From the NCBI GenBank assembly GCA_023380475.1, contig JAMCRD010000003.1, positions 28,397-92,396 of the forward strand: a stretch of DNA of 64,000 nucleotides, read 5' to 3'. Below the pieces are notes generated by a model. That model did not search any database. It worked only from the letters and a program-made list of their open reading frames with translations, and was not told the origin of the DNA. This document shows positions 1 to 64,000 of the stretch, in pieces. Position numbers and translations under genes: made by a program. Origin of the DNA: Patescibacteria group bacterium. Lineage in GTDB: Bacteria > Patescibacteriota > Minisyncoccia > UBA6257 > Colwellbacteraceae. The first letter of the stretch is position 1. Every line of letters begins with the position of its first letter.

Positions 1-266
1 AGGTTAGAAAACATCGCCGGTTAGAAGGAACGGTTGTGTCAGACAAGATGTCGAAGACGCGGGTTGTTGAGGTTGTCCGCTCAAAATTCCACCCCAAATA
101 TCGTAAGCACTACACCGTCAGTTCTAAGTTTAAGGCTCATGACGAGAAGAACGTATACAAAGTCGGCGACCATGTTCTTATTGAGGAAACTAGGCCGATT
201 TCACGCGACAAGTATTTCAGGATTATAGGAAAAGTAGGTGAGACCCCAACTAAAGACAGTGAATAA
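1..266 (+). CDS. rpsQ: 30S ribosomal protein S17, 5' end cut by window edge
   Basis: The frame is open from nt 3 (VRKHRRLEGTVVSDKMSKTRVVEV...) and matches the S17 core. The track ORF 36..266 starts at an internal GTG. The gene lies directly upstream of rplN. Confidence 0.9.
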   Translation, partial: VRKHRRLEGTVVSDKMSKTRVVEVVRSKFHPKYRKHYTVSSKFKAHDEKNVYKVGDHVLIEETRPISRDKYFRIIGKVGETPTKDSE

Positions 267-272
267 ATCAAA

Positions 273-638
273 ATGATCCAGGAACGTTCTATCTTAAAAG
301 TTGCTGATAACTCCGGAGCCAAGGTGGTAAGATGCTTCCGTGTTTTGGGCAGCAGTCGTAAGCGTTACGCACGCTTGGGCGAAACCATCATCGCTTCAGT
401 TCAAGTAGCTGAACCGCGCAAGACCATCAAAAAGAAAGATATTGTTCATGCTTTGGTCATAAGAACCACAGCTCCGATTCGCCGGCGTGACGGCAGTTAT
501 GTTCGTTTCGATGAAAACGCGGTTGTTATAGTCGATAAAAACGAGCCGATAGCTACTCGTATTTTCGGTCCTCTGCCTCGCGAGCTTAAAGAGCTTGGCT
601 ATGATAAGGTTATTTCCTTAGCCCAAGAAATAGTTTAA
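273..638 (+). CDS. rplN: 50S ribosomal protein L14
   Basis: 121 aa, MIQERSILKVADNSGAK... is the canonical L14 N-terminus. Order is S17-L14-L24. Confidence 0.97.
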   Translation: MIQERSILKVADNSGAKVVRCFRVLGSSRKRYARLGETIIASVQVAEPRKTIKKKDIVHALVIRTTAPIRRRDGSYVRFDENAVVIVDKNEPIATRIFGPLPRELKELGYDKVISLAQEIV

Positions 639-643
639 TTACA

Positions 644-952
644 ATGAATATAAAGAAAGGCGATCAAGTTAAGATACTGAAGGGCAAGGACCGAGGTAAA
701 TCGGGTAAGGTTATTAAGGTAAACGTTTCGTACGGCCTGGTGACAGTGGAGGGATTGAACATACATCAGAAAAACGTACGAGCTAAAAATGCCGGCGAGA
801 AGGGGCAAGTGGTCAAATTGCCTACCCCTCTACACGTTTCAAATCTAGCTGTAGTTTGTCCGGCTTGCGGCAAGAGTACCAGAATAGGTTACCGTCGTTC
901 GACTGGTGGCAATAAGGAAAGATATTGTAAACAATGCAACGCAACCATTTAG
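644..952 (+). CDS. rplX: 50S ribosomal protein L24 (zinc-ribbon form)
   Basis: KOW motif KKGDQVKILKGKDRGKSGKV. C-terminal CPACGK...CKQC resembles Thermus-type L24. Confidence 0.95.
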   Translation: MNIKKGDQVKILKGKDRGKSGKVIKVNVSYGLVTVEGLNIHQKNVRAKNAGEKGQVVKLPTPLHVSNLAVVCPACGKSTRIGYRRSTGGNKERYCKQCNATI

Positions 953-1413
953 AAAAAATTGTAGTCTCGATAGGCGTAGGTAAGCTTCGCCAAAATCAGC
1001 AGTTTGAAGAGAAGATGCTACCTGCCATAGTAGAAGAGTTGGGGCTTATCACCGGCCAAAAGGCGGCTACACGTTCAGCTAAAAAATCGATAGCGACGTT
1101 TAAGTTGCGTCAAGGCGATATCGTCGGCCTGGTGGCAACGCTTCGCGGTCAGAGAATGGAAGACTTTTTGAAAAGAATGGTTAATGCAGCTCTGCCTCGA
1201 GTACGAGATTTCCGAGGGATAGACCTCAAAAATTTTGACCAGCACGGTAATTTGACAGTAGGCTTCCGCGAGCATACTGTTTTCCCTGAAATAAACGCCG
1301 AGACATCCAAGGTCAACTTTGGATTGGAAGTTACTTTGGTAGCCAATACCAAAAATAAAGAAGAAGGTATATCTTTCTTCCGTAGCTTGGGTCTACCTAT
1401 TAAATCTAACTAA
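934..1413 (+). CDS. rplE: 50S ribosomal protein L5 (N-terminally short)
   Basis: 159 aa with L5 motifs ([19 protein letters not shown]). An in-frame TAA at 928-930 fixes the start. Overlaps rplX by 19 nt. Confidence 0.93.
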
Positions 1414-1418
1414 GTGAA

Positions 1419-1604
1419 ATGGCTAAAACATCAGTGAGAGTCAGAGCAAAGAAGAAACCCAAATATTCCACACGCGTTGTGCGGCGTTGCTGGCGTTGCG
1501 GCCGTAAACGTGGTTATATGCGCGACTTCGGGTTGTGCCGTATATGCTTTAGAGAATTAGCTCAATTGGGTCGCATACCTGGCGTTAAAAAATCTTCTTG
1601 GTAA
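1419..1604 (+). CDS. rpsN: 30S ribosomal protein S14, zinc-binding type Z
   Basis: 61 aa with CWRCGRKRG...CRICFRE, ending KKSSW. Confidence 0.95.
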
Positions 1605-1605
1605 C

Positions 1606-1989
1606 ATGATTTACAACGCACTTTCCAGAATCAATAACGGTCTAGCCAGAAAAGTAAGCAGGGTGAAAATCCCATTCTCTAAAGCCGATATGGCGATGTT
1701 GGAGGCTTTGGTCAAATATGGCTATGTGGCGTCAGTCGAGCGTAAGGGACGAGGGGTGAAGAGAATAATTGACGTTAACCTAAAGTACAATGAGGATGGG
1801 CGTTCGGCCATTAAAGGTATTAAGCTTGTCAGCAGGCCATCGCGCCGCGTTTATATGGGTTATCGCGATATAAAACCGTCCCGGCGCGGAAGAGGTCGTT
1901 ATATCATTTCCACTCCAGTGGGCTTAAAGAGTAATCACGATGCACGAAGGGAAAAACTGGGCGGTGAAGTACTTTTTGAAATTTGGTAA
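1606..1989 (+). CDS. rpsH: 30S ribosomal protein S8
   Basis: 127 aa in the conserved S14-S8-L6 order. The C-terminus GGEVLFEIW is typical of S8. Confidence 0.95.
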   Translation: MIYNALSRINNGLARKVSRVKIPFSKADMAMLEALVKYGYVASVERKGRGVKRIIDVNLKYNEDGRSAIKGIKLVSRPSRRVYMGYRDIKPSRRGRGRYIISTPVGLKSNHDARREKLGGEVLFEIW

Positions 1990-1991
1990 CC

Positions 1992-2555
1992 ATGTCTAAG
2001 ATTGGCAAAAAATTGATAACCATACCCGAGGGGGTCAAGATACAAGTCGTTGACGGCTTGGTTAAGGTTGAAGGATCTAATGGGAACACAGACATGAAAG
2101 TTTTAAAGGGGATTACACTGAAGATTGATGGTAACACTTTGAGTGTGGTGCCTGACAATGAATCCAAGCAAATCCGTAGCAACTGGGGAACCATGCGGGC
2201 TCTTATCCAAAATGCCGTGACTGGTGCCAAAACGGACTTCGGTAAGGAATTAGTTATCGAAGGTATCGGTTTTCGAGCTGAGGTTCAGGGAACTGATTTG
2301 GTATTGAATCTAGGTTTGTCCCACCAGGTTCGTTTCCCAATTCCGATAGGGATAAAGATCGTAACCGAAAAAAATGTCATTAAGATATCCGGTCATGACA
2401 AAGCGCAGGTAGGGGATACCGCCGCCCATATCCGTAAGTTAAAGAAACCAGAACCATATAAAGGCAAGGGTATACACTATGCTAATGAAACAGTACGTCG
2501 CAAGGCTGGTAAGAAAGCAATCAGCACGTCTGGCGGCGGTGCAGCTAAAGGTTAA
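1992..2555 (+). CDS. rplF: 50S ribosomal protein L6
   Basis: MSKIGKKLITIPEGVKI... is an L6 N-terminus. ATG 1992 is preferred over the TTG at 1983, which overlaps the rpsH stop. Confidence 0.93.
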   Translation: MSKIGKKLITIPEGVKIQVVDGLVKVEGSNGNTDMKVLKGITLKIDGNTLSVVPDNESKQIRSNWGTMRALIQNAVTGAKTDFGKELVIEGIGFRAEVQGTDLVLNLGLSHQVRFPIPIGIKIVTEKNVIKISGHDKAQVGDTAAHIRKLKKPEPYKGKGIHYANETVRRKAGKKAISTSGGGAAKG

Positions 2556-2570
2556 TCTATTTACAAAGCA

Positions 2571-2927
2571 ATGAAACAGAAGCAGAAAAACGTTATTCGC
2601 AAGAGAAGAGCCATAAGAACGAGAACTAAAATCGTGGGCACTGGAGAAATCCCAAGGCTTTCGGTGTTTCGTAGCAATCGTCACATCTATTTGCAATTGA
2701 TTGATGATACCAAAGGGGTGACTGTCCTTTCGGCGTCGACTAAAGTATTAAAACCAACTAAAGGATTAAAGAAGACTGATCAAGCTCAGGCGGTCAGTGA
2801 ACTGTTGGCCGAGAAGGCCAAACAAGCCGGTATAAGATCGGTGGCTTTTGATAGAGGCATGTACCGTTATCACGGTCGAATCAAAGCCGTAGCTGATGTT
2901 ATGCGTAAGGAAGGCATAAAAATATAA
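2571..2927 (+). CDS. rplR: 50S ribosomal protein L18
   Basis: 118 aa with RLSVFRSNRHIYLQLIDD and YHGRIKAVAD motifs. Confidence 0.95.
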   Translation: MKQKQKNVIRKRRAIRTRTKIVGTGEIPRLSVFRSNRHIYLQLIDDTKGVTVLSASTKVLKPTKGLKKTDQAQAVSELLAEKAKQAGIRSVAFDRGMYRYHGRIKAVADVMRKEGIKI

Positions 2928-2928
2928 A

Positions 2929-3456
2929 ATGAGAGAACCTAGATTAACGGTAAAAGACGAGTTTAAAGACGAGACATTGGAAACAAGGCGTGTCACAAGG
3001 GTTATGGCTGGTGGGAAACGGTTCCGTTTTCGTTCGACTGTTGTTATCGGTGATATGAAAGGCAGAGTCGGTGTGGGCATTGGTAAAGGAGTCGATCTGC
3101 AGCAGTCCATTCAGAAGGCTAGGCATAATGCCAAGAAGAGCCTTATAAGTGTAGCTCTCAAAGAAAACACTATTCCTCACGAAACTTATGCCAAATTCAG
3201 CGCAGCCCGAGTTATCCTTAAACCCGCTCGTCTGGGGCATGGCTTGATGGCTGGAGGCGCTGTACGTATCGTCCTAAAGTTAGCTGGAATTCGTGATGCT
3301 ACAGCTAAATGTTTGGGTACTACCACTAATAAACTGACGACGGCTATGGCTACCATTAAAGCCCTTGAGTCTCTGAGTCTGCCTTACAGCAAGCTCTCAA
3401 ATGCAAAAGAAGGGTTGGTTGAATCGGCCAGCCAAGGTGATAAAGTGAAGGAATAA
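2929..3456 (+). CDS. rpsE: 30S ribosomal protein S5
   Basis: 175 aa with VTRVMAGGKRFRF..VVIGD and GLMAGGAVR motifs. Confidence 0.95.
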   Translation: MREPRLTVKDEFKDETLETRRVTRVMAGGKRFRFRSTVVIGDMKGRVGVGIGKGVDLQQSIQKARHNAKKSLISVALKENTIPHETYAKFSAARVILKPARLGHGLMAGGAVRIVLKLAGIRDATAKCLGTTTNKLTTAMATIKALESLSLPYSKLSNAKEGLVESASQGDKVKE

Positions 3457-3743
3457 TGCAGCTACATGATTTAAAACCTAGGCATGCCCGTTTTCTCAAG
3501 AAGCGTGTGGGTCGTGGCGGTAAGCGCGGGACTTTTTCTGGCAGAGGGACCAAGGGCCAGCGTGCTAGAGCTGGACATAAGATTCGTCCAGCCGAGCGAG
3601 ACTTTATCCAGCGCTTGCCTAAACTACGTGGTGTTGGCAATAGGACAAATGGTGTGAGCCAAGCCAGAGAGCTAATGCGGCAGCGTGCCAGACACCGTGC
3701 CTTGCGTATGGCTCGTAAGACCCCCCATGGAAAGAATTCTTAA
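3456..3743 (+). CDS. rplO: 50S ribosomal protein L15, truncated (95 aa)
   Basis: N-terminus MQLHDLKP..RVGRGGKRG..GRGTKGQRAR..RLPKLRG matches L15. The C-terminal globular part is missing. TAATG overlap with the rpsE stop. Confidence 0.8.
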   Translation: MQLHDLKPRHARFLKKRVGRGGKRGTFSGRGTKGQRARAGHKIRPAERDFIQRLPKLRGVGNRTNGVSQARELMRQRARHRALRMARKTPHGKNS

Positions 3744-4998
3744 TATATTTAGGATAAAAGACCTGCGCAACAAGGTGCTGATAGTGGCAGGTCTCTTGGT
3801 GTGTTCACGAGTACTGGCAGCAATTCCTCTCCCAGGCATTCAGCAAGCTGCCCTGAAAAATTTGTTAGCCGGGAATCAATTACTTGGTTTTCTGAATATA
3901 TTCTCGGGTGGAGCTTTGTCGACCATGTCCATCGCCATGCTCGGTTTGGGGCCGTATATCACCTCTACCATCATCATGCAACTTCTAACAATGGTTTTCC
4001 CTTCATTGAAAGCCATGTATTACGAAGAGGGTGCAGTAGGTAGGTCTAAATTCAACCGTTATACCCGTTATCTGACGGTACCTCTAGCCGTACTACAGTC
4101 TTACGGTTTTCTGCGTTTGCTGGCTTCCCAAGGCGTGATCACTAATCTTAGCCTTGCTCAGGAGATTATAAACGTGATAGTAGCTACAGCTGGCTCGCTT
4201 GTCCTGGTGTGGTTTGGTGAATTGATAACCGAGCAGAAAATAGGCAACGGTATATCACTGCTTATATTTGCCGGCATAGTCGCTGGTTTACCGACATCTT
4301 TCAGGAATGCCATTCTTACTTACACTCCGGGATCTATGCCGTTCTACATATTATTCTTATTGTTGATACTGGCAGTCACTGCTGCCATGGTGCTGATGAA
4401 CGAAGGGGTACGTAAAGTTGCCGTTTCTTACGCTAAACGCATCCGCGGTAACAGGGTTTACGGCGGCGTGTCGACCTACCTGCCTCTGAAAGTAAACCAG
4501 GCCGGCATGATCCCGATCATATTCGCCATATCAGTACTACTGGTTCCCCAGTTTATAGGACAAGTGCTAGCTGGCTTTTCGACACATTTTGCCACGACGA
4601 TTAACAGCTGGGTCAATAGTTTTATGAACAATCAGCTGCTCTACGGCGTAGTTTATTTCGTTTTGGTATTTGCGTTTACTTACTTTTATACAGCTATCAC
4701 CTTCGATCCGAACGAAATTTCTAAGAACTTGCAACGAAGTGGGGGATTTATCCCTGGGCTGAGGCCTGGTGAACCAACAGCGCAATACCTCAGCAAAGTT
4801 ACGTCTCGGATAACCTTTTTTGGAGCGCTATTTTTGGGATTAGTAGCCATCTTGCCGCTGATTATTCAGGCTTTTACTCACACCCAATCTCTGACGATAA
4901 GTGGTGCAGCCATGCTGATCGTCGTTGCAGTGGCTCTTGAGGTAGCTCAGCAGATTGATTCACAGCTTACAGTTCGCGAATACGAGGGCATAAGGTAA
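3727..4998 (+). CDS. secY: Preprotein translocase subunit SecY
   Basis: About 10 TM segments and a position after rplO. ATG 3727 (MERILNIFRIKDLRNKV) is preferred over the GTG at 3685. Confidence 0.93.
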   Translation: MERILNIFRIKDLRNKVLIVAGLLVCSRVLAAIPLPGIQQAALKNLLAGNQLLGFLNIFSGGALSTMSIAMLGLGPYITSTIIMQLLTMVFPSLKAMYYEEGAVGRSKFNRYTRYLTVPLAVLQSYGFLRLLASQGVITNLSLAQEIINVIVATAGSLVLVWFGELITEQKIGNGISLLIFAGIVAGLPTSFRNAILTYTPGSMPFYILFLLLILAVTAAMVLMNEGVRKVAVSYAKRIRGNRVYGGVSTYLPLKVNQAGMIPIIFAISVLLVPQFIGQVLAGFSTHFATTINSWVNSFMNNQLLYGVVYFVLVFAFTYFYTAITFDPNEISKNLQRSGGFIPGLRPGEPTAQYLSKVTSRITFFGALFLGLVAILPLIIQAFTHTQSLTISGAAMLIVVAVALEVAQQIDSQLTVREYEGIR

Positions 4999-5008
4999 AA
5001 TATTGTTG

Positions 5009-5662
5009 ATGAGAGCTGTCATCATCTTTGGTTCCCCCGGCGCCGGCAAGGGTATGCAGGCCACGTTATTGGAACATGCCTACGGTTTTATACATTTTGA
5101 TACTGGTAAATACATCGAGCGGGAAGTTCATGGCCCTCGTGTATCACAGAGCCATACTCTTCGCCACGAACGTAAGTTGTTCGATAGCGGCTTTCTGAAT
5201 ACCCCGTCATGGGCTTTCGGAATTGTTAAGCGTGAAGTAATCAGGATGTCTGAGGCCAGGGAAGACTTAGTGTTCAGCGGTTCGCCTCGGACGCTATTTG
5301 AGACGGAACATTTGGTGCCTTTGCTCGAGCGGCTCTATGGCCGAAAGAATATCAGTTTCTTTCATTTGTCCGTTCCCAAAGAAACTGCCGTCAAGCGTAA
5401 TCTGGCACGTCGGATATGTTCAGTTTGCGGTGCAGTGATTATAGATCCCCGCACTAGTTTCAAACGCTGCCCCATATGCAGAGGCAGGTTGACCAAGCGG
5501 ACTCTGGATAATAAACAAGCTCTGGTAAGACGTTTTGAGCAGTATGTCGATCGTACCAAACCTATCTTTGAATATCTTAAAGGACGCGGCTATAAGATAA
5601 TTAAGATAGATGGAACACCTTCTCCGGAAATCGTGTTTGCCAAGATAAGCAAGCATATTTAG
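5009..5662 (+). CDS. adk: Adenylate kinase (zinc-lid type)
   Basis: P-loop IIFGSPGAGKG. Lid CSVCG...CPICRG. Follows secY. Confidence 0.9.
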   Translation: MRAVIIFGSPGAGKGMQATLLEHAYGFIHFDTGKYIEREVHGPRVSQSHTLRHERKLFDSGFLNTPSWAFGIVKREVIRMSEAREDLVFSGSPRTLFETEHLVPLLERLYGRKNISFFHLSVPKETAVKRNLARRICSVCGAVIIDPRTSFKRCPICRGRLTKRTLDNKQALVRRFEQYVDRTKPIFEYLKGRGYKIIKIDGTPSPEIVFAKISKHI

Positions 5663-5688
5663 ATTTCTGAGCCATCACGACGTTGCTT

Positions 5689-6450
5689 ATGACATCTTAT
5701 GTAAAAACTGAAGAGGAGATCCAGCGCATTCGGCGATCGGCCAAGATATTGGCCGCCGTTCTTCGTAGACTGACCGCGGTTTCTGCTCCAGGGGTTACCC
5801 TGATCGAATTGGATACGATGGCTAGAGGACTTATTGAGACCGCCGGTGGTAAGCCAGCCTTTTTAAACTATCGTCCTTACGGTGCGAGTAAAGGATTCCC
5901 TTTCACTCTTTGCGCTTCAGTAAACAACGTTATCGTGCACGGTCTGCCGTCAGGTTATGCCTTGAAGTCAGGCGACCTATTGAAGTTGGACCTCGGGGTC
6001 GATTGGGAAGGAGGAATAAGCGATTCAGCCATTACGATACCCATAGGGCGAGTAGACAGCGAGGGACTTCGGCTTACTAAAGTTACCAAACTGGCTCTCC
6101 GGGAAGGGATAAGGGCTGCCAAAGATGGCAATAAAATAGGGGATATAGGATTTGCTATCGAGCGGGCTGCCAGCGCCGCTGGGTTCAAGGTAGCCGAAGG
6201 CCTCACGGGCCACGGCGTAGGGAATGAACTACATGAGGAACCTACTATATATAACTATGGCAAGCCGCACACTGGAGTTCCCCTCAAGAACGGCATGGTT
6301 ATAGCCATAGAACCTATGATTAACATCGGCAGCGCGGCGATAAAACAACTCAAAGATGACAGTTACGTAACCGCTGATGGAAGTCTTTCAGCTCACTTTG
6401 AGCATACCGTCCTGATTACTAGAACGGGAGGTGAAGTGCTCAGCGCTTAG
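5689..6450 (+). CDS. map: Methionine aminopeptidase type I
   Basis: Motifs VIVHG, DLGVDWEG, GHGVG, IAIEP and EHTVLIT. Follows adk. Confidence 0.93.
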   Translation: MTSYVKTEEEIQRIRRSAKILAAVLRRLTAVSAPGVTLIELDTMARGLIETAGGKPAFLNYRPYGASKGFPFTLCASVNNVIVHGLPSGYALKSGDLLKLDLGVDWEGGISDSAITIPIGRVDSEGLRLTKVTKLALREGIRAAKDGNKIGDIGFAIERAASAAGFKVAEGLTGHGVGNELHEEPTIYNYGKPHTGVPLKNGMVIAIEPMINIGSAAIKQLKDDSYVTADGSLSAHFEHTVLITRTGGEVLSA

Positions 6451-7766
6451 TTGGTTATGGTATAGCTGAAAAGTCCTTCTGGAGTAACGTAATAAACGGT
6501 ATCGTTGGCTGCGTTATAGTCAAACTGGCTGACATTGTGCGAAATTATATCGCTGTTTACGGGAGTGCCGGATGCTACTTCGATAAAACTTAAATCACTG
6601 CCCTGCAAGACAAAGAGATGTGAGTTGTCTTTGTACCACTTCAGACTGTTTATGGCCGGACCGGAGTTGATCAAAGTAATGTAACTATCGTTGTTCGTAT
6701 TGTAGACTGACAGTTTACCGTCGTTGTTACCAAAGGCAATGTACTTGGAATCGCCTGAGAAAGCGGTCAAATTGGCGCTGTTGGCAATACCGACGAGACT
6801 ATTGGTACCGGCATCGAACAGGTACAGCTTACCAGTTCTGTTGATAACAGTTATCAAGGATCGCGAAGGGGACTCGTTAAGGCTCACCGGCGAGATAGCG
6901 GTGTCGGTGGCGAACTTTAAGACGGTTGTCGTTGCATTAAGAACTAGGTTATATCTCCACAAACCTGTGTTGTCGGCCCAAATGAGCTGATCGTAACTTG
7001 CAGCGAAATCGGCCACTTTAGTGGCGATCCGGTCAAGCTGCAGGTTAGTTGTATCCATGACATACAGGCCATCTGTGGCGTTTATGATTACGCTAGAGTC
7101 ATCGAAGGGATTAAAAGCTATTTTGCTTATAGCTACTCGTCCCGCTAGATGCAGCTGGGATACTCTAAGTTCCGATAATAACGACGTTAGATTGAGGCTC
7201 GAACTGGCGTTGGATAAATCAACCAGGTGATACGCTGTGCCTGCATTGTTGCTGGTTATAACGCGGCCAGCTTGCGAGGAAGCGACAACCCTGGCCCCCG
7301 GTATTGGGCGGCTATTAAATAAGATTGACCCGTTTTTAATTGTCAGTAGTTGTCCATCGGCTATAGTAAATCCCGTGGCATTCTTACTAATCAACTTGCC
7401 TGAGTTTGTTGTAGGCAGAAGGATTATGTTGTCGAATACAGTTACCTCGCTGGATTTCACCTCAGCTGTTTTCGCCCAAGAAGTGTATCCGTTATCACTG
7501 ATGGTCAGATAGTAACTCCCTGGTACAAGCTCCGAGATCAATGTCCCCGACTGGAGCAGGCCAGACTGGTTCTTGACTGGCTTGCCATCCAAAGTTATGC
7601 TCGCGTCCGAAGGGGTGCTGTTTATATATACGCCTCCAATTACCTGAAACGAACCGGTCTGGAAATCGAAACGCCACCCCTGAGAATATAAGACTATTAT
7701 TGTACCGAGTATCAAAAATACGACTACGAATATATAGAAGAGGAGTCTTCTAGTTCCTAGAGACAT
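6447..7766 (-). CDS. Membrane-anchored PEGA-domain / beta-propeller-like protein
   Basis: N-terminal TM helix, a PEGA-like segment (YINSTPSDASITLDGKPV..GSYYLTISDNGY), then a long beta-rich region. Confidence 0.55.
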   Translation of the reverse strand: MSLGTRRLLFYIFVVVFLILGTIIVLYSQGWRFDFQTGSFQVIGGVYINSTPSDASITLDGKPVKNQSGLLQSGTLISELVPGSYYLTISDNGYTSWAKTAEVKSSEVTVFDNIILLPTTNSGKLISKNATGFTIADGQLLTIKNGSILFNSRPIPGARVVASSQAGRVITSNNAGTAYHLVDLSNASSSLNLTSLLSELRVSQLHLAGRVAISKIAFNPFDDSSVIINATDGLYVMDTTNLQLDRIATKVADFAASYDQLIWADNTGLWRYNLVLNATTTVLKFATDTAISPVSLNESPSRSLITVINRTGKLYLFDAGTNSLVGIANSANLTAFSGDSKYIAFGNNDGKLSVYNTNNDSYITLINSGPAINSLKWYKDNSHLFVLQGSDLSFIEVASGTPVNSDIISHNVSQFDYNAANDTVYYVTPEGLFSYTITN

Positions 7767-7786
7767 TATCCCCTATAATAGGCAAG

Positions 7787-9055
7787 ATGAAATTCGTTGT
7801 AAATGGAGGCAAAGAACTGAACGGCGAGATCGAAGTTCGTGGTTCGAAGAACGCCGCGACCCCCATCATAGCCTCGACCCTTTTGACATCAAGACCCTGC
7901 ATAGTAGAAAACATACCGCTCATAAGCGATGTTTTTACCACTCTCCAGATCCTGGAAAGTATGGGTTCGGAAATAAGCTGGCTAGGCGAAAGAAAAGTAA
8001 GGATAATTAATAGAGACATAGACCCTACCAGAGTTGACCAGCGCTTAGTGCGCAAAATAAGATCTTCCATTCTTATTCTTGGGCCGCTTTTGGCCAGATA
8101 CGGGGAGGTTGTTATAGCCACTCCGGGTGGCTGCCAAATAGGCACACGTTCCATCAGTGCTCACCTTGAAGCCATAAAAGATTTAGGTGGGGTTGTCGCC
8201 TATGATCCTAAAGAGGATCTGTATGAAATAACTAAACCAGTTGGGCAATGGGGTAATGGAGTTGTACTTAAGGAGTTTAGTGTGACGGCCACTGAGAACA
8301 TAATGATGCTGGGAGCGTTGTCTGCCCCACTTAAAATAGAGTTATGCGCCGCTGAGCCTCATGTTCAAGAGTTGGGATATTTTATGAATATTCTAGGGGC
8401 TGACTATCGCGGTCTAGGTACTCACGAGATTGTCATAACCCGCGGCATTGAGAATCGTAACCAAGAAATCAGTCACCGTATCGCAAGCGACTATCTTGAG
8501 GCTGGAACTTTCATGGCTCTGGCGGCGATGATTGGCGACAAGGTCAGGATTAAAAACGTCCCTATCGATTACTTGACCGCTGCTATCCAAAAACTAAGAG
8601 AGTTCGGTGTTTTGCTGAGCATAAGCGGCGACAGTATACTAATCACCGGCGACCGAAAGCGTTTGACAAGCACGAACGTGCAAACCTTGCCGTATCCTGG
8701 CTTCCCAACTGATCTTCAAGCGCAATTTGGAGCCATGGCAACTCAATGTCAGGGTGACAGCCTTATTTTTGACACTCTTTACGAGGGAAGATTAAAATAC
8801 ATTGAAGAGCTAGTTAAAATGGGTGCACGGGCTAAAATTCTTGACCCTCACCGTGCGCTAATATCTGGTCCGACCAAGCTGCACGGAGCCGAAATCGAGA
8901 GCCTCGACCTGCGGGCCGGAGCCACATTGGTTATAGCAGCTTTGGCGGCCAGTGGCGTAAGTTCTTTGGGGGGCATTGAGCAGATTGACCGCGGTTACGA
9001 GCATATTGAAGAACGTTTGAAGTTATTAGGTGCGGAGATAGAAAGAAACAATTAA
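7787..9055 (+). CDS. murA: UDP-N-acetylglucosamine 1-carboxyvinyltransferase
   Basis: 422 aa. N-terminus GEIEVRGSKNAATPIIASTLL, and PGGCQIG with the active-site Cys region. Confidence 0.93.
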   Translation: MKFVVNGGKELNGEIEVRGSKNAATPIIASTLLTSRPCIVENIPLISDVFTTLQILESMGSEISWLGERKVRIINRDIDPTRVDQRLVRKIRSSILILGPLLARYGEVVIATPGGCQIGTRSISAHLEAIKDLGGVVAYDPKEDLYEITKPVGQWGNGVVLKEFSVTATENIMMLGALSAPLKIELCAAEPHVQELGYFMNILGADYRGLGTHEIVITRGIENRNQEISHRIASDYLEAGTFMALAAMIGDKVRIKNVPIDYLTAAIQKLREFGVLLSISGDSILITGDRKRLTSTNVQTLPYPGFPTDLQAQFGAMATQCQGDSLIFDTLYEGRLKYIEELVKMGARAKILDPHRALISGPTKLHGAEIESLDLRAGATLVIAALAASGVSSLGGIEQIDRGYEHIEERLKLLGAEIERNN

Positions 9056-9061
9056 ATTTTT

Positions 9062-10069
9062 ATGTTCACGAATAGGATAGGCATAGATTTAGGTACAACT
9101 AATACGGTTGTTTTTGTGCCCGGACGAGGTTTTGTGGTTAATGAGCCGACCATTGTCGCTCTCAGTCTGCCGGACAACAACGTTATGGCCGTCGGCAGAG
9201 AGGCTAAAGAAATGATCGGCAGAACTCCGGGGGATATAGCTGCCTATCGGCCATTAAAGGACGGTGTGGTTGCTGACTACTATATCACCAGAGCTATGCT
9301 TAAGTATTTCATAAACAAGGCCACGGGGCCTTGGAACTTGGTTAAACCGGATGTTGTCATATCGGTACCGGCAGGGATTACGGCTACAGAGCGACGGGCG
9401 GTTATCAATGCTGCCCAGGAAGCAGGAGCCAAAAACGCCTATGTTGTGCGCGAGCCGCTGCTGGCCGCCCTTGGCGCAGGGATAGCCATTAATTCATCTT
9501 CAGGGAATATGATCATTAATATCGGCGGCGGAACTTCTGAAGTCGCCGTTATTTCCTTGGGAGGGATAGTTTGCTGGTCCAGTATAAGAGTGGCTGGCAA
9601 TAAATTTGACGAGGCCGTCATGGGCTACATTAAGAAGAAATATGGTGTAGCTATAGGAGAACAGAGTGCTGAAGCTATAAAGATATCAGCCGGTTCAGCT
9701 ATGCCTCTTAAGACCAAGCTTGAGGTTAACTTCCGTGGCCGAGATTTGGTGAGTGGCCTACCTAAGGACCTGACGATAAATTCCAACGAGATAGCAGAGG
9801 CTTTAAACCCTTATCTGGCCGATATAGCAGCGGCGGTCCAGGGGGTTTTCAACCAAACCCCTCCGGAACTGGTGGCAGACGTCATGGAAAAGGGGATTAT
9901 TTTGTCAGGCGGAACAGCCAACCTGCGCCACATTGACGGATTCTTCGAACGAATCTTTAACGTGCCAACGTACGTCGCTGAGGATTCAATTTTATGTGTA
10001 GCTAAAGGCTCCGGGATAATCATCGATCACCTTGATGTCTATAAAAGAACGCTCCTCAACAAGAGATAG
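9062..10069 (+). CDS. mreB: Rod shape-determining protein MreB (copy 1)
   Basis: Actin-fold motifs IGIDLGTTNT, NEPTIVA and IINIGGGTSEVAVIS. Confidence 0.92.
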   Translation: MFTNRIGIDLGTTNTVVFVPGRGFVVNEPTIVALSLPDNNVMAVGREAKEMIGRTPGDIAAYRPLKDGVVADYYITRAMLKYFINKATGPWNLVKPDVVISVPAGITATERRAVINAAQEAGAKNAYVVREPLLAALGAGIAINSSSGNMIINIGGGTSEVAVISLGGIVCWSSIRVAGNKFDEAVMGYIKKKYGVAIGEQSAEAIKISAGSAMPLKTKLEVNFRGRDLVSGLPKDLTINSNEIAEALNPYLADIAAAVQGVFNQTPPELVADVMEKGIILSGGTANLRHIDGFFERIFNVPTYVAEDSILCVAKGSGIIIDHLDVYKRTLLNKR

Positions 10070-10082
10070 GGCGCCTAAACCT

Positions 10083-10907
10083 ATGGCAGGTTACGACCGG
10101 CTTTGGGGCACTTTTGTTGAAAAGGCTGACAATCACAGTCTTTTTCACGGTTATATCTTCTTTGGAGAACAGGGGGTCGGCAAGTTCACTTTTGCTAATT
10201 GCTTGGCCAACTATCTTGAGTTCGACCGCATGGATAAACAGGACACGCCTCGCAGCGAAACCTTAATGGTTAGCGTTGGCAATGGGAAAGAAAGTATAGG
10301 CATAGATACGATTCGAGACATAAAATATTTTCTATCTGAGCAGCCATCAGCCTCAGCTTATCGAACGGTACTAATCGACGGGGCTGATAATCTTACCGAC
10401 CAAGCTCAGAATGCTCTATTAAAGGTATCAGAAGAACCCCCGGCGCATGGACTATTGATATTGATTACCAATGATCTCGATAATCTCTTGCCCACCCTTC
10501 AATCGCGCTTCCACAAGATTTACTTCCCAAGGCTCTCTAAAAACGAGATAGCTAAGCATTTAGAATCAATACTGAAATTGGATAAAGAAGCGGCTGAGAA
10601 AATAGCTAAGATTTCTTTTGGCAAAATGGGACGCGCTTTACAGTTGGCTGCAGGTGACGAACTAGATGCAAGACAAAAGGCCAGGAAGGCACTCAAAGAT
10701 CGACTTGCGGCTAGGAAATTGCTGGCTGACGCCGTAGACGATCCAGAGCAGCTTAATGCTATTATTAAAGAGTTACTGGCCGAGTTAGCCTTAAACCCTC
10801 AGCAGAATCTCACAACCATTAAAGAGCTATTGCGTAGGAATACGTTGAACAACTCGCTCAACACCAACAAGAGACTACAATTGGAAGCTGCCCTATGGAC
10901 TATATAA
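10083..10907 (+). CDS. holB: DNA polymerase III delta' subunit
   Basis: AAA+ clamp-loader motifs (FFGEQGVGKFTFA, LIDGADNLT, LPTLQSRF). The ATG at 10083 avoids overlap with mreB. Confidence 0.75.
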   Translation: MAGYDRLWGTFVEKADNHSLFHGYIFFGEQGVGKFTFANCLANYLEFDRMDKQDTPRSETLMVSVGNGKESIGIDTIRDIKYFLSEQPSASAYRTVLIDGADNLTDQAQNALLKVSEEPPAHGLLILITNDLDNLLPTLQSRFHKIYFPRLSKNEIAKHLESILKLDKEAAEKIAKISFGKMGRALQLAAGDELDARQKARKALKDRLAARKLLADAVDDPEQLNAIIKELLAELALNPQQNLTTIKELLRRNTLNNSLNTNKRLQLEAALWTI

Positions 10908-11428
10908 AAGAATTAGAAAAAAAGTTTGCCGCCGCCGCCGCCGAGCTTAAGGAGACGCTGTCGTCTTTTCGAACAAATCGCCCTACGCCTAAGTTGGTGG
11001 AAAACATCAAAGTACCTTATTTAGATCAAACAATGTCGGTTAAGCAATTGGGGTCAATAACAGTTGAACCACCCCGCGATTTAGTTATATCAGTTTGGGA
11101 CAGGAACAGTTTGCCGGCTGTGGCTAAGGCCATCGAATCAGAGAATATAGGACTTAGCGTTGCCCCCCAAGGCAATGTAGTTAGAGTGCGTCTGCCTGAA
11201 CTCACTGAAGAAAGGCGCCACGAGCTGGAAAAGTTGGTAAAATCTTCCATTGAAGAGACTAGGATAAAAATGCGAGTGGAGCGTGACGCAGTCAACAAAA
11301 ATATAAATGCCGAAAGCGATAAGGATACCAAGTTCAGGTCAAAAGAAGAAGTGCAAAAATTGGTTGATAAGTTTAACGGCGTAATTGAAGTAATGCTGAA
11401 GGACAAGCTAAGCGAGATCCTTAGCTAG
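10895..11428 (+). CDS. frr: Ribosome recycling factor
   Basis: 177 aa with FRTNRPTPKLVENIKV, LPELTEERR and KDTKFRSKEEVQKL. Confidence 0.92.
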   Translation: MDYIKELEKKFAAAAAELKETLSSFRTNRPTPKLVENIKVPYLDQTMSVKQLGSITVEPPRDLVISVWDRNSLPAVAKAIESENIGLSVAPQGNVVRVRLPELTEERRHELEKLVKSSIEETRIKMRVERDAVNKNINAESDKDTKFRSKEEVQKLVDKFNGVIEVMLKDKLSEILS

Positions 11429-11429
11429 G

Positions 11430-12473
11430 ATGTTGTCAGCCATAGTAGCGGCGATAGTATTTTTACTTATCTTGGTTATCGGCCACGAGCTTGGTCATTT
11501 TTTGATGGCTAAACTTATGGGAGTTACGGTTTTGGAATTTGGTTTCGGCTTTCCGCCTAAGATAGTTTCCAAGCGCTTTAAGGGAACGGAGTATAGCCTT
11601 AACACCCTGCCGTTCGGAGGATTTGTAAGAATATACGGCGAGAAAGAGGCCTTGAGACCAGAACCAGGCGTAGAGCCAGGCACTACTTTAGTGAGTTTCA
11701 AAGACCTGTCGGCACCCAAGCAGGTATTGATAGCTGTTGCTGGGATAATCATGAACTTGCTGATAGCTTGGGTAGCCTTATCGGTCGTATTTATGATCGG
11801 TACTCCGTCGACAGTGGTAGTAACCGCCGTGGAACCTAATAGCCCAGCCGCAGCAGCGAAGATCATGCCCGGGGACGAGATTCTCAATTTTAACAGCCCC
11901 AATGCTTTCAATACTTTCATAGATAAAAATCTAGGTCATCAAATCTCTTTCGAAGTGAATCGGGACAGCAAGCAGATAGATATCGAGGTATCGCCTCGTT
12001 CCAATCCGCCTGCTGGCGAGGGCCATTTAGGTGTTGTCCTGGCAGGTGCCGGTATAGCCAAAGAAAACGTATTTAGCTCTATAGTGGACGGAGCAAAACT
12101 TACAGCTGAGACAACCGCTTTGGTGGGCATGGCGCTGTGGGAACTGTTGGCAGGCTTAGCCACCGGGCACTGGGGAGTTTTGGCAGGGGTTACCGGTCCA
12201 GTCGGCATAGTATCTATTGTAGGGCAGGCCACAACTCAAGGCATACCTTATCTGCTGTATCTTTTAAGTTTGATATCAGTTAACTTGGCTATCATAAATA
12301 TCGTACCCTTCCCGGCCTTGGATGGAGGCAGAATTATCATGATCGGGATAGAAAAGGTATTCGGCCGCAAAATTGAGCCCAAGATTGAAGCCTGGATCAA
12401 CGGCATAGGCATGCTTCTTTTGCTATTTTTAATGGTCCTGATTACTATAAGAGATATAGGTAGATTGTTATGA
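11430..12473 (+). CDS. rseP: RIP site-2 metalloprotease RseP family
   Basis: HELGHF zinc motif in TM1, a PDZ-like middle, and a C-terminal NLLPFPALDGG-type motif (NIVPFPALDGG). Confidence 0.88.
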   Translation: MLSAIVAAIVFLLILVIGHELGHFLMAKLMGVTVLEFGFGFPPKIVSKRFKGTEYSLNTLPFGGFVRIYGEKEALRPEPGVEPGTTLVSFKDLSAPKQVLIAVAGIIMNLLIAWVALSVVFMIGTPSTVVVTAVEPNSPAAAAKIMPGDEILNFNSPNAFNTFIDKNLGHQISFEVNRDSKQIDIEVSPRSNPPAGEGHLGVVLAGAGIAKENVFSSIVDGAKLTAETTALVGMALWELLAGLATGHWGVLAGVTGPVGIVSIVGQATTQGIPYLLYLLSLISVNLAIINIVPFPALDGGRIIMIGIEKVFGRKIEPKIEAWINGIGMLLLLFLMVLITIRDIGRLL

Positions 12474-13687
12474 AACAGAGTGAATTATTTACTAAGACCT
12501 TGCGAGAAGCGCCAAAGGACGAAGATGCCGTGAACGCTCAGTTGCTTATACGAGCCGGCTTTATAGATAAGTTGATGGCTGGTGTGTACACGATGCTGCC
12601 GCTGGGGCTCATGGTGCGCAATAAGATTGAACAGATTGTCCGTGAAGAGATGGCTAAGATAGGAGGCAACGAGATAGTTATGCCGGTACTGCAGCCTATG
12701 GCCAACTGGGAAAAGACCGGTCGTTGGAATAGTCTAGACGTCCTTTTTAAGTTCACAAGCTACTACACTAAAAACGATTACGCTCTTGGACCGACACATG
12801 AAGAAGTGATCTCGCCTTTGTTAAAGAAGTTCATTCTTTCTTACAAAGATCTGCCTAGATACGTTTTCCAGATCCAGAATAAATTCAGGGATGAACCACG
12901 CTCCAAATCCGGTCTACTGCGAGGCAGAGAATTCTTGATGAAAGATCTATATTCTTTTCACGCCAACCAGAAAGATCTGGATAAATATTATGAGTTGGTA
13001 ATCAAAACTTATATGAAGATGTATAAACGCCTTGGATTGGGGGGTAATACATACGTTACCTTTGCTTCAGGTGGAACTTTTTCCAAGTATTCTCATGAGT
13101 TTCAGACGGTAGCTGATGCTGGCGAAGACACTATATATATATGCGATAAATGTAAGATAGCCGTAAATAAAGAGATAATCAAAGAACAAAAGGTATGTCC
13201 CAAGTGTGGTGGAAGCAAGTTAAGGGAAGCCAGATCGATTGAGGTTGGGAATATATTCAAGCTTAGCAACAAGTTTTCGGCACCATTCGGGCTTTCATAT
13301 CGAGATGAGCGTGGGAATATGAACGACGTAGTAATGGGTTGCTATGGTATGGGGATAAGCCGTCTAGTTGGTACTATCGTGGAAGTCTCTCACGATGACC
13401 GGGGAATTATATGGCCGGAGAGCATTGCCCCATTCCGTTTTCATCTTGTCGAGCTTAGGAAAGGAATAGGGCGTGACCTTTATAGGCGTTTGCAAGCCAA
13501 AGGAGATAATGTACTCTATGACGACAGGGAACTTTCAGCGGGGGAGAAGTTTGCTGATGCGGACCTAATCGGCATCCCTTACAGACTGGTGGTCAGCGAG
13601 AAGACCGGTAAGAAGATTGAGGTCAAGAAAAGGGATAGTAAGAACACAAAATTAGTGGGTTATGGCACTATTTCGAAACTTTCATAA
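12470..13687 (+). CDS. proS: Prolyl-tRNA synthetase, short form without INS editing domain
   Basis: N-terminus QSELFTKTLREAPKD..AQLLIRAGF, class II motifs and an anticodon-binding C-terminus. Only 405 aa, with CDKC...CPKCG in the INS position. Confidence 0.88.
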   Translation: MKQSELFTKTLREAPKDEDAVNAQLLIRAGFIDKLMAGVYTMLPLGLMVRNKIEQIVREEMAKIGGNEIVMPVLQPMANWEKTGRWNSLDVLFKFTSYYTKNDYALGPTHEEVISPLLKKFILSYKDLPRYVFQIQNKFRDEPRSKSGLLRGREFLMKDLYSFHANQKDLDKYYELVIKTYMKMYKRLGLGGNTYVTFASGGTFSKYSHEFQTVADAGEDTIYICDKCKIAVNKEIIKEQKVCPKCGGSKLREARSIEVGNIFKLSNKFSAPFGLSYRDERGNMNDVVMGCYGMGISRLVGTIVEVSHDDRGIIWPESIAPFRFHLVELRKGIGRDLYRRLQAKGDNVLYDDRELSAGEKFADADLIGIPYRLVVSEKTGKKIEVKKRDSKNTKLVGYGTISKLS

Positions 13688-14708
13688 GAACGTAGGTATA
13701 GATCTAGGCACAGCTAACTTCCTTATTTATTTGGGTGGGCAAGGCATTGTGGTTAATGAACCGACTTTGGTTGCTTTGAATAATCGTACCGGTCAAATAC
13801 TGGTGATCGGCAATGAAGCCAAAAAAATGCTGGATCGCTCGCCAGCTCATATTAGTTTGATCAAGCCTCTTATCGGTGGCGTAATATCCGATTTTGAGAT
13901 GACGGAAGCCATAATAAAATACTTCCTAAGGAAAGTCGGTGGAGAGGGATTGTTCACTCGCTACAATCTCGCTGCCATATGTGTTCCAACCAACCTTACC
14001 GAGGTGGAACGTAAATCAGTTGAGGATGCAGCTGTATCCGCCGGGATATCCAAAACGCTGCTAGTCGAAGAACCGATAGCTTCAGCTATTGGCGGTCGGT
14101 TGCCCATCGAAGAGCCTACCGCTAATATGATTGTCGATATCGGCGGAGGTACAAGTGAGATATCCATAATCTCGGCTGGCGGAACAGTCATTTCCAAGAG
14201 CCTTAAGGTAGCTGGTCAAAAGCTTAACGAAGATATAGTTCGCTATATAAGAGATGAATTCAAATTGATGGTTGGTGAACCTACCGCTGAAGAACTTAAG
14301 ATAACTATCGGCTCAGCCATACCTCAAGATGAAAAATTGGAGATGACCATCCGTGGCAGGGACATGTCTACTGGTCTGCCGAAAGAGATAACCGTGAAAA
14401 GCGGCCACGTCCGAGTAGCCATGCAAAAATCGCTGAAAACCATTGTCGAAGCTATACGTGAGATAATCGAGGAGGCCCCACCGGAGCTCGTCGGCGATAC
14501 GTTAAAACGGGGTATTTATCTCTCGGGAGGTGGCAGCTTGCTTATGGGGCTGGACCAATATATTGAGAGGGAAACTACGGTCAAGACCAGGTTGGTGGAC
14601 GATCCTCTGACTTGCGTTGTCCGCGGCTTGGGGATAATCGTTGAAGATTTACCCAAGTATGAAACCATACTATCTAATCAGCCGAAAGCTAAAGTGGTGA
14701 ATATATAA
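13662..14708 (+). CDS. mreB: Rod shape-determining protein MreB (copy 2)
   Basis: VGIDLGTANF, NEPTLVA and VDIGGGTSEISIIS. Heads the mreC-mreD-PBP2 run. Confidence 0.92.
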   Translation: MALFRNFHKNVGIDLGTANFLIYLGGQGIVVNEPTLVALNNRTGQILVIGNEAKKMLDRSPAHISLIKPLIGGVISDFEMTEAIIKYFLRKVGGEGLFTRYNLAAICVPTNLTEVERKSVEDAAVSAGISKTLLVEEPIASAIGGRLPIEEPTANMIVDIGGGTSEISIISAGGTVISKSLKVAGQKLNEDIVRYIRDEFKLMVGEPTAEELKITIGSAIPQDEKLEMTIRGRDMSTGLPKEITVKSGHVRVAMQKSLKTIVEAIREIIEEAPPELVGDTLKRGIYLSGGGSLLMGLDQYIERETTVKTRLVDDPLTCVVRGLGIIVEDLPKYETILSNQPKAKVVNI

Positions 14709-14710
14709 AT

Positions 14711-15385
14711 ATGAGGCGGGCCTTTGCCTTAGTGGTCATTGCTCTGGCGGTAATCGTGTTCATAGTACACAGCCAGTTCGCAACCGAAGGCAAGTCGTTG
14801 GGAACGGCAGCTATAGGGGATATAGCTGCCGTCGTAAGTTCGTCTAACTCTAGCGTGAGTAATGAGTTGACAGCATTGCAACAAGAGAACGCCGCCTTAA
14901 GGGTGCAACTGTTTAACCAAAGCCTGTACAGCCCGACAAATACAGTTGAAGTTTATTCAGACTATCCCTTGAACAGCGAGCAGGAAATAGCTATTGCCGC
15001 TGGCAGTCGGGAAGGGGTTAAAGTCGGGGACATTGTCACGTGGGGGAGCAGCGTTCTGATAGGTAAAGTTACGGCGGTGATGGATGACGCCAGCATTGTC
15101 TCCACGATTTTTGACCCATCTTGGCAAATGGCTGTTAGAATAGGTAACTCGCAAGCAGACGGATTGCTTCAAGGTGGCGTATCGCCAACCGTCACTCTCA
15201 TACCCCAGAATGGGCAGATCAATGTCGGTGATATGGTCATAACAGCCACAACGGGTTTCCCATACGGTTTAGAGGTCGGGGTCGTAAAGACAATCGAAAA
15301 CACTCCGAATAGCGTTTTCCGTCAAGCTACCATTCAGACCGAAATAGACATACCGCATCTGACCAATGTTACGGTTCATTATTAA
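14711..15385 (+). CDS. mreC: Rod shape-determining protein MreC
   Basis: N-terminal TM, a coiled-coil (ELTALQQENAALRVQL) and a beta-rich domain with GDMVITATTGFPYGLEVGVV. Follows mreB. Confidence 0.8.
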   Translation: MRRAFALVVIALAVIVFIVHSQFATEGKSLGTAAIGDIAAVVSSSNSSVSNELTALQQENAALRVQLFNQSLYSPTNTVEVYSDYPLNSEQEIAIAAGSREGVKVGDIVTWGSSVLIGKVTAVMDDASIVSTIFDPSWQMAVRIGNSQADGLLQGGVSPTVTLIPQNGQINVGDMVITATTGFPYGLEVGVVKTIENTPNSVFRQATIQTEIDIPHLTNVTVHY

Positions 15386-15806
15386 TTTGATTCTAATAAT
15401 AGTTGCTGGGTTACTGCAGTCCGCAACATGGTTCACGCTTGCTGGCGTCAAGTCTGATCTGGTCATGGTCCTAGTGCTGGTCATGCTTATGATTGATCAC
15501 GACTGGCTGGATCGTTTGGCTTTGATTCTTTTAGGAGAATTAATGCTCCAGTTTGGTCCTCGTCCCGACATATACAGCATCATCTTTTTAGGTTTAATGG
15601 TAATAAGCGCGCTGGTCATCGACTTGGTTAGTCTGCAACCCTACTTAACTTTGGGATCCGTAGTGGTCGCAGCAACCATCTTGATGAACGTCTACGGTCA
15701 CATACCGTGGAGCATCATCCTGACAGAATCGGCCTACAACCTCGTGCTAGCCATTTTGTTCTACACCGTGTTAAAACGACCTTATGGCCAAAAGATATCT
15801 AAATAA
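15366..15806 (+). CDS. mreD: MreD-like membrane protein
   Basis: 146 aa polytopic membrane protein between mreC and PBP2. Assigned mainly by position. Confidence 0.55.
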   Translation: MLRFIINLILIIVAGLLQSATWFTLAGVKSDLVMVLVLVMLMIDHDWLDRLALILLGELMLQFGPRPDIYSIIFLGLMVISALVIDLVSLQPYLTLGSVVVAATILMNVYGHIPWSIILTESAYNLVLAILFYTVLKRPYGQKISK

Positions 15807-17640
15807 AAATATAGATCTGGACGAGACGGTGGCGGATAGCGCCTTTCAAGGGCTAAACCCGAAAGAACAACCCTTGCACTCGCGTGTCTTCTGGCTATTG
15901 CTTCTACTCGCCCTTATGTTTGCCTTAGCTACCTCGATACGCCTCATCACCATGGGGACTTTGAACTATACCCATTACAGCCTCTTGGCTGAAGAAAATG
16001 CCAACGAGATTACACCCATTGTTGCTCCCCGCGGTGTGATAACCGACCGCTTTGGTACTTCTTTAGCTGAGAACCAGCCGGTTTTCAGCGCTTATTTGAA
16101 TGTAGCCGACATGATTAAGAACAGCCAGAGAGATGCTGTGTTCAACGCTGCTCAAAATATCTTGGGCGTAGATAGCAGTAAACTGTCTTCCGAGGTAGGC
16201 GGGGTCAATTTTGAACAAGGGGGACAAATTCTTCTGTTGCGCGATCTCAGCCGCGAACAGCTAATAGCCTTGCAAAGTTTGAATATCTCCTCAATTAAAA
16301 TCGAGAATGACTATGAACGTCTTTATCCGAATGATTCCCAAGCCTTCTCAACGGTTATTGGCTATGTCGGTCAAACCAGCAGTAGCAATCGGCTCCAAGG
16401 ATTAGCCGGATTAGAAAGCTACTATAACGCCACTCTTCAAGGAACAGATGGTGAAACCGTCACGCCTAGGAATGCCCAAGGTCAGATTGAAGGTCAACCG
16501 ACAACCATAGCGCCTCAAGCTGGGCAGAACCTTCAGACGACCATCGATGGCCCATTTCAAGACTACTTTTATAACCGCATGTTGTCTGGCTTACAGCAGC
16601 TTAACCGCACCAATGGCATCGGTCTAGCTATAAATCCACAAAACGGGCAGGTGTTGGCCATGATAAGTTTCCCAACCTATGATCCTAATAACGTCGCCGC
16701 GGCGCTTAACAACCCCAACCAGCCGTTGTTTAACCGAGCCGTCAGCGGCCAGTACAGTCCCGGTTCGACCATAAAACCGCTGGATGCCGTAGCTGTCTTA
16801 AAAAGCGGCAACATAAGCCCAACCCAACAGATCATGTCGGTAGGCTATATGTACGTGCCCAATCCATATAATCCCTCTAGCCCCAGCAAGTTCATGGATT
16901 GGCGGCCTCAAGGCCTTGTTGACCTCTATTCAGCTATTGCTCGCTCTTGCGATGTTTACTTCTACATCACGGTCGGCGGTTCGCCGGCGCGGACGACGCC
17001 CTTGCTCAACGACCCTAGTGACTATGGCGTCACGGGGATCGGCCCCGGAAGCTTATATGAATGGTGGCAAAAGTTCGGCTTAGGCAAGCCAACTGGCATA
17101 GATATGCCTGGAGAAACGGCCGGCTTTCTGCCTAACCCCACTACCTACGAACAGACCACTGGCCGCCCGTGGTTGTTGGGTGACACCTATAACGTCGCCA
17201 TTGGTCAAGGTGACCTGCAGGTCACGCCCTTACAGCTAATGGACTACATTAGTGCCATTGCCAACAATGGCGTAGCTTATCAGCCGAGCTTATTACTGAA
17301 CGCTACTCCAACCAAGATCTTAGATCTGTCGAGTCTTTCGCCCCAGATCAAACAGGTTCAGCAAGGCATGATCGAAACCGTAGCCAAATCTTATGGGACA
17401 GCTTATCTCCTGCATACCCTGCCATTTTCGGTCGCCGCCAAAACAGGCAGTGCTCAAACTAACAACAACAGCCGAGTCAATGCTATTTTTGTTGGCTATG
17501 CTCCGGCCACCAACCCTCAGATTGAGGTCGTGATTCTGATAGAAAATGGCTATGAAAGTATTTTGAACGCTGTCCCGATAGCTAAGGATGTACTGTCGTG
17601 GTACTATGAAAATCGAATAGCCAAAAACAGCAACAGTTAA
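15784..17640 (+). CDS. mrdA: Penicillin-binding protein 2 (transpeptidase)
   Basis: N-terminal TM, SxxK (GSTIKP) and KTG (AKTGSAQ). Sits in the mreBCD context. Confidence 0.88.
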   Translation: MAKRYLNKNIDLDETVADSAFQGLNPKEQPLHSRVFWLLLLLALMFALATSIRLITMGTLNYTHYSLLAEENANEITPIVAPRGVITDRFGTSLAENQPVFSAYLNVADMIKNSQRDAVFNAAQNILGVDSSKLSSEVGGVNFEQGGQILLLRDLSREQLIALQSLNISSIKIENDYERLYPNDSQAFSTVIGYVGQTSSSNRLQGLAGLESYYNATLQGTDGETVTPRNAQGQIEGQPTTIAPQAGQNLQTTIDGPFQDYFYNRMLSGLQQLNRTNGIGLAINPQNGQVLAMISFPTYDPNNVAAALNNPNQPLFNRAVSGQYSPGSTIKPLDAVAVLKSGNISPTQQIMSVGYMYVPNPYNPSSPSKFMDWRPQGLVDLYSAIARSCDVYFYITVGGSPARTTPLLNDPSDYGVTGIGPGSLYEWWQKFGLGKPTGIDMPGETAGFLPNPTTYEQTTGRPWLLGDTYNVAIGQGDLQVTPLQLMDYISAIANNGVAYQPSLLLNATPTKILDLSSLSPQIKQVQQGMIETVAKSYGTAYLLHTLPFSVAAKTGSAQTNNNSRVNAIFVGYAPATNPQIEVVILIENGYESILNAVPIAKDVLSWYYENRIAKNSNS

Positions 17641-17645
17641 GTTTC

Positions 17646-18629
17646 ATGGCGCAATCGGAGTTAAGACAGGATGTGGTTTCAGGAGATTGGGTTCTGCTGG
17701 CCCCGGCCAGAGGGAGCCGCCCCCATCAGTTGGTAAACAAAACCAAACCCAAGATACCTTCTAAAAAGGGATGTATTTTTGAGAACCCGGAGAAAGCTGG
17801 AGGTTCACCGATAATAGTGAGTTCTCCTAAAAACAGTCCGTGGGTTCAAATCGTACCTAATAAATTTCCGGCTGTTAGTCACAGCAGGATCATGGCAGTT
17901 ATCGCCAAACAGGGGCCATTTTTCGTCCTGCCAGGGGTAGGCCACCACGATCTGGTCGTAACCAGAGATCACCGAAAGAATTTCCCCAAGTTGCCCTTGG
18001 AAGAAGCCAGGCTGCTGGTGCAGATGTTCCAACGCCGCTACAAGACCTTGGCCCAGGATCCTTACGTAGCTTACATATCTGTATTTCATAATTGGGGCAT
18101 ACGAGCCGGAGCGTCCATCTACCATCCTCATTACCAGATAATAACCATGCCGATAATACCCCCTACGGTGGAACATTATCTGGCCGGATCAGCTAAGTAT
18201 TTTCGCGATAACGCCCATTGCGCCTACTGCACGTCGATCAAGTGGGAAAGGAAATATGAGAAGCGGGTTATCTATGAAAACGATGAGGCGATAGCTTTTG
18301 CGCCCTTTGTTTCCAGATATCCTTTTGAGATACAAGTTTTCCCGAAGAAACACCTTCCTTTCTTCGAAGACACAGACGCAGCTACCCTTAACAGCGTGAC
18401 GGAAGTCCTTCATCGGTCGCTGCGAATGATCGAGAGAAAATTTAAACAACCGGATTACAACTTTTTCTTTGATACAGCTCCGACAATAGACAAGAGCAAG
18501 AATAAACACTATCACTGGCATATTGAGATCCGGCCGAAATTCAAAGTCGACGGCGGTTTCGAGTCGGATACCGGCATAGAAATCAATACCGTCGATCCCG
18601 ATCTAGCCGCGAAGTTTCTGAGGAGGTAA
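17646..18629 (+). CDS. galT: GalT-like HIT-family nucleotidyltransferase (galactose-1-phosphate uridylyltransferase family)
   Basis: HxHxQ active-site motif (YHPHYQI) and a duplicated half-barrel architecture, 327 aa. Confidence 0.7.
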   Translation: MAQSELRQDVVSGDWVLLAPARGSRPHQLVNKTKPKIPSKKGCIFENPEKAGGSPIIVSSPKNSPWVQIVPNKFPAVSHSRIMAVIAKQGPFFVLPGVGHHDLVVTRDHRKNFPKLPLEEARLLVQMFQRRYKTLAQDPYVAYISVFHNWGIRAGASIYHPHYQIITMPIIPPTVEHYLAGSAKYFRDNAHCAYCTSIKWERKYEKRVIYENDEAIAFAPFVSRYPFEIQVFPKKHLPFFEDTDAATLNSVTEVLHRSLRMIERKFKQPDYNFFFDTAPTIDKSKNKHYHWHIEIRPKFKVDGGFESDTGIEINTVDPDLAAKFLRR

Positions 18630-18645
18630 AACCATCCGAACGACT

Positions 18646-19254
18646 ATGGGTTTTTCGCTTCTTTCGGAAATATCGGCCTTTATTCTGGCGGTAGTATCCA
18701 GCCTCGGCTACTGGGGAGTATTCATCCTCATGGTTTTTGAAAGTCTGGACATACCTATCCCTTCCGAAGTTGTGCTGCCTTTCGCTGGCTTTCTGGTTTA
18801 CCTAGGCAAGTTTGATATTGTAGCCGTCATTCTAATCGCGGCCACGGGTAATTTGGTCGGCTCATTGATCAACTACTGGCTGGCTTATAGGTATCGAGAC
18901 GGTGCGGCGGCGCTGATTGAAAAGTGGCACCTGGTTGGCGTTAAGGAAATAAACTGGGCTTACCGTTGGTTTGAGACAAGGGGATTGATTGTAGTGTTCC
19001 TGGGACGTTTATTGCCCATAGTAAGAACCTTCATTTCCTTCCCAGCCGGATTCTTTAAGGTCAGCCTGAAGCACTTCGCCTTACTTACTTTCATTGGCTC
19101 GTTTATATGGGGAGCAGCCTTAACATATATAGGCTATGTAGCTGGCTATAACTGGATGACGCTCGAACCATACTTCCGGCAATTCGATTATCTTATATGG
19201 GGCATAATTGCCATTGCTATAATCTGGGAGATAGCGCGGAGGATTCGCAAGTGA
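18646..19254 (+). CDS. dedA: DedA/SNARE-associated family membrane protein
   Basis: 202 aa with ES.D.PIPSEVVLPFAG and R.LP.VRTFIS.PAG motifs. Confidence 0.85.
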   Translation: MGFSLLSEISAFILAVVSSLGYWGVFILMVFESLDIPIPSEVVLPFAGFLVYLGKFDIVAVILIAATGNLVGSLINYWLAYRYRDGAAALIEKWHLVGVKEINWAYRWFETRGLIVVFLGRLLPIVRTFISFPAGFFKVSLKHFALLTFIGSFIWGAALTYIGYVAGYNWMTLEPYFRQFDYLIWGIIAIAIIWEIARRIRK

Positions 19255-19290
19255 GGACTCCGCAATAAAATAGTGCTAAAATTTCTAAAG

Positions 19291-19998
19291 ATGATTAAGT
19301 TACTTGTCGCTAACTGGAAAGCCAACCCCGAGACGTTAACCGAAGCAGTTAGGCTAGCTAAAAATATAGACTACACTGGTGTAGTCATTGCACCTCCCTT
19401 CCCATTTCTAGATGGTGTTAGAAAAGTTATACACAAAGCAAAATTGGCTGCTCAGAATGTGTTTTGGTCTGATGGGCCATACACTGGAGAAGTTTCAGCA
19501 AACCAACTTAAGAAGTTGGGCGTAAGATACGCAATAATCGGCCACTCTGAACGCAGAAGAAATCTGAATGAGATCGATGCGATCATAAATAAGAAAGTTA
19601 CAGCCGCCTTAAACAATAGTATCAAGCCGATATTATGTGTAGGCGAAGGGCCGGAACTCCATAAAAGCGGGGATCACTCGAAAGTCCTAAGGTTTATAGA
19701 CAATCAACTTAAACTTGACTTGCATGGCATACGCAATCCCAGAGGGGTAATAATTGCTTACGAACCAATATGGGCGATTGGTACGGGGAATAGCGACTCG
19801 ACTGAACATGTATCTAAAGTAGTAGCGCTTATTAAAGAAAGATTGGGCAGCGTATCTATTTTATACGGTGGGTCTGTGAATCCAAATAACGCTGACAAAT
19901 TTATGTCTATTGCCGGCATATCAGGCGCGCTGATAGGCGGGGCAAGTTTAAAGTCGAGTGAATTCAAGAAGATTATTTCGATAAGCAAACGCTATTAA
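19291..19998 (+). CDS. tpiA: Triosephosphate isomerase
   Basis: Motifs LVANWKAN, IIGHSERR and YEPIWAIGTG. ATG 19291 lies 8 nt after TGcTAAAAT. The track start at GTG 19273 overlaps that -10 box. Confidence 0.9.
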   Translation: MIKLLVANWKANPETLTEAVRLAKNIDYTGVVIAPPFPFLDGVRKVIHKAKLAAQNVFWSDGPYTGEVSANQLKKLGVRYAIIGHSERRRNLNEIDAIINKKVTAALNNSIKPILCVGEGPELHKSGDHSKVLRFIDNQLKLDLHGIRNPRGVIIAYEPIWAIGTGNSDSTEHVSKVVALIKERLGSVSILYGGSVNPNNADKFMSIAGISGALIGGASLKSSEFKKIISISKRY

Positions 19999-20023
19999 AC
20001 AACAATTGTTGTATAATTAAGCT

Positions 20024-20767
20024 ATGCAAAACAATTTATACCAAGGCGCAAAATTAGTTCTAGTCATAGTAATAATAATCGCAGCCTGTGCGGCAGTGTA
20101 TGGATTGGTAAGTTGGGGAAATTCACTGACTCCAGCTAAAACCATGACCGTCACGGCGGACGCTCAAACCAATGTCTCACCAGATCTAGCAACAGTGTCT
20201 TTCTCTGAAGTGACGATAGGCAGTGACCCTACCAAAATTGAGGCTGCGAATGCAACTCAAATCAACAGCGCTATAAATTTTGTAAAACAGGAGGGTATAA
20301 GCTCTGAAGATATCGCTACCACTAACTATAACTTGTCGCCGAATTATGACTACACTCGCAAAGACGGTAAGGTATCAATAATAAGTTACACGATAACTGA
20401 GACAGAAACGCTTAAAATCAAAGACTTCACTAAGATCGCACCGATATTAGCAGGACTGGTAAACCTCGGCGTAAACCAAATAGGTCAGGTTACATTCAGC
20501 GTCGAAGATCCAGATAGCCAACTAGCCAGCGCGAGAAAAGAAGCCTTCGCCAAAGCTCAGTTAAAGGCTCAACAGATGGCGGTGGATAATGGCGTCAAAT
20601 TAGGGGGGATAATAAGTGTATCAGAGAATACTAATAACATAGGCCCATTACCAATCTATAATACTATGTCGGCCGCCGGCGTCAGTGGTAGAGCCGTTAC
20701 TCCGACCATAGAACCAGGAACCCAGCAACTAACGGACTACGTAAGCATTACTTATGCCATACAATAA
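20024..20767 (+). CDS. SIMPL/DUF541-family exported protein
   Basis: N-terminal TM or signal segment. Repeated alpha/beta halves typical of SIMPL 26-kDa periplasmic proteins (NYNLSPNYDY..., IEPGTQQL). Confidence 0.65.
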   Translation: MQNNLYQGAKLVLVIVIIIAACAAVYGLVSWGNSLTPAKTMTVTADAQTNVSPDLATVSFSEVTIGSDPTKIEAANATQINSAINFVKQEGISSEDIATTNYNLSPNYDYTRKDGKVSIISYTITETETLKIKDFTKIAPILAGLVNLGVNQIGQVTFSVEDPDSQLASARKEAFAKAQLKAQQMAVDNGVKLGGIISVSENTNNIGPLPIYNTMSAAGVSGRAVTPTIEPGTQQLTDYVSITYAIQ

Positions 20768-20780
20768 ACGAGGGATTGAG

Positions 20781-22196
<1,416 letters not shown>

Positions 22197-22301
22197 TGGT
22201 TGCTTATTTCTTAGTTCTGTGTTATATTCTGAATTAGAGTGAGTGGTGAACAGCCCTCGGCGATGATATCGATCGAGGATTGTCCCTTAGCACTGTTTGG
22301 T

Positions 22302-22329
22302 CAAAACCCCTTCTTCGGAGGGGGTTTTG
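22302..22329 (+). terminator. Stem-loop terminator after glycine-rich gene 1
   Basis: CAAAACCCC-ttcttcggag-GGGGTTTTG, followed by T-rich sequence and the pgk -10 box. Confidence 0.55.
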
Positions 22330-22346
22330 GTTGTTATAATAGAAGC

Positions 22347-23408
22347 ATGACTTATTTGCTAAGGGTTAATCTCGACATTGAAGACAAAGATCCAACCGGC
22401 TCGCAGCGCTTTAAAACGGCTGTAAGCACGATAAACTACATTCTTAAAGGCGGGCATAAAGTAGTAATCCTCAGCCATTTTGACCGCCCCTCGAAGTATG
22501 ATCGCAGGCTTAGCTTGTCGCGTTTTCAACCGTTTCTGCAGAAGAAGTTGGGTAAGACGGTGGTTTTCTTTCCGCAGTTTGATTTCCCTAAAATTAGAAG
22601 GAGTATCCTTACTTCCGAAAATCACGTCTTCCTGCTGGATAATCTCCGATTTCTGCTTGGCGAAACTAAAAATGATCCCGCGACCGCATCACAATTGGCC
22701 TCCTTGGGAGACAGGTACATAAACGACGATTTTGCTACTGCTCACCGCGAAGCAGCCTCGACCGTAGCTATAACAAAACTAATGCCCAGTTCTCCCGGAC
22801 CGACGCTTTTAAGTGAAGTAGCCCATCTTACTAAAGTGACAGTTCATCCCCGAAAGCCAGTTACATTAATAATCGGCGGCGAGAAAATGAAAGACAAAAT
22901 AGGCGTGGTACACCACATGCTAAATAAGATAGATCATGTTCTTATTGGCGGAGGACCCGCTAACACATTTCTGTTGGCTGAAGGCAAGAACATTAAGAAG
23001 TCAATCTGCGAACCGGATATGCTAGCGGAAGTTAAAAAACTTATGAAAAATAAGAAAATCGTAACACCAATGGATTCGCGATGGGGTAGCGACAAAATCT
23101 TGGATATCGGTCCGAAAACAGCAAAAGAGTTCTCAAGTATTATCAGAAAATCAGCTACCGTAATCTGGGGCGGGCCCATGGGTTACTTTGAAAATCCGCA
23201 TTTCGCCAAGGGTTCGTACGATATAGCTAGAGCCTTAGCTGCTTCACATTCATTTTCAGTTGTTGGAGGCGAAGAAACAGGGATGGTAATAAATCACCTT
23301 AAACTCAACAACAAGATAAGTTTTCTGTCGACTGGCGGCGGCGCCATGTTGGATCTCTTAGCCGGCGAAAGAATGCCTGGTCTGAATGCGTTAAAGATTA
23401 GGTATTAG
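22347..23408 (+). CDS. pgk: Phosphoglycerate kinase
   Basis: Motifs VILSHFDRP, NDDFATAHR, GGGPANTF and STGGGAMLD. ATG 22347 lies 6 nt after TATAAT. The track start at GTG 22239 would read through the terminator. Confidence 0.9.
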   Translation: MTYLLRVNLDIEDKDPTGSQRFKTAVSTINYILKGGHKVVILSHFDRPSKYDRRLSLSRFQPFLQKKLGKTVVFFPQFDFPKIRRSILTSENHVFLLDNLRFLLGETKNDPATASQLASLGDRYINDDFATAHREAASTVAITKLMPSSPGPTLLSEVAHLTKVTVHPRKPVTLIIGGEKMKDKIGVVHHMLNKIDHVLIGGGPANTFLLAEGKNIKKSICEPDMLAEVKKLMKNKKIVTPMDSRWGSDKILDIGPKTAKEFSSIIRKSATVIWGGPMGYFENPHFAKGSYDIARALAASHSFSVVGGEETGMVINHLKLNNKISFLSTGGGAMLDLLAGERMPGLNALKIRY

Positions 23409-23410
23409 CT

Positions 23411-24220
23411 ATGTCCTCGGAACCGCAAATAGCAGTTTTGTATCACAAAGACTGTTTAGACGGATTCGGTGGCGCTTGGGCTGCCTACAAGAAGTTTGGC
23501 AACAAGGCCAGATATATAGCCGTGGAGCATGGTTTAGCGCCCCCTCCTGGGTTGGATGGCAAGACAGTATACTTAATTGATTTTGCATACTCGCAATTGA
23601 AGACCGACTCAATAGCAAAGAAAGCTAAGAAGTTAATAATATTAGATCATCATATCAGCGCTAAGGATGTCGTAAAAAGTTACGACGGCAGCATATTTTC
23701 TAATAACCGTTCCGGATCGGTTCTCGCTTGGTCTTATTTCCATCGCGGAACCAAAATCCCAAAGCTGCTTTTATACATTCAAGCTATCGACTTATGGCGC
23801 TTTAACTTACCATGCACCAAAGAAATAACCGCTTTCCTGCGTAACATCGACTATACTTTTAAAGTATGGGACCGGTTGGCCGTCAGTTTCGAGAGTAAGA
23901 AAAAGTTCGTGGTGTACGTGCAACGGGGAGAGTTGTTATTGAGTTACGATAATTTGATGATAGGTAACCTTATCGCTGACGGCTATGAAACTAACTTCGA
24001 TGGCCATAGGGCTTTTGTGGTCAACTCCCCCGTTCTTAACTCTGAAATAGGAGCTGCTATAGTCAAGCGCGGATATCCCGTAGCCATGATATGGTGTATT
24101 AAAGGTGGGATTGTCCATGTATCGCTTAGATCATCTGGCAAGGTTGATGTTTCCAAACTTGCGTTAAAGCGAGGCGGAGGCGGACATCGCGCCGCAGCAG
24201 GTTTCGAGGTAATCGTATAA
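23411..24220 (+). CDS. DHH/DHHA1-family phosphoesterase
   Basis: YHKDCLDG near the N-terminus, the DHH motif (ILDHHIS) and C-terminal GGGGHRAAAGF. Confidence 0.75.
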   Translation: MSSEPQIAVLYHKDCLDGFGGAWAAYKKFGNKARYIAVEHGLAPPPGLDGKTVYLIDFAYSQLKTDSIAKKAKKLIILDHHISAKDVVKSYDGSIFSNNRSGSVLAWSYFHRGTKIPKLLLYIQAIDLWRFNLPCTKEITAFLRNIDYTFKVWDRLAVSFESKKKFVVYVQRGELLLSYDNLMIGNLIADGYETNFDGHRAFVVNSPVLNSEIGAAIVKRGYPVAMIWCIKGGIVHVSLRSSGKVDVSKLALKRGGGGHRAAAGFEVIV

Positions 24221-24243
24221 ACCGACTGTAAGTATTCATATTC

Positions 24244-24855
24244 ATGGCTACCAAGAATAACTTCTATGCATATCTTATTCCCGGGGGACCCAAAGGGGTA
24301 ACCGACAAATGGCAGACTTGCGAGAGTATCGTGAAAGGCGTCGAAGGCGCACGCTATAAAGGTTTTAAAAATAAAGAAGAGGCTAGCGACTGGCTAGCCA
24401 GTGGAGCTAGTTATGGATCTAAGACTAAAAAGAAACTTACACCTGGGATATATTTTGATGCAGGGACGGGGAGGGGCAAGGGGGTAGAAATAAGTGTGAC
24501 TGATGAAAGGGGAGTTGATCTGTTATATAAGGGAATGCCTAAGAAAAAGTTAAACCGCTTTGGTAAATACCTCATTAAAGACAAGATGGCAACCAATAAC
24601 TACGGGGAGCTGCTTGCATTGAACTATGCAATTAAGATCGCTGGCAAAAGTAGAACAAGAAATATCTTTGGAGACAGTAGCCTAGTAATAAACTTCTGGT
24701 CCAAGTGGATAATGAAACGGGATTATTTACCGGAAGACACCATAAAACTTGCCAAAGAAGTATCGATGTTGCGCTCAAAGTTCGAGAAGGGAGGTGGATC
24801 AATCAAACATATATCAGGAGACGATAATCCAGCGGATTTGGGATTCCACAAGTAG
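24244..24855 (+). CDS. rnhA: Ribonuclease HI with N-terminal hybrid-binding (RNase H1 N-terminal) domain
   Basis: HBD-like FYAYLIPGG..GV..W..C...V.G..GARYKGFKNKEEA..W. DEDD residues in YFDAG, NNYGELLAL, FGDSSLV and GDDNPADLG. Confidence 0.75.
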   Translation: MATKNNFYAYLIPGGPKGVTDKWQTCESIVKGVEGARYKGFKNKEEASDWLASGASYGSKTKKKLTPGIYFDAGTGRGKGVEISVTDERGVDLLYKGMPKKKLNRFGKYLIKDKMATNNYGELLALNYAIKIAGKSRTRNIFGDSSLVINFWSKWIMKRDYLPEDTIKLAKEVSMLRSKFEKGGGSIKHISGDDNPADLGFHK

Positions 24856-24891
24856 TATAATCAATAAGTAGAAATGCTAACCATTGATTGT

Positions 24892-27800
24892 ATGTCTAAA
24901 GTCAGATTAAGTAGGGCACTAAAGATATTTCTACTAACAGCATCCATAATAATAGCCGCTGGCGTTTTCCCGTCTGCATCTTTTGCTTCTCAAATAATAA
25001 CCGTAGCTTTCAACTATACCGGTACAGTACAGTCGTGGACTGTACCTACTGGCATAACTTCTATTACGATCTCCGCCTCAGGCGCGGGAGGCGGCAGCGG
25101 TGGAGCTGGAGGAACCGCCACGGGGACTTTAACTGTAACTCCAGGGGCTACCTACTACATTCTAGTCGGCGGTGGCGGAGGTAATGTACCTTGGTGCACT
25201 TCCACAGGTGGAGCTGGTGGGTATGGCGGCGGAGGAGCTGGCGGATCTTCTAACTGTAGCCAAGGTTATAGTGCCGGTGGAGGAGGCGGTGGTATGACAT
25301 GGTTCGCCCCGAATAACACATTTAATACGTCATTGGTCATTCTTGTAGCCGGAGGCGGAGGTGGAGGTGCAGGACGCTCTGGGGGAGCGTCCGGTGGTGG
25401 CTCTGGCGGAGGAACGAGCGGTGGCAATGGGGCTAATTATACTGGATTCGTAAACCCTGATGGAATAGGTGGCACACAAACTGCCGGAGGAGCAACTGGA
25501 GGTTCGGCTGGGCAAGGTGGAGCAGGCGGTTCGCTTGGGAACAACGGCAACGGTGGTGGTGGAGGAGGAGGTGGATATTATGGTGGCGGAGGTGGTGTAC
25601 TAAACAATGGTTGGATTATCAACCCTGGTGGAGGAGGTTCATCTTATTTGTCCCCATCCCTTACTTTAGCGACCACAACGGTTGGAACTGGCGTAACTAG
25701 CGGAAACAATGGATATCTAAACATATACTACACTCTATCCTTGCCGACAGTTTCCTCTTTAACAGTTACAAATGCTACCACCTATACCAGTGCTACCTTA
25801 GGCGCCAACGTGACGTCTGACGGTGGTGCTAGTTTGACATCTGTAGGAATATGCTGGGGGCTTTCTTCATCATCTATGTCTAATTGCAGCGCAGATAGCA
25901 GTGCTACTACAACTGGTGCTTATTCAATGAGTATTACTGGTTTGCCAAGCAATACCACCATTTACTTCGAAGGTTATGCTACGAACGCAGTTGGTACGGG
26001 ATACTCCACTTATGGGACGTTCACCACTAATCATATTTTCCTAAACTCGGGCACTTCGTGGACCGTCCCTTCAAACTGGAATAATGCCAGTAATACCATT
26101 GAAGTAATAGGGGCAGGGGGCAACGGAGGTACATCAGGCTACGCATATGGTGGTGGAGGTGGTGGAGGTGCATACTCTAGAGTTACAAACCTGGCTTTAA
26201 CTCCAGGAAATTTGGTCCAGTACAATGTTGGGCAAAATAGCGGAACCAGAGATACGTGGTTTAACGGTACATCGCTATCTTCAGCATCTGTATCTGCTCA
26301 AGGCGCTTCAGACGGTCAGTATTTTGCTAATGGTGGCGGAAGTGGCGGGCAAGCGTCGAGTGGTATAGGTTCAATAAAATACTCTGGCGGTAGCGGAGCA
26401 GCTGGTGGAGGCGGAGGAACGCAATCTGGTGGCGGGGGTGGAGGTACAGCTGGACCAAACGGCCATGGTAATAGCGGGTCTGTCGGTGGTGGTGGATTAG
26501 GAGGAATTGGTGGGTCGGCAGACGCGGGATACGGCGGCGGAGGTGGTAGCGGTGGTATACCAACTGGTGCCGGTGGGAATGGTGCAGAGTACAACTTCTT
26601 CTTTGGCAGCGGAGGAGGCGGTGGAGGAGCCGGTTCGTTAACTAATACCACAAATTCAGGTAGCGGCAGTGGTGGTCTATATGGTGGCGGAGGAGGCGGT
26701 GGAGGTGTAGATGGTGGTCCTTGGTCAGGACAAAACGGGCTAATAGTAATTACTTACTCGCCGCCTCTTCCAGTTCCTACAGTTACAGCTATATCACCGA
26801 ACAATACTCAAAACAATGCGACCACGACAGTATCTTCGGTAACTGGTACGAACTTCCAATCAGGAGCAACTGTCATGCTAACCATGAGCGGCCAGTCTAA
26901 CATAAACTGTACTGGGTTTACTTTCACTAACTCGACTACATTATCAAATGGCACCTGCCCAACCAACGGTGCAGCAGCTGGCAATTGGAATGTTGTCGTT
27001 ACTAACCCTGACACACAGACAGGAACTTTAGCTAATGGTTTTACTGTGTTCGTTTATACTCCCGCTGCTAACGGTTCGCTTGTCTCCAATATCTTCGATA
27101 CCGGTTACTCGAGTGGCGTAGCTTTCAATTCAATAATGTGGCAAGGATCTCTAGGGGTTGGCTCTTCTACAGTGCAGTTTCAATTTGCGGCATCCAACTG
27201 TCAAAATGGAGCGTCGAACTACCCAAGTTGCACTGGTAGTTCCGGCATCATTTCAGGACCAATCGATTCCACCAACTACTGGGGTTGGAATGACACGCTT
27301 GGCTGGCTGAACTTCTCAACCGCCGCCGTGGGATCAAGCCACCTGACAGGCTGGGCCACAGTCCAGTCGAATGGCGACTACATCGCCCTTGATTGCTCGA
27401 CATTGCCACCCAGCAATAGCAACAACTGCTCCGGCACAGGCAATTTCACCGTGTCCGACAATAGCAATAACTTGGCCGGATGGGGCTGGAACGATACCTA
27501 CGGTTGGATCAGCTTCTGCGGCGATTCTTCAGGTAACTATTCCACCTGGAATGGCACCAATTGGGTTTGCCCCTCTAACCCAACGTATGAAGTGACTGTC
27601 AATCCCTCTACGGGGCAGTTCCACGGATTTGCTTGGAATGACATATTAGGCTGGATTTCATTCAACTGCGCGGACGTAAACGGCGGGACATGCAGCCCAA
27701 GTTATTACGTACAAGTCGACAATGCAAGCTCTGTTTGGAGCTTCACCGGCCCAGACGACACGTCTAACACGTATTACACAGCCGGTCCAAACACTCCGAT

Positions 27801-27921
27801 TCCATTAGTTGGGTCGTACTACGATAATAACCGTTACTACCGCTACGAGATATTTATAAACAAGGCAGCTGGGGCTACTACTCCTGTAGTTAATAGCATT
27901 ACGGTCAATTGGAGCCCATAA
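24892..27921 (+). CDS. Large secreted glycine-rich multi-domain protein
   Basis: Signal peptide ending SFA-SQ. Two Gly-rich modules (FNYTGTVQSWTVPTGITSI..GAGGG; GTSWTVPSNW..GAGGNGG), an IPT/TIG-like domain and 3 C-terminal GW.WND..GWI.F repeats. An alternative ATG lies at 24874. Confidence 0.8.
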   Translation: MSKVRLSRALKIFLLTASIIIAAGVFPSASFASQIITVAFNYTGTVQSWTVPTGITSITISASGAGGGSGGAGGTATGTLTVTPGATYYILVGGGGGNVPWCTSTGGAGGYGGGGAGGSSNCSQGYSAGGGGGGMTWFAPNNTFNTSLVILVAGGGGGGAGRSGGASGGGSGGGTSGGNGANYTGFVNPDGIGGTQTAGGATGGSAGQGGAGGSLGNNGNGGGGGGGGYYGGGGGVLNNGWIINPGGGGSSYLSPSLTLATTTVGTGVTSGNNGYLNIYYTLSLPTVSSLTVTNATTYTSATLGANVTSDGGASLTSVGICWGLSSSSMSNCSADSSATTTGAYSMSITGLPSNTTIYFEGYATNAVGTGYSTYGTFTTNHIFLNSGTSWTVPSNWNNASNTIEVIGAGGNGGTSGYAYGGGGGGGAYSRVTNLALTPGNLVQYNVGQNSGTRDTWFNGTSLSSASVSAQGASDGQYFANGGGSGGQASSGIGSIKYSGGSGAAGGGGGTQSGGGGGGTAGPNGHGNSGSVGGGGLGGIGGSADAGYGGGGGSGGIPTGAGGNGAEYNFFFGSGGGGGGAGSLTNTTNSGSGSGGLYGGGGGGGGVDGGPWSGQNGLIVITYSPPLPVPTVTAISPNNTQNNATTTVSSVTGTNFQSGATVMLTMSGQSNINCTGFTFTNSTTLSNGTCPTNGAAAGNWNVVVTNPDTQTGTLANGFTVFVYTPAANGSLVSNIFDTGYSSGVAFNSIMWQGSLGVGSSTVQFQFAASNCQNGASNYPSCTGSSGIISGPIDSTNYWGWNDTLGWLNFSTAAVGSSHLTGWATVQSNGDYIALDCSTLPPSNSNNCSGTGNFTVSDNSNNLAGWGWNDTYGWISFCGDSSGNYSTWNGTNWVCPSNPTYEVTVNPSTGQFHGFAWNDILGWISFNCADVNGGTCSPSYYVQVDNASSVWSFTGPDDTSNTYYTAGPNTPIPLVGSYYDNNRYYRYEIFINKAAGATTPVVNSITVNWSP
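27277..27663 (+). repeat. Three spaced copies of a 13-15 aa GW-WND-GW motif at the C-terminus of the glycine-rich protein
   Basis: YWGWNDTLGWLNF (27277-27315), LAGWGWNDTYGWISF (27472-27516) and FHGFAWNDILGWISF (27619-27663). Confidence 0.85.
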
Positions 27922-27941
27922 ATAAAGGGAATTTTCTTGTA

Positions 27942-27970
27942 TTGACAGTGCCTGTCAAATATGGTATAAC
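27942..27970 (+). promoter_or_regulatory. Sigma70-type promoter with extended -10 and a palindrome over the -35
   Basis: TTGACA (27942-27947), 17 nt spacer, TGgTATAAC (27962-27970). TTGACAG-tgc-CTGTCAA is a palindrome at 27942-27958. Confidence 0.6.
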
Positions 27971-28073
27971 TTACTCAGTCCTTTTAATCATAGGAGAGGG
28001 TAATTCAGCTCAAGGTCGGTATCCTCTCAGTTCAATTAACCGCAACCCCAATTCATAAGGTTGCCGGTCAATT

Positions 28074-28343
28074 ATGAACACTCTCAAGAAATGGTTGTCT
28101 GGTCGCCACACGACAGTGACAATGGCGAAGGTGGGCATCATCGCTTATCTTACGGGAGTATTTACCAAGAATCTCTTGGTTAAATATATTATCGGTTCGA
28201 AAGCGTATGAGGCTGTCTTCGGAAATGGGCACAATCTCGCCATTCTGCTTGTCGCGATAGCGATTACAATCTTCATCGCCCGCAAATGGACGGCCAAGAA
28301 TTCGGACAATCGGAGCATGAGTTTAGCTCCCCACTCTAACTAA
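28074..28343 (+). CDS. Small two-TM membrane protein, unknown function
   Basis: 89 aa with two hydrophobic helices. Has its own promoter, a leader of about 100 nt and a downstream hairpin. Confidence 0.5.
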   Translation: MNTLKKWLSGRHTTVTMAKVGIIAYLTGVFTKNLLVKYIIGSKAYEAVFGNGHNLAILLVAIAITIFIARKWTAKNSDNRSMSLAPHSN

Positions 28344-28359
28344 CAGGGGAGAATATGAA

Positions 28360-28395
28360 AGGGGCAGCCTCACGGGTTTGCCTCTTTTCTTTTAT
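28360..28395 (+). terminator. Putative intrinsic terminator
   Basis: GGGGCA...TGCCTC stem (one G-U pair) followed by TTTTCTTTTATT. Confidence 0.45.
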
Positions 28396-28403
28396 TCAAA
28401 AGT

Positions 28404-28412
28404 TGATATAAT
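28404..28412 (+). promoter_or_regulatory. Extended -10 box (TGaTATAAT) of rnpB
   Basis: It ends 7 nt before G28420, the first base of the P1 pairing of the RNase P RNA. Confidence 0.55.
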
Positions 28413-28417
28413 AATCC

Positions 28418-28826
28418 TCGCCAATCCAGACGGTAGCTCTATCACATCCCACGAGCCCTTATGATAGCTCTTTATATCGGGAATGGATGGAGAGGAAAGT
28501 CCGGACACTCTCTTGCCGCAAGGCGAGATAAAAACTATACGGGCTAACTGCCCGCCGCAGCAATGCGAGAGGTGCGAACAGAAACGTTCCGATCCGAAAG
28601 GACCAGGAGGACCCAATCCCAACGTTGAAGGTCTAGTTCCGTTATAGGGACAAAAAGACGGAAATGAAACGACTAAATCCTTATGGAGTGCAAGGCCGAG
28701 TCCTGAAAGCGTAAAGCCAACAGGAAGTGCCGCTAGATCCTGAGAGCAATCGATGGACCAGACAAATTGCCGTCTCCTCTGGCATAACGTCGGAGCAGAC
28801 AGAATCCGGCTTACGGATTGGCTATT
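28418..28826 (+). ncRNA. rnpB: RNase P RNA (bacterial type A-like)
   Basis: Universal GAGGAAAGTCCGGAC at about 28491-28505 and ACAGAATCCGGCTTA at about 28798-28812. P1 pairing joins GCCAATCC (28420-28427) to GGATTGGC (28815-28822). Confidence 0.9.
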
Positions 28827-28827
28827 C

Positions 28828-28859
28828 AAAATAACCTTGGTTAATACCAAGGTTATTTT
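28828..28859. terminator. Bidirectional intrinsic terminator (13-bp perfect stem)
   Basis: AAAATAACCTTGG-ttaata-CCAAGGTTATTTT between rnpB (+) and the convergent nuclease gene (-). Confidence 0.85.
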
Positions 28860-28877
28860 GAAATCCGACTATGCCAG

Positions 28878-29636
28878 TTAACAGCTTTCCTCTTTCGACC
28901 TGGCCCCCCAGTAAGCACAGTAATCACAATCCTCGGACGAAGTTGGTAAAGTATCTTTCTCCAACACCTTTCGGGCTTCGGCCAGCATACCTTGAATCCA
29001 CGAGTCATCTCCTTCGTACGGGATCAATTTCACATTGAACTCCAATCTGGCATCGAAAGCCTTAGCGTCTGCTTTGCCATTCACGTAGACGAAATAGGCC
29101 GTAGGGGAGACATCAAAATCGTTCTTGCGGAACAGCCACTGATACACTTCTACTTGCCGCTTGTAGCTATTCTGCCAATCCGCGTCCAAGCTTACCTCGC
29201 CGCTCTTAGCGGTAGCCTTATAGTCCACGACTATCAGCTGGCCTTTAGAATTGACCCAGACATCGTCGATGCCTCCGGTAACTCTGAAATTCGTCTCAGG
29301 ATCAATGTATTCAACCCCGCCTCGTCTTGATTCCCGCCAAAGCTCCAGATATTCGTGCCTGAAAGGTACGGCATCTATCCCGTAACTTTTCATCAACGGG
29401 TGCGGGTTGCCTTTAGCTCGATAGGCATCGAATTCCTTTTTAAGTAGGGCGTCCACAGCCGTGTTAAGTGTGAGAGGGTAACCTGGAGGCTGGGCTATAC
29501 CCAAACGCAGGTCCAGATAGAAACAACGCCGGCACTTTATAAATAATTCGATCTTGCTGCGGCTCAATCTGAAAGGCTCACTCGACTGCGGATCAAACAA
29601 CCCTCTTGTTCTTTTGGCGTTATAGTATTCGGACAT
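28878..29636 (-). CDS. PD-(D/E)XK nuclease superfamily protein (Cas4/RecB-like, Cys-containing)
   Basis: GGIDDVW...LIVVDYKAT core motif. N-terminal CRRC and C-terminal CDYC cysteines suggest a metal or Fe-S cluster. Confidence 0.65.
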   Translation of the reverse strand: MSEYYNAKRTRGLFDPQSSEPFRLSRSKIELFIKCRRCFYLDLRLGIAQPPGYPLTLNTAVDALLKKEFDAYRAKGNPHPLMKSYGIDAVPFRHEYLELWRESRRGGVEYIDPETNFRVTGGIDDVWVNSKGQLIVVDYKATAKSGEVSLDADWQNSYKRQVEVYQWLFRKNDFDVSPTAYFVYVNGKADAKAFDARLEFNVKLIPYEGDDSWIQGMLAEARKVLEKDTLPTSSEDCDYCAYWGARSKEESC

Positions 29637-29651
29637 AGGCAGTATGATAAC

Positions 29652-30245
29652 CTAGATGGCGTCTTTAGGTAAGGACCAGATATAAATTCCTATCAGAAGG
29701 CAGATGGCCGCCATAATTATAAACAATACCGGGAATCCCAGCTCTTCAATGATCAATCCTCCGATGAGAGCTGATAAACCAACAGCGATGGAGGTCACAC
29801 CCTCATAGCGGCTCCACTGTTTGAGAGACCGTTCGCTGTCGGTATTCTTGGTATAAAGCGAGTCAAAGGCCGGCGCGCCGACAGCTGCGCCTATACCCCA
29901 CAATAGTTGGGTCACAATAAGCTGAGGGAGATTGGTCATAAAGGCATAACTCACGAATACAGCTCCTCGAATGACATAACCTAGGGCTACCAAGCGTTCC
30001 CTGTGATGAAAAACTCGCAGTCCCCAGTCCGAAAACACCAAGACCAAAACGCCGGATACAATCGAGAACACGCTCCAAGAGATACCAGCGAAGATTACAC
30101 CGCCCCCTATTTTCTCTATGAATAGAGCATAGAATGGCGAAAACAAGCCCGTCGCGAATACAATAAAGGTGTTTACGGTCAGAAGTATCTTTAAACCGCG
30201 GCTAAATATTGACTTGCTGTAGATATGCCCAACTAAATCGTCCAT
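29652..30245 (-). CDS. Six-TM membrane protein, MFS-half-like
   Basis: 197 aa polytopic protein with helix spacing like an MFS half. No specific motif was recognised. Confidence 0.45.
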   Translation of the reverse strand: MDDLVGHIYSKSIFSRGLKILLTVNTFIVFATGLFSPFYALFIEKIGGGVIFAGISWSVFSIVSGVLVLVFSDWGLRVFHHRERLVALGYVIRGAVFVSYAFMTNLPQLIVTQLLWGIGAAVGAPAFDSLYTKNTDSERSLKQWSRYEGVTSIAVGLSALIGGLIIEELGFPVLFIIMAAICLLIGIYIWSLPKDAI

Positions 30246-30392
30246 GATCGTTTATACATTACAGCTTAACATTAATATCTTAGCAAAAAAGTAATTGCCT
30301 GGTCTCCACCGCGATAAACAGAGCATTTACGCAGCAGCGGATATCTGATAATATGGCGTGGGGCCCGAGAGGGCCTTTTAATCTATAAACCT

Positions 30393-32204
30393 ATGGAACT
30401 GCGCAATATAGCCATAATAGCCCACGTTGACCACGGCAAAACCACATTGGTTGATGCCCTATTAAAGCAATCCGCCAGCTTTAAACAGAAGAGTGGAGCA
30501 ATAAACGAGTTGATAATGGACACCAATGAACTAGAGCGGGAACGGGGGATCACCATCTTCTCCAAAAACGCGGCTATTATCTACAACGACATCAAGATAA
30601 ATATAGTCGATACGCCGGGGCACGCGGATTTCGGAGGAGAAGTTGAGCGCATAATGCGTATGGTTGACGGCGCGTTGCTTTTGGTCGATGCCAAAGAAGG
30701 GCCGATGCCTCAGACAAAATTCGTATTGAAAAAAGCTATCCAGGCCGGTCTGAAAATAATCGTAGTCATAAACAAGATCGACAAGCCTGACGCCAGGCCA
30801 ATGTGGGCTTTGGAACGAACCTTCGATCTGTTTGTCGATCTGGGCGCTTCCGAAGAGCAAGCCGACTTCCCGGTTATTTATGCGTCAGGCGTTAACGGCA
30901 AAGCTGGATATAACCACAACCTGAGCGAAATGAAAAATATCAGCCCATTGTTTGATGCCATTATCAAATACATCCCTCCGCCAAAAGTTGACCTTTCTAA
31001 ACCGCTCCAGATGCTGACCTTCAGTCTTTTGCAAGATAACTTCAAAGGGAAAATCGCTGTTGGTCGCATCTATTCCGGAACTTTAAAGAAAGGCATGGAG
31101 GTTGGTTATATCAATAGGGCGGGAGCGCTGAAGAAAGCTTACCTAAGCTCGGTGATGGCTTTTGATGGTCTTAACCGAGTGGAGACCGAAGTAAGTACGC
31201 CCGGTGACATCGTGGCCATAGCCGGTATACCCGATATATCTATCGGTGAAACCATAACTGATTTCAACAATCCACAACCACTGCCGCCGATAAGCATCGA
31301 CGAACCGACGGTAAAAATAAATTTCTTGGTAAACGACTCTCCCTTTGCCGGTAAGGAAGGAACATACTCTACTTCGATCAATCTCCGTGATAGGTTAAAA
31401 CGGGAACTGGATACTGATGTGGCGCTGCGCGTTGAGTCAACTGATTCGCCAGACAGATGGATTGTATCCGGTCGGGGAGAACTGCACTTATCTATACTCA
31501 TCGAGAAGATGCGCCACGAGGGTTATGAGTTCCAAGTGTCACGCCCCCAGGTTATCTTGCATGAAACGGATGGCAAAAAAACTGAACCAATCGAACGTCT
31601 ATCAATCGAAGTGCCGGAAACATACACCGGAACAGTGATCGAGCAGGTTGGCTCGCGCAAGGGTCTTATGGTCGATATGCGGGTCGATAAAGGTACGGCT
31701 TATCTAGAATTCCTCATACCCACCCGGGGCCTTATAGGTTTCCGTAATCAATTCATGACCAGTACCAAGGGACTCGGTATCATGAACTCTATCTTTGAGA
31801 AATACGAGGATTACAAAGGAGACTTCGATTCGAACCCCCATGGCTCGTTGGTGGCCAGCGAAACTGGTGCTACCAGAACCTATGGCCTCCTCAACGCCGA
31901 GGGCAGGGGAGAGCTGTTTGTTGGACCAGGAGTTAAGGTTTACGAAGGCATGATCGTCGGCCAAAACGCTAAAACAAATGACATACGCGTCAACGTCTGC
32001 AAAGAGAAACAGCTATCCAATATGCGAGCCAAATCCGACGGTGCCATGGAGTTCCTAAAAGTTCCCAGAACTTTGACTCTCGAAGAGGCAATTGAATTCA
32101 TCGGCAATGATGAACTGGTTGAAATAACGCCCCAATCGATCAGGCTGCGCAAGTTATGGCTGAAAGAGGGCGATGAAAACCGTTCCAAAAGGGGACTGCT
32201 CTAA
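30393..32204 (+). CDS. typA: Translational GTPase TypA/BipA
   Basis: [32 protein letters not shown] and NKID motifs. 603 aa with a BipA-type C-terminus. Confidence 0.93.
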
Positions 32205-32227
32205 GCACAAAAGGTATAATTACTAGT

Positions 32228-32608
32228 ATGGATGAAAATCAGCCTGTAGCTGTGGCTACCTGCCCAAAGTGTCATCAATCAGTGCTGCCCCAATACTATT
32301 TCTGCCCCAACTGTGGCCAAGCCTTGAGAGAGCCACCACTCCCAACGTCGGCCTTGGCCCAAATCAAGCTCTATGCTTTCACCTTGATTCTCATGCCATT
32401 GACCTGTTATCTCATCTACCGGCGCTGGCTGGGGGTAAAATACCTAAGATCACAGGATCCAAAAGCAAGACAGATAGGCATCGTGTCTATGATCCTTCTT
32501 ATCGTTTCAGTAGCCCTCGTTATATGGCTAATCTGGGCGGCAATTATATGGGCCGAACAGTACGTTCAGGCTCAAGAGAACAGCCTGAACAGTTTGAGCG
32601 GCTTATAA
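32228..32608 (+). CDS. Zinc-ribbon membrane protein
   Basis: CPKCH...CPNCG zinc ribbon followed by two TM helices. TATAAT ends 7 nt before the ATG. Confidence 0.55.
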   Translation: MDENQPVAVATCPKCHQSVLPQYYFCPNCGQALREPPLPTSALAQIKLYAFTLILMPLTCYLIYRRWLGVKYLRSQDPKARQIGIVSMILLIVSVALVIWLIWAAIIWAEQYVQAQENSLNSLSGL

Positions 32609-32623
32609 ACTACAGGTGTACAG

Positions 32624-33301
32624 CTAGCGCAAGAATCTAAACGTACCGACTATATTGTCCAGGACAGAAGTGGCTTGGATCTCGTCAAACGGTTTTAGAT
32701 TGTATGAGGCCGGGTAATTCATTATCTGGCTGGAGTGAAGAGTATATTCAATGGCGAAACACTGATTGTTGTGCACCGCACGATAGCTAGTTGTTTGGTA
32801 ATAATTACCGGCGCCAGCATCGCTGGAATGGAAGACTGTAAATTCAATGCCGTTGACAATAATGCTGCTCGAAGTAGCTGCGGTTGGATTAGTGGGATCC
32901 GGCACCATACACTGAGCCACCGCCGTTCCGTCGTTACTGGCCCCGACTGTCAGGGTCGCATCATCAAAGTTAGTCTGCGGCTCAAACACTCTGGGGATCG
33001 TCAGGGTAAGATATTTTATTCCTTGGGTGCCATTGGAGTTGATACGCCAATCAGTCGAAGGCGTAGCTAGGTAGTTATCGTCAACTTGAAAATCTAGAGG
33101 GTAGGCTATACTAAACGTCCCACCACTGGTATCTGTTTGCCACTCCGCTACATCGCTATAGTAGTTATTTAATGAAGTGGCTTTGCTATTGGTCTTTTGA
33201 CTTTGACCATAATGCTCCCCGATATAAAACCCTGCGACAGCCAAAACGATCATGACGATGACCATTATCAACTTGGCATACCAACCTGACTTATTGTTCA
33301 T
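32624..33301 (-). CDS. Membrane-anchored exported protein, unknown function
   Basis: 225 aa with an N-terminal TM anchor and a beta-rich ectodomain. No recognisable motif. Confidence 0.5.
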   Translation of the reverse strand: MNNKSGWYAKLIMVIVMIVLAVAGFYIGEHYGQSQKTNSKATSLNNYYSDVAEWQTDTSGGTFSIAYPLDFQVDDNYLATPSTDWRINSNGTQGIKYLTLTIPRVFEPQTNFDDATLTVGASNDGTAVAQCMVPDPTNPTAATSSSIIVNGIEFTVFHSSDAGAGNYYQTTSYRAVHNNQCFAIEYTLHSSQIMNYPASYNLKPFDEIQATSVLDNIVGTFRFLR

Positions 33302-33420
33302 TTGTTGTTATAAATATTTTACCTTAGCTTGTGTTACTATATACTATATAACAACTGGTTGTTCTGCGATATTCTCCTGGGACAACAGTGCAATCAACAT
33401 AAAAAAACCAAAACAAACTC

Positions 33421-35865
33421 ATGGAAGCACATAATAACGTCGACCGGCCAAGTCCGGCCGTGGCCCAGTGGGAAATGATTGTTAAGACTGTCTCCAAAGT
33501 AGCGCTTATTTTATTGGGTCTAGTGCCTCTGATAGTAGACGGCTACGTCATCTTCCCTTACATATCCGGGAAGATGATTGCTATCCGCATAGCTGTCACT
33601 CTTGTTTTATTATCAATCTCGCTCGGTCTTATTATTTCAAGACGTTTCAGGCATGAACTGTACGCGCGAGTAAGGAAACTGATCCATAATCCAATATTCT
33701 TAACTGCCAGCGCCTTCATGCTTTCTATAGGCTTAAGCGCTATTTTCGCTGTGGATAAATACCGGGCCTTTTGGGGGAATGTCGAAAGAGCCGAGGGTTT
33801 TGTCGGCATATTCTCTTACTTTATATTCATACCGCTAGCTTACCTCATCTTCAGCCGCAAGGACTGGCTATGGTTTTTCAAAACTAGCTTAGGCGCAGGC
33901 ATAATCCTCTTTATAAACGAGGTCATGTCTTTGCCGACCGATCCGACCGCGGCCAGGCCAGGATCGTTCACCGGAAACCCGTCTTTTTTGGCAGGTTACC
34001 TCCTATTCGTGATCGCCTCAGCGATCATCATCGTCTACAACGCCAAGCGTGAAGACCGCGCCTCCAGCGAATGGTCTGTAATAGCTCTATTAGCTTTGGT
34101 GGGCGTATTTCTAACCACCGGCGCGGTGAGCGGTTGGCTTGGACTGACCCTCACAATCGTTCTCACACCGGCAGCTATTGCTCTCATAGCCGTATATAAC
34201 AAGCGGGTAGAAGGCAAGATATCGAGATTGTTCTGGCAAGCTATCCCTTCTTTAACGATCGCAGCCGCAATAGTAGGCATGTTCTTAACCCAAACCAGAG
34301 GGACTCTCCTAGGGCTGGCTGCGGGTTTCGTCATACTGGCTATCTACTGGGCTATTAAAGGCAAACACATAACTGTATTTCGTAAACTAAGCTTAAGGAG
34401 AGCCGCCATTTTACTCATGGTTATTTTGGTTGCTTTCGCAGCTGTATTTTTCGTAACAAGAAGCGACTCATTCTGGCAAAAGATACCGGGAATGAACAGA
34501 TTCGCCCAACTCAGCCTAGACCATATCATCAATGATCCTACTGTCCAGACAAGGCTGATCTCCGATGGCATAGGGTTGAAAGCCATGAACCCGGTCTCCG
34601 TCGGTTACCTACGGCTAGTATTCGGCTGGGGGCAGGAGAACTTCGGCATAGCCTACAACTCTTACTACAACCCTCGCTACTTCGAATTTGAACAGGAATG
34701 GTTTGATCGAGCTCACGATAAGTTGATGGATGTCTTGGTTATGAACGGGGTCATTGGCCTGATATCATATCTCGCCCTATGGATGTCCTTCATATGGGTA
34801 GGATTCAAGAAAAAAGAGTTCTCCGTTGAGAAAATGGCACTGTTGTTCTTTGGGGTCGCTTTCTTCGTGAATCTTCTGTCGTTGTTCGATCAAGTATCCA
34901 CCTATATACCCTTATTCGCCGCACTCGGCTTAATGGCTTATCTTCGCGACGAAGAACACCATGAGAGCGAAGCCACTCCGCCGCCGCGCGGCAATTCTGT
35001 GTTCTCTTATATTCTGTATACGGTCGTCGGCGTTATTTCCTTGTTCATGCTTTATGTGCTTGTGGTTAGTATGACCGCATACGTCCAAATGCATGAATAC
35101 ATTGGCCTGCTACAAAGTCAGGATCTGGTTCAGATAGAAAATGGTCTAGATGGCGTGACATCCCCTTACAACTATGCCCAGCAGGACATACGAGGAGAAC
35201 TCTTGTCAGCTGTGACCGCGCGATACACGTCTACTAGTGTTTCGTACTTGCAGCCGCTCATGGACAAGGCCATAGGGTTGGAAGAACAAGTTGTAAATAT
35301 GGATCCGTATGACCCAAGACAATCGCTAATTATCGCAACCGCTTACGACACTGAAGGCATTGCCGCCACGAGTACCGCCGCAGCCACAACCTATTACCAA
35401 GAAGCCGAACAGTACTACCGTAGGGCCTATCAACTGGCTCCAGAGAGACAAGATGTAATTCTACCCCTGGTTCAGAATCTGTTCTACCAGCGACAGAACA
35501 GCGAAGCACTGGCTTTGTTGATACAATGTTACCAAGAGGATCCCAATGTCGTGGTGTCCAACTATGAGCTAGGCTATGTTCTTAGTCTGACCAGCAGCAG
35601 CTACTATTCCGAGGCTCTGCCACTGCTGAACTTTACACTTGATCATTACGCCTCAAACCTAAGCCAGCTCGGGAACATAGAAAATGTAATCAAAGTCTAC
35701 GAATCGTTCGTCAGTTACTTCTACAACACTAAGAATGCGGCCGATTTTGCAGAGACAATGCACGGTTTGACCATACTCGAGCCTTATAACTCGGCTAATT
35801 TTAGTGCTGCCGCCACAGCGGCTCAAACAGGGAACTGGTCAGCCATTAACCTAAAATCAATTTAG
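33421..35865 (+). CDS. O-antigen ligase/polymerase-like polytopic membrane protein with C-terminal TPR-like domain
   Basis: More than 10 TM segments, a Wzy_C-like loop (FLTQTRGTLLGLAAG) and a helical-repeat C-terminus (YYQEAEQYYRRAYQLAP). Confidence 0.6.
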   Translation: MEAHNNVDRPSPAVAQWEMIVKTVSKVALILLGLVPLIVDGYVIFPYISGKMIAIRIAVTLVLLSISLGLIISRRFRHELYARVRKLIHNPIFLTASAFMLSIGLSAIFAVDKYRAFWGNVERAEGFVGIFSYFIFIPLAYLIFSRKDWLWFFKTSLGAGIILFINEVMSLPTDPTAARPGSFTGNPSFLAGYLLFVIASAIIIVYNAKREDRASSEWSVIALLALVGVFLTTGAVSGWLGLTLTIVLTPAAIALIAVYNKRVEGKISRLFWQAIPSLTIAAAIVGMFLTQTRGTLLGLAAGFVILAIYWAIKGKHITVFRKLSLRRAAILLMVILVAFAAVFFVTRSDSFWQKIPGMNRFAQLSLDHIINDPTVQTRLISDGIGLKAMNPVSVGYLRLVFGWGQENFGIAYNSYYNPRYFEFEQEWFDRAHDKLMDVLVMNGVIGLISYLALWMSFIWVGFKKKEFSVEKMALLFFGVAFFVNLLSLFDQVSTYIPLFAALGLMAYLRDEEHHESEATPPPRGNSVFSYILYTVVGVISLFMLYVLVVSMTAYVQMHEYIGLLQSQDLVQIENGLDGVTSPYNYAQQDIRGELLSAVTARYTSTSVSYLQPLMDKAIGLEEQVVNMDPYDPRQSLIIATAYDTEGIAATSTAAATTYYQEAEQYYRRAYQLAPERQDVILPLVQNLFYQRQNSEALALLIQCYQEDPNVVVSNYELGYVLSLTSSSYYSEALPLLNFTLDHYASNLSQLGNIENVIKVYESFVSYFYNTKNAADFAETMHGLTILEPYNSANFSAAATAAQTGNWSAINLKSI

Positions 35866-35866
35866 T

Positions 35867-36913
35867 CTATTCGGCAGCGGCTTCCGTTTTATTACCTTCA
35901 AGCATATCGAAAGTCTTGCGGCTCATCACCACGTCCTCAGCCATATTTTTAAGATCTTCTTCGCTCTCGTCCGGATAGCGGAATTTTAGAAGCTCGGTAT
36001 TGGCTTCTATCTCCTGTTGCGTGGCAAAAATATTCTCCGTCTTTTGGATTTCGCTTATCACGAACTGGGCCCGCAATTGATCCTCTGTGAAAACCCGCTC
36101 TTCCTTAGCCAAACTTTCTACCGTCTTTCCGGATTCCTTTAAATATTGCTCCAGCGAGAAACCGGCTGCCTTAATATTGGCATCACGCTGAACCTTAAAT
36201 CTTTCCAGTTCCTGGTCCACCAACAGAGCCGGTACGGTGAGCTTTGCCATTTTGACTATCTCGCGCAGCGTTTCATCCCGCTTGGCTTCGTGCTGCTTAG
36301 CCAGCTTATTCTCACCAAGTTGTTTCTTTAACTCGTCTTTGAATTCAGCAACGTTTTGGAAAGGACCAGCCTTTTTGACGAGATCGTCCGTCAGCTCCGG
36401 CAGGTTATTGGTTGGTTTGCTCTTCTCCTCATCGCTTATCAGCATCCGTTGCACTTGTTCAACGGCCTGCTGCAATTCCTTATCGCTTATCTCGCTGTCT
36501 TCTTTACGTTCAAATATAGCTTTGGCTATTTGCTTGTAATCTGGTAGTACAATCGCTGGGTAAAGAGCCACCTTAACCCTGAATACAATCGGGCTGCCAA
36601 CGGTTATCTTCTCCAGAGAAGCTGCAGGCGAACCAACTACCCGCAACTCGGAATCGATAACGATCTCCCTTATAGCATCATTGAGAGACTGGTTGGCCGC
36701 CTCTTCAAAAAGATGCATCGGATCGACATGCTCCTTCACGATACTTCCCGGTATCTTGCCCTTTCTAAAGCCCGGCAGCTCAAGCGTCGATCCTATCTCA
36801 ACCAACACTCTAGCTGTATTTTCTTCTATCACCTTGAGGGGTATCTCAGCCTCGAATTCCACCTCACTGTCACGCTGCCTGAGTTTCTTGAGCTTAGTAT
36901 ATGATTTATCCAT
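35867..36913 (-). CDS. tig: Trigger factor lacking the PPIase domain
   Basis: N-terminal ribosome-binding signature GFRKGKIP and C-terminal arm regions. At 348 aa it goes almost directly from ..VEQVQRM to LPELTDDL. Confidence 0.8.
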   Translation of the reverse strand: MDKSYTKLKKLRQRDSEVEFEAEIPLKVIEENTARVLVEIGSTLELPGFRKGKIPGSIVKEHVDPMHLFEEAANQSLNDAIREIVIDSELRVVGSPAASLEKITVGSPIVFRVKVALYPAIVLPDYKQIAKAIFERKEDSEISDKELQQAVEQVQRMLISDEEKSKPTNNLPELTDDLVKKAGPFQNVAEFKDELKKQLGENKLAKQHEAKRDETLREIVKMAKLTVPALLVDQELERFKVQRDANIKAAGFSLEQYLKESGKTVESLAKEERVFTEDQLRAQFVISEIQKTENIFATQQEIEANTELLKFRYPDESEEDLKNMAEDVVMSRKTFDMLEGNKTEAAAE

Positions 36914-37000
36914 AAAAGCTACTTAGTTTAGCCGGTGGTAAGTGATATTGCAATTGATTGCTATCTACATGGTTCCAGCTGGTACTTTATGTTATAGTTA

Positions 37001-37273
37001 ATGCAAATGACGGCACTGACTATAGCTGAGACTGTGTTCTACATAGTGGTTTCATTAGCCATAATAGCTTTGGGCGTGTTCTGTTGCGTCGTGACTTACG
37101 AGCTGGTCAAGATAACCAAGAATCTGAGAATCATCTCCGAAAACTTGTCCTCAATGTCAAAAGACACCGAAGAAAAAGTAAAGGAGATGTTAGACAGGCT
37201 ATCTGTTTCGCCAATACTGTCCTTTTTCATGAAAAGGGGCAAAGCATCATCCAAAGGTCGCAGCAGCAAGTAA
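37001..37273 (+). CDS. Small membrane protein, unknown function
   Basis: 90 aa with one N-terminal TM helix and a charged C-terminus. Overlaps an alternative-frame track ORF. Confidence 0.45.
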   Translation: MQMTALTIAETVFYIVVSLAIIALGVFCCVVTYELVKITKNLRIISENLSSMSKDTEEKVKEMLDRLSVSPILSFFMKRGKASSKGRSSK

Positions 37274-37281
37274 TCATATTT

Positions 37282-37629
37282 ATGGCCAAGAAAAAAGTGG
37301 CTAGCAAACACGCTGATTATCTTATGGAGGGCGCTGTGATCGGCGCTGCCCTAGGGATAGCCACAACCCTTTTAGCTGATTCCAAAAGCGGCAAGAAGAT
37401 GGGTCGGAAGGTACGACAAGGAGTGAGACATGAATCTCTAGAGTTCTACCGCTACATCACTCCCAAGATAAAGAAAGCGAAGAGGTTAGGTGAAACCCAG
37501 TACAAGACCATGGTCAAAAAGACGGTAGCGGCCTATGGTCGAGACAGAAAATTATCCGCGAAGGAGATGGCGCTTCTCTTAAAGGAGGCCCAATCGCTCT
37601 GGGCTCATCTGAAAAGGGCAACCAAATAG
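37282..37629 (+). CDS. YtxH-like protein
   Basis: MAKKKVASK..GAVIGAALGIATTLLADSKSGKKMGRKV is a YtxH-type glycine-zipper helix plus a basic region. This is the 3' part of track ORF 37084..37629. Confidence 0.6.
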   Translation: MAKKKVASKHADYLMEGAVIGAALGIATTLLADSKSGKKMGRKVRQGVRHESLEFYRYITPKIKKAKRLGETQYKTMVKKTVAAYGRDRKLSAKEMALLLKEAQSLWAHLKRATK

Positions 37630-37650
37630 AACCCTGGATTCTTTTTTATC

Positions 37651-37677
37651 AAAAAACAGCCTAGATGGCTGTTTTTT
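37651..37677. terminator. Bidirectional intrinsic terminator
   Basis: AAAAAACAGCC-tagat-GGCTGTTTTTT between convergent genes. Confidence 0.8.
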
Positions 37678-37687
37678 GATAAACCAA

Positions 37688-39280
37688 TCAGTACATTCCT
37701 TCCTTCTTGCTACGTAGGAAAGTGTCGAGGTTTTCGATGAACAGCACCAACACTTGAAACGGGACATCAAACAAGGCAAATACTATGACCAGAATTTTTA
37801 TCTTGCTTAGACCGTAAATGGCGAACTTTCCAATGGTAACGAACGGCATGAAGATCAGGTCGCCGAGAAACGACCAAACTGAGGCTTTGGCTGGTTCCAC
37901 GCTTATGTCCTTAGCCCGATTGTTAACTCTAACACCGGTCGCAGCCACTATGGAAGTAAACAGGATTAAGACTATCGAGCTGGCTACAGAGAACTTGAGC
38001 AATTGCAGTAACCGCCACGTTTCCCATAGAACAAAAATGGATACTGCGAAGAATAGGATGTTAACCATGGCCCGGCCGAACCGTTTCTTGCTCTCAGGCA
38101 ACATCATTAGATACTTCTTACGATGTTCATTGTAAACGGCCGCTTTTATCTCAGTTTGGACAAGATCAAGATTGTGCTTGGAAGGCATGCGGATGACAGC
38201 CAGCAAGAACGTCATAAGCAGGGGAGGGAAGATGATACTTGCCACCGTGTTAGCCAAAATAAAAGTATGAAGAGCGTTGTCGAGCGGTATCTCAATAGCC
38301 AAAGCGATTATGACTTTTGTAATAAAAAGCGAGACTACGCTGAAAAAAGCTAGATTCTTGAGACGACTCTTCTGCTGTTCAAAACGTCTGTTGTAAGCCG
38401 AAACTATAGCCGGAATTAGTTTATGCTCATCACTGAAAATTTCCTCTACAGCTTCCGGTGCCTTGCCACCGTCAAAGACAATATCCCCCAATAGTAGGAA
38501 AACGGTATTAAATTGATTGCATAGTTTGAAAAAATAAGACGATAGGGGATTTCTAGCATAACCATCTAACTCCCGCTTCACGGTCAAGAGATTGCTTGCC
38601 AACCATTCGAACCGCTCATCGGTTGGATCGTCCCAGTAAGGGTAGAACTGTTTGAGCAAGCGATAAGCCAGCTGATCCTCGTCAACGCGCAGCAAAGCTC
38701 TCTGGATGGCTATAAACAGCTGTATGTCTCTATCCCGATCATCAACCTTTCCACCCGATATGACCATATTCTCCCGCAGAGCCAAAAACATTGCTCCTGC
38801 CATCGCTCGATCCTTAAACGGCGGGTCTAAAAATTCTTCGATAGCCGATGCTGTGACCGAGATCAGCCAAGAGGCCAGATCATCCTGACGGTAGGTTCTA
38901 TTGTCTTTAGACTTATCTATAAAAAGAGTGAGATTGTTTATCAAACCCTGCACATGAGCCACCTTGGTTTCTGGGATTTGATCGTTAGGGAAATATCCTG
39001 AGCGGATCATTTCCTTTATAAGCACTTCGGCGACGTTGTTCCGACGGTGCAACCGTATATCTATCTTAAGAGCCCGTGAAATGCTGTGCTGGCGAATCAG
39101 GTGTTCCTCGTAATAATCAACTATGCTCCGTATTTGCTCGTAGGCCTTAGCAAACTTGGAAGCTACTTCGTCAACGTGAATGCATACCGTGGTTTCCGAA
39201 GACGGCTTGTTTAAATTAGAGTTATCCTTGTAACTCTTTAAGAGGTAACGAATTGCTTCTGATAGCATAATGGTGGTCAA
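37688..39280 (-). CDS. Large membrane protein of unknown function (helical N-terminal domain plus about 6 TM)
   Basis: 530 aa, with a soluble helical part of about 300 aa followed by hydrophobic helices. No motif recognised. Confidence 0.6.
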   Translation of the reverse strand: MTTIMLSEAIRYLLKSYKDNSNLNKPSSETTVCIHVDEVASKFAKAYEQIRSIVDYYEEHLIRQHSISRALKIDIRLHRRNNVAEVLIKEMIRSGYFPNDQIPETKVAHVQGLINNLTLFIDKSKDNRTYRQDDLASWLISVTASAIEEFLDPPFKDRAMAGAMFLALRENMVISGGKVDDRDRDIQLFIAIQRALLRVDEDQLAYRLLKQFYPYWDDPTDERFEWLASNLLTVKRELDGYARNPLSSYFFKLCNQFNTVFLLLGDIVFDGGKAPEAVEEIFSDEHKLIPAIVSAYNRRFEQQKSRLKNLAFFSVVSLFITKVIIALAIEIPLDNALHTFILANTVASIIFPPLLMTFLLAVIRMPSKHNLDLVQTEIKAAVYNEHRKKYLMMLPESKKRFGRAMVNILFFAVSIFVLWETWRLLQLLKFSVASSIVLILFTSIVAATGVRVNNRAKDISVEPAKASVWSFLGDLIFMPFVTIGKFAIYGLSKIKILVIVFALFDVPFQVLVLFIENLDTFLRSKKEGMY

Positions 39281-39430
39281 TCCCGTATTTACCAGCTGGT
39301 TTCGCTGACTCTAGCTAGCTGGCCGGCAAGGCGGTTTGGGTAGCATTTCAAGCCATATCTCGCCCAATAGACCTTATTAGGTCTACTATAGATAACGCCA
39401 AATATCAAATTGACCGCTGTGGCAGGGGAC

Positions 39431-39458
39431 TTGATACCAGCAGAATTATATGTATACT
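39431..39458 (+). promoter_or_regulatory. Putative csp promoter
   Basis: TTGATA (39431-39436), 16 nt spacer, TATACT (39453-39458). Leader of about 60 nt before the csp ATG. Confidence 0.5.
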
Positions 39459-39521
39459 CATCTGAGTTGAGTTAAAGGAGGAGACTAGGTCGAGTTTTCC
39501 AAAGAAGAAAAAGATAAAATT

Positions 39522-39719
39522 ATGAAAGGAACCATCAAAAAGCTCACGGACAGAGGATTCGGTTTCATCGCTCGCGAAGGCGAGACGAAGGATCTGTTCT
39601 TCCACTCTAAAGAGCTAAAGGGTGTCACGTTCGACGAATTAAAAGTCGGCGACGCTGTCACATTTGATGTGGTCGACACCGATAAAGGTCCGGCCGCTAC
39701 GAACGTAAGCCGCGCTTAG
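39522..39719 (+). CDS. csp: Cold-shock protein (CspA family)
   Basis: 65 aa with the RNP1-like motif RGFGFI and an FFHSKEL motif. Confidence 0.93.
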   Translation: MKGTIKKLTDRGFGFIAREGETKDLFFHSKELKGVTFDELKVGDAVTFDVVDTDKGPAATNVSRA

Positions 39720-39745
39720 AACGAACTCTAAACGTAACTAACTAG

Positions 39746-39775
39746 AAAAACCACCGCTTTAGGGCGGTGGTTTTT
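39746..39775 (+). terminator. Intrinsic terminator after csp
   Basis: AAAAACCACCGC-tttagg-GCGGTGGTTTTT. Confidence 0.85.
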
Positions 39776-39852
39776 CTATCTTCGCTTCAAAAATAAGAAT
39801 TTACGTTGTATAATTTTTATTAGTAAAGAGTCGAAAAACAGCAAACTAACAA

Positions 39853-40014
39853 ATGTGGAAACAATGGGCCAATGCGCTCCTGGGAATCGTCGTAATAGTA
39901 TTTGCTTTTACCGGAGCACACGTCATTAGGTTTGTTATCGCCGGCGCACTAATACTCATCTTGGCCGTTTGGTCGGCATTAGAAAAAAAGCCGACGGCTC
40001 CAACCCAGCAATAA
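39853..40014 (+). CDS. 53-aa two-TM micro-protein (not in ORF track)
   Basis: MWKQWANALLGIVVIVFAFTGAHVIRFVIAGALILILAVWSALEKKPTAPTQQ. Lies downstream of a TTCAAA-17-TATAAT promoter at about 39786-39814. Confidence 0.45.
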   Translation: MWKQWANALLGIVVIVFAFTGAHVIRFVIAGALILILAVWSALEKKPTAPTQQ

Positions 40015-40105
40015 AGTAGTCTAGTAATTAGGTAGTCTATTATAAGTGGCTATAATCCAGTAAAAGCGGCAATAGTCGTAGGCCGTCAGTTGTCACCTAA
40101 AAATC

Positions 40106-40273
40106 ATGACATCATACAAATGTCCACAGTGTGGTGCTGTATCCACACAACCTGGGAATTGTTCCAAATGTAACGTTCCTATGGTGGCGGTAGAAGAGCA
40201 AGTCGGTGCTGACGCGCCGCAGCAAAAAGAGCAAACACCGCAAGAGCCGCAGCCGCAGCAACCCCAGCAGTAA
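40106..40273 (+). CDS. 55-aa zinc-ribbon micro-protein with Q/P-rich tail (not in ORF track)
   Basis: MTSYKCPQCGAVSTQPGNCSKCNVP...QEPQPQQPQQ. A TATAAT lies at about 40051-40056, and a 19-bp terminator stem follows directly. Confidence 0.5.
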   Translation: MTSYKCPQCGAVSTQPGNCSKCNVPMVAVEEQVGADAPQQKEQTPQEPQPQQPQQ

Positions 40274-40284
40274 GCTTGCGCTAC

Positions 40285-40333
40285 AGTAACAAAAACACCT
40301 CGCTTTTAGTTCGAGCGAGGTGTTTTTGTTACT
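40285..40333. terminator. Bidirectional intrinsic terminator (19-bp stem)
   Basis: AGTAACAAAAACACCTCGC-ttttagttcga-GCGAGGTGTTTTTGTTACT between convergent genes. Confidence 0.85.
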
Positions 40334-40335
40334 GC

Positions 40336-41451
40336 TTATTCATACTGGATGAAACTAGGTTGAGGTGAAAGTTTCAGGATTTCTTCCGGCGTCATTAAGG
40401 CACTGCCAGGCTGCAGTACATCATTCTTGTAGAAAAGCTTGAAACCAGTAAATTGAATAGGCTTAGTTGCTACCACACCATCGTAGGTTTTTATCTTCTG
40501 AGCTTGCGTACCAAAACCATCCATATCCATAACAATCTCTACCTGAGGCAATGGTTTAATCTTATCCCAGTTCGTAACCATCTGATTAGTGAATATGTGA
40601 ATAACCAGTATCTTCGGCGGCAAATTATTTTCTTTAACAATCTGCGCTAGATATTGTGCAGCATAATTAATATCTGCAGCATCCATAGTGCCTATCCTTG
40701 TACCTGGATAACCACCATCACGCATAGAGAATTCTGGATCGAGTGCTAGCTCGACTTGAGATAGCTTCAAATATTTTGCAAGTAACGGTAATTCGGTTTC
40801 GACAGCACTTAAACCAATTTGTACGTCCAAGACAACAAGCCCATTGACACTTTCAGCCAAACTTATAGCTTTATCAATCTGGCTCGACGGCATTCGTAGG
40901 CTATACAACCCATCCGACCCAGGGGTATTCTGCGCAGCGACAGCAATATAGTCTATAGCTGGTATAACTGGCGTTGAGGTATCCACCGCTTGCCACTCAT
41001 CGACCGCATTTTTAAGCATGCTAATCATCTGACCGGGGGGATATTCGCCCAATACTCCCATCTGCTTAGAATAGAAATTACCGTAATAAGCAACGATCCT
41101 GCTAAACGGTAAAATGGCACCTCCCAACGGGTATACCGTTTTGACTGGCCAAGAACTCGGCGTCGAGGTTGCTACAAGCTCTGTAGATGTAGTAGAGGAT
41201 ACAGTAGATGAAGCGATCGCAATCCTAACATAGTGAATTGGGATATTAGCTAACTCTTCCAATTTTGCATTATAGGCAGCTATATCTAAAGGTGGATAGG
41301 TAAATGGAATCGAAGTGGCTTGTTTGGGAACATCTTTGCCGTCGCTTAATACAAACATTGGTTGATAGTAGATAAACGTTGCAGCCACGGCTACAAACAA
41401 CAAAATTCCAAAAACAATAAAGGCTTGCCTTACCCTACTTTTACTCTTCAC
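40336..41451 (-). CDS. Membrane-anchored exported protein, possible glycoside-hydrolase-like TIM-barrel fold
   Basis: 371 aa with an N-terminal TM anchor. The alternating beta/alpha pattern (VVLDVQIG, ELALDPEF, VIHIFT, MDMDGFG) is only suggestive. Confidence 0.4.
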   Translation of the reverse strand: MKSKSRVRQAFIVFGILLFVAVAATFIYYQPMFVLSDGKDVPKQATSIPFTYPPLDIAAYNAKLEELANIPIHYVRIAIASSTVSSTTSTELVATSTPSSWPVKTVYPLGGAILPFSRIVAYYGNFYSKQMGVLGEYPPGQMISMLKNAVDEWQAVDTSTPVIPAIDYIAVAAQNTPGSDGLYSLRMPSSQIDKAISLAESVNGLVVLDVQIGLSAVETELPLLAKYLKLSQVELALDPEFSMRDGGYPGTRIGTMDAADINYAAQYLAQIVKENNLPPKILVIHIFTNQMVTNWDKIKPLPQVEIVMDMDGFGTQAQKIKTYDGVVATKPIQFTGFKLFYKNDVLQPGSALMTPEEILKLSPQPSFIQYE

Positions 41452-41509
41452 CTTATTTTCCGAATTATTCTGATCCAGGGGTCTTTAATTTACACAATAA
41501 TTGACCTTG

Positions 41510-41581
41510 CTGCGGGGCTAGGAGTCGAACCTAGAATTCCTGCTCCAAAGGCAGGCGTGTTACCAATTGCACCACCCCGCA
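41510..41581 (-). tRNA. tRNA-Gln (anticodon UUG)
   Basis: Hand-folded cloverleaf. Acceptor TGCGGGG/CCCCGCA has the U1-A72 pair and G73 typical of tRNA-Gln. Anticodon stem CCTGC/GCAGG, loop CTTTGGA. T-arm CTAGG-TTCGACT-CCTAG. No encoded CCA. Confidence 0.88.
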
Positions 41582-41812
41582 ATAACTTAGACTAAACTCT
41601 AACTTAACTTAAAATAATTTGCCACTCCATCGACCCATCCTGCTATCCTTCTGTTTAGGGCGGAACTCGCTTTTACTCTAATTCTCAATAATCCAAAGTA
41701 CGATTTGCCTACATTTTCCCAGTTGTTCGGAAACCAATCTTTATTAAGGTCTCATCCTACTATTGGACGTCTAGACGCCCCAAATATAAAACTGGAGTCG
41801 GGTAGCCACAGA

Positions 41813-42922
41813 CTACTTTTTTAGATTCTCTATTATAGCGATCTCCAAGGGTACAACAGCAAATGGGCTGTAACGCATTTCGCTATACGCTCGGATAAGT
41901 GATTTTATAATCGCGATCAACTTCACATCGTCCTTGATCATAGCTCCATGTTTCTTAATCAAAGATATTTCCTCACCAGTCAACTCGCGCTTGAAGACGT
42001 CCTCAAGATCTGGATCGAACCTGAGCGAGAGAACTCTTCTAAAATAGTGAATCAGGTCGCGAGTAAGCTGGACCAAGTTAAAACCTGCTTCATTGATATC
42101 GGCCAGATAACTCAAGGCGGCTTGCAAATCGCCTGCCAGTATGTAGCCCGCCAGTCCCGAGGTGCGGGTGAGACCTACCTTACCCAACAGTCTCTCGACA
42201 TTCTCCAGCGTCGTCCCGCTCCCCATGGACACAACTTGTTCCAACAGAGATTCGGCGTCCCGGAAACTGCCGTCGGCCGCCGTGGCGATAAGTTCCAGAG
42301 CAGCGCTGTCGATATCAAATTTTTCTTCAAGAACTATCTTGTTCAGTTTTTGCAATATTTCCTGAGTTGGCACGCGGCGGAAATGGAAACGCTGGGTACG
42401 CGAGGTTATGGTTGGCGGGAGTTTATCCACCTCAGTCGTAGCCAAAATGAAGATGGCGTGGGCGGGCGGCTCTTCCAAAGTTTTCAAAAGAGCATTCGCT
42501 GCCTCCTTAGTAAGCTGGTGGGCTTCGTCGATTATAAACACCTTATAGCGATTGGAAGTAGGGGAAAGTTTTATGCCTTCCTTCAAGCTTCTTATCTCAT
42601 CGATTCCTCGGTTAGAGGCGGCATCGATCTCGATCACGTCCAAGGCATGCCCTTCGTCTATCTCTCGGCAAGCGCGGCATTTATTACACGGTTCGCCGGT
42701 CGCCCTGAACTTCGGGTCGCTGGCCCGGGTCTCACAGTTAGCTATCTTGGCAATCAATCTTGCCGCCGTCGTCTTGCCGGTACCCCTCGGGCCATAAAAA
42801 AGGTAAGCATGACTCAACTTGTCCTCGCGGGCTGCATTCTTTATGACCTCAACTACCAGGTTCTGTCCAATCAATTCGGACAGGAGTTTGGGCCGGTATT
42901 TCCTGTATATCGCCAGAGCCAT
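41813..42922 (-). CDS. dnaX: DNA polymerase III gamma/tau subunit, short (clamp-loader core only)
   Basis: MALAIYRKYRPKLLSELIGQ, Walker A GPRGTGKTT, zinc module CNKCRACREI, Walker B IIDEAH, and SRTQRF. The ATG at 42922 lies 7 nt after a TATAAT. Confidence 0.9.
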   Translation of the reverse strand: MALAIYRKYRPKLLSELIGQNLVVEVIKNAAREDKLSHAYLFYGPRGTGKTTAARLIAKIANCETRASDPKFRATGEPCNKCRACREIDEGHALDVIEIDAASNRGIDEIRSLKEGIKLSPTSNRYKVFIIDEAHQLTKEAANALLKTLEEPPAHAIFILATTEVDKLPPTITSRTQRFHFRRVPTQEILQKLNKIVLEEKFDIDSAALELIATAADGSFRDAESLLEQVVSMGSGTTLENVERLLGKVGLTRTSGLAGYILAGDLQAALSYLADINEAGFNLVQLTRDLIHYFRRVLSLRFDPDLEDVFKRELTGEEISLIKKHGAMIKDDVKLIAIIKSLIRAYSEMRYSPFAVVPLEIAIIENLKK

Positions 42923-43020
42923 CGCTTTAATTATATGTGGAAACGACATAAAATGAAGCGTCAAAACATAAACCCTGAGTTACCCCGATAAACAGAAGGG
43001 GAATTGCCCGCCCGCACATC

Positions 43021-43737
43021 ATGAGTGACTACGAACTGAAGCTTCCCGAGTTCCAAGGCCCGATAGACAAGCTGCTTGAGCTGATTGAGGCCAAGCAGCT
43101 TGAGATAAACCGAGTCAGCTTAGCTGAAGTTACAGCTGACTTCATCCAGTACCTGGAAACCATCAAGAACGTTTCAGCTTCGACTTTGGCCGATTTTATC
43201 TCTGTAGCTGCAAAACTGATTCTTATAAAGTCACACACCCTTCTGCCATCTTTGCCAGTAACAGCTGAAGAAGAATCGGAGATGGCCGAGTTGGAGCATC
43301 GGCTGGCTATATACCGTGAACTAAGGAACGCTGAAAGAAACATCCATAAGATTTGGGGTAAGAACGTTGCTCTAAACAGAGAGTTTTTGGCCAACGTGCC
43401 TGAAGGGTTTTACCTAAGCCAGCCTCTCCAGCCCAATGAGCTGTTAGCGGTAATGAATAAGCTGAACCAGGAAGTGACGACTTTCCTGCCGCAGGAAGCC
43501 TCCGAAAAAGTCAAAATTGTAAGTCTGGAAGAAACTATCCGTGGATTGGCTGCAACGATAAACAAGGTTATGTCGACCAGCTTCGACAGATTGACCAAAG
43601 GTAAAGATAAAAAAGAGATAGTGGTTCTTTTCCTAGCTTTGCTGCATTTACTCAAAGACAATATAATCCAAGTGGATCAACCAGGAATATTCGAGAGTAT
43701 AAATATAGTTTTCCAAAACAATGCCAAGCAATCTTAA
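43021..43737 (+). CDS. scpA: Segregation and condensation protein A
   Basis: LPEFQGPIDKLLELIEAKQLEINRVSLAEVTADFIQYL is the ScpA N-terminal signature. Confidence 0.88.
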   Translation: MSDYELKLPEFQGPIDKLLELIEAKQLEINRVSLAEVTADFIQYLETIKNVSASTLADFISVAAKLILIKSHTLLPSLPVTAEEESEMAELEHRLAIYRELRNAERNIHKIWGKNVALNREFLANVPEGFYLSQPLQPNELLAVMNKLNQEVTTFLPQEASEKVKIVSLEETIRGLAATINKVMSTSFDRLTKGKDKKEIVVLFLALLHLLKDNIIQVDQPGIFESINIVFQNNAKQS

Positions 43738-44278
43738 AGCAGCTATCGAGGCTCTTCTCTTCGTATACGGCGAGCCGGTCAAAATAAAGAAACTCGCTCA
43801 GATAAACCAGACTGACGAAGAAACCGTAAACAAAGCCTTGGAAGAAATAAAATCGTCTCTCCAAGCCCAAGAGGGAGGACTAAGTCTGATGGTTTATGAC
43901 GGCGAAGCGGTTCTAACCACCAAGCCGGAACTAGCCAGTCTACTGCAAAATGTGATCAAGGAGGAAATGGATTCAGAGCTGACTCCGGCAAGCCTCGAGA
44001 CCCTAACCATCGCATCTTACTTAGGGCCGTGCAGCCGAGCCGAAATAGACTATGTCCGTGGCGTAAACTCTGCCATCATCTTAAGAAGCTTAAGCGTGCG
44101 GGGACTGGTTACCCGTAAGCCGGATCCTGAAAGAAGCAATAGCTACCTCTATCAAGTGACGGGGGATTTCTTACGCCATATCGGTCTAGGCTCACCAGAA
44201 GATTTGCCCGAATACAGCAAGTACCACGAACTTATCAAAAAACTTCGGGAAATAAATGAGGCTCCCGAAAATAAGTAA
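43721..44278 (+). CDS. scpB: Segregation and condensation protein B
   Basis: AAIEALLFVYGEPV and a tandem winged helix (SRAEIDYVRGVNS..LRSLSVRGLV). Overlaps scpA. Confidence 0.88.
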   Translation: MPSNLKAAIEALLFVYGEPVKIKKLAQINQTDEETVNKALEEIKSSLQAQEGGLSLMVYDGEAVLTTKPELASLLQNVIKEEMDSELTPASLETLTIASYLGPCSRAEIDYVRGVNSAIILRSLSVRGLVTRKPDPERSNSYLYQVTGDFLRHIGLGSPEDLPEYSKYHELIKKLREINEAPENK

Positions 44279-45188
44279 GAGCAGACTGTCGCTCGCCATC
44301 ACTGGGCTGGCAGTGCTAGCTATAGCCGCTGGCTTAGTTATCTCAAGAGAACAATATATTTTCAGCTATCCATCAAATCGTCTGACAACGACCTCTTCAG
44401 AACCAACCAGTGCTTACAGCGACACGGCAACGGCGCTAAAGTCCGTTTCTTCGATCTACCAGTATACCTCGAGCACCGATGCAGCCACGGCGGCTGTCTA
44501 TTCGCTCCAAGACGGTACTGAAATCCTAGGATGGAATGATGGCAAGCAGTGGCCTATAGCTTCCCTGACCAAATTGATGACAGCCTTGGTGACCAGCCGC
44601 CTGCTGCCATCCGATCAGCTGGTAACTGTAAGTTCAACCGACGAACAGTACCTCACCGCAGCCCAAGCTGCACCAACTTTCAAGGTAGGGGATACGCTCA
44701 CTGTCCGAGATCTCATTACCTCAATGATGATTGTTTCTTCAGACGATGCTGCCGAAGCTCTGGCAGATTACTACGGTCGCGATAAATTTCTGCAGGTCAT
44801 GAATGATACTGCAAAGAGTCTCAACATGGACGATACGAGATTCGTGAGTCCTTCTGGCCTCTCACCCCAAAACTTATCAACAACCTCCGACTTGTTCCAG
44901 TTGGTAAAATTCATATGGTCCACTGACCCGAACCTCCTCGCTCTAACCCGCCAAAAACAAGCTAGGGTCACGGTATACGAGGGAGGTGCGGCTACTTTCA
45001 GATATCTCACCAATATCGACCAGTTCGCTGGAGCAGCGAACTTCCTTGGCGGTAAAACAGGAACCTTGCCAGTCAGCGCTCAAAACATCATCTCCATTTT
45101 TGAGAGCGGCGGCGCGGCGAAAGTTATAATTGTTCTTGGATCCACCAATCGCTACGCCGAAGCCACTAAACTACTAACTACACTATGA
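44256..45188 (+). CDS. D-alanyl-D-alanine carboxypeptidase (S11 PBP5-like)
   Basis: SxxK (IASLTKLMT), an SxN-like motif (VSSDDAAEAL) and KTG (GGKTGT). N-terminal TM anchor. Confidence 0.8.
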   Translation: MRLPKISKSRLSLAITGLAVLAIAAGLVISREQYIFSYPSNRLTTTSSEPTSAYSDTATALKSVSSIYQYTSSTDAATAAVYSLQDGTEILGWNDGKQWPIASLTKLMTALVTSRLLPSDQLVTVSSTDEQYLTAAQAAPTFKVGDTLTVRDLITSMMIVSSDDAAEALADYYGRDKFLQVMNDTAKSLNMDDTRFVSPSGLSPQNLSTTSDLFQLVKFIWSTDPNLLALTRQKQARVTVYEGGAATFRYLTNIDQFAGAANFLGGKTGTLPVSAQNIISIFESGGAAKVIIVLGSTNRYAEATKLLTTL

Positions 45189-46234
45189 TAACTACTGTCC
45201 TCCAAGCCATAAGAGTTTTCACTTTTGCAATCGTAGCTTTTTTGCTGGCCTTGTCATTGACGCCAACTCTTTTGGACTTTCTCAAGCGGATAAACGCTCG
45301 GAAACAGATACGCTCCAGCGAGGCCGCCCCGATATATTCCCGACTTCACGCCAACAAGGCTGGCACCCCCACTATGGGTGGCGTCATCATCTGGGGCACA
45401 GTCATCGTCTTGGCCTTGGTATTCGCCATACTTAACCTATTGTTCAACGGTTTCTTTAAATATCTTAACTTTATAGACCGTGCTCAGACCTATCTGCCGC
45501 TAGCCGCACTGCTAATCGCAGCCATTCTAGGATTAGCCGATGACATCGTAGGCATATTGAAAATCGGCCCGAAGGGCGGCGGGCTGACGGTGCAATACAA
45601 ATTACTGGTCTACTTTGTCTTGTCGGCCATCGGTGCTTGGTGGTTCTACTACCGTCTCGGCTGGAACACGCTTTACATTCCATTCGTCGGCAATGTTGCT
45701 ATCGGCCTCTGGTACATACCGATATTCATATTTGTCGTCGTCGCCACCGCTTTCTCGGCTAACGAAACCGATGGTCTAGATGGCCTGCTAGGCGGTGTTT
45801 CTTTGTTCGCCTTCGGGGCATTGACCACTGTAGCTTTTGTGCTGGGGCGTTATGACCTCGCAGTGATGGGTGGAACAATGGGTGGAGCACTGTTGGCTTT
45901 CCTTTGGTTCAACATCCACCCTGCCAAATTATTCATGGGTGACACGGGCAGCATGGCTATCGGCATAACCTTGGGCATCATGGCCTTGCTCACCAACACA
46001 GCACTGTTCCTGCCCTTGTTTGCTTTCATAATGGTCATTGAATCACTGTCGGTAATCATTCAGCTGATCAGCAAGAGGCTTTTTAAGCATAAAATATTCC
46101 TCTCTACGCCAATTCATCACCATTTCGAGGCTCTGGGCTGGCCGGAATACCAGGTTACCATGCGTTTCTGGATAATATCAGTCGTGTTTGCCGGGTTGGG
46201 CCTAATCGTTTTCTTCCTGGCTAGGATCCTGTAA
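45185..46234 (+). CDS. mraY: Phospho-N-acetylmuramoyl-pentapeptide transferase
   Basis: 10-TM protein with KAGTPTMGG, NETDGLDGL, MGDTGS and PIHHHFE motifs. Confidence 0.93.
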   Translation: MITTVLQAIRVFTFAIVAFLLALSLTPTLLDFLKRINARKQIRSSEAAPIYSRLHANKAGTPTMGGVIIWGTVIVLALVFAILNLLFNGFFKYLNFIDRAQTYLPLAALLIAAILGLADDIVGILKIGPKGGGLTVQYKLLVYFVLSAIGAWWFYYRLGWNTLYIPFVGNVAIGLWYIPIFIFVVVATAFSANETDGLDGLLGGVSLFAFGALTTVAFVLGRYDLAVMGGTMGGALLAFLWFNIHPAKLFMGDTGSMAIGITLGIMALLTNTALFLPLFAFIMVIESLSVIIQLISKRLFKHKIFLSTPIHHHFEALGWPEYQVTMRFWIISVVFAGLGLIVFFLARIL

Positions 46235-46292
46235 GGATTCCGGAAACAATAAACGTCTCTCGGGCTAATAGAGAGGTGCTATAATTCAGAGA

Positions 46293-47777
46293 ATGAGCCT
46301 GCTTATAAAAGGCGTCCAAGTGGTGGACGGTGAAGGGAAGCCACCATATTTGGCTGATGTTCTCGTCCAAAAGAATGTGATTGGCGCCATTGGCAACTTT
46401 AAAAACAAACAGACCGATGAAGTCATAGACGGCCTAGGCAACTATCTCATGCCTGGTTTCATAGATGTCGACACCGATTCCGACCACTACCTGGATATAT
46501 TCACTCATCCATCCCAGACCGATTTTACATCTCAAGGAGTAACTACCATTATTGGCGGCCACTGCGGTTCATCGCTGGCACCGCTGCTCTACGGCACGCT
46601 CGAGGGATTGGACAAATGGGCTGACCCATCGACTATCAACGTGAATTGGCACACCATGGCTGAATTCCTATCATCTTTGGACAAACTCAAGCTAGGGGTT
46701 AATTTTGGATCCCTGGTCGGATACTCAACCGTACGTCGAGCTTTAACCGGAGATAACGAACGCGCCCTGACTCACAGCGAGTTGGCCATCTTTAAAGAAG
46801 TTGTCAGTCGGGCTTTACGGGAAGGAGCCTTCGGTCTGTCGACCGGCCTAGGTTACGTCCACGGCCGCACGGCCAAACCGGAGGAGATAAAAGAGCTGGT
46901 CAGCATCCTTAAAAACTTTGACGCTGTGTATGCCACCCATCTGAGAAATCAAACCGATCGTCTTCTGGCCTCAGTTAGAGAAACAATTGACGTTGCTTCA
47001 GCCACCGGCGTCCAGACTCTGATAAGCCACCTCCGCCCCCTGAAAGGGTATGAAGATCAATATATCAAGGCTCTCGAATTGATCGAGCACAGTGCCGCCC
47101 AAGCCAGCATTTTCTTCGATGTCTATCCCCACGACACGAGCATCTACTCGCTGTACTCGCTCCTACCACGCGAAGCCCAGAAGAGGAGCGCCGAAGCAAC
47201 GTTGGAGCACATAGCCAAACCCAAGAACCTCAAGACGATAGAAAAAAATCTGGCCGAACTTGATCCGGATAATATGCAGATTGCCAGCGCCCCTAAATAT
47301 GATCATTTAGTAGGCAAAACTATCCGCAACGTCGCCGAAGACAAAGGCATCACCCCTGCCAAAGCTCTACTGGAACTGATGAGGCTTACCTCACTAAAAG
47401 CCACTGTCTTCTATAAAGACGTTAACCTGGACTTACTAACTCAAGCCATGGTCAGCGACCGTTGTTTCATAGCCTCCAACGGCCACTCGCCGCTCCCTGG
47501 AAAATTTATGAAGCACGAGCGTTCGACCAATACCTTCCCTAAATTCCTGGAGATGGCAAGCAAGCTCAACCTGATGCCGATAGAAAAAGCTGTAAAAAAG
47601 ATAACCTCCTTGCCGGCCAAATATTTCGATCTCAACGACAGGGGAGCGATCAAAGAAGGCAAAATCGCCGACCTGGCCCTGGTCGGCAAGGATGATCTCA
47701 AAGTGAAAGAAGTCGTCGTTGGCGGGGAACGCCGAGGTGCAATCCTTCGCCACCAAAATCACAAAGGCAAGAAGTGA
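46293..47777 (+). CDS. Amidohydrolase-fold protein of the N-acyl-D-amino-acid deacylase family, with divergent metal-site residues
   Basis: Family-like layout (GGHCGSS, ATHLRN, ISHLRP). The usual GFID.H.H is GFIDVDTDSD, and the late catalytic Asp region reads IASNGH. Confidence 0.7.
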   Translation: MSLLIKGVQVVDGEGKPPYLADVLVQKNVIGAIGNFKNKQTDEVIDGLGNYLMPGFIDVDTDSDHYLDIFTHPSQTDFTSQGVTTIIGGHCGSSLAPLLYGTLEGLDKWADPSTINVNWHTMAEFLSSLDKLKLGVNFGSLVGYSTVRRALTGDNERALTHSELAIFKEVVSRALREGAFGLSTGLGYVHGRTAKPEEIKELVSILKNFDAVYATHLRNQTDRLLASVRETIDVASATGVQTLISHLRPLKGYEDQYIKALELIEHSAAQASIFFDVYPHDTSIYSLYSLLPREAQKRSAEATLEHIAKPKNLKTIEKNLAELDPDNMQIASAPKYDHLVGKTIRNVAEDKGITPAKALLELMRLTSLKATVFYKDVNLDLLTQAMVSDRCFIASNGHSPLPGKFMKHERSTNTFPKFLEMASKLNLMPIEKAVKKITSLPAKYFDLNDRGAIKEGKIADLALVGKDDLKVKEVVVGGERRGAILRHQNHKGKK

Positions 47778-48877
47778 TGCGCCAGAGAGGTCATGCCGAC
47801 TACATAATCCTCGTAACGTTTATCATTCTGGTAGCTTTCGGCTTCATGATGCTGGCCTCAGCCTCATCAGACTTAGGGAAGACCAACTTCAACAACCCTT
47901 ATTACTATATTGAACACCAGATAATGTACGGTTTTAGTTTAGGCGTCGTCGGCTTCTTAATCGGATTGCTGGTGCCGTATAAGTTCTACAAGAGATACGC
48001 TCTACTTTTCTTGATAGCCACAATAGCACTACTGGTGATAGTCTTCGTGCCTCATATCGGTGTATCCAGCGGCGGAGCTCAACGCTGGATAAATGTTGGC
48101 CCGTTAACCGTACAACCTGGAGAAGTTACTAAACTGCTTTTTATAATGTATCTGGCTGCGTGGCTGTCGTCGGCGCGCAAAGACAGACGCACTCGAACAG
48201 TAACCGAAGGGCTTATACCTTTTTGGGTCACAACCGGCTTGGTAGCCGTGTTGCTCCTTTTGGAGCATTCCACCAGTTCAGTTTTTATCGTCCTTGCCGG
48301 GGCTTTAACTGTTTACTTCGCAGCCGGTGCCAAGAAATTTTTCTTGTTAGCCACCTTCGTCCTGGGAGGGCTGTTGGTCGGCGCTTTTATCCTTATCACC
48401 CCTTACAGACTGGCTCGCATTGATGCCTACCTCAATCCTTCGGCCCAGAACGTATACGGCTCAGGCTACCAGATTAACCAATCGCTTCTGACCATTGGTT
48501 CCGGCAGTTTGTTTGGGGTAGGTTACGGCAATTCCGTTTCTAAAAGGTATCTACCAGCTAGGCTGGATGACGCCATTTTTGCCATCATCGCCGAGGAGTT
48601 CGGCTTTATAGGTTCTGTGGCCGTGGTTGCTCTTTTCTTTACCTTAGTCGGTCGGGGATTGATCCTAGCCAAGAAAATGTCTGATCCCATGGGTAAGTCA
48701 ATACTGGTCGGCTTCTCAACGATAATCGGCGTCCAGGTTTTCCTGCATATAGGTTCGGTATCCCAGCTGATCCCGCTGACCGGTGTGCCACTGCCTTTCA
48801 TAAGTTACGGTGGTACGGCTTTAGCTGTATTTATGACCATGGTGGGCATAATGTTAAACATAAGCAAGTATGTCTAA
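47774..48877 (+). CDS. ftsW: SEDS-family peptidoglycan polymerase FtsW
   Basis: FtsW/RodA/SpoVE motifs (QPGEVTKL, SGYQINQSL, LPLTGVPLPFISYGGT). Lies between mraY and murG. Confidence 0.88.
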   Translation: MMRQRGHADYIILVTFIILVAFGFMMLASASSDLGKTNFNNPYYYIEHQIMYGFSLGVVGFLIGLLVPYKFYKRYALLFLIATIALLVIVFVPHIGVSSGGAQRWINVGPLTVQPGEVTKLLFIMYLAAWLSSARKDRRTRTVTEGLIPFWVTTGLVAVLLLLEHSTSSVFIVLAGALTVYFAAGAKKFFLLATFVLGGLLVGAFILITPYRLARIDAYLNPSAQNVYGSGYQINQSLLTIGSGSLFGVGYGNSVSKRYLPARLDDAIFAIIAEEFGFIGSVAVVALFFTLVGRGLILAKKMSDPMGKSILVGFSTIIGVQVFLHIGSVSQLIPLTGVPLPFISYGGTALAVFMTMVGIMLNISKYV

Positions 48878-50024
48878 GTTGAGAGTATTGATGACTGGCG
48901 GCGGGACAGGCGGGCATATTTATCCGCTGGTCTCGGTTGCGGCTGAGCTTCAAGTATTGGCCGCCGAGAAGAAAATCAGCTTGGATATCCATTACCTCGG
49001 TGCCTTCGGACCGTTCCAAGAACTGCTCGAGCTAAACGGCTTGAAAGTAGGCCGCATCGCCGATAGCAGACTGAGACGTTATTTTTCGATGCGCAATTTC
49101 ATAGACGTTCCGAAATTTGGCTACAGCTTATTGCAAGCTGCCTTCAAGATGTTTTGGTTCATGCCAGATGTAGTTTTCTCGAAAGGCGGACCCGGAGCGC
49201 TGGCAGTTGTCTTGATTGCTCGCTTCTACCGGATACCGGTAATAATCCATGAGTCCGATTCTGTGCCAGGACTTACTAACCTTATCTCCGGTAAGTATGC
49301 CAATGTAATCGCGACTTCTTTCGAGTCCGCTTCGGTCTATTTCCCAAGCGATAAAATAGTGCTGACCGGCAACCCCATCCGCCGCTATATGCTGGAAGAT
49401 TTTAAAAAGGAATCGGTTAGCCGTAACAAGGGATTCCTCGGCTTCGATCCTTCTTTGCCTCTCATAACCGTGATGGGTGGTTCGCAAGGAGCTGCGGCTC
49501 TAAACGACTTCGTCATCGGACATCTGCGGGAGATATTGAATATAACGCAGGTTTTGCACCAAACAGGAACGGCCAACTACGACGATGTTGTGTCTAAACT
49601 TGAATCAGCCTCGGCGGGAATCGATAACGATCTGCTCAAACGCTACCGTCCCGTCGCTTATCTCAAAAATGATCTACGAGCTGCCTTTATCGCTTCTGAT
49701 TTGGTAGTCAGCCGCGCCAGCGGCGGCGGCATATTTGAACTGGCCGCTTTTGGAAAACCATCTATCCTCATACCACTGCCGTCGGACGTGGCCGCCGGAG
49801 ACCACCAGACCAAGAACGCTGCCGATTACTGCCAGACCGGTGCGGCTGTGATGGTGAAGCAGGACGAAATGCCCAGCCGTCTACTCAAAGAGGTTCAAAG
49901 ACTGCTAGCATCGCCGGCGGAATTAAATCAAATGAGTCAGGCAGCCACACGTTTTTCTAAGCCTGAGGCCGCTTTAAATATAGCCGAAACCGTCCTAAAA
50001 TTAGGAGGTTATGGTGAGAGTTAG
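48870..50024 (+). CDS. murG: UDP-GlcNAc:lipid I N-acetylglucosaminyltransferase MurG
   Basis: N-terminus TGGGTGGHIYP, IHESDSVPG and C-terminal SRASGGGIFELAA. Confidence 0.9.
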   Translation: MSKLRVLMTGGGTGGHIYPLVSVAAELQVLAAEKKISLDIHYLGAFGPFQELLELNGLKVGRIADSRLRRYFSMRNFIDVPKFGYSLLQAAFKMFWFMPDVVFSKGGPGALAVVLIARFYRIPVIIHESDSVPGLTNLISGKYANVIATSFESASVYFPSDKIVLTGNPIRRYMLEDFKKESVSRNKGFLGFDPSLPLITVMGGSQGAAALNDFVIGHLREILNITQVLHQTGTANYDDVVSKLESASAGIDNDLLKRYRPVAYLKNDLRAAFIASDLVVSRASGGGIFELAAFGKPSILIPLPSDVAAGDHQTKNAADYCQTGAAVMVKQDEMPSRLLKEVQRLLASPAELNQMSQAATRFSKPEAALNIAETVLKLGGYGES

Positions 50025-51402
50025 ATTCGCGCCTTCTCCGACAGGTTCATTGCATATCGGAGGAGCGCGCACAGCGCTATTTAACTGGCTGCACGCGAAA
50101 TCGCAGGGCGGTCATTTTATCCTTCGGATTGAAGACACGGACCGCGAGCGGTCCACCCCTGAGTCCGAGGCGGACATTTTGGAGGGGCTGTCTTGGCTAG
50201 GGATAACCTGGGACGAGTTCTACCGCCAGAGCGATCGGATTGGGATCTATCGCGAGTATCTTAAAAAACTTATTGATGACGACAAAGCGTATTACTGCTT
50301 CTGTTCCAAGGAAGACCTGGAGGCTGAACGGCAGGCGTTGGTAGCTCAAGGTTTTCCTCCCAAATATTCCGGCCGATGTCGCGCCCTCTCAAAAGAAGAG
50401 GTAGTCAAACGACTTAACGAAAATAAAGAACACGTCATCCGTTTCAAAGTACCCGAAAGGGAAGTGGTGTTTAAGGACTTAATAAGAGGCCAAGTGAAGT
50501 TCGACGCCTCGCTGTCGGGCGACGTCATAATCGCCAAAAATCTGGACCAGCCACTGTACAACTTTGCGGTAACTGTCGACGACTTTCTGATGGGTATAAC
50601 ACATGTGATCAGGGGAGAGGAGCACCTCTCGAACACGCCTAAACAGATACTGCTGGCTGAGGCTATGGGCATGAACGCACCGCAATTCGCACATCTTCCT
50701 CTCATCTTAAATACTGACCGCAGCAAGATGTCCAAGCGTATGTCTGACGTCGCCTTGCATGACTATCGTAACAAAGGCTATCTACCGCAAGCGATAGTCA
50801 ATTTTATATCCTTCCTAGGATGGCATCCCAGGGAGGACAAAGATATGATGAGTCTCGACCAGATCACATCCGAATTTGAGCTTAACCGCGTTCAGAAAGG
50901 CGGAGCTATATTCAATGTAGATAAATTGGATTGGCTGAACGCTCACTATATCAACAGCCTGACTCCTGAAGAGCTAGCCGGGATGGCTAAGCCCTTCATG
51001 CCTGAAGGGTACGAACTGACAATCGCGATGGCGGCCAGTGTAAAAGGGAGAATAAAAACCTTGGCTGAGATACAAGGCATAGTTGATTTGTTCTTCAAGC
51101 TGCCGGCGTATGATACTGAATTATTAAAATGGAAAGACATGCCGCTTTCACAGGTGACCTCTAACCTGGAGTCAGCTTTAACCGTGCTAAATAAAATAGG
51201 CGAGAGTGACTACAACCAAGCTAATCTCGAGAAGGTTTTATCACCGCTGGCACCGGAAGGGAATAGGGGAGAACTCTTCTGGCCGCTAAGAGTTGCTCTC
51301 TCGGGCAGTAAAGCTTCTCCCGGTCCATTCGAGATAATGGAAGTCTTGGGTAAACAGGAAAGCCTCTCCAGAATAGAGAAAGCCATCACTAAAGCTAGAT
51401 AA
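50011..51402 (+). CDS. gltX: Glutamyl-tRNA synthetase
   Basis: [22 protein letters not shown] (HIGH) and KMSKR (KMSKS) motifs. Confidence 0.93.
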   Translation: [463 protein letters not shown]

Positions 51403-51404
51403 AC

Positions 51405-52682
51405 ATGGTTCGTAAAATCATCCATAGCAGAGAAATGGCCAAGTTCCTGACCGCGACGGTTCTGCTGGTTAATCTCGCTACGCCTTTTACAGCGGCAGCT
51501 CAAACCGTGACGACTCAACCCACAGCTGCCTCCACCGCATCCCTGCAATCCGAGATCGACGCCAACAATCAGGCAATAGCTAACCTAAATGCACAGATAG
51601 CCCAGTATCAAGCTGAGATCCAGCAGGCTGGAGAAAACAAGAAGACTCTTCAGGCAGCCATCAATTCCCTCAACCTGCAACGCAAAAAGATACAAACACA
51701 AATATACGTCACTAAAGCCCAGATTAGTACCACCAACATCCAGATCCAGCAACTCGGCGACAGTATAGCCAGCACTACACAGATAATCGCCTCCGAGCAG
51801 GAAGCACTAGCCGCAGATATGCGTCTCTTAGAACAAGCTGATAATCAGGAACCACTAGCGATAATATTGTCTTCCGGCACTCTAGACCAAGCCTGGACCA
51901 ACGCTAACGCGGCTCTTCAAATTCAGGAAGCGATTCAAGAAAAGATGACTGCACTTAGGGCTCAAGAAGATAGCCTTACGACTTCCCAAACTGCTTCCCA
52001 AGTTAAACAGGCGACGCTTTCTTCACAGCAACAAACCCTGACCAAACAACAGCAGACCCTGACTGATACAGAAAAATCTAAGACTCGGCTGTTGTCCGAA
52101 ACGAACGCGCAAGAGTCCGTGTATGAACAACTCCTTGCCTCAGCCGAAGAGCAACTCAACAGCATTTCAACATTTTCAAAAAACGCTGGGGGATCAGGAA
52201 TCCTAGGAGATCAAACCCGATGCGATGCTTGGGGGTGCTATTATAACCAGCGCGATGCCGCCTGGGGCAGCGATCCGCTGGACGGCACGAGCTATACTCT
52301 CGCCAGCGATGGTTGCCTAGTAACTTCGGTGGCCATGGTCCTGACTCACTACGGCTATCACAATGTCACACCCGTGACTATAAATACCAACCCCAACAAC
52401 TTTGCGCCATACTTCCCAGCTTATTTGCTGACCACCATAAACGTTGATGGGACTACAGTCACCAGAGTCAGAGCGGCGATTGATGCCACACTGGCCACCG
52501 GTAACCCGGTGATAGTTGGCTTGCATGCCTACGGCGGCACCCACTTTGTAGTTTTGGTGAGCGGCAGCAAGGGTAATTACATCATGCGCGACCCATACAT
52601 AGAAAACGGCGACAATATTCTATTTGCAGATCACTATTCCCTAAGGAGCGTCTTTGCGGTAACCAAGGTACAAATAAGCTGA
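51405..52682 (+). CDS. Secreted coiled-coil protein with C-terminal papain-like (C39-like) cysteine peptidase domain, PcsB-like architecture
   Basis: Signal peptide ending FTAAAQ and a Q-rich coiled coil of about 230 aa. The C-terminal domain has candidate Cys (DGCLVTSVAMVL) and His (GGTHFVVLV). Confidence 0.6.
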   Translation: MVRKIIHSREMAKFLTATVLLVNLATPFTAAAQTVTTQPTAASTASLQSEIDANNQAIANLNAQIAQYQAEIQQAGENKKTLQAAINSLNLQRKKIQTQIYVTKAQISTTNIQIQQLGDSIASTTQIIASEQEALAADMRLLEQADNQEPLAIILSSGTLDQAWTNANAALQIQEAIQEKMTALRAQEDSLTTSQTASQVKQATLSSQQQTLTKQQQTLTDTEKSKTRLLSETNAQESVYEQLLASAEEQLNSISTFSKNAGGSGILGDQTRCDAWGCYYNQRDAAWGSDPLDGTSYTLASDGCLVTSVAMVLTHYGYHNVTPVTINTNPNNFAPYFPAYLLTTINVDGTTVTRVRAAIDATLATGNPVIVGLHAYGGTHFVVLVSGSKGNYIMRDPYIENGDNILFADHYSLRSVFAVTKVQIS

Positions 52683-52719
52683 TTTCCCATTTAAGACTAT
52701 ATATGCTATACTCTGTCAA

Positions 52720-52872
52720 ATGGGTTTGCAGACGCTGATAAACAATGTGACATCCACCGCTGCTACCATAATTGGTCCGGCCAAAACTATTCTCGTGTCT
52801 GTAACTCAGATCATCGTACAGATATTGCAATACATTGTTTACCTTCTTAATTTACTGATATCTAAGCTATAG
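52720..52872 (+). CDS. 50-aa hydrophobic micro-ORF (tentative)
   Basis: MGLQTLINNVTSTAATIIGPAKTILVSVTQIIVQILQYIVYLLNLLISKL. TATACT ends 7 nt before the ATG, and a terminator follows at 52892-52920. Confidence 0.3.
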   Translation: MGLQTLINNVTSTAATIIGPAKTILVSVTQIIVQILQYIVYLLNLLISKL

Positions 52873-52891
52873 CAAGATACCTACAAATAAC

Positions 52892-52920
52892 AAAACAGTC
52901 CTCCAAGAGGGGACTGTTTT
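52892..52920 (+). terminator. Intrinsic terminator
   Basis: AAAACAGTCC-tccaagagg-GGACTGTTTT. Confidence 0.75.
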
Positions 52921-52940
52921 TAGTATGGTATGATAAACCA

Positions 52941-53618
52941 ATGTTCACTCCTATAAGGAAAGTAAACGGGATATCTTATGAAAGAATAGCTGTTAAGACA
53001 CATCTGATAAGATTCGGGGAAAATCTTATAGGACTCCTCAAAAAATATGTTTCACCTGTTTTGAAGCCGGGGGATTGGTTAGCACTTTCTGAAAAAGTTG
53101 TGTCGGTAACGCAAAACAATATCCGCCATATTTCGACTGTAAAAGTTAGTTGGCTAGCCAAATTGATTGTGAGGGGAGTGAAGAAATACCCCGATGACAA
53201 AGGATGGGACAATCCTGAGAAAATGCAGGTAGCAATAGAAATGGCTGGTTATCCAAGAGCTATCCTAGCAATGTTGCTCGGCGGCATCGGGAAGGTGTTC
53301 CATATCCGTGGCATCTTCTGGACTGTCTTAGGGCACCGCGCTGGAGAACTTGATGGCTTCAATCCAGTGGTTCTTCAACCGTATCGAGAAAACGTCGCTC
53401 TACCGCCATCGCATCCAAGAGAAATGTGCGAAAGGATTGAACGAGAATTGGGCGCACCGGCAGTGATCATAGACGGCAATAACATCAATGTTAAAGTCAT
53501 CGCGATGAGCCACGGCATGCCAGTAAACACTAAGTTCGCTAGATTGGTGCTCTTGGACAATCCCATGGGGCAGGAAGATGAACTAACCCCCTTCATAATT
53601 GTGCGTAAGAAAGATTAA
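52941..53618 (+). CDS. CofE-like (F420-0:gamma-glutamyl ligase family) protein
   Basis: Family-like pattern: KPGDWLALSEKVVSVTQ, IIDGNN and a C-terminal NPMGQEDELTPFIIVRK (compare ..MGEGG.GIP.VVVRG). Confidence 0.5.
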   Translation: MFTPIRKVNGISYERIAVKTHLIRFGENLIGLLKKYVSPVLKPGDWLALSEKVVSVTQNNIRHISTVKVSWLAKLIVRGVKKYPDDKGWDNPEKMQVAIEMAGYPRAILAMLLGGIGKVFHIRGIFWTVLGHRAGELDGFNPVVLQPYRENVALPPSHPREMCERIERELGAPAVIIDGNNINVKVIAMSHGMPVNTKFARLVLLDNPMGQEDELTPFIIVRKKD

Positions 53619-54226
53619 TGATAATCACCTGGGCCGGCGTAAAGCCTATTTTTGCCATTCTCAGTTTGATCACCACCTTATGGGCTGTACTCCCGTATCT
53701 ACGCGACATATTTCTCAAAAAGACGAAGCCCCATGCTTACACTTGGTTGATCTGGACCATAACCCAAGGCACTGCCGCCGCTGGATTGATATATGGCAAG
53801 GGAGGATGGGGAGGCTTAGAACTGGTTGTTGGTACGGCATTGGTATTCATAATATTTCTTCTGTCTCTAAAATATGGCACACGCAGTATAACTAAAAGTG
53901 ACACCGTGGTGCTCATATTCGCGCTGCTAGCGATTGTAATATGGTGGCAATTACATAACCCGTTCCTTGCCGTGATCATGGTGTCAGCCATAGATTTTGC
54001 CGGCTATATACCAAGTTTCAGAAAAACATTTTATGAACCATGGACCGAGACACCATCTTCTTGGGCAATATTCTCGTTGGGCAATATTTTAAACATACTT
54101 GCTCTCAGCCAATATAATTTCCTGACGCTTACTTATCTTATTACGATTATTATTGCTAACGCAGTACTCTTGGCGGTCTGTCTTATAAGGAGACAAGTTG
54201 TACTCCCTGACGCACCTACTAAATAG
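53618..54226 (+). CDS. Polytopic membrane protein, unknown function
   Basis: 202 aa with about 6-7 TM helices. ATGA overlap with the upstream gene. Confidence 0.55.
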   Translation: MIITWAGVKPIFAILSLITTLWAVLPYLRDIFLKKTKPHAYTWLIWTITQGTAAAGLIYGKGGWGGLELVVGTALVFIIFLLSLKYGTRSITKSDTVVLIFALLAIVIWWQLHNPFLAVIMVSAIDFAGYIPSFRKTFYEPWTETPSSWAIFSLGNILNILALSQYNFLTLTYLITIIIANAVLLAVCLIRRQVVLPDAPTK

Positions 54227-54494
54227 GGGACTTATCTCAACAACCCATTCGGATTTTATATTTACGAAACTCCACGCAGATCTTTTCAGTTCAATTTACT
54301 TTTTCAGAATGTTATGTTGAGCTAACGTTGCTCATCCACATCGGCACGCCTCGCTGACTCTGCTAGAATAGCTACAGGGGAGCAGGTTAAGAACCTAATA
54401 TCAATCGTCGTATAATGGCTTTTATACGGCAAATTGCCCAAAAGAAAGCCACTTCTACTCCCCCCTAGGACAACTTAACACGAATATATGCCAT

Positions 54495-54520
54495 CCCGAC
54501 CTGAAAAGGTCGGGTTTCTT
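54495..54520 (+). terminator. Intrinsic terminator in junction region
   Basis: CCCGACC-tgaaaa-GGTCGGG followed by TTTCTT. A TATAAT lies at 54411-54416, about 80 nt upstream. Confidence 0.7.
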
Positions 54521-54545
54521 GGTTTAGAAAGGAAAAAACAATAAG

Positions 54546-54668
54546 ATGGATCGCAACAAAGTCAAGCAGCTAATCGGAGGGCTTACCTTCCTAGCTGCCT
54601 TTTTAATTCTTTCGTACGGTCTGCTGGTCGAGTTGGCAATTCTTAACGCAAGATGGTCTGTAAGATAA
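54546..54668 (+). CDS. 40-aa single-TM micro-ORF (tentative)
   Basis: MDRNKVKQLIGGLTFLAAFLILSYGLLVELAILNARWSVR. Overlaps the next ORF by 16 nt. Confidence 0.3.
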   Translation: MDRNKVKQLIGGLTFLAAFLILSYGLLVELAILNARWSVR

Positions 54669-54895
54669 AGGAAAAGTCCAACCTGTGCATCCACGGCTAT
54701 ACCTATGGATATTGCCCAGGGGGGTGCACGCAGTTCGTCGATACAAGGGAATATCTCAAAGAAAAGCGCCGAGAGTTCCTGAAGTTATGGGGTCCCAAAG
54801 ACTGGACTGACCCTATGACCAAAAAAACAATTTGTCTCAGATTAGTTAATTACGACAGATTGATCCGGATGGCGCCAGGAGTCGAAGCAAATTAA
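54653..54895 (+). CDS. Phage hypothetical protein, Cys-rich
   Basis: 80 aa, with C..C...C...C in its first 25 residues. No recognisable family. Confidence 0.45.
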   Translation: MVCKIKEKSNLCIHGYTYGYCPGGCTQFVDTREYLKEKRREFLKLWGPKDWTDPMTKKTICLRLVNYDRLIRMAPGVEAN

Positions 54896-54905
54896 CAACG
54901 GTCTC

Positions 54906-55002
54906 AATCGGGAGGGATGCGATCCCCCTCTAAGCGCTTCATAAGAGTGCCGGGAAGACTAGGAAGTTTAATCGGAGACGGTTGGCTTCCTCTCTCCCGA
55001 TT
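54906..55002 (+). promoter_or_regulatory. Operator-like repeated motif AATCGG(G)AG (two direct copies, one inverted)
   Basis: aatcgggaggga at 54906-54917, aatcggagac at 54970-54979, and an inverted copy tctctcccgatt at 54991-55002, just upstream of the ATG at 55020. Confidence 0.3.
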
Positions 55003-55019
55003 ACCAAGATTAAAAGCAA

Positions 55020-56012
55020 ATGAAAACATACACATACGAACCAACAAAACATCCTAGGCTCTTTCGCGTGGTAGACCGCGAGGGGAATTGGGAAAGGTAT
55101 TTCCTGACCGACCTTGTACCTGAAAAGGGCCGAGAAATATCGACCATGGGCGGAGTTTATCTTCGTGGCGTTACTACCATCCTTGATAAGGGATACGCCA
55201 AAGGAGAAGGTCTGTTACGCTTTCTGTCGCAGCATACCGAATCGGAAAGAGATGAGATCCTAAAGTCGGCTGGCGAGAGAGGTGACAAAGTTCACCGCGC
55301 TATTGCCATGCTCAGCGAAGGCTTAGGAACTCTCAACAAAACCGATGGGGTCTATAACCGTGAGATCAAAGAATACGAACCCTTGAGCAATGAGGAATGG
55401 GATTGTCTATTGGCTTTTGAGAGTTTTTGGAGAAGGCACGAACCGATAGTGTTGCAATCAGAAGCACCACTCTATTCGTTGGAAGGAGGGTACGCTGGGA
55501 CAGCCGATAAGATTTGGATCTTAACGAAAGCCTGTGATGTCAAGATGTGCCCTTGCAAGGACTGGATAAACCTCATCGGTCTGAACGATTACAAGACCAG
55601 TTCTGGTATTTACCCGAGCTACTGGGCTCAAGTCGGAGCCTACGCTAAAGCTGAGAACATCAAAGAGTATCTCCCAACGGGCAGAGTGATTGACTACACC
55701 TCGATCCTGCGGCTTGGCACAAACCACAAAACAACGGGAGGTTATGAGTTTCGGGTCAGCAACAGGCTCGGGGCTCAATATGAGTTGTTTGGGGCAGCCA
55801 AGACGATAGCCAACTATGAGAGCAATGAGTTCGATCCCTCCAAAGAGGTTCAAGAAATTCCTGATTCAATCACCATTGAATTGAAAAAGATGCCGGAGTC
55901 CGTCGAAACTCCCAAAGTCGAAAAGAAAAATGGAAAAGGTAAAAGAAATCAACCAAAAGCTGGGCGTAGTGCCAAAGCTAAGGCTGGGCACGCAGCAACC
56001 AGCCAAAAGTAA
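55020..56012 (+). CDS. Phage PD-(D/E)XK (RecB/Cas4-like) exonuclease
   Basis: Motifs GYAGTADKIW, LNDYKTSSG and QVGAYAKA (a QxxxY-type motif). Lys-rich tail. Confidence 0.65.
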   Translation: MKTYTYEPTKHPRLFRVVDREGNWERYFLTDLVPEKGREISTMGGVYLRGVTTILDKGYAKGEGLLRFLSQHTESERDEILKSAGERGDKVHRAIAMLSEGLGTLNKTDGVYNREIKEYEPLSNEEWDCLLAFESFWRRHEPIVLQSEAPLYSLEGGYAGTADKIWILTKACDVKMCPCKDWINLIGLNDYKTSSGIYPSYWAQVGAYAKAENIKEYLPTGRVIDYTSILRLGTNHKTTGGYEFRVSNRLGAQYELFGAAKTIANYESNEFDPSKEVQEIPDSITIELKKMPESVETPKVEKKNGKGKRNQPKAGRSAKAKAGHAATSQK

Positions 56013-56421
56013 GGACGGCAAGATCTACAACGCCATTGTTCCTAATGGTCCGCATCGATTAAAGTTTTTGGACGAACCAGTCGTCATTATAGCTAACATC
56101 AACGGTAAACCTGGGAAGGTCTTGAAATTCACAGTCGAAGAGAACGGCCAGAAGTTTCGTTGGATAGTAAAAATACTAAACGCCGAGGGACAGCCCAATT
56201 ATCTATTGGAACATCTTGAGCCTGTTATGGTCGGCGAGGAAAGAATAGTGGAGATGAAAAACAAGGGCGCTCGCAAGTTCATCGAGATCAGGAAGGTTGG
56301 AGAGGAATCAGCCTCGGAGGATGAAACCGATGAGATAGTCGATTACAAGGAGGATGAGGGATTGTCCGAAGACGAACTCAACGAGATGAGTCGCAGGGCC
56401 AAAGAAGATCTGAAAGAATGA
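55930..56421 (+). CDS. Phage protein with acidic C-terminal tail (possible SSB-like)
   Basis: 163 aa with a beta-rich core and a tail EESASEDETDEIVDYKEDEGLSEDEL. The start is uncertain because of an 83-nt overlap with the upstream ORF. Confidence 0.4.
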   Translation: MEKVKEINQKLGVVPKLRLGTQQPAKSKDGKIYNAIVPNGPHRLKFLDEPVVIIANINGKPGKVLKFTVEENGQKFRWIVKILNAEGQPNYLLEHLEPVMVGEERIVEMKNKGARKFIEIRKVGEESASEDETDEIVDYKEDEGLSEDELNEMSRRAKEDLKE

Positions 56422-56603
56422 AAGCCTATCTCATACAAATTGAAGTGCGTCTTTCCTCCAAATCATATTTTCAGACACTGGGAGAGTCGCGACAGAATTG
56501 CAGCTCAGCGGAGACCGCCTCCAGTAGGGCTTTGAGAGAACTCAGACATGAATTGAAAGGTCGGAGGATAGCCGAGTACAAGATCCATATCACCAAGTGC
56601 TAG
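56418..56603 (+). CDS. Phage hypothetical protein
   Basis: 61 aa with an ATGA-type overlap with the upstream gene. Confidence 0.4.
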   Translation: MKAYLIQIEVRLSSKSYFQTLGESRQNCSSAETASSRALRELRHELKGRRIAEYKIHITKC

Positions 56604-56702
56604 TTATCTGACTGGGGCGTCCGGGCCAGATTAAGATCAACACTCCAAGTATCTCGATCTCATCGGCGTCTTGGTCAAGGAGAATAAGCAAAAGGGGAAG
56701 CG

Positions 56703-57185
56703 ATGTACTACATAAATATATCAAACGGTCTGCTTAAAGATTCCCACCGTACAAGGATGGGAGAGGCTATTTGGGAGTTCATGTGGTTATTGGATCGTAT
56801 GACTAGCGAGAGCGAGGATGGCATAGGGAAAGTCTTGGGGGGCAGGCCGATAAAGATTGATGAAATAGCCTGTGGATTTCCTGTGCATAGGACAACGGTG
56901 ATCCGCAATCTCAAACGCTTGGAGAATGAAGGATACATCAACGTTATTCGGGCTCCTTACGGATTAGTGATAACTGTGAATAAAGCCAAGAAAAAGCTAG
57001 TGAGAGATGTTGCGAGTTTGCACAGAGATATAGCGGATACGCAACATCTAATTAGATATAGCAAAGACGCAACATCTAATAATACTAAACACTACTTAAC
57101 AAAGACTAAACAGTCGGCACGCCCTGCGGGCGTCGATGTTAAACCCCTTGAAGGCGTAAGAGGGGGAGGATTAAGGCATATATGA
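56703..57185 (+). CDS. Winged-helix DNA-binding protein (replication-initiator or regulator-like)
   Basis: The segment IDEIACGFPVHRTTVIRNLKRLENEGYINVIR is a wHTH recognition helix plus wing. Confidence 0.55.
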   Translation: MYYINISNGLLKDSHRTRMGEAIWEFMWLLDRMTSESEDGIGKVLGGRPIKIDEIACGFPVHRTTVIRNLKRLENEGYINVIRAPYGLVITVNKAKKKLVRDVASLHRDIADTQHLIRYSKDATSNNTKHYLTKTKQSARPAGVDVKPLEGVRGGGLRHI

Positions 57186-57279
57186 ACCAAATGCCCGAAA
57201 AATACGTTACGGGCAGTTAACAAAACTCTAGGCGGTTCGTCGATGCCGATTAATCAAGAATCAAAAGTCAAAAAACAAA

Positions 57280-57756
57280 ATGAACAAAAACGACATAAAC
57301 AACAACTGGGTAGAAATAGGATACAAGCAAATCCCCCAAAAGGTTTTCGACAAATACGGAGTCAAGCCGTTCGAGATAATGAAACGGAAGATGCGCAAAA
57401 AAGAGGGTCAAGTCTGGAACCTCATCTCTTACAATGACGCCAAAGAAGAAGCCGAGCGACGGGGCTGCCGTCTTCCCTCCGTTCAGGAGATGCTGGTACT
57501 GCTCGAATGGTACAAGCACGAGAAGGGGAACAAGGCGAATATCAGAGACAATCAATTTCTGGGCATAGAGGAGCTTTCATATAAGGAGTTTGTCTATCTG
57601 GAATGGGTGGAAGGACTAATTCCGTACCTTCGCGGTGGCGATTGGGGTAATGGCTCGGGTGGTGGGCCGTTCACGTTGAACCTGGATTGGGGCGCGGGCA
57701 CTACGAGCACCTATGTGGGTTTCCGCTGTGCCCGCAGCCGTAGAAATCCGAAATAA
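57280..57756 (+). CDS. C-type-lectin-fold (DUF1566 / FGE-sulfatase-like) domain protein
   Basis: SYNDAKEEAERRGCRLPSVQEMLVLL, and a C-terminal RGGDWGNGSGGG...YVGFRCAR resembling CLec-fold ligand-binding ends. Confidence 0.5.
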   Translation: MNKNDINNNWVEIGYKQIPQKVFDKYGVKPFEIMKRKMRKKEGQVWNLISYNDAKEEAERRGCRLPSVQEMLVLLEWYKHEKGNKANIRDNQFLGIEELSYKEFVYLEWVEGLIPYLRGGDWGNGSGGGPFTLNLDWGAGTTSTYVGFRCARSRRNPK

Positions 57757-57763
57757 AACGAAG

Positions 57764-58153
57764 ATGGAGCTTAAATTGACCCAACACGACATAATCAGGA
57801 ACTACCTCGACGGGAAGGGATGGGTGTACGAGTACAAAATCCGAGGGCTGGACACCGAGTGGGGCTTCATCGGGGCCAGAGGGGACAGGGACGTAAGGCA
57901 GATGATAAGGAACGGGGAACTGGAAGCCTCCTTTAACGGCAAATACCGAATAGTCAGATTGAAAAGGTCGCCGAGTCCAAGAGAACTAGCGGATGAACTC
58001 AACCAAGAAATTGAGGAGAAAGGCGGACAGGTTGTGGCAGATAAAATGCCAAGCCCTATCAAAGAGGTGTCTGGTATGCGGACGGCCGACGCAGGTATGC
58101 CATCACTTTTTCCCGAAGAGCATAGCGGCATCTCTTCGCTACGACATTTCTAA
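57764..58153 (+). CDS. Phage hypothetical protein
   Basis: MELKLTQHDIIRNYLDGKGWVYEYKIRG... The last 161 nt overlap the next gene in another frame. Confidence 0.4.
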   Translation: MELKLTQHDIIRNYLDGKGWVYEYKIRGLDTEWGFIGARGDRDVRQMIRNGELEASFNGKYRIVRLKRSPSPRELADELNQEIEEKGGQVVADKMPSPIKEVSGMRTADAGMPSLFPEEHSGISSLRHF

Positions 58154-58370
58154 CGGCGTTCCGTTATGCAACGTTTGCCATTTCAAGCTGCACAACGGAG
58201 ACCCCACCGTGGGGGCGAAGATACTGGAATTGAGGGGAGCAAAATGGCTGGAGGGATTGGAAGAGCGGCGCAAGGGGAAGGTCAGACCGACGGTGGGATA
58301 TTTCGAGAAAGTCATCGCCGACCTGTCTAACGAGACTGACGAGAAACAAAGAAAGGACAAAGAAAAATGA
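57993..58370 (+). CDS. NinG-like / HNH-type zinc-binding protein
   Basis: KKLRRKADRLWQIKC..CLVCGRPTQVCHHFFPKS...NGVPLCNVCHFKLH. Confidence 0.5.
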   Translation: MNSTKKLRRKADRLWQIKCQALSKRCLVCGRPTQVCHHFFPKSIAASLRYDISNGVPLCNVCHFKLHNGDPTVGAKILELRGAKWLEGLEERRKGKVRPTVGYFEKVIADLSNETDEKQRKDKEK

Positions 58371-58522
58371 AACAAAAAATGAAGAGGCTCACGGTGTGGG
58401 TAACGACGGAGAATCTGAAGCAGCTCGCCAAACTCGCCAGGGAGTCCAACAAGTCTCGGGTAATCAGGGGTTTAATCGTAAAGGCCGCAGGTGGGGGTTC
58501 CCAGTCGGAAAAGGTACGGTAA
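58367..58522 (+). CDS. Ribbon-helix-helix (CopG-like) protein, 51 aa (not in ORF track)
   Basis: MKQKMKRLTVWVTTENLKQLAKLARESNKSRVIRGLIVKA shows a beta-strand, helix, helix pattern. ATGA overlap with the upstream stop. Confidence 0.5.
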   Translation: MKQKMKRLTVWVTTENLKQLAKLARESNKSRVIRGLIVKAAGGGSQSEKVR

Positions 58523-58562
58523 AGACAAAAACAAAAGAGATGGACGATAATAAATTAGAAAA

Positions 58563-59009
58563 ATGAGGCAAATTAAATCAGCATTGGGAGAAGTATTGAA
58601 ACTCCTCAACAAGTCCTATAAAGATCAGGAAATCCGTGTTTGCGACAACTGTGGAGTCCCATTGATATGGACTTTTTGTTGGGCGTATCGCGAGAGATAC
58701 TGTCTCAACTGTGGGATAAGTGGCGCAATGCTGGGGACTGGCGAAGATGTGGAATTAACCAGCGAATTGAAGTATGAGGCAAGGGTGATAGATGACATCT
58801 GGAAAGCAATCTACAAAAATCTAGTGCCGCGTTCATCTTACAAACGGAATGGATGTAAGAAGTGTGAGGGAGAAGATCATAACAAACACCTCTCAAGGTC
58901 CGAAATTTTTAGAGATAAAACAGCGACGGAAATTCTCAAAAAATTAGCGGAGGGCTTCACCGTTAAAAGAGAAATTTTAGAAAGAGGATTATATCAGGGA
59001 CAAGTTTAG
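58563..59009 (+). CDS. Phage zinc-finger protein
   Basis: 148 aa with CDNCG...CLNCG and CKKCEGEDH. Confidence 0.45.
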   Translation: MRQIKSALGEVLKLLNKSYKDQEIRVCDNCGVPLIWTFCWAYRERYCLNCGISGAMLGTGEDVELTSELKYEARVIDDIWKAIYKNLVPRSSYKRNGCKKCEGEDHNKHLSRSEIFRDKTATEILKKLAEGFTVKREILERGLYQGQV

Positions 59010-59042
59010 GAACTGTCCGGAAAACATAATTAAGCCGAAAGG

Positions 59043-59249
59043 ATGGTAAAAACCGTTTACGGCATGAAATCTAAAATGACCGACCAAGAGTTCAAGGAAA
59101 AATGTGAGAAACATAGGGAAAAGCTTAAGGTGCTATTGAACTCCGGCTTCTTTGAGCTCAAAAATACCAAGGTCGAGGTGAACTTCGGGCCAAAGGGAGA
59201 GATAGGGGATTGGTCTATTGTCCGGCAGAGTGTGTACAAACGACCATGA
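59043..59249 (+). CDS. Phage hypothetical protein
   Basis: 68 aa ORF. Its 3' end carries a TGTACA-17-TATAAT promoter-like site (59232-59260). Confidence 0.4.
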   Translation: MVKTVYGMKSKMTDQEFKEKCEKHREKLKVLLNSGFFELKNTKVEVNFGPKGEIGDWSIVRQSVYKRP

Positions 59250-59340
59250 ATATGCTATAATACTCAAAACTGAATAAGTAAAAGTCCCAAGCGATAATAA
59301 GCCGGACATCTCGCAATGAGGTGGCCGGTATTTCATTTTT

Positions 59341-59778
59341 ATGGGAGCACCAAAGGGAAATCAATACGCAAAAGGAAATAAGGGAGGGCGCCCTCCGAAA
59401 GTAGAGCCGCAAAATCTTCCCGCGTTCGGTGAAGAACTGGTGTCATGGGCAACTCGGAAATACCAGACGCTTCTTTCGGCGCCCGACAAGGAGGCAAAAA
59501 TGCCCTTCTTCATCAAGACGTTCTGTCGGGAGTATAAAATATCGGAAGACACGCTCCAAGCGTACAGGGAGGCAAATAAAGAGTTTTCCGCCTCGTATAA
59601 GCAGGCAAGACAGATTATTGCTGAAGCACTCATGGTTGGAGCACTCAAGGGATGGTGGCATCCGACCGCTTTTATCTTCATCGCCAAGAATGAAACCGAA
59701 ATGAGAGATAACTCGTCGGTTGATCTCACATCGGGCGGAGAAAAGATTACGGTCAACCTGGTCGAATTCAAAAGATGA
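59341..59778 (+). CDS. Terminase small subunit
   Basis: N-terminus MGAPKGNQYAKGNKGGRPPK is typical of TerS HTH-type proteins. Lies upstream of TerL. Confidence 0.65.
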   Translation: MGAPKGNQYAKGNKGGRPPKVEPQNLPAFGEELVSWATRKYQTLLSAPDKEAKMPFFIKTFCREYKISEDTLQAYREANKEFSASYKQARQIIAEALMVGALKGWWHPTAFIFIAKNETEMRDNSSVDLTSGGEKITVNLVEFKR

Positions 59779-60314
59779 AACTCTCGGTTTTAATCTGTTC
59801 TTTGTCTTCACGAGGCGAGCATCTCGCCAAGTTGCTTTCGATCTTGTTTCCCCAAATTCAGGAGGAGACTGAAATTATCGTTTCCATTGACGACGGAGGA
59901 CAAAAAATAGGTGTCAAACGCAATAGGTTGATGGCATCGGCACTGGGCCAGTATGTCTGTTTTATCGATGACGATGACGAGGTGAGCGACGACTATATTG
60001 CCCAGATTATGACCGGCATCGAATCCGGTGCCGACCACGTGGCAATAGGCGGCATTATGACGACGAATGGCAGAGAACCACACGAATTCAGAAGCTCGAA
60101 GGATTATGTCTGGCATGAAAAAGACGGCGTCTATTATCGCGGCGTCCAGCATCTGGGAGTGATTAAGCGTGATCTGGTACTTCAATGTCCCTTCCCTCCG
60201 ATCAGTTTCGGGGAAGACCGCGAATTCAGCGAGAGGGTAACGCCGCTAATCAAGACAGAGTACCAAATCCAAAAGCCGATTTACTTCTATCGATACCGGA
60301 ACCCGAAATGCTGA
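59775..60314 (+). CDS. Glycosyltransferase family 2 (small, phage-encoded)
   Basis: LSVLICSLSSR.., KRNRLMASALGQYVCFIDDDDEV (DxD) and FGEDREF. ATGA overlap with TerS. Confidence 0.75.
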   Translation: MKLSVLICSLSSRGEHLAKLLSILFPQIQEETEIIVSIDDGGQKIGVKRNRLMASALGQYVCFIDDDDEVSDDYIAQIMTGIESGADHVAIGGIMTTNGREPHEFRSSKDYVWHEKDGVYYRGVQHLGVIKRDLVLQCPFPPISFGEDREFSERVTPLIKTEYQIQKPIYFYRYRNPKC

Positions 60315-60964
60315 GTGTCATAATGCCGGTCTATAATCACGTTCTCTACACCTATCGGGCCGTAGAGTCGCTCCTTGAACACACTGCTGCGCCAGCTAGG
60401 CTCATTATGATTGACGATGGCTCGACCGATGATACGCATGATTACGCTATGGAACTTTCGGATCGGCTGAAAGAGAGATTTTATTATGGCCGAAACCAAA
60501 AGAATGAGGGTGTCCACTACAGCTGGAATGCAGGACTACGCGCCGCTTTCGACCAGAATTCAGATTATATCGCCATTGTGAATAACGATGTCCTCTTCAC
60601 AAAGAACTGGGATTCGCCCCTCATCAATGCCCTAAAAACGAAGAAGCTTGTGAGTCCATATCATACGGATGGCTCATTGCCGGATGATTGGCCGTCCGGG
60701 AGCCGCAGGATTGCGAACCAGGGTAACTTGCCGATTCTGGGCGCTTGTTTCATGGCACAAACGCAGACATTCAGGGATGTGGGCTTTTTCCCCGAACAAA
60801 TGCGGTACTACTTCGGAGACAACTGGCTGGTGCGACAGGTCGGGGAACAGCAATGTACCCAGGTGCCCGAAAGCTACATCCATCACTATTTCTCGAAAAC
60901 AACGAGTGAACTTCAGAATGATTTTTGGTTCAAAAAAGACCAAGAAGAATACTTGCGGCTATGA
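60308..60964 (+). CDS. Glycosyltransferase family 2 (second, phage-encoded)
   Basis: MLSVIMPVYNH..LIMIDDGSTDDT..IAIVNNDV. ATG 60308 overlaps the upstream stop by 7 nt. The track start at 60185 is out of context. Confidence 0.75.
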   Translation: MLSVIMPVYNHVLYTYRAVESLLEHTAAPARLIMIDDGSTDDTHDYAMELSDRLKERFYYGRNQKNEGVHYSWNAGLRAAFDQNSDYIAIVNNDVLFTKNWDSPLINALKTKKLVSPYHTDGSLPDDWPSGSRRIANQGNLPILGACFMAQTQTFRDVGFFPEQMRYYFGDNWLVRQVGEQQCTQVPESYIHHYFSKTTSELQNDFWFKKDQEEYLRL

Positions 60965-62241
60965 CAATTCAATTCCCCACCCAAGAATTTATCGACTCTA
61001 TACGACCTTACCAATCCGAGTACCTTTCGTCTCCCCAGAAGAATAACGTGCTTATGTGGCACAGAGGCAGCCGCAAGACCACGACACTGCTCCAAAAATT
61101 GCTTATTTCAGCGCATCGCGAGGTTGGTCTCTACTGGTATATCGGGCCCTATCTTACCCAGGCGCGATCGACGATATGGACAGACCCAGCAACGCATATT
61201 TTCCGATGGATACCATCGGACTATCTGAAGCGGTTACGCGTCAATAACAGCGAGATGTCGATAACATTCCCGAACGGAAGCGTCTTGCAGGCCAAGGGAA
61301 TGGACAATCCGAATGGACTCCGTGGCCCTAAACCGAAGGGGGTTGTGCTCGACGAATACGGTGAAATGGCGAAGCGGTGGGGCAGCGAACCTCGTGAAGC
61401 CATCATTGAGCCGTCCATGCTCTCGTCGGGGGGCTGGACTGACTACGCGGGGACGCCGAAAGGAAACAATGATCTTGCGCACCTTTTACGGCGGCAGGAT
61501 TATTTCGCGTCTCTCAAAACAGTCGAAGATACGGGTGTGTATTTGCCGGAGCAGATTGAGGAATTGAAGCGGAATGCCGTCAATATAGATTTCTTTTGGC
61601 AAGAATACTACTGCAAAATCATCGAGGGAGCCTCAAGCGTTTTCAAAGACATCGAGAATGCCGTCTCGGGAGAACTGGAGAAGCCGCAGAGTGGCGAGGA
61701 GTATCTTTTTGGAATTGATTTAGCGCGGAGTTTTGACGCGACTGTCCTCGTCGGTTTCAAAATATCCACCAATCATCTCGTGTACTACGAGAGGATAAAA
61801 GATAGAACGTGGGAAGCGCAGAAAAACCTCATCGCCGGTACGCTCGCTTCGTACCATGGCGCGCGGGCTATTGTTGACGCAACGGGTGTGGGCGATAGTT
61901 TCACAGAAGAGTTGATGAGGATGGGACTCAATATCATGCCTCTTAAGATCGCCAATAACCTCATTAAGCGGAATCTGGTCGAAAAACTCGGTTCTTACCT
62001 TGAAAACAGATACATCACCATTCCCAGCATTCAAGAAATGATTGACGAATTGAAAAATTACGAGTATGTGCTTACGGCAAGTAACAATATCGTTTACTCG
62101 GCCCCATCCGGCAAGCACGACGATGTCGTAATGGCGTTGGCGCTGGCAGTTTCAGCTCTCAATCCCACGCCTTTCGTTGTTTCCCAAAATGCTTTTGTTC
62201 CGCCGGTTACTATCGACCCCAGAACGGGTTATATTGTATGA
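60961..62241 (+). CDS. Terminase large subunit
   Basis: Walker A-like HRGSRKTT, Walker B VVLDEYGE, and nuclease motifs GIDLARSFDATV and GKHDDVVMALALA. ATGA overlap with the GT2 gene. Confidence 0.85.
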   Translation: MTIQFPTQEFIDSIRPYQSEYLSSPQKNNVLMWHRGSRKTTTLLQKLLISAHREVGLYWYIGPYLTQARSTIWTDPATHIFRWIPSDYLKRLRVNNSEMSITFPNGSVLQAKGMDNPNGLRGPKPKGVVLDEYGEMAKRWGSEPREAIIEPSMLSSGGWTDYAGTPKGNNDLAHLLRRQDYFASLKTVEDTGVYLPEQIEELKRNAVNIDFFWQEYYCKIIEGASSVFKDIENAVSGELEKPQSGEEYLFGIDLARSFDATVLVGFKISTNHLVYYERIKDRTWEAQKNLIAGTLASYHGARAIVDATGVGDSFTEELMRMGLNIMPLKIANNLIKRNLVEKLGSYLENRYITIPSIQEMIDELKNYEYVLTASNNIVYSAPSGKHDDVVMALALAVSALNPTPFVVSQNAFVPPVTIDPRTGYIV

Positions 62242-62432
62242 ACGAAGAACTACGTTGCAAATTATGCGGTAAATTGTTGGGCAAGGGATTGCAGTTAGGG
62301 GGCATTGTAGCCATCAAGTGCCATCGGTGCGGTACCATCACGGAGTTCGGGAATAAAATCGTCCACTATATCGTTCGTACCGAAGCGGGCGAGGAGTTAG
62401 GGCTCTTGACACTGAAAAATAAAAAGATATAA
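62238..62432 (+). CDS. Com-like zinc-finger protein
   Basis: LRCKLCGKLLGKG...IKCHRCGT resembles the Mu Com pattern RC..C.KLL...I.C.RC. Confidence 0.5.
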   Translation: MNEELRCKLCGKLLGKGLQLGGIVAIKCHRCGTITEFGNKIVHYIVRTEAGEELGLLTLKNKKI

Positions 62433-62468
62433 TGACAATATAAAATAATAAGTTTTGAGTGCCTTTGA

Positions 62469-62491
62469 GCGCCAGAAGTGGCGCTTTTTTT
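62469..62491 (+). terminator. Hairpin plus T-run between the Com-like gene and portal
   Basis: GCGCCA-gaag-TGGCGC followed by TTTTTTT. Confidence 0.7.
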
Positions 62492-62496
62492 GTTGT

Positions 62497-64000
62497 ATGA
62501 AAAAACCATCGGCACAAGAAATACTCAATCAATTTCGCATCGAGAAACAGGCAGCCTCGAAGACTCGGCAGTCGAAGATGTCCCATTGGCTCCAAAATGA
62601 GGAGCTTCACAATGGCGTTATTCAGCGAACTCTTTTGACGAAATCAAATCTTCATGTCCCGAAAGTGTTTGAGGGGGTACAAGATATGGCGTCCCGTCTC
62701 GGGGAGTTACCGACTATCGAATACGACACAAAGCCGGAAGGCGATGAAAATGCAGCAGATCTCATGAAGCATCTGTTCTTGTATGACGGCAGGAAATCAG
62801 ATTTGGAACACTTATGGGAACTGTCAAAAATCGAAGCGGGTCTCTATGGGCGTCCCATTTACAAACTGTTTCCATCACCGAACGGCGTCGCTTTCCAGCT
62901 TATCGATACGATGAGTTTTCTCATTTCTCCGCTTTCGCCGACGATAGATTCCGCGCTTTATTGCGGTCAGCAATTCATCTATAAGACGGCAGCGCAGCTG
63001 ATGGAGGAGGCCGAAGAATACGGTTACGACAAGAAAGAGGTGATGAAGGCTCGCAAAGCCGTGGCCGAAACCATCTCATCGGAAAATCCGGAAGTGAGCC
63101 AGCGCAACCTGCGGCTTGCCTATCTCGGTTTTGACAATGTGAACCTCGCAGGAGCGAAAGTCATCGAACTCACGGAATGGTACACGCATCTTGTGAACGA
63201 AAAGGGGTTGCCGGAAAAATATCTTCTCACCGTCGCGAACGACCAGTTCCTGCTTCGCGCCATTCCGATAACTGAAGCGGGGTTTGAGGATAAATTCCCG
63301 TTTATTTCGCGGGCGCTTTTCCCGCGTCTCGTCTCGTTCTGGGTTCCGTCAGTCGCGGATATCTATCGCGATCCGAACTTGGCGATGGATGTGATTATGA
63401 ATCAGAACATCGACAATAATACCTACCGCAATTTCGGGATGCTCTTTGTCGATTCGGCCAGCGGTCTCAAGCAATCCGCTGTCGTTCCGCGCCCCCTCGG
63501 CGTTGTACCGATCAATGTCGGAGCGAAATCGGTTAAGGACGCCGTGCTGCCATATAATCCGCCGGATATTTCGCAATCTACCGCCTTATCCAGCCAGATT
63601 GAAACGCTCTCTGACAATGCGGCCGGTCTCGGTTTCGTGCTTCCCATGGGACGGGCAAAAATGTCGGTCTCCCAATTAAACCTCGAAATGTCGCTCATTG
63701 AACAGCGATTAAGCACGTCAAAGATGAACCTCATCGCGATGGCAAAGGATATGGGCCAGATGTACGCCGATCTCATCAAGAAGAACCTTACGACTCCCCG
63801 GGCAGTCAAAACCTTCGGCATGAAAGACCTCACTATCTCAGGAGTTACGAAAGCGAACTTTAAGGGCGTTGACTTCATTGCAAAGGCGACTGCGAAGGAG
63901 AATGTCCAGCAAAACAAGGCGCTCTGGCAGAAATCAATTCAGGCTCTCTTCGCGATGTTCAAGGACGACCAGAACATCCCCAATCAGCGCTATCTCCGCG
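62497..64000 (+). CDS. Portal protein, 3' end outside window
   Basis: Frame open from ATG 62497 to the window end, about 500 codons by hand translation (MKKPSAQEILNQFRIEKQAASKTRQSKMSHW...). It lies right after TerL and is absent from the track because it has no stop. Confidence 0.65.
   Translation, partial: MKKPSAQEILNQFRIEKQAASKTRQSKMSHWLQNEELHNGVIQRTLLTKSNLHVPKVFEGVQDMASRLGELPTIEYDTKPEGDENAADLMKHLFLYDGRKSDLEHLWELSKIEAGLYGRPIYKLFPSPNGVAFQLIDTMSFLISPLSPTIDSALYCGQQFIYKTAAQLMEEAEEYGYDKKEVMKARKAVAETISSENPEVSQRNLRLAYLGFDNVNLAGAKVIELTEWYTHLVNEKGLPEKYLLTVANDQFLLRAIPITEAGFEDKFPFISRALFPRLVSFWVPSVADIYRDPNLAMDVIMNQNIDNNTYRNFGMLFVDSASGLKQSAVVPRPLGVVPINVGAKSVKDAVLPYNPPDISQSTALSSQIETLSDNAAGLGFVLPMGRAKMSVSQLNLEMSLIEQRLSTSKMNLIAMAKDMGQMYADLIKKNLTTPRAVKTFGMKDLTISGVTKANFKGVDFIAKATAKENVQQNKALWQKSIQALFAMFKDDQNIPNQRYLR

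Follow-up and report, generated by a model that had tools for sequence, protein, structure and literature searches.

The 64,000-nucleotide stretch of DNA analysed here (the window) ends inside a real and apparently complete tailed prophage of 29.5 kb, which lies just upstream of murC, a cell-wall gene, in the chromosome of a member of the Patescibacteria (CPR). Window positions 54407 to 64000 very probably represent the left third of this integrated temperate phage of ~29.5 kb, with the Patescibacteria chromosome as its host, and the phage type is probably podovirus-like. In window-equivalent coordinates, the prophage extends from the left attachment site (attL, 54407-54430) to the right attachment site (attR, 83954-83977); the integrase and this second site are placed beyond the window. 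As a lysogen, the element is ordinary though clearly bounded, and it did not arise by mis-assembly.

Continuity of the phage with the host chromosome

The window was extended through public contigs identical to it, which add ~20 kb of phage sequence. One of them (L001) is 100% identical to window positions 50961-64000 and continues with the portal, scaffold, major capsid, and tail genes, and a second (L017/L021, SCLI03000438.1) is 100% identical to the end of L001 and continues with the endolysin, holin, and integrase genes and murC. The preliminary description of this DNA had looked to an extended contig for structural and lysis genes, an integrase, and a direct repeat matching the left junction; all of these were found, with murC following the integrase end of the phage. 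In these contigs, host DNA is present on both flanks of the phage block, and the closest named relatives of murG, gltX, and murC in the flanks are from Patescibacteria. Because the phage is physically joined to CPR chromosomal genes, it can be assigned to this host, as that description had proposed; the host-type flanks on both sides and a phage-free relative bear this out.

It had also been considered that the assembly had mistakenly fused the genome of a free phage to a Patescibacteria contig; the chance of this is now negligible. Several public contigs do break inside the phage or at its edge, and tetranucleotide correlation between host and phage parts is 0.45-0.66, compared with 0.89-0.90 within each part (0.90 host against host). 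The compositional break named in the preliminary description thus exists, but such a break is to be expected of a prophage and gives no sign of mis-assembly, and the GC contents of the host and phage parts are nearly equal (47.0% and 47.9%). Moreover, Logan contigs of three separate read sets (SRR10278331, SRR10244963, and SRR10252151) carry the left junction at 100% identity, and an independent NCBI MAG (GCA_023476555.1) has it at 99.6% identity, with the sequence differences located elsewhere; the right junction occurs in two further independent assemblies (SCLI03000438.1 of GCA_004028595.3 and a Logan contig of SRR10244963). The host genes from both sides are contiguous in a relative (L037), and matching att sites are found at both ends of the element. 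Since both junctions recur in separate public assemblies, a chimera is effectively excluded. The endolysin and MurC are, in addition, both recorded on one 120,197-bp NCBI contig labelled Patescibacteria group bacterium.

Gene content of the prophage

From left to right, the prophage carries recombination/replication genes, terS, two glycosyltransferase genes, terL, com, and the portal gene, then the scaffold and major capsid genes, virion/tail protein genes, a moron on the minus strand (genes for a small membrane protein and for a secreted protein that binds peptidoglycan), and a gene for an ATP-grasp protein, and finally genes for a C1-peptidase/peptidoglycan-binding endolysin, a holin-like protein, a 132-aa protein, the 281-aa integrase, and a 55-aa basic protein, with host murC beyond. 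As previously described, every plausible gene between 54.6 and 64.0 kb is on the plus strand, and several neighbouring genes overlap by 4 nt (56418/56421, 58367/58370, 59775/59778, 60961/60964, and 62238/62241). The earlier calls of exonuclease, winged-helix-turn-helix (wHTH), HNH, TerS, TerL, Com, and portal proteins are backed by HMM searches, including those for TerL and portal, which had been singled out for this check.

The last host gene at the left (53618..54226, plus strand) encodes a 202-aa multi-pass membrane protein, which has a 75% relative in a Saccharibacteria MAG and no Pfam or PHROG match; the exact protein occurs on four public contigs, each of which shows this junction downstream of it. 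On the phage side, the first ORF of appreciable size (54653..54895), taken from the ORF list and uncalled by public gene callers, encodes an 80-aa Cys-rich product with no significant Pfam or PHROG match. It is followed by a 330-aa PD-(D/E)XK/RecB-like exonuclease (55020..56012; phrog_298, E=4.6e-19), the exact protein of which is found on three contigs (in the integrated arrangement in 3/3), a 150-aa protein with an acidic C-terminal tail (55969..56421; also 150 aa in public records; no HMM match in Pfam or PHROG), and a listed 61-aa ORF (56418..56603) that overlaps the preceding gene by 4 nt and has no Pfam or PHROG match. A 160-aa winged-HTH protein (56703..57185) is a DnaD-like replication or helicase-loader protein (phrog_7498, E=2.5e-25), its wHTH matches in Pfam being weak and below the cutoffs. 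Downstream are a 158-aa protein with an FGE-sulfatase-like motif at the C-terminus (57280..57756; phrog_2889, 1.5e-7; PF03781, 16.7 bits, below cutoff) and a 125-aa NinG/Rap-like HNH endonuclease (57993..58370; Pfam HNH, 28.5 bits with a cutoff of 21.4; phrog_5034 NinG/Rap, 2.4e-7), the gene of which overlaps a 129-aa ORF ending at 58153. A listed 51-aa ORF (58367..58522) had been called RHH, for which Pfam and PHROG HMMs gave no support, and the following ORF (58563..59009) encodes a 148-aa Cys-rich, zinc-finger-like protein with only sub-threshold Pfam matches.

The packaging genes begin with the 145-aa terminase small subunit TerS (59341..59778; phrog_606, 4.5e-9; GP3_package, 23.4 bits, below cutoff). 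Two GT2 glycosyltransferase genes, which were absent from the earlier gene list, lie between terS and terL: the first (59775..60314), an auxiliary gene or moron, encodes 179 aa (PF00535, 36.6 bits; phrog_8858, 8.5e-35), and the second (60323..60964), a public gene call, encodes 213 aa (PF00535, 80.5 bits). The ATG start of terL (60961..62241) overlaps the preceding stop by 4 nt, and its 426-aa product, the terminase large subunit, matches phrog_2 (7.4e-34) and, above both Pfam cutoffs, Terminase_6N (25.8 bits) and Terminase_6C (31.2 bits). A 64-aa Com-like zinc-ribbon protein (62238..62432; PF10122, 27.2 bits with a cutoff of 22.9) precedes the portal protein (62497..64000; phrog_1216, 2.3e-9), the gene of which runs beyond the window to window-equivalent 64212; a precomputed match of its full-length product in L001 is to PF23899 (SU10_portal). 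Beyond the window, the major capsid protein matches phrog_1357 (2e-50).

The preliminary description had reported no integrase at the junction, which is right for the left junction and wrong for the element, where the gene lies at the far right end. The product is a Xer-like tyrosine integrase of 281 aa (PF00589, 65 bits; PF13495, 29.5 bits; phrog_1, 1.4e-25). Its best curated matches are NF040815 XerA (2.3e-32), TIGR02225 XerD, and TIGR02224 XerC, all with scores far under the Xer equivalog cutoffs (112.6 vs 220 for XerA), and its closest solved structures are of XerA (4a8e and 5hxy). In the alignment with the XerA structures, the Arg of LRxSE, HxxRH, and the H and Y positions are kept, which indicates that the catalytic residues are intact.

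Attachment sites and the murC-proximal target

The host intergenic DNA at 54227..54406 is the left-hand portion of what used to be the region upstream of murC, and the prophage now separates it from that gene. Among the aligned flanks, it is most similar (45.9%) to the left flank of the empty site in L037, with AATC directly before the core in common. Promoter-like matches are located at 54341-54369 and 54387-54416, the second of which uses a TATAAT within the att core, and a terminator-like hairpin (CCCGACC-TGAAAA-GGTCGGG with a T-rich tail; 54495..54514, plus strand) lies just inside the left end of the phage, where it would keep transcription that starts at the orphaned host promoter from entering the prophage. 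The short promoter-terminator unit noted earlier at this junction is therefore present, and neither an integrase nor a tRNA is found there, the sole tRNA of the window being tRNA-Gln (41509-41581). On the other hand, the statement that the junction has no att site did not hold: attL lies at 54407..54430 and its partner 29.5 kb to the right, outside the window.

The attL site, GTCGTATAA-TGGCTT-TTATACGGC, is a 24-bp palindrome of 9-bp inverted arms and a 6-bp spacer, while attR, GTCGTATAA-TGTATG-TTATACGAC (L021 coordinates 13159-13182), ends 7 nt before the murC start codon. The two have an exact 11-bp core in common, GTCGTATAATG (54407-54417 in attL), and the 24-nt pattern matches once in the 64-kb window (chance expectation 0.00) and exactly once in each right-junction locus. 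The exact repeat being only 11 nt long, the att assignment rests on the added palindromic architecture and on comparative data. As the core contains TATAAT, the likeness of the two ends could partly reflect promoter convergence. It is very improbable, nevertheless, that the palindromes are unrelated promoter elements and that integration used other sites within the junction regions. Such a reading would fit a repeat that is short and contains a consensus -10 box, and that, although the top direct repeat between the left and right junction regions, has E=0.64 in the raw search. However, both copies have the full 9+6+9 layout, with 20/24 positions identical (17/18 in the arms), and the junction-vs-junction search found no other repeat >10 nt linking the two regions. 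In addition, the core is precisely where similarity to the empty-site relative stops (host side, AATC|GTCG), and L039 has a related prophage that ends at this site too.

The comparative data come from several loci. The sequence GTCGTATAATGTATGTTATACGAC, directly upstream of murC, is 100% kept in five related Patescibacteria loci whose MurC proteins are 64-79% identical to the one next to the prophage, and the remaining intergenic region around it is not conserved. In every relative, the site lies a fixed 7-17 nt before the murC start and contains TATAAT, with a -35-like hexamer 16-18 nt upstream. The empty site of L037 has the order amidohydrolase-ftsW-murG-gltX-...-site-murC-253aa-bPH_2; the phage is absent, no integrase-type gene is found near murC, and the proteins are 72-79% identical to those on both flanks of the prophage. 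The more distant L039 carries a related prophage with its integrase at the same murC-proximal place: genes for peptidoglycan-binding proteins and an endolysin, an integrase gene whose product is 37.5% identical, and a small ORF precede the site and murC.

In the proposed integration, the phage integrase would recombine attP (...CTGCTAACA GTCGTATAATG GCTTTTATACGGCAAATT...) with the host attB (...AATC GTCGTATAATG TATGTTATACGACATATATA-murC), and the crossover would fall inside the 11-bp core common to both or at its right-hand boundary. This core includes the TATAAT of a promoter-like element that lies a short distance before murC. Both sequences are reconstructions, because neither an unoccupied attB of the same strain nor a circular attP junction of the phage was recovered among the indexed contigs. 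Since their spacers differ (TGGCTT vs TGTATG), recombination may be limited to the exchange of a single strand pair adjoining the shared arm, as happens with Xer-dependent elements. Once the phage is integrated, the -35 side of the host would drive into the left end of the phage and meet the terminator-like hairpin ~80 nt downstream, while the right end of the phage would give murC, which is essential, a new upstream sequence (GCAAGA-18-TATAAT and a further TTGACG...TATACT promoter-like site).

It is possible, though doubtful, that the target palindrome is the chromosomal dif of this Patescibacteria lineage and that integration is of the Xer type, with the phage's own XerA-like recombinase exchanging one strand pair across non-homologous spacers as in VGJ-phi/CTX-phi. 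The dif site of E. coli is GGTGCGCATAA-TGTATA-TTATGTTAAAT, to which the inner arms and spacer of the present site (ATAA-TGTATG-TTAT) are close. The dif architecture of two inverted arms and a 6-bp central region is present (PMC5357621), and the attP and attB spacers differ at 3/6 positions, all away from the shared core, which is the pattern of VGJ-phi (PMC5357621). The full conservation of the 24 nt next to diverged flanks, the Xer matches of the integrase, and the occurrence of the same arms with varied TGTnnn spacers in eight IMG/VR contigs away from murC also point in this direction. Against it, the fixed spacing to murC and the TATAAT with its -35-like hexamer fit a murC promoter/leader at least as well, no GC-skew inversion occurs at the site, and the integrase scores fall well short of the Xer equivalog cutoffs. 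A search of the literature gave nothing on dif in Patescibacteria.

With regard to the state of the phage, a defective or domesticated remnant, no longer able to excise or form particles, is unlikely. HMM searches of the prophage genes recognised no repressor or excisionase, attP or a circular form is absent among the indexed contigs, and the unlike attL/attR spacers could lower the efficiency of excision, as with CTX-type elements (PMC5357621). However, the replication, packaging, capsid, tail, lysis, and integrase modules are all present with long intact ORFs, and the integrase retains its catalytic residues. Close yet distinct relatives occur in other metagenomes (L018, ~80% at the nucleotide level; L002, 78% for TerL), and the population itself harbours a mosaic variant of TerL, which together indicate an actively evolving phage lineage.

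Comparison with known elements and phages

As in lambda-type integration, the recombinase gene lies inside the element beside one att site, the common core is duplicated at the ends, the host target is short and conserved, and the phage end restores what integration displaces. In contrast to lambda-type systems, the integrase is small and Xer-like and has no separate N-terminal domain for arm binding, attL and attR have unlike 6-bp spacers where lambda-type sites share an identical overlap region, and no excisionase was recognised in the element. Integrative mobile elements exploiting Xer (IMEX), such as CTX-phi, VGJ-phi, and TLC-phi (PMC5357621), are similar in that attP and attB are both dif-shaped (inverted arms with a 6-bp centre), and homology limited to one arm and the adjoining part of the spacer resembles that of the VGJ-phi attP with dif1 (PMC5357621). 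However, IMEX lack a recombinase and rely on host XerCD, whereas the present element brings its own; the three examples are filamentous, whereas this phage is tailed and its target is only a dif candidate. The integrase has the two-domain layout and catalytic residues of archaeal XerA and bacterial XerC and XerD but differs from them in scoring well under every equivalog cutoff and in being phage-borne.

Among deposited phages, the nearest major capsid proteins are those of Bacillus megaterium phages Pascal and Pony (32-34% identity, covering 93% of the prophage protein), and TerL is at most 30% identical, with Tunturiibacter phage Tunturi_4 and Thermus phages nearest; such low identities do not permit a family-level assignment. 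The portal match is a feature in common with SU10-type phages, and no tape-measure, tube, or sheath gene was recognised among the prophage genes, as would fit a virion with a short tail. Compared with deposited phages, the prophage has a gene order of its own and its own set of accessory genes (two GT2 genes, the ATP-grasp protein, and the C1-peptidase endolysin), and its nearest relatives are the uncultured contigs L018 (76-93% at the amino acid level) and L002 (78-84%).

Prophages flanked by predicted att sites have been described in Absconditicoccaceae (bioRxiv 10.1101/2024.03.08.584096), and 63.8% of 1,162 groundwater phages linked to Patescibacteriota were scored temperate (PMC12911398); no statement on integration at a murC-proximal palindrome was found in either. 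Like published Patescibacteria prophages, the element is an att-bounded tailed phage in a CPR chromosome with a direct host link. It differs from the Absconditicoccaceae prophages in using the standard genetic code (table 11; no in-frame stops within long genes) and in having a host with Saccharibacteria-like relatives rather than one of the Absconditabacteria. Patescibacteria prophages, some with att sites, are thus already known, and the present one, judged by sequence comparison, adds to them a member of a phage lineage far from any deposited phage.

Tailed-phage genes within and beyond the window

The element is an integrated temperate tailed phage (a Caudoviricetes prophage), with hallmark phage genes, host DNA on both sides, an internal integrase gene and att repeats at its ends. 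Within the window, its plus-strand gene array runs unbroken from 54.65 kb to the window end, with several start/stop overlaps of 4 nt in the ORF map of 50-64 kb, and the main functions recognised from sequence alone in the preliminary description are borne out by profile searches. These comprise an exonuclease (phrog_298, 4.6e-19), a DnaD-like loader, previously called a wHTH protein (phrog_7498, 2.5e-25), an HNH/NinG-like endonuclease at 57993-58370 (Pfam HNH above cutoff and a PHROG profile), TerS (phrog_606, 4.5e-9), TerL (phrog_2, 7.4e-34; Pfam Terminase 6N and 6C, both above cutoff), a Com-type zinc ribbon (profile score above cutoff), and a portal protein that crosses the window end (phrog_1216; SU10_portal). 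The TerL and portal assignments, which had been singled out as open to refutation by HMM searches, are thereby upheld. Profile searches gave no support for the proposed RHH and acidic-tail proteins, and two GT2 glycosyltransferase genes between terS and terL had been overlooked.

The HNH ORF shares 160 nt, in another frame, with the preceding 129/146-aa ORF; for this region (57764-58370), public gene calls contain the 129/146-aa ORF plus one of 54 aa, but no HNH gene. Separately, a 129-aa protein encoded beside the endolysin in the phage studied here has its homologue directly 5′ of terL in the related, uncultured phage contig L002 from IMG/VR (1275-2921), and this differing place indicates module shuffling within the phage lineage.

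A 34-kb Logan contig from SRR10278331 (locus L001) encodes the exact TerL protein; it is 100% identical to window 50961-64000 and then continues for 8 kb with the remainder of the portal gene, a scaffold gene, the HK97-type major capsid gene (phrog_1357, 2e-50, plus PF25209) and tail genes. A metagenome scan with the last, incomplete protein of this contig identified SCLI03000438.1, which is identical to the end of L001 and reaches further, and a look-up of the endolysin-like protein provided the rest of SCLI03000438.1 (locus L021). The structural, lysis and integrase genes and the matching direct repeat that the preliminary description had hoped to find by extending the contig have all been recovered.

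In the late region of the extension, a gene for a 1308-aa virion protein precedes a minus-strand pair and then a gene for a 449-aa ATP-grasp protein that is distantly PurD-like (TIGR00877, 7e-14, far below cutoff). The pair encodes a membrane protein of 54 aa and a secreted protein of 329 aa carrying a PG_binding_1 domain. This region (L021 7033-9622, window-equivalent 77828-80417) likely represents morons or auxiliary genes, and both the minus-strand pair and the ATP-grasp protein are kept in a related uncultured phage contig, L018. Farther 3′ lie genes for a C1-peptidase/PG-binding endolysin, an 82-aa holin-like protein, a 132-aa protein and a 281-aa tyrosine recombinase (L021 11935-12780), the last located ~380 bp from the right attachment site, with a 55-aa basic ORF between the integrase gene and murC. 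The statement that no integrase gene is present at the left junction is correct for that junction; the gene lies near the right end of the element, ~28 kb from the left junction and 19 kb beyond the window end.

Host junctions and attachment sites

The left flank had been described as ordinary cellular DNA, and it indeed carries murG, gltX and genes for a C39-like peptidase, a CofE-like protein and a 202-aa membrane protein. The right flank contains murC, whose product has the complete set of three Mur ligase domains, and then other cellular genes, for a 253-aa protein and bPH_2. The nearest relatives of the flanking housekeeping genes are in Patescibacteria, in agreement with the proposed CPR host: all named matches among the top 120 MurC homologues belong to Patescibacteria lineages, Patescibacteria and Saccharibacteria MAGs encode relatives of the CofE-like protein and of the membrane protein, and the exact endolysin and the exact MurC are both encoded on one 120,197-bp NCBI contig labelled 'Patescibacteria group bacterium'.

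An assembly chimera, the alternative raised in the preliminary description, is rejected because both junctions recur in separate assemblies. The left junction is present at 100% identity in Logan contigs of SRR10278331, SRR10244963 and SRR10252151 and again in the NCBI MAG GCA_023476555.1, whose contig differs from the window only at a short cluster in murG, at an N gap with adjacent bases, and in a block in the 3′ half of terL. The right junction was recovered from GCA_004028595.3 and from one SRR10244963 Logan contig. A tetranucleotide break, which had been named as a possible sign of mis-assembly, is present (correlation 0.90 host-host, 0.89 phage-phage and 0.45-0.66 host-phage), a compositional change that is expected of a prophage, and the GC content is unchanged across the junction (47.0% vs 47.9%).

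The NCBI MAG contig JAMCXC010000012.1, which ends at the terL stop codon, carries ~55 mostly third-position substitutions in the 3′ half of terL (window 61383-62236) and is otherwise nearly identical; this clustering suggests that the phage population of the sampled community is mosaic or microdiverse. In addition, Logan contigs from two runs start no more than 5 nt apart at the murG/gltX overlap (window 49987-49991), which may reflect strain variation or a repeat.

The left junction had been thought to lack an att site or obvious repeat, a view that does not hold, since an att site begins at 54407 and its partner precedes murC. The best direct repeat between the two junction regions is GTCGTATAATG (window 54407-54417 and L021 13159-13169), which forms an 11-bp exact core. 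The left site, attL (54407-54430), reads GTCGTATAA-TGGCTT-TTATACGGC, and the right site, attR (window-equivalent 83954-83977), reads GTCGTATAA-TGTATG-TTATACGAC and ends 7 nt 5′ of the murC ATG; the two match at 20 of 24 positions, including 17 of the 18 in the arms. The 64-kb window contains a single copy of the 24-nt att pattern (100 shuffles gave 0 matches), as does each locus spanning either junction, and the two att sites are the sole copies of the palindrome in the 92-kb composite of window and extension. The prophage is delimited to the base, with a length of 29,547 bp when the core is counted once. A tRNA was rejected as the integration target, as the window's sole tRNA lies 13 kb away, and an Rfam scan of the window gave nothing at the junction.

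From these junctions, the phage site attP would read ...CTGCTAACA-GTCGTATAATG-GCTTTTATACGGCAAATT..., also written as ...CTGCTAACA-GTCGTATAATG-GCTTTTATACGGCAA..., and the bacterial site attB would read ...AATC-GTCGTATAATG-TATGTTATACGACATATATA-murC, also written as ...ATCAATC-GTCGTATAATG-TATGTTATACGAC-murC. No attP or attB junction of the same strain was found among the indexed contigs, a search for circular or excised forms with the exact exonuclease protein returned integrated configurations only, and the IMG/VR scans yielded no free-phage attP. The end of a Logan contig at the right junction (L022, SRR10278331) corresponds to L021 13158-13188; its last 31-mer starts at the final phage-specific base, and the other 30 nt would be common to an unoccupied attB. 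If Logan was assembled with k=31, this end gives a hint of a merging attB path from non-lysogens in the sample; a next-base variant would end the contig likewise.

The murC upstream region in the host and its relatives

Five relatives, whose MurC proteins are 64-79% identical to that of the window's host, were compared at the murC neighbourhood. In all five, GTCGTATAATGTATGTTATACGAC, identical to the attR sequence, is located directly 5′ of murC, while just 25-64% of the remaining murC intergenic DNA is alignable. One relative (L037, MurC 72% identical) has the gene order amidohydrolase-ftsW-murG-gltX-...-site-murC-253aa-bPH_2, in which both prophage flanks are contiguous (72-79% protein identity) and the phage genes are absent; this is the empty site as it occurs in a related species. 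The bases to the left of its core (AATC-GTCG) are those of the attL side and differ from those of the attR side (AACA-GTCG). In another relative (L039, MurC 64% identical), this position is occupied by the end of a diverged prophage, in which genes for PG-binding proteins, an endolysin and a 37.5%-identical integrase and then a small ORF precede the site and murC. It follows that at least two host species offer the palindrome beside murC to this phage family as attB.

Two other readings were rejected. The Patescibacteria MAG locus L014 (77% identical CofE-like protein) is not an empty site, as synteny stops directly after the CofE-like gene. In a sister species (L025 3467-7870 and L026), a 4.5-kb island encoding a P4 cII-like protein, Beta_protein, an M78 peptidase, a HigB toxin and two small ORFs lies between alr and the murC leader; in another close relative (L042 2258-3520), alr directly precedes the murC leader with no island between. 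The island is not a second element inserted at the palindrome, because ~100 bp of conserved murC leader separates the two and the supposed degenerate palindrome copy is the alr 3′ end. Its position is a second variable spot beside murC, distinct from the palindrome.

The site immediately precedes murC, which is essential for the cell wall. Its core contains TATAAT, with a host-side -35-like TTAAGA 18 nt upstream, and the empty site in L037 has the same layout. After integration, this promoter-like element would face the phage and run into a hairpin resembling a terminator (54495-54514). The right end of the phage carries GCAAGA 18 nt 5′ of the same TATAAT, plus a purine-rich stretch resembling the host leader, by which the phage appears to rebuild the murC upstream region and to supply a replacement for the upstream sequence.

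Integrase, target site and significance

The 281-aa protein is assigned to the tyrosine recombinase superfamily by its sequence (PF00589, 65.2 bits, cutoff 27.1; PF13495, 29.5 bits; phrog_1, 1.4e-25) and by the conserved Arg...His-x-x-Arg...His/Trp...Tyr pattern, its predicted catalytic residues aligning with those of XerA 4a8e (LRISEL/LRVSEL, HSYRH/HQLRH, LHH/LGH, RLY/QIY). XerA, XerD and XerC are the nearest curated families and XerA is the nearest solved structure, with scores that fall well short of the NCBIfam equivalog cutoffs (112.6 vs 220 bits for XerA, 80.5 vs 329.6 for XerD and 79.3 vs 335 for XerC). The protein is best described as a small, Xer-like phage integrase that lacks an arm-binding domain.

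The motif ACGARCGTT occurs four times within 1.2 kb around the integrase gene (window-equivalent 82681, 82704/82707, 83575 and 83800; L021 11886-11920, 12780-12790 and 13005-13015), one copy being the palindrome ACGAACGTTCGT, and only three scattered times in the other 90 kb. Each copy near the integrase gene adjoins a TTGAC(T/G) promoter-like hexamer, and these copies are candidate operator or accessory binding sites controlling int.

The attP and attB sites have common arms and different 6-bp spacers, which resembles the relation of the VGJ-phi attP to dif1 (PMC5357621), and the arm/spacer pattern suggests that exchange would take place adjacent to the shared arm. One possibility is that the murC-proximal palindrome is the dif site of this Patescibacteria lineage, which we consider rather doubtful. 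The sequence GTCGTATAA-TGTATG-TTATACGAC has the dif architecture described previously (PMC5357621), with ~11-bp inverted half-sites around a 6-bp centre and imperfect outer positions in its 11-bp arms; the palindrome is extremely conserved, the phage recombinase is Xer-like, and the same arms with TGTnnn spacers are present away from murC on eight IMG/VR contigs. However, its position is fixed at the murC start, it has promoter-like features including a -10 box, a literature search on dif in Patescibacteria found nothing, and the GC skew does not invert at the site (-0.039 left, -0.032 right), so that skew provides no sign of a replication terminus there. The fuller proposal, that the conserved 24-31-nt palindrome is a dif site targeted by a tailed temperate phage family with its own XerA-like recombinase and a dif-shaped attP, is unlikely. 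IMEX elements have no recombinase of their own and depend on host Xer, whereas this prophage encodes an integrase between attL and attR, as does the related prophage in L039. If the palindrome were dif, the non-homologous spacer of the dif-shaped attP would make the reaction a self-sufficient, tailed-phage counterpart to that of the filamentous IMEX phages.

The eight viral contigs (L029-L036) share the pattern GTCGTATAATGT-nnn-TTATACG, with T after ATG in all eight and the full GAC arm in six, and their spacers include TGTGTA, TGTCGA, TGTATT, TGTATA and TGTGTG. Neither an integrase nor murC was found beside these palindromes in the contig pieces examined, and one contig (L036, with poly(A) polymerase and PI-PLC) looks like a giant-virus fragment. 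A separate perfect 9+6+9 palindrome, TAACCTTGG-TTAATA-CCAAGGTTA, is located at window 28832-28855, near the turn of the window GC skew from positive to negative (~27-28 kb).

The closest relatives of the phage are uncultured contigs, and the nearest deposited phages are at most 30% identical in TerL and 34% in the major capsid protein. A homolog search with a 507-aa tail protein fragment gave no match at all, nor did a scan of GTDB species-representative genome contigs with the tail protein; IMG/VR scans with the exonuclease and with the integrase found no relatives, that with the endolysin gave distant matches only, and that with the ATP-grasp protein gave one truncated contig.

Patescibacteria temperate phages have been catalogued at scale (PMC12911398), and intact att-flanked prophages have been described in Absconditicoccaceae (bioRxiv 10.1101/2024.03.08.584096), so this kind of object is already known and the prophage leaves present understanding unchanged. 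The prophage itself is real and well delimited, and by physical linkage it firmly assigns a host to a tailed-phage lineage that is otherwise unclassified. To our knowledge, very few phage-host pairs are experimentally tractable in Patescibacteria. Its empty-site relative and the diverged second prophage at that site make the locus usable as a reference for CPR lysogeny. What kind of site the phage targets is the moderately interesting question here; were it a dif site, it would offer a first way into the dif/Xer biology of CPR bacteria.

Follow-up and report, generated by a model that had tools for sequence, protein, structure and literature searches.

The locus described here raises the question of why two glycosyltransferase (GT) genes, GT2-A and GT2-B, lie between the genes for the small and large terminase subunits (TerS and TerL) of a phage, and what their products glycosylate. 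An earlier note on this DNA had proposed that the pair is integral to the packaging operon rather than detachable, and that it acts on virion proteins or on a host surface glycan. Our study followed up these proposals in the window, that is, the whole stretch of 64,000 nucleotides that was analyzed, and in related sequences.

A gap-free packaging unit in a Patescibacteria prophage

The genes belong to a temperate phage that is integrated, as a prophage, in the chromosome of a member of the Patescibacteria. Positions 1-54 kb of the window are filled with host housekeeping genes, and a protein identical to GT2-A is annotated in a Patescibacteria MAG, which supports the CPR association given in the earlier note. 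The host-phage junction is reproduced with 99.46% identity by an independent assembly (GCA_023476555.1), showing that the join is not chimeric. In addition, the Logan contig L014 is identical to window positions 49987-64000 and continues into the scaffold, MCP, and tail genes (MCP at L014:15251-16228). The features of the region are the following:

57993-58370, + strand: HNH endonuclease gene, 5' of the packaging genes (PF01844, 1.7e-6)
59233-59261, + strand: promoter-like site in the 91-nt gap 5' of TerS (TGTACA-17-TATAAT; TG of an extended -10)
59341-59778, + strand: TerS, small terminase subunit, 145 aa (phrog_606, 4.5e-9, residues 2-136)
59775-60314, + strand: GT2-A, minimal glycosyltransferase of GT-A fold, 179 aa (PF00535; phrog_8858, 8.5e-35; phrog_14775, 2.6e-31)
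60308-60964, + strand: GT2-B, glycosyltransferase of GT-A fold, 218 aa (PF00535, 1e-22)
60961-62241, + strand: TerL, large terminase subunit, 426 aa (phrog_2, 9e-34; Terminase_6N/6C above cut-off)
62238-62432, + strand: gene for a Com-like protein with a zinc ribbon (64 aa), closing the tight unit (PF10122, 2.7e-6, above cut-off; phrog_6417, 'translational regulator')
62406-62433, + strand: predicted sigma-70 consensus promoter TTGACA-16-TATAAT, a perfect 12/12 match
62467-62486, + strand: GC hairpin with U-run, GAGCGCC-loop-GGCGCTTTTTTT, 10 nt 5' of the portal ATG
62497-64000, + strand, running past the window end: portal gene (PF23899 SU10_portal, 3.8e-15)

TerS, GT2-A, GT2-B, TerL, and the Com-like gene form a single gap-free unit when GT2-B is started at 60308. 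The TerS stop (TGA 59776-59778) and the GT2-A start (ATG 59775-59777) share a 4-nt ATGA, read directly from the sequence; the GT2-A stop (TGA 60312-60314) overlaps the ATG at 60308-60310 by 7 nt; the GT2-B stop (TGA 60962-60964) and the TerL start (ATG 60961-60963) again form a 4-nt ATGA; and TerL, whose stop is at 62241, overlaps the Com-like gene (62238-62432) by 4 nt. The coordinates and the 4-, 7-, and 4-nt overlaps of the earlier note are thus exact, the second of them requiring the 60308 start. The public gene call places GT2-B at the second ATG (window 60323), leaving an 8-nt gap instead of the 7-nt overlap. In the relatives, the GT2-B start lies upstream, in a 4-nt overlap with the GT2-A stop, and includes the first beta-strand (M..LGIVMPVYN), and for this reason we favour 60308. 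Three of the four junctions from TerS to the Com-like gene are 4-nt overlaps in the L014 gene calls, the fourth becoming an overlap, of 7 nt, only if GT2-B starts at 60308. Since this genome is compact and short overlaps are frequent all over it, host genes included, the overlaps by themselves are unremarkable; they show only that separate signals have no intergenic room. That much of the original proposal is confirmed: within the TerS-to-Com unit there is no intergenic space, and we found no convincing internal promoter or terminator. The unit contains no membrane protein genes either.

The five-gene unit may begin with the promoter-like site at 59233-59261; this is a consensus match only (10/12), and the regional count of such sites is not above that of shuffled controls. 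The predicted promoter at 62406-62433 overlaps the 3' end of the Com-like gene and divides the packaging unit from the head genes, and the sequence TTGACT-17-TATAAT occupies the equivalent position in L008, L027, L001, and L022. The hairpin at 62467-62486 could be a terminator or attenuator, or alternatively a translational operator. Its stem is kept in seven relatives and its loop varies; one stem base is altered in L027 (GGTGC), with pairing retained as G-U. The portal measures ~571 aa in L014 from the 62497 ATG, and the public call gives 585 aa from an upstream TTG.

The identities assigned to TerS, the two GT2 proteins, and TerL are borne out by family-level profile matches. TerS also matches four weaker TerS PHROGs; it scores 23 bits against Pfam GP3_package (PF16677), under the 29-bit cut-off, and has no match in PDB sequence and profile searches or in NCBIfam. 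Seven of the eight proteins found at the TerS position in relatives match TerS PHROGs, and the C-terminal motif D(L/V)TSxGEKITxNL(V/I)(E/D)FK of TerS recurs in relatives. The TerS identity, drawn from PHROG profiles and synteny, holds at family level. Among phage isolates, the closest TerL proteins are at most 30% identical.

Two glycosyltransferases with actinophage relatives

GT2-A and GT2-B are predicted to be soluble GT2 transferases consisting of the catalytic domain only, with predicted metal and nucleotide-sugar motifs intact and an ED or D candidate base. Their PF00535 scores are 36.6 and 81.2 bits, respectively (cut-off 23.3); there is no NCBIfam equivalog for either protein, every match being far under its cut-off, and NCBIfam thus assigned neither to a donor or acceptor subfamily. 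The DDDD motif (D65-D68), D87, and E147-D148 of GT2-A are invariant across the family; in GT2-B, D36, D37, and the NND94 motif are invariant. No TM segments were detected in either, and the AF2 models (pLDDT 96 for GT2-A and 95 for GT2-B) are wholly globular, with no hydrophobic C-terminal helices. The solved folds nearest to the GT2-A model are TarS, TarP, SpsA, and WrtF, and those nearest to GT2-B are generic GT2 enzymes (WrtF, heparosan synthase, ppGalNAc-T, and TarS), with query-normalised TM-scores to TarS/TarP/SpsA/WrtF of 0.70-0.75 for GT2-A and 0.65-0.73 for GT2-B. A BFVD fold search returned 445 viral GT-A models that match equally well. Because the PDB and BFVD neighbours are only generic GT-A enzymes, the fold does not discriminate between protein and polymer acceptors. 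The best solved-structure matches are wall-teichoic-acid transferases, an observation that speaks against a virion role.

In the phage isolate collection, GT2-A matches 61 phages at full length, all of them phages of Mycobacterium or Gordonia. Its full-length identity to Che8 gp108-N, Che9d gp109-N, LittleE gp15, Omega gp16-N, and Keelan gp122-N is 31-37%: 35% end to end with LittleE gp15, 33% with residues 27-211 of Omega gp16, 37% with residues 3-186 of Keelan gp122, and 31.5% over 184 residues with residues 10-183 of Che8 gp108. The E-values, which refer to a small database, are 1e-29 to 2e-30 for the Omega and Keelan N-terminal domains and 5e-30 for Che8. The parallel with mycobacteriophage glycosylation drawn in the earlier note is consequently more than an analogy, since GT2-A is homologous to Che8 gp108-N. 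Residues 76-198 of GT2-B match Keelan gp122 in its C-terminal catalytic domain (274-394), with 28% identity (4e-10), and GT2-B matches residues 307-419 of Omega gp16 with 24% (8e-7); these C-terminal-domain matches are weak, at 24-28% over 117-125 residues. At the level of sequence, GT2-A and GT2-B correspond to the two catalytic halves of the two-domain actinophage GTs, the GT2-B match being the weak one. BLASTP of GT2-A and GT2-B against Che8 gp109/gp110 and Che9d gp110/gp111 gave nothing significant, and this lack of a gp109 or gp110 homologue counts against a virion role. The C-terminal half of Che8 gp108 looks methyltransferase-like and has no BLAST match to GT2-B. A recent frameshift splitting one gene was considered and rejected: the two genes are in different frames, and every one of the five lineages that carry them has them split.

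Members of these GT families recur inside or beside the virion modules of unrelated phages. Those of cluster J lie between capsid and connector genes; an Erwinia prophage has its family member in a row of structural genes, flanked by a Big_2 protein gene and an ORF of 967 aa without a family match; a Saccharimonadales prophage has one beside its scaffold and capsid genes; another is found 3' of a gpJ-like fibre gene; and a GT2-B relative sits beside a Clp-type protease gene and TerL. The GT2-A family also has chromosomal members in Bacillaceae and Dependentiae. The Bacillus homologue, located between RNase G and spoIVF/minCD/mreBC, shows that the family is not phage-specific, another observation unfavourable to a virion role. 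GT2-A is accompanied by a GT2-B-type partner in 5 of the 80 bacterial genomic loci, and with such low co-occurrence the evidence for fusion rests mainly on the actinophages.

A variable slot between the terminase genes

A search for the same arrangement in related contigs, as the earlier note had suggested, found the TerS-GT-GT-TerL order in four further lineages from independent assemblies, with GT2-A identity down to 66%; the arrangement is therefore neither unique nor chimeric. A scan of genome contigs with the TerL alignment detected no relative, and the scan of a single metagenome yielded three short contigs only. The GT pair is under purifying selection: its dN/dS is 0.16-0.22, with pN far under pS at synonymous saturation. 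Its GC3 is 0.57 versus 0.53-0.60 in the neighbouring genes.

The slot is filled differently in the sister clade, whose TerL is 74-79% identical: it contains an unrelated ORF of 127 aa, one of 160 aa, a pair of 97-aa and 83-aa ORFs, or a membrane peptide of ~50 aa. In the distant relative L026 (53% identical) TerS directly overlaps TerL and the slot is empty. Since the slot is empty or otherwise filled in relatives, the GT pair is a stable accessory cargo in a variable slot. The description of the pair as integral rather than detachable can thus be kept in one respect, the absence of signals of its own, but not in the other, given that the slot is variable in the sister clade and empty in the 53% relative. 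In this phage group, the TerS-TerL junction would then serve as a slot for cargo genes that depend for their expression on translational coupling and not on signals of their own.

The GT pair is inherited with the late module of packaging and head genes; nucleotide similarity to L016 starts at window position 59142, just 5' of TerS, and the early genes differ. No structural gene exclusive to the GT-bearing phages was found, the head and tail modules being collinear with and without GTs, in a comparison where the GT-bearing contigs besides the window stop short of the fibre genes. The sister phages do without the GTs and have portal and capsid proteins 74-83% identical, which also weighs against a virion role. 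The Com-like gene is equally present in relatives with and without GTs.

Candidate acceptors and known systems

The reading that we prefer, plausible although somewhat short of probable, is that the GT pair is an accessory, late-expressed module that glycosylates virion proteins and that occupies a cargo slot within the terminase operon of this temperate phage. The GTs would be made solely from the packaging transcript, through termination-reinitiation, and would appear when and where terminase is produced, late expression being suggested by their position. Since there are no sugar-activating genes near the pair, they would draw on host nucleotide-sugars. During assembly, GT2-A and GT2-B would act in succession on an acceptor in the cytoplasm and build a short glycan on it; as in the mycobacteriophage Che8, this acceptor would most probably belong to the virion, in the form of a capsid or fibre protein, and the glycan would change the particle surface yet not be required for assembly. 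A more specific version is doubtful, if possible: that the phage decorates its own particle, at the capsid C-terminus SGS[T/S]A or on the fibre, with a short glycan made by a split two-enzyme transferase encoded on the terminase transcript. The capsid ends in SGS[T/S/G]A in GT-bearing phages versus SGNVA, NGTTA, or EGGNA in the others, a difference confounded with relatedness, and the fibre-like proteins contain 18-21% Ser+Thr. The 6 kb available contained no recognisable tail-tube gene. A Ser/Thr-rich C-terminal capsid extension, which the earlier note had thought worth looking for, is absent, the MCP ending in ...EVGATLSGSTA; this too is unfavourable to a virion role.

Modification of the host envelope is the main rival, and we regard it as possible but rather unlikely. 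The soluble GT2 pair would work from the cytoplasmic side of the membrane, its substrate being a cell-wall glycan, either lipid-linked or polymeric (teichoic-acid-like polymer, S-layer, or pilin glycan). It would alter the surface in the lytic cycle, for example by blocking adsorption of progeny or competitors to infected cells, or would serve as a conversion function if the promoter 5' of TerS is active in lysogens. The promoter-like site at that position is consistent with this, as are the Bacillaceae and Dependentiae chromosomal members of the GT2-A family, the nearest solved folds (TarS, prophage-encoded TarP, RmlT, PglI-like, and O-antigen-type GT2 enzymes), and surveys that ascribe a role in modifying the cell surface to the GT genes carried by CPR viruses (PMC11310336, PMC12911398). 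However, the fold matches are generic, with the 445 viral GT-A models equally good, and the pair is inherited with the structural module, the upstream early genes differing in L016. Conversion genes such as TarP and Gtr are expressed from the prophage in lysogeny, and GTs placed within a terminase operon without a promoter of their own are the opposite of this. Neither a GtrA flippase nor a GtrC membrane GT nor a TM segment is present. GtrB-type enzymes have a GT2 domain followed by C-terminal membrane helices (~300 aa) and work with GtrA and GtrC. The idea of a GtrB-like bactoprenol glucosyltransferase, also raised earlier, was rejected: the proteins of 179 and 218 aa have no C-terminal TM helices, their gene neighbours are TerS and TerL and not gtrA or gtrC, and the match to phrog_841 (GtrB-like) covers residues 2-95 only.

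It seems improbable that the pair has some other acceptor, such as a small molecule or a protein of phage or host outside the virion, or that it is a decaying or selfish passenger. The unrelated small ORFs of unknown function in the slot of sister phages and the rarity of the GT2-A and GT2-B-type combination (5 of 80 loci) would suit such a reading, but both genes are intact, with catalytic motifs kept, through synonymous saturation in several lineages, which excludes decay and points to a function under selection. Glycosylation of DNA, with sugars added to modified phage bases before or during packaging as protection from restriction, would explain the site between the terminase subunits and fits both the location in the packaging operon and the Com-like gene of the unit (Com is known from the Mu com-mom DNA-modification unit), but it is very improbable, as the Com-like gene is no less present where GTs are missing, no hydroxymethylase or thymidylate-synthase-like gene occurs in ~15 kb of phage sequence (window 55-64 kb and L014), the fold is GT-A as opposed to the GT-B of the T4 alpha- and beta-glucosyltransferases, and the relatives are actinophage GTs whose neighbours (methyltransferase genes or domains, and further GTs) are those expected where glycans are built.

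GTs within phage structural operons have already been published (PMC3706429), and so have GT genes in CPR phages, where they are reported to be common in CPR/DPANN viruses (PMC11310336); calling the pair a new trait for a CPR-associated phage was therefore an overstatement. Our finding is a modest extension of a described phenomenon, to another host phylum and another insertion site, both of them new. To our knowledge, phage-encoded virion glycosylation has so far been shown only for actinobacteriophages. If the virions are glycosylated, this locus would be the first indication outside that group of phages sugar-coating their own particles, and virion glycosylation would extend to phages of ultra-small episymbiotic bacteria. 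The glycan coat might then help the particles to stick to the surfaces of host or partner cells, or to hide from them, and the compact two-gene system, dependent on host sugars, would be easily tested in a heterologous host. The case also concerns the recognition of accessory genes in viromes, where AMG pipelines would by default label the GT pair as host-surface modifiers.

In its comparison with known systems, the GT pair is like a moron in being inserted between genes that are adjacent in relatives and in being dispensable for the conserved packaging and head genes. It is unlike one in having neither its own promoter and terminator nor a deviant base composition, in an expression that would depend on coupling to the surrounding operon, and in its stable inheritance in one clade. 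Of the definition of a moron, the possession of signals of its own is the only part that this accessory cargo does not satisfy. With GtrABC and TarP it shares a prophage-encoded GT2 enzyme of GT-A fold, TarS and TarP being among the best structural matches, whereas the present GTs have no TM segments or partner genes and lie inside a late operon.

Freeman and colleagues reportedly described, in 2023, the Che8 virion glycosylation cassette of the cluster F mycobacteriophages. According to secondary sources, this cassette (gp108-gp110) glycosylates the capsid and the tail tube (PMC12363180, PMC11256854, PMC11600133, PMC10877033), and gp110, the counterpart of Corndog gp38, is the transferase reported as essential (PMC12363180). 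The order at the right end of the Che8 genome is GT cassette, gp111, HNH, and genome end, and the packaging genes of related F1 genomes are reported to lie at the left end (PMC11256854), so cassette and packaging genes would adjoin once the genome is circularised. Like Che8, the present prophage has an HNH gene 5' of TerS; unlike it, it has no homologue of gp109 or gp110 and no long C-terminal Ser/Thr capsid extension.

The two GTs also resemble the arrangements of cluster J. The domains are on one polypeptide in Omega gp16 and in gp122 of the Gordonia phage Keelan, whereas they are two genes in all five lineages studied here, resembling the split form of LittleE gp15 and gp17, for which the split-versus-fused relation was described in that cluster (PMC3706429). 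It was likewise described in 2013 that GT genes interrupt the virion structure-and-assembly operon of cluster J (PMC3706429). There, the GTs lie between the major capsid and head-tail connector genes and are accompanied by further GTs, methyltransferases, and a kinase-like gene, whereas the present phage carries two GT genes only, between TerS and TerL, in a host of a different bacterial phylum.

The packaging unit and its signals

Two small glycosyltransferase genes, GT2-A and GT2-B, sit between the terminase genes TerS and TerL, and with these and a Com-like gene 3' of TerL they form a gap-free five-gene unit.

Features of the packaging unit and its surroundings (window positions)
59233-59261: promoter-like site upstream of TerS
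59341-59778, + strand: TerS (phrog_606, 4.5e-9, nearly whole length; four weaker TerS PHROGs)
59775-60314, + strand: GT2-A (PF00535 above cut-off; phrog_8858, 8.5e-35; phrog_14775, 2.6e-31)
60308-60964, + strand: GT2-B (PF00535, 1e-22)
60961-62241, + strand: TerL (phrog_2, 9e-34; Terminase_6N/6C)
62238-62432, + strand: Com-like zinc ribbon, 64 aa (profile match)
62406-62433: perfect consensus sigma-70 promoter, overlapping the 3' end of the Com-like gene
62467-62486: conserved GC hairpin with U-run, some 10 nt 5' of the portal start codon
62497 (ATG) to past the window end, + strand: SU10-type portal, open frame (profile match)

The coordinates in the earlier note were all borne out when the bases of window 59200-61100 were read directly: an ATGA is common to the end of TerS and the start of GT2-A, another to the end of GT2-B and the start of TerL, GT2-A and GT2-B overlap by 7 nt, and TerL and the 64-aa gene by 4 nt. 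The public gene call places the GT2-B start 15 nt further 3', with an 8-nt gap to GT2-A; we retained 60308 because in relatives GT2-B has an upstream start that overlaps GT2-A by 4 nt and takes in the first beta-strand. Comparable overlaps are frequent across the whole window, host genes included, and are not unusual per se; what they mean is that no room is left for separate signals between the genes. The arrangement depends, as the earlier note recognized, on the TerS call, which stands on PHROG profiles and synteny: seven of the eight proteins in the TerS position of relatives match TerS PHROGs, while for TerS itself the Pfam GP3_package match lies below the cut-off and no match was found in PDB or NCBIfam.

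A scan for promoters and hairpins gave nothing convincing inside the GT genes. With the signals listed above, TerS, GT2-A, GT2-B, TerL and Com look like one unit apart from the head genes. Promoter-like sites as a whole are no more numerous than in shuffled controls, and weight was therefore given to the conserved ones alone. The Com-portal spacer (62406-62496), which also carries a GAGTGCC box, is conserved in six contigs of relatives (L016, L019, L008, L024, L027, and L001); the hairpin stem is kept despite loop changes, and the one changed stem base in L027 still pairs as G-U. Relative L022 has neither the Com gene nor the spacer hairpin. The spacer looks like a promoter with a leader terminator, similar to lambda PR'-tR', or like an operator for the Com-like protein, which would then control the head genes in a manner resembling Mu com/mom.

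A prophage in a CPR chromosome

Host genes (ScpA/B, D-Ala-D-Ala carboxypeptidase, MraY, FtsW, MurG, and GluRS) occupy window 43-54 kb, and the first phage genes, encoding an exonuclease, an HTH protein, and an HNH endonuclease, appear near 55 kb. The exact GT2-A protein has been deposited under a Patescibacteria MAG. A Logan contig (L014) is identical to window 49987-64000 and extends past it through portal, scaffold, an HK97-type capsid protein of 325 aa (L014:15251-16228), small head-tail genes, and fibre-like proteins (L014:17780-18352, 18612-19031, and 19033-20148). In addition, host genes, junction, and phage genes were recovered at 99.46% identity in the NCBI assembly GCA_023476555.1. 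On these grounds we place the locus in a prophage within a CPR chromosome, and the chimeric join that the earlier note had considered is unlikely.

Between the last host gene and the exonuclease gene lie about 800 nt of non-coding sequence (54227-55019). This stretch, in which a strong terminator-like hairpin (54495-54514) and several promoter-like sites occur, probably marks the left end of the prophage; neither an integrase nor a tRNA is seen on that side. Elsewhere in the window, tRNA-Gln (41509-41581, minus strand) adjoins a 371-aa ORF (40336-41451, minus strand) without a Pfam match, which was first suspected to be an integrase; nothing speaks in its favour. A 146-aa ORF (57713-58153) and the HNH endonuclease (57993-58370) share about 160 nt, read in different frames; the public gene call has shorter versions, and probably one start is wrong or one ORF spurious. 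At this locus, the NCBI contig stops inside TerL.

Recurrence and turnover between TerS and TerL

The arrangement is not unique, a possibility the earlier note had left open. Homologues of GT2-A (89%, 75%, and 66% identity) and of GT2-B (64%) are found in relatives from independent assemblies (L016-18, L019-21, L022-23, and L115), where the gene order is again TerS, GT, GT, TerL, (Com), portal. In L016-L023, the TerS/GT-A, GT-A/GT-B, and GT-B/TerL junctions are 4-nt overlaps; in L115 the sole overlap is at GT-A/GT-B, and a 37-nt gap precedes TerL. In the comparison with L016, GT2-A has a dN/dS of 0.16 and GT2-B one of 0.22, whereas TerL, portal, and capsid have 0.05-0.11; deeper comparisons give pN of 0.12-0.32 with synonymous sites saturated. 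These values indicate purifying selection on both GTs, whose GC3 equals that of neighbouring genes. Nucleotide similarity to L016 starts at window 59142, just 5' of TerS, and the early genes differ, so the GT pair is inherited with the late module.

Contents of the TerS-TerL slot in other relatives, with TerL identity
L001 (74-79% range): unrelated 127-aa ORF, L001:1266-1649
L007/L008 (74-79% range): 160-aa ORF with CxxC, L008:145-627
L009 (about 76%, partial): membrane peptide of about 50 aa, around L009 340-490
L027 (74-79% range): 97-aa (zinc-ribbon) and 83-aa ORFs, L027:2639-3197
L026 (53%): empty, direct TerS/TerL overlap

In a neighbour-joining portal tree the GT-bearing phages form one clade, sister to a GT-less clade, whereas in the corresponding TerL tree the GT-bearing L022 is basal to both. 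Under either tree the TerS-TerL junction is a cargo slot: one clade has kept the GT pair over a long divergence, and in its sister the slot holds unrelated small ORFs and its contents turn over. The 97-aa ORF of L027 also overlaps TerS by 4 nt, and the coupling to TerS belongs to the slot, not to the GTs. The proposal that the GTs are integral to the packaging operon stood insofar as they have no room for signals of their own, but they are not essential, as slot contents vary among relatives. Head and tail modules are collinear between GT-bearing and GT-less phages, and in the sequence available for these contigs no gene confined to the GT-bearing ones was found.

Other rearrangements were seen in the same phages. 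The 160-aa ORF of L007/L008 resembles, in its N-terminal half, the 83-aa ORF of L027. Between TerL and portal, L026 carries a 2-kb insert (L026:4084-6094) in which several small hydrophobic ORFs accompany one of 263 aa, so there is a second variable slot 3' of TerL. In L014, the 267-nt gap 3' of the capsid gene contains an uncalled ORF (L014:16300-16465, at about 66.3 kb if window numbering is extended) for a small basic protein of about 55 aa (MPLTKARKKEVQKTISQNIREFHTGKTY...). Its homologue in L027 (2109-2264) lies just 5' of TerS; the gene has therefore moved between the two head-module ends. An insert of about 670 nt (L027:7715-8384) with a LAGLIDADG-type ORF (LAGIIDGEGT) interrupts the major capsid gene of GT-less L027; it is group-I-intron-like and recalls the capsid introns of cluster J mycobacteriophages.

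Function and comparison with known systems

AlphaFold models (pLDDT 96 for GT2-A, 95 for GT2-B) predict two intact soluble enzymes of GT-A fold, consisting of the catalytic domain alone with no membrane segments. Family-invariant residues are G46, K48, R49, D65-D68, D87, E147, and D148 in GT2-A and D36, D37, S39, G68, and D94 in GT2-B. The structural neighbours (TarS, TarP, SpsA, WrtF, PglI-like, heparosan/chondroitin synthase, and polypeptide GalNAc-transferases) are generic inverting GT2 enzymes, GT-A models gave 445 matches in BFVD, the fold being very common among viral proteins, and neither protein approaches an NCBIfam equivalog, so donor and acceptor cannot be read from sequence or fold. 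The GTs would be expressed with the terminase by termination-reinitiation, draw on host nucleotide-sugars, and act sequentially on a cytoplasmic acceptor.

We tentatively favour glycosylation of virion proteins as the function, based on homology, on the repeated embedding of the family in virion modules of unrelated phages, and on the lack of any conversion-system feature. In the phage isolate collection, GT2-A matches only Mycobacterium and Gordonia phages (n=61), always at full length and 33-37% identity. It is homologous to this actinophage family, as the counterpart of the N-terminal domains of Che8 gp108, Che9d gp109, Omega gp16, and Keelan gp122 and of the stand-alone LittleE gp15. GT2-B shows weak homology to the other, C-terminal catalytic domain of two of these fused enzymes, Omega gp16 and Keelan gp122. 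Pope et al. 2013 (PMC3706429) had already described Omega gp16 as having two domains, with LittleE gp15 and gp17 as its halves, and the whole GT gene group as interrupting the virion structure-and-assembly operon. In Che8, gp111, an HNH endonuclease, and then the genome end come after the three-GT cassette; since terminase genes are reported at the left end in related F1 genomes (PMC11256854), the cassette would adjoin packaging genes once circularized.

Distant GT2-A relatives lie in multi-gene glycan clusters of phage contigs (other GTs, methyltransferases, NeuB with CMP-sugar synthase, pyruvyl transferase), one directly 3' of a gpJ-like fibre gene. Among species-representative genomes, the family has 242 loci in many phyla; of 80 genomic loci, only 5 pair GT2-A with a GT2-B-type partner. 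In the contexts sampled, an Erwinia prophage has a 686-aa multi-domain GT in a structural gene row, flanked by a Big_2 protein and a 967-aa ORF without family match, and in a Saccharimonadales (CPR) prophage the GT adjoins scaffold, capsid, and tail-tube genes; the Bacillus copy is purely chromosomal and the Dependentiae surroundings do not look like phage. On a 99-kb phage contig, a GT2-B relative and sugar-nucleotide genes adjoin a Clp-type protease gene and TerL.

Three findings count against virion glycosylation: the capsid protein lacks the Ser/Thr-rich C-terminal extension that the earlier note had proposed to look for, the essential Che8-type transferase is absent, and sister phages do without the GT pair. 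The main rival, which we consider somewhat less likely, is modification of a host envelope glycan. In its favour are the enzymes found as fold neighbours, the family members encoded in chromosomes, and the way CPR-virus GTs have been interpreted in the literature (PMC12911398, PMC11310336); it is weakened by the position of the GTs inside a late operon and their lack of membrane partners. DNA glycosylation, to which nothing beyond location points, is very improbable.

According to secondary sources (PMC12363180, PMC11256854, PMC11600133, and PMC10877033), the glycosylation of capsid and tail-tube proteins in Che8, Corndog, and Myrna is the work of phage-encoded transferases, the essential ones being Che8 gp110 and Corndog gp38. 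GT2-A and GT2-B show no resemblance to Che8 gp109/gp110, and the C-terminal half of gp108 has no BLAST match to GT2-B and, judged by its sequence, looks methyltransferase-like. The suggestion of a new trait for a CPR-associated phage was too strong, as frequent GT genes have been reported for CPR/DPANN viruses (PMC11310336). Phage structural operons interrupted by GTs were described in 2013 (PMC3706429), and virion glycosylation has been known since 2023, according to secondary sources. New in this phage are the location of the insert between the two terminase genes, the minimal form of two genes, the host phylum for the glycosyltransferase family of GT2-A, and the TerS-TerL site as a cargo slot with predicted coupled expression.
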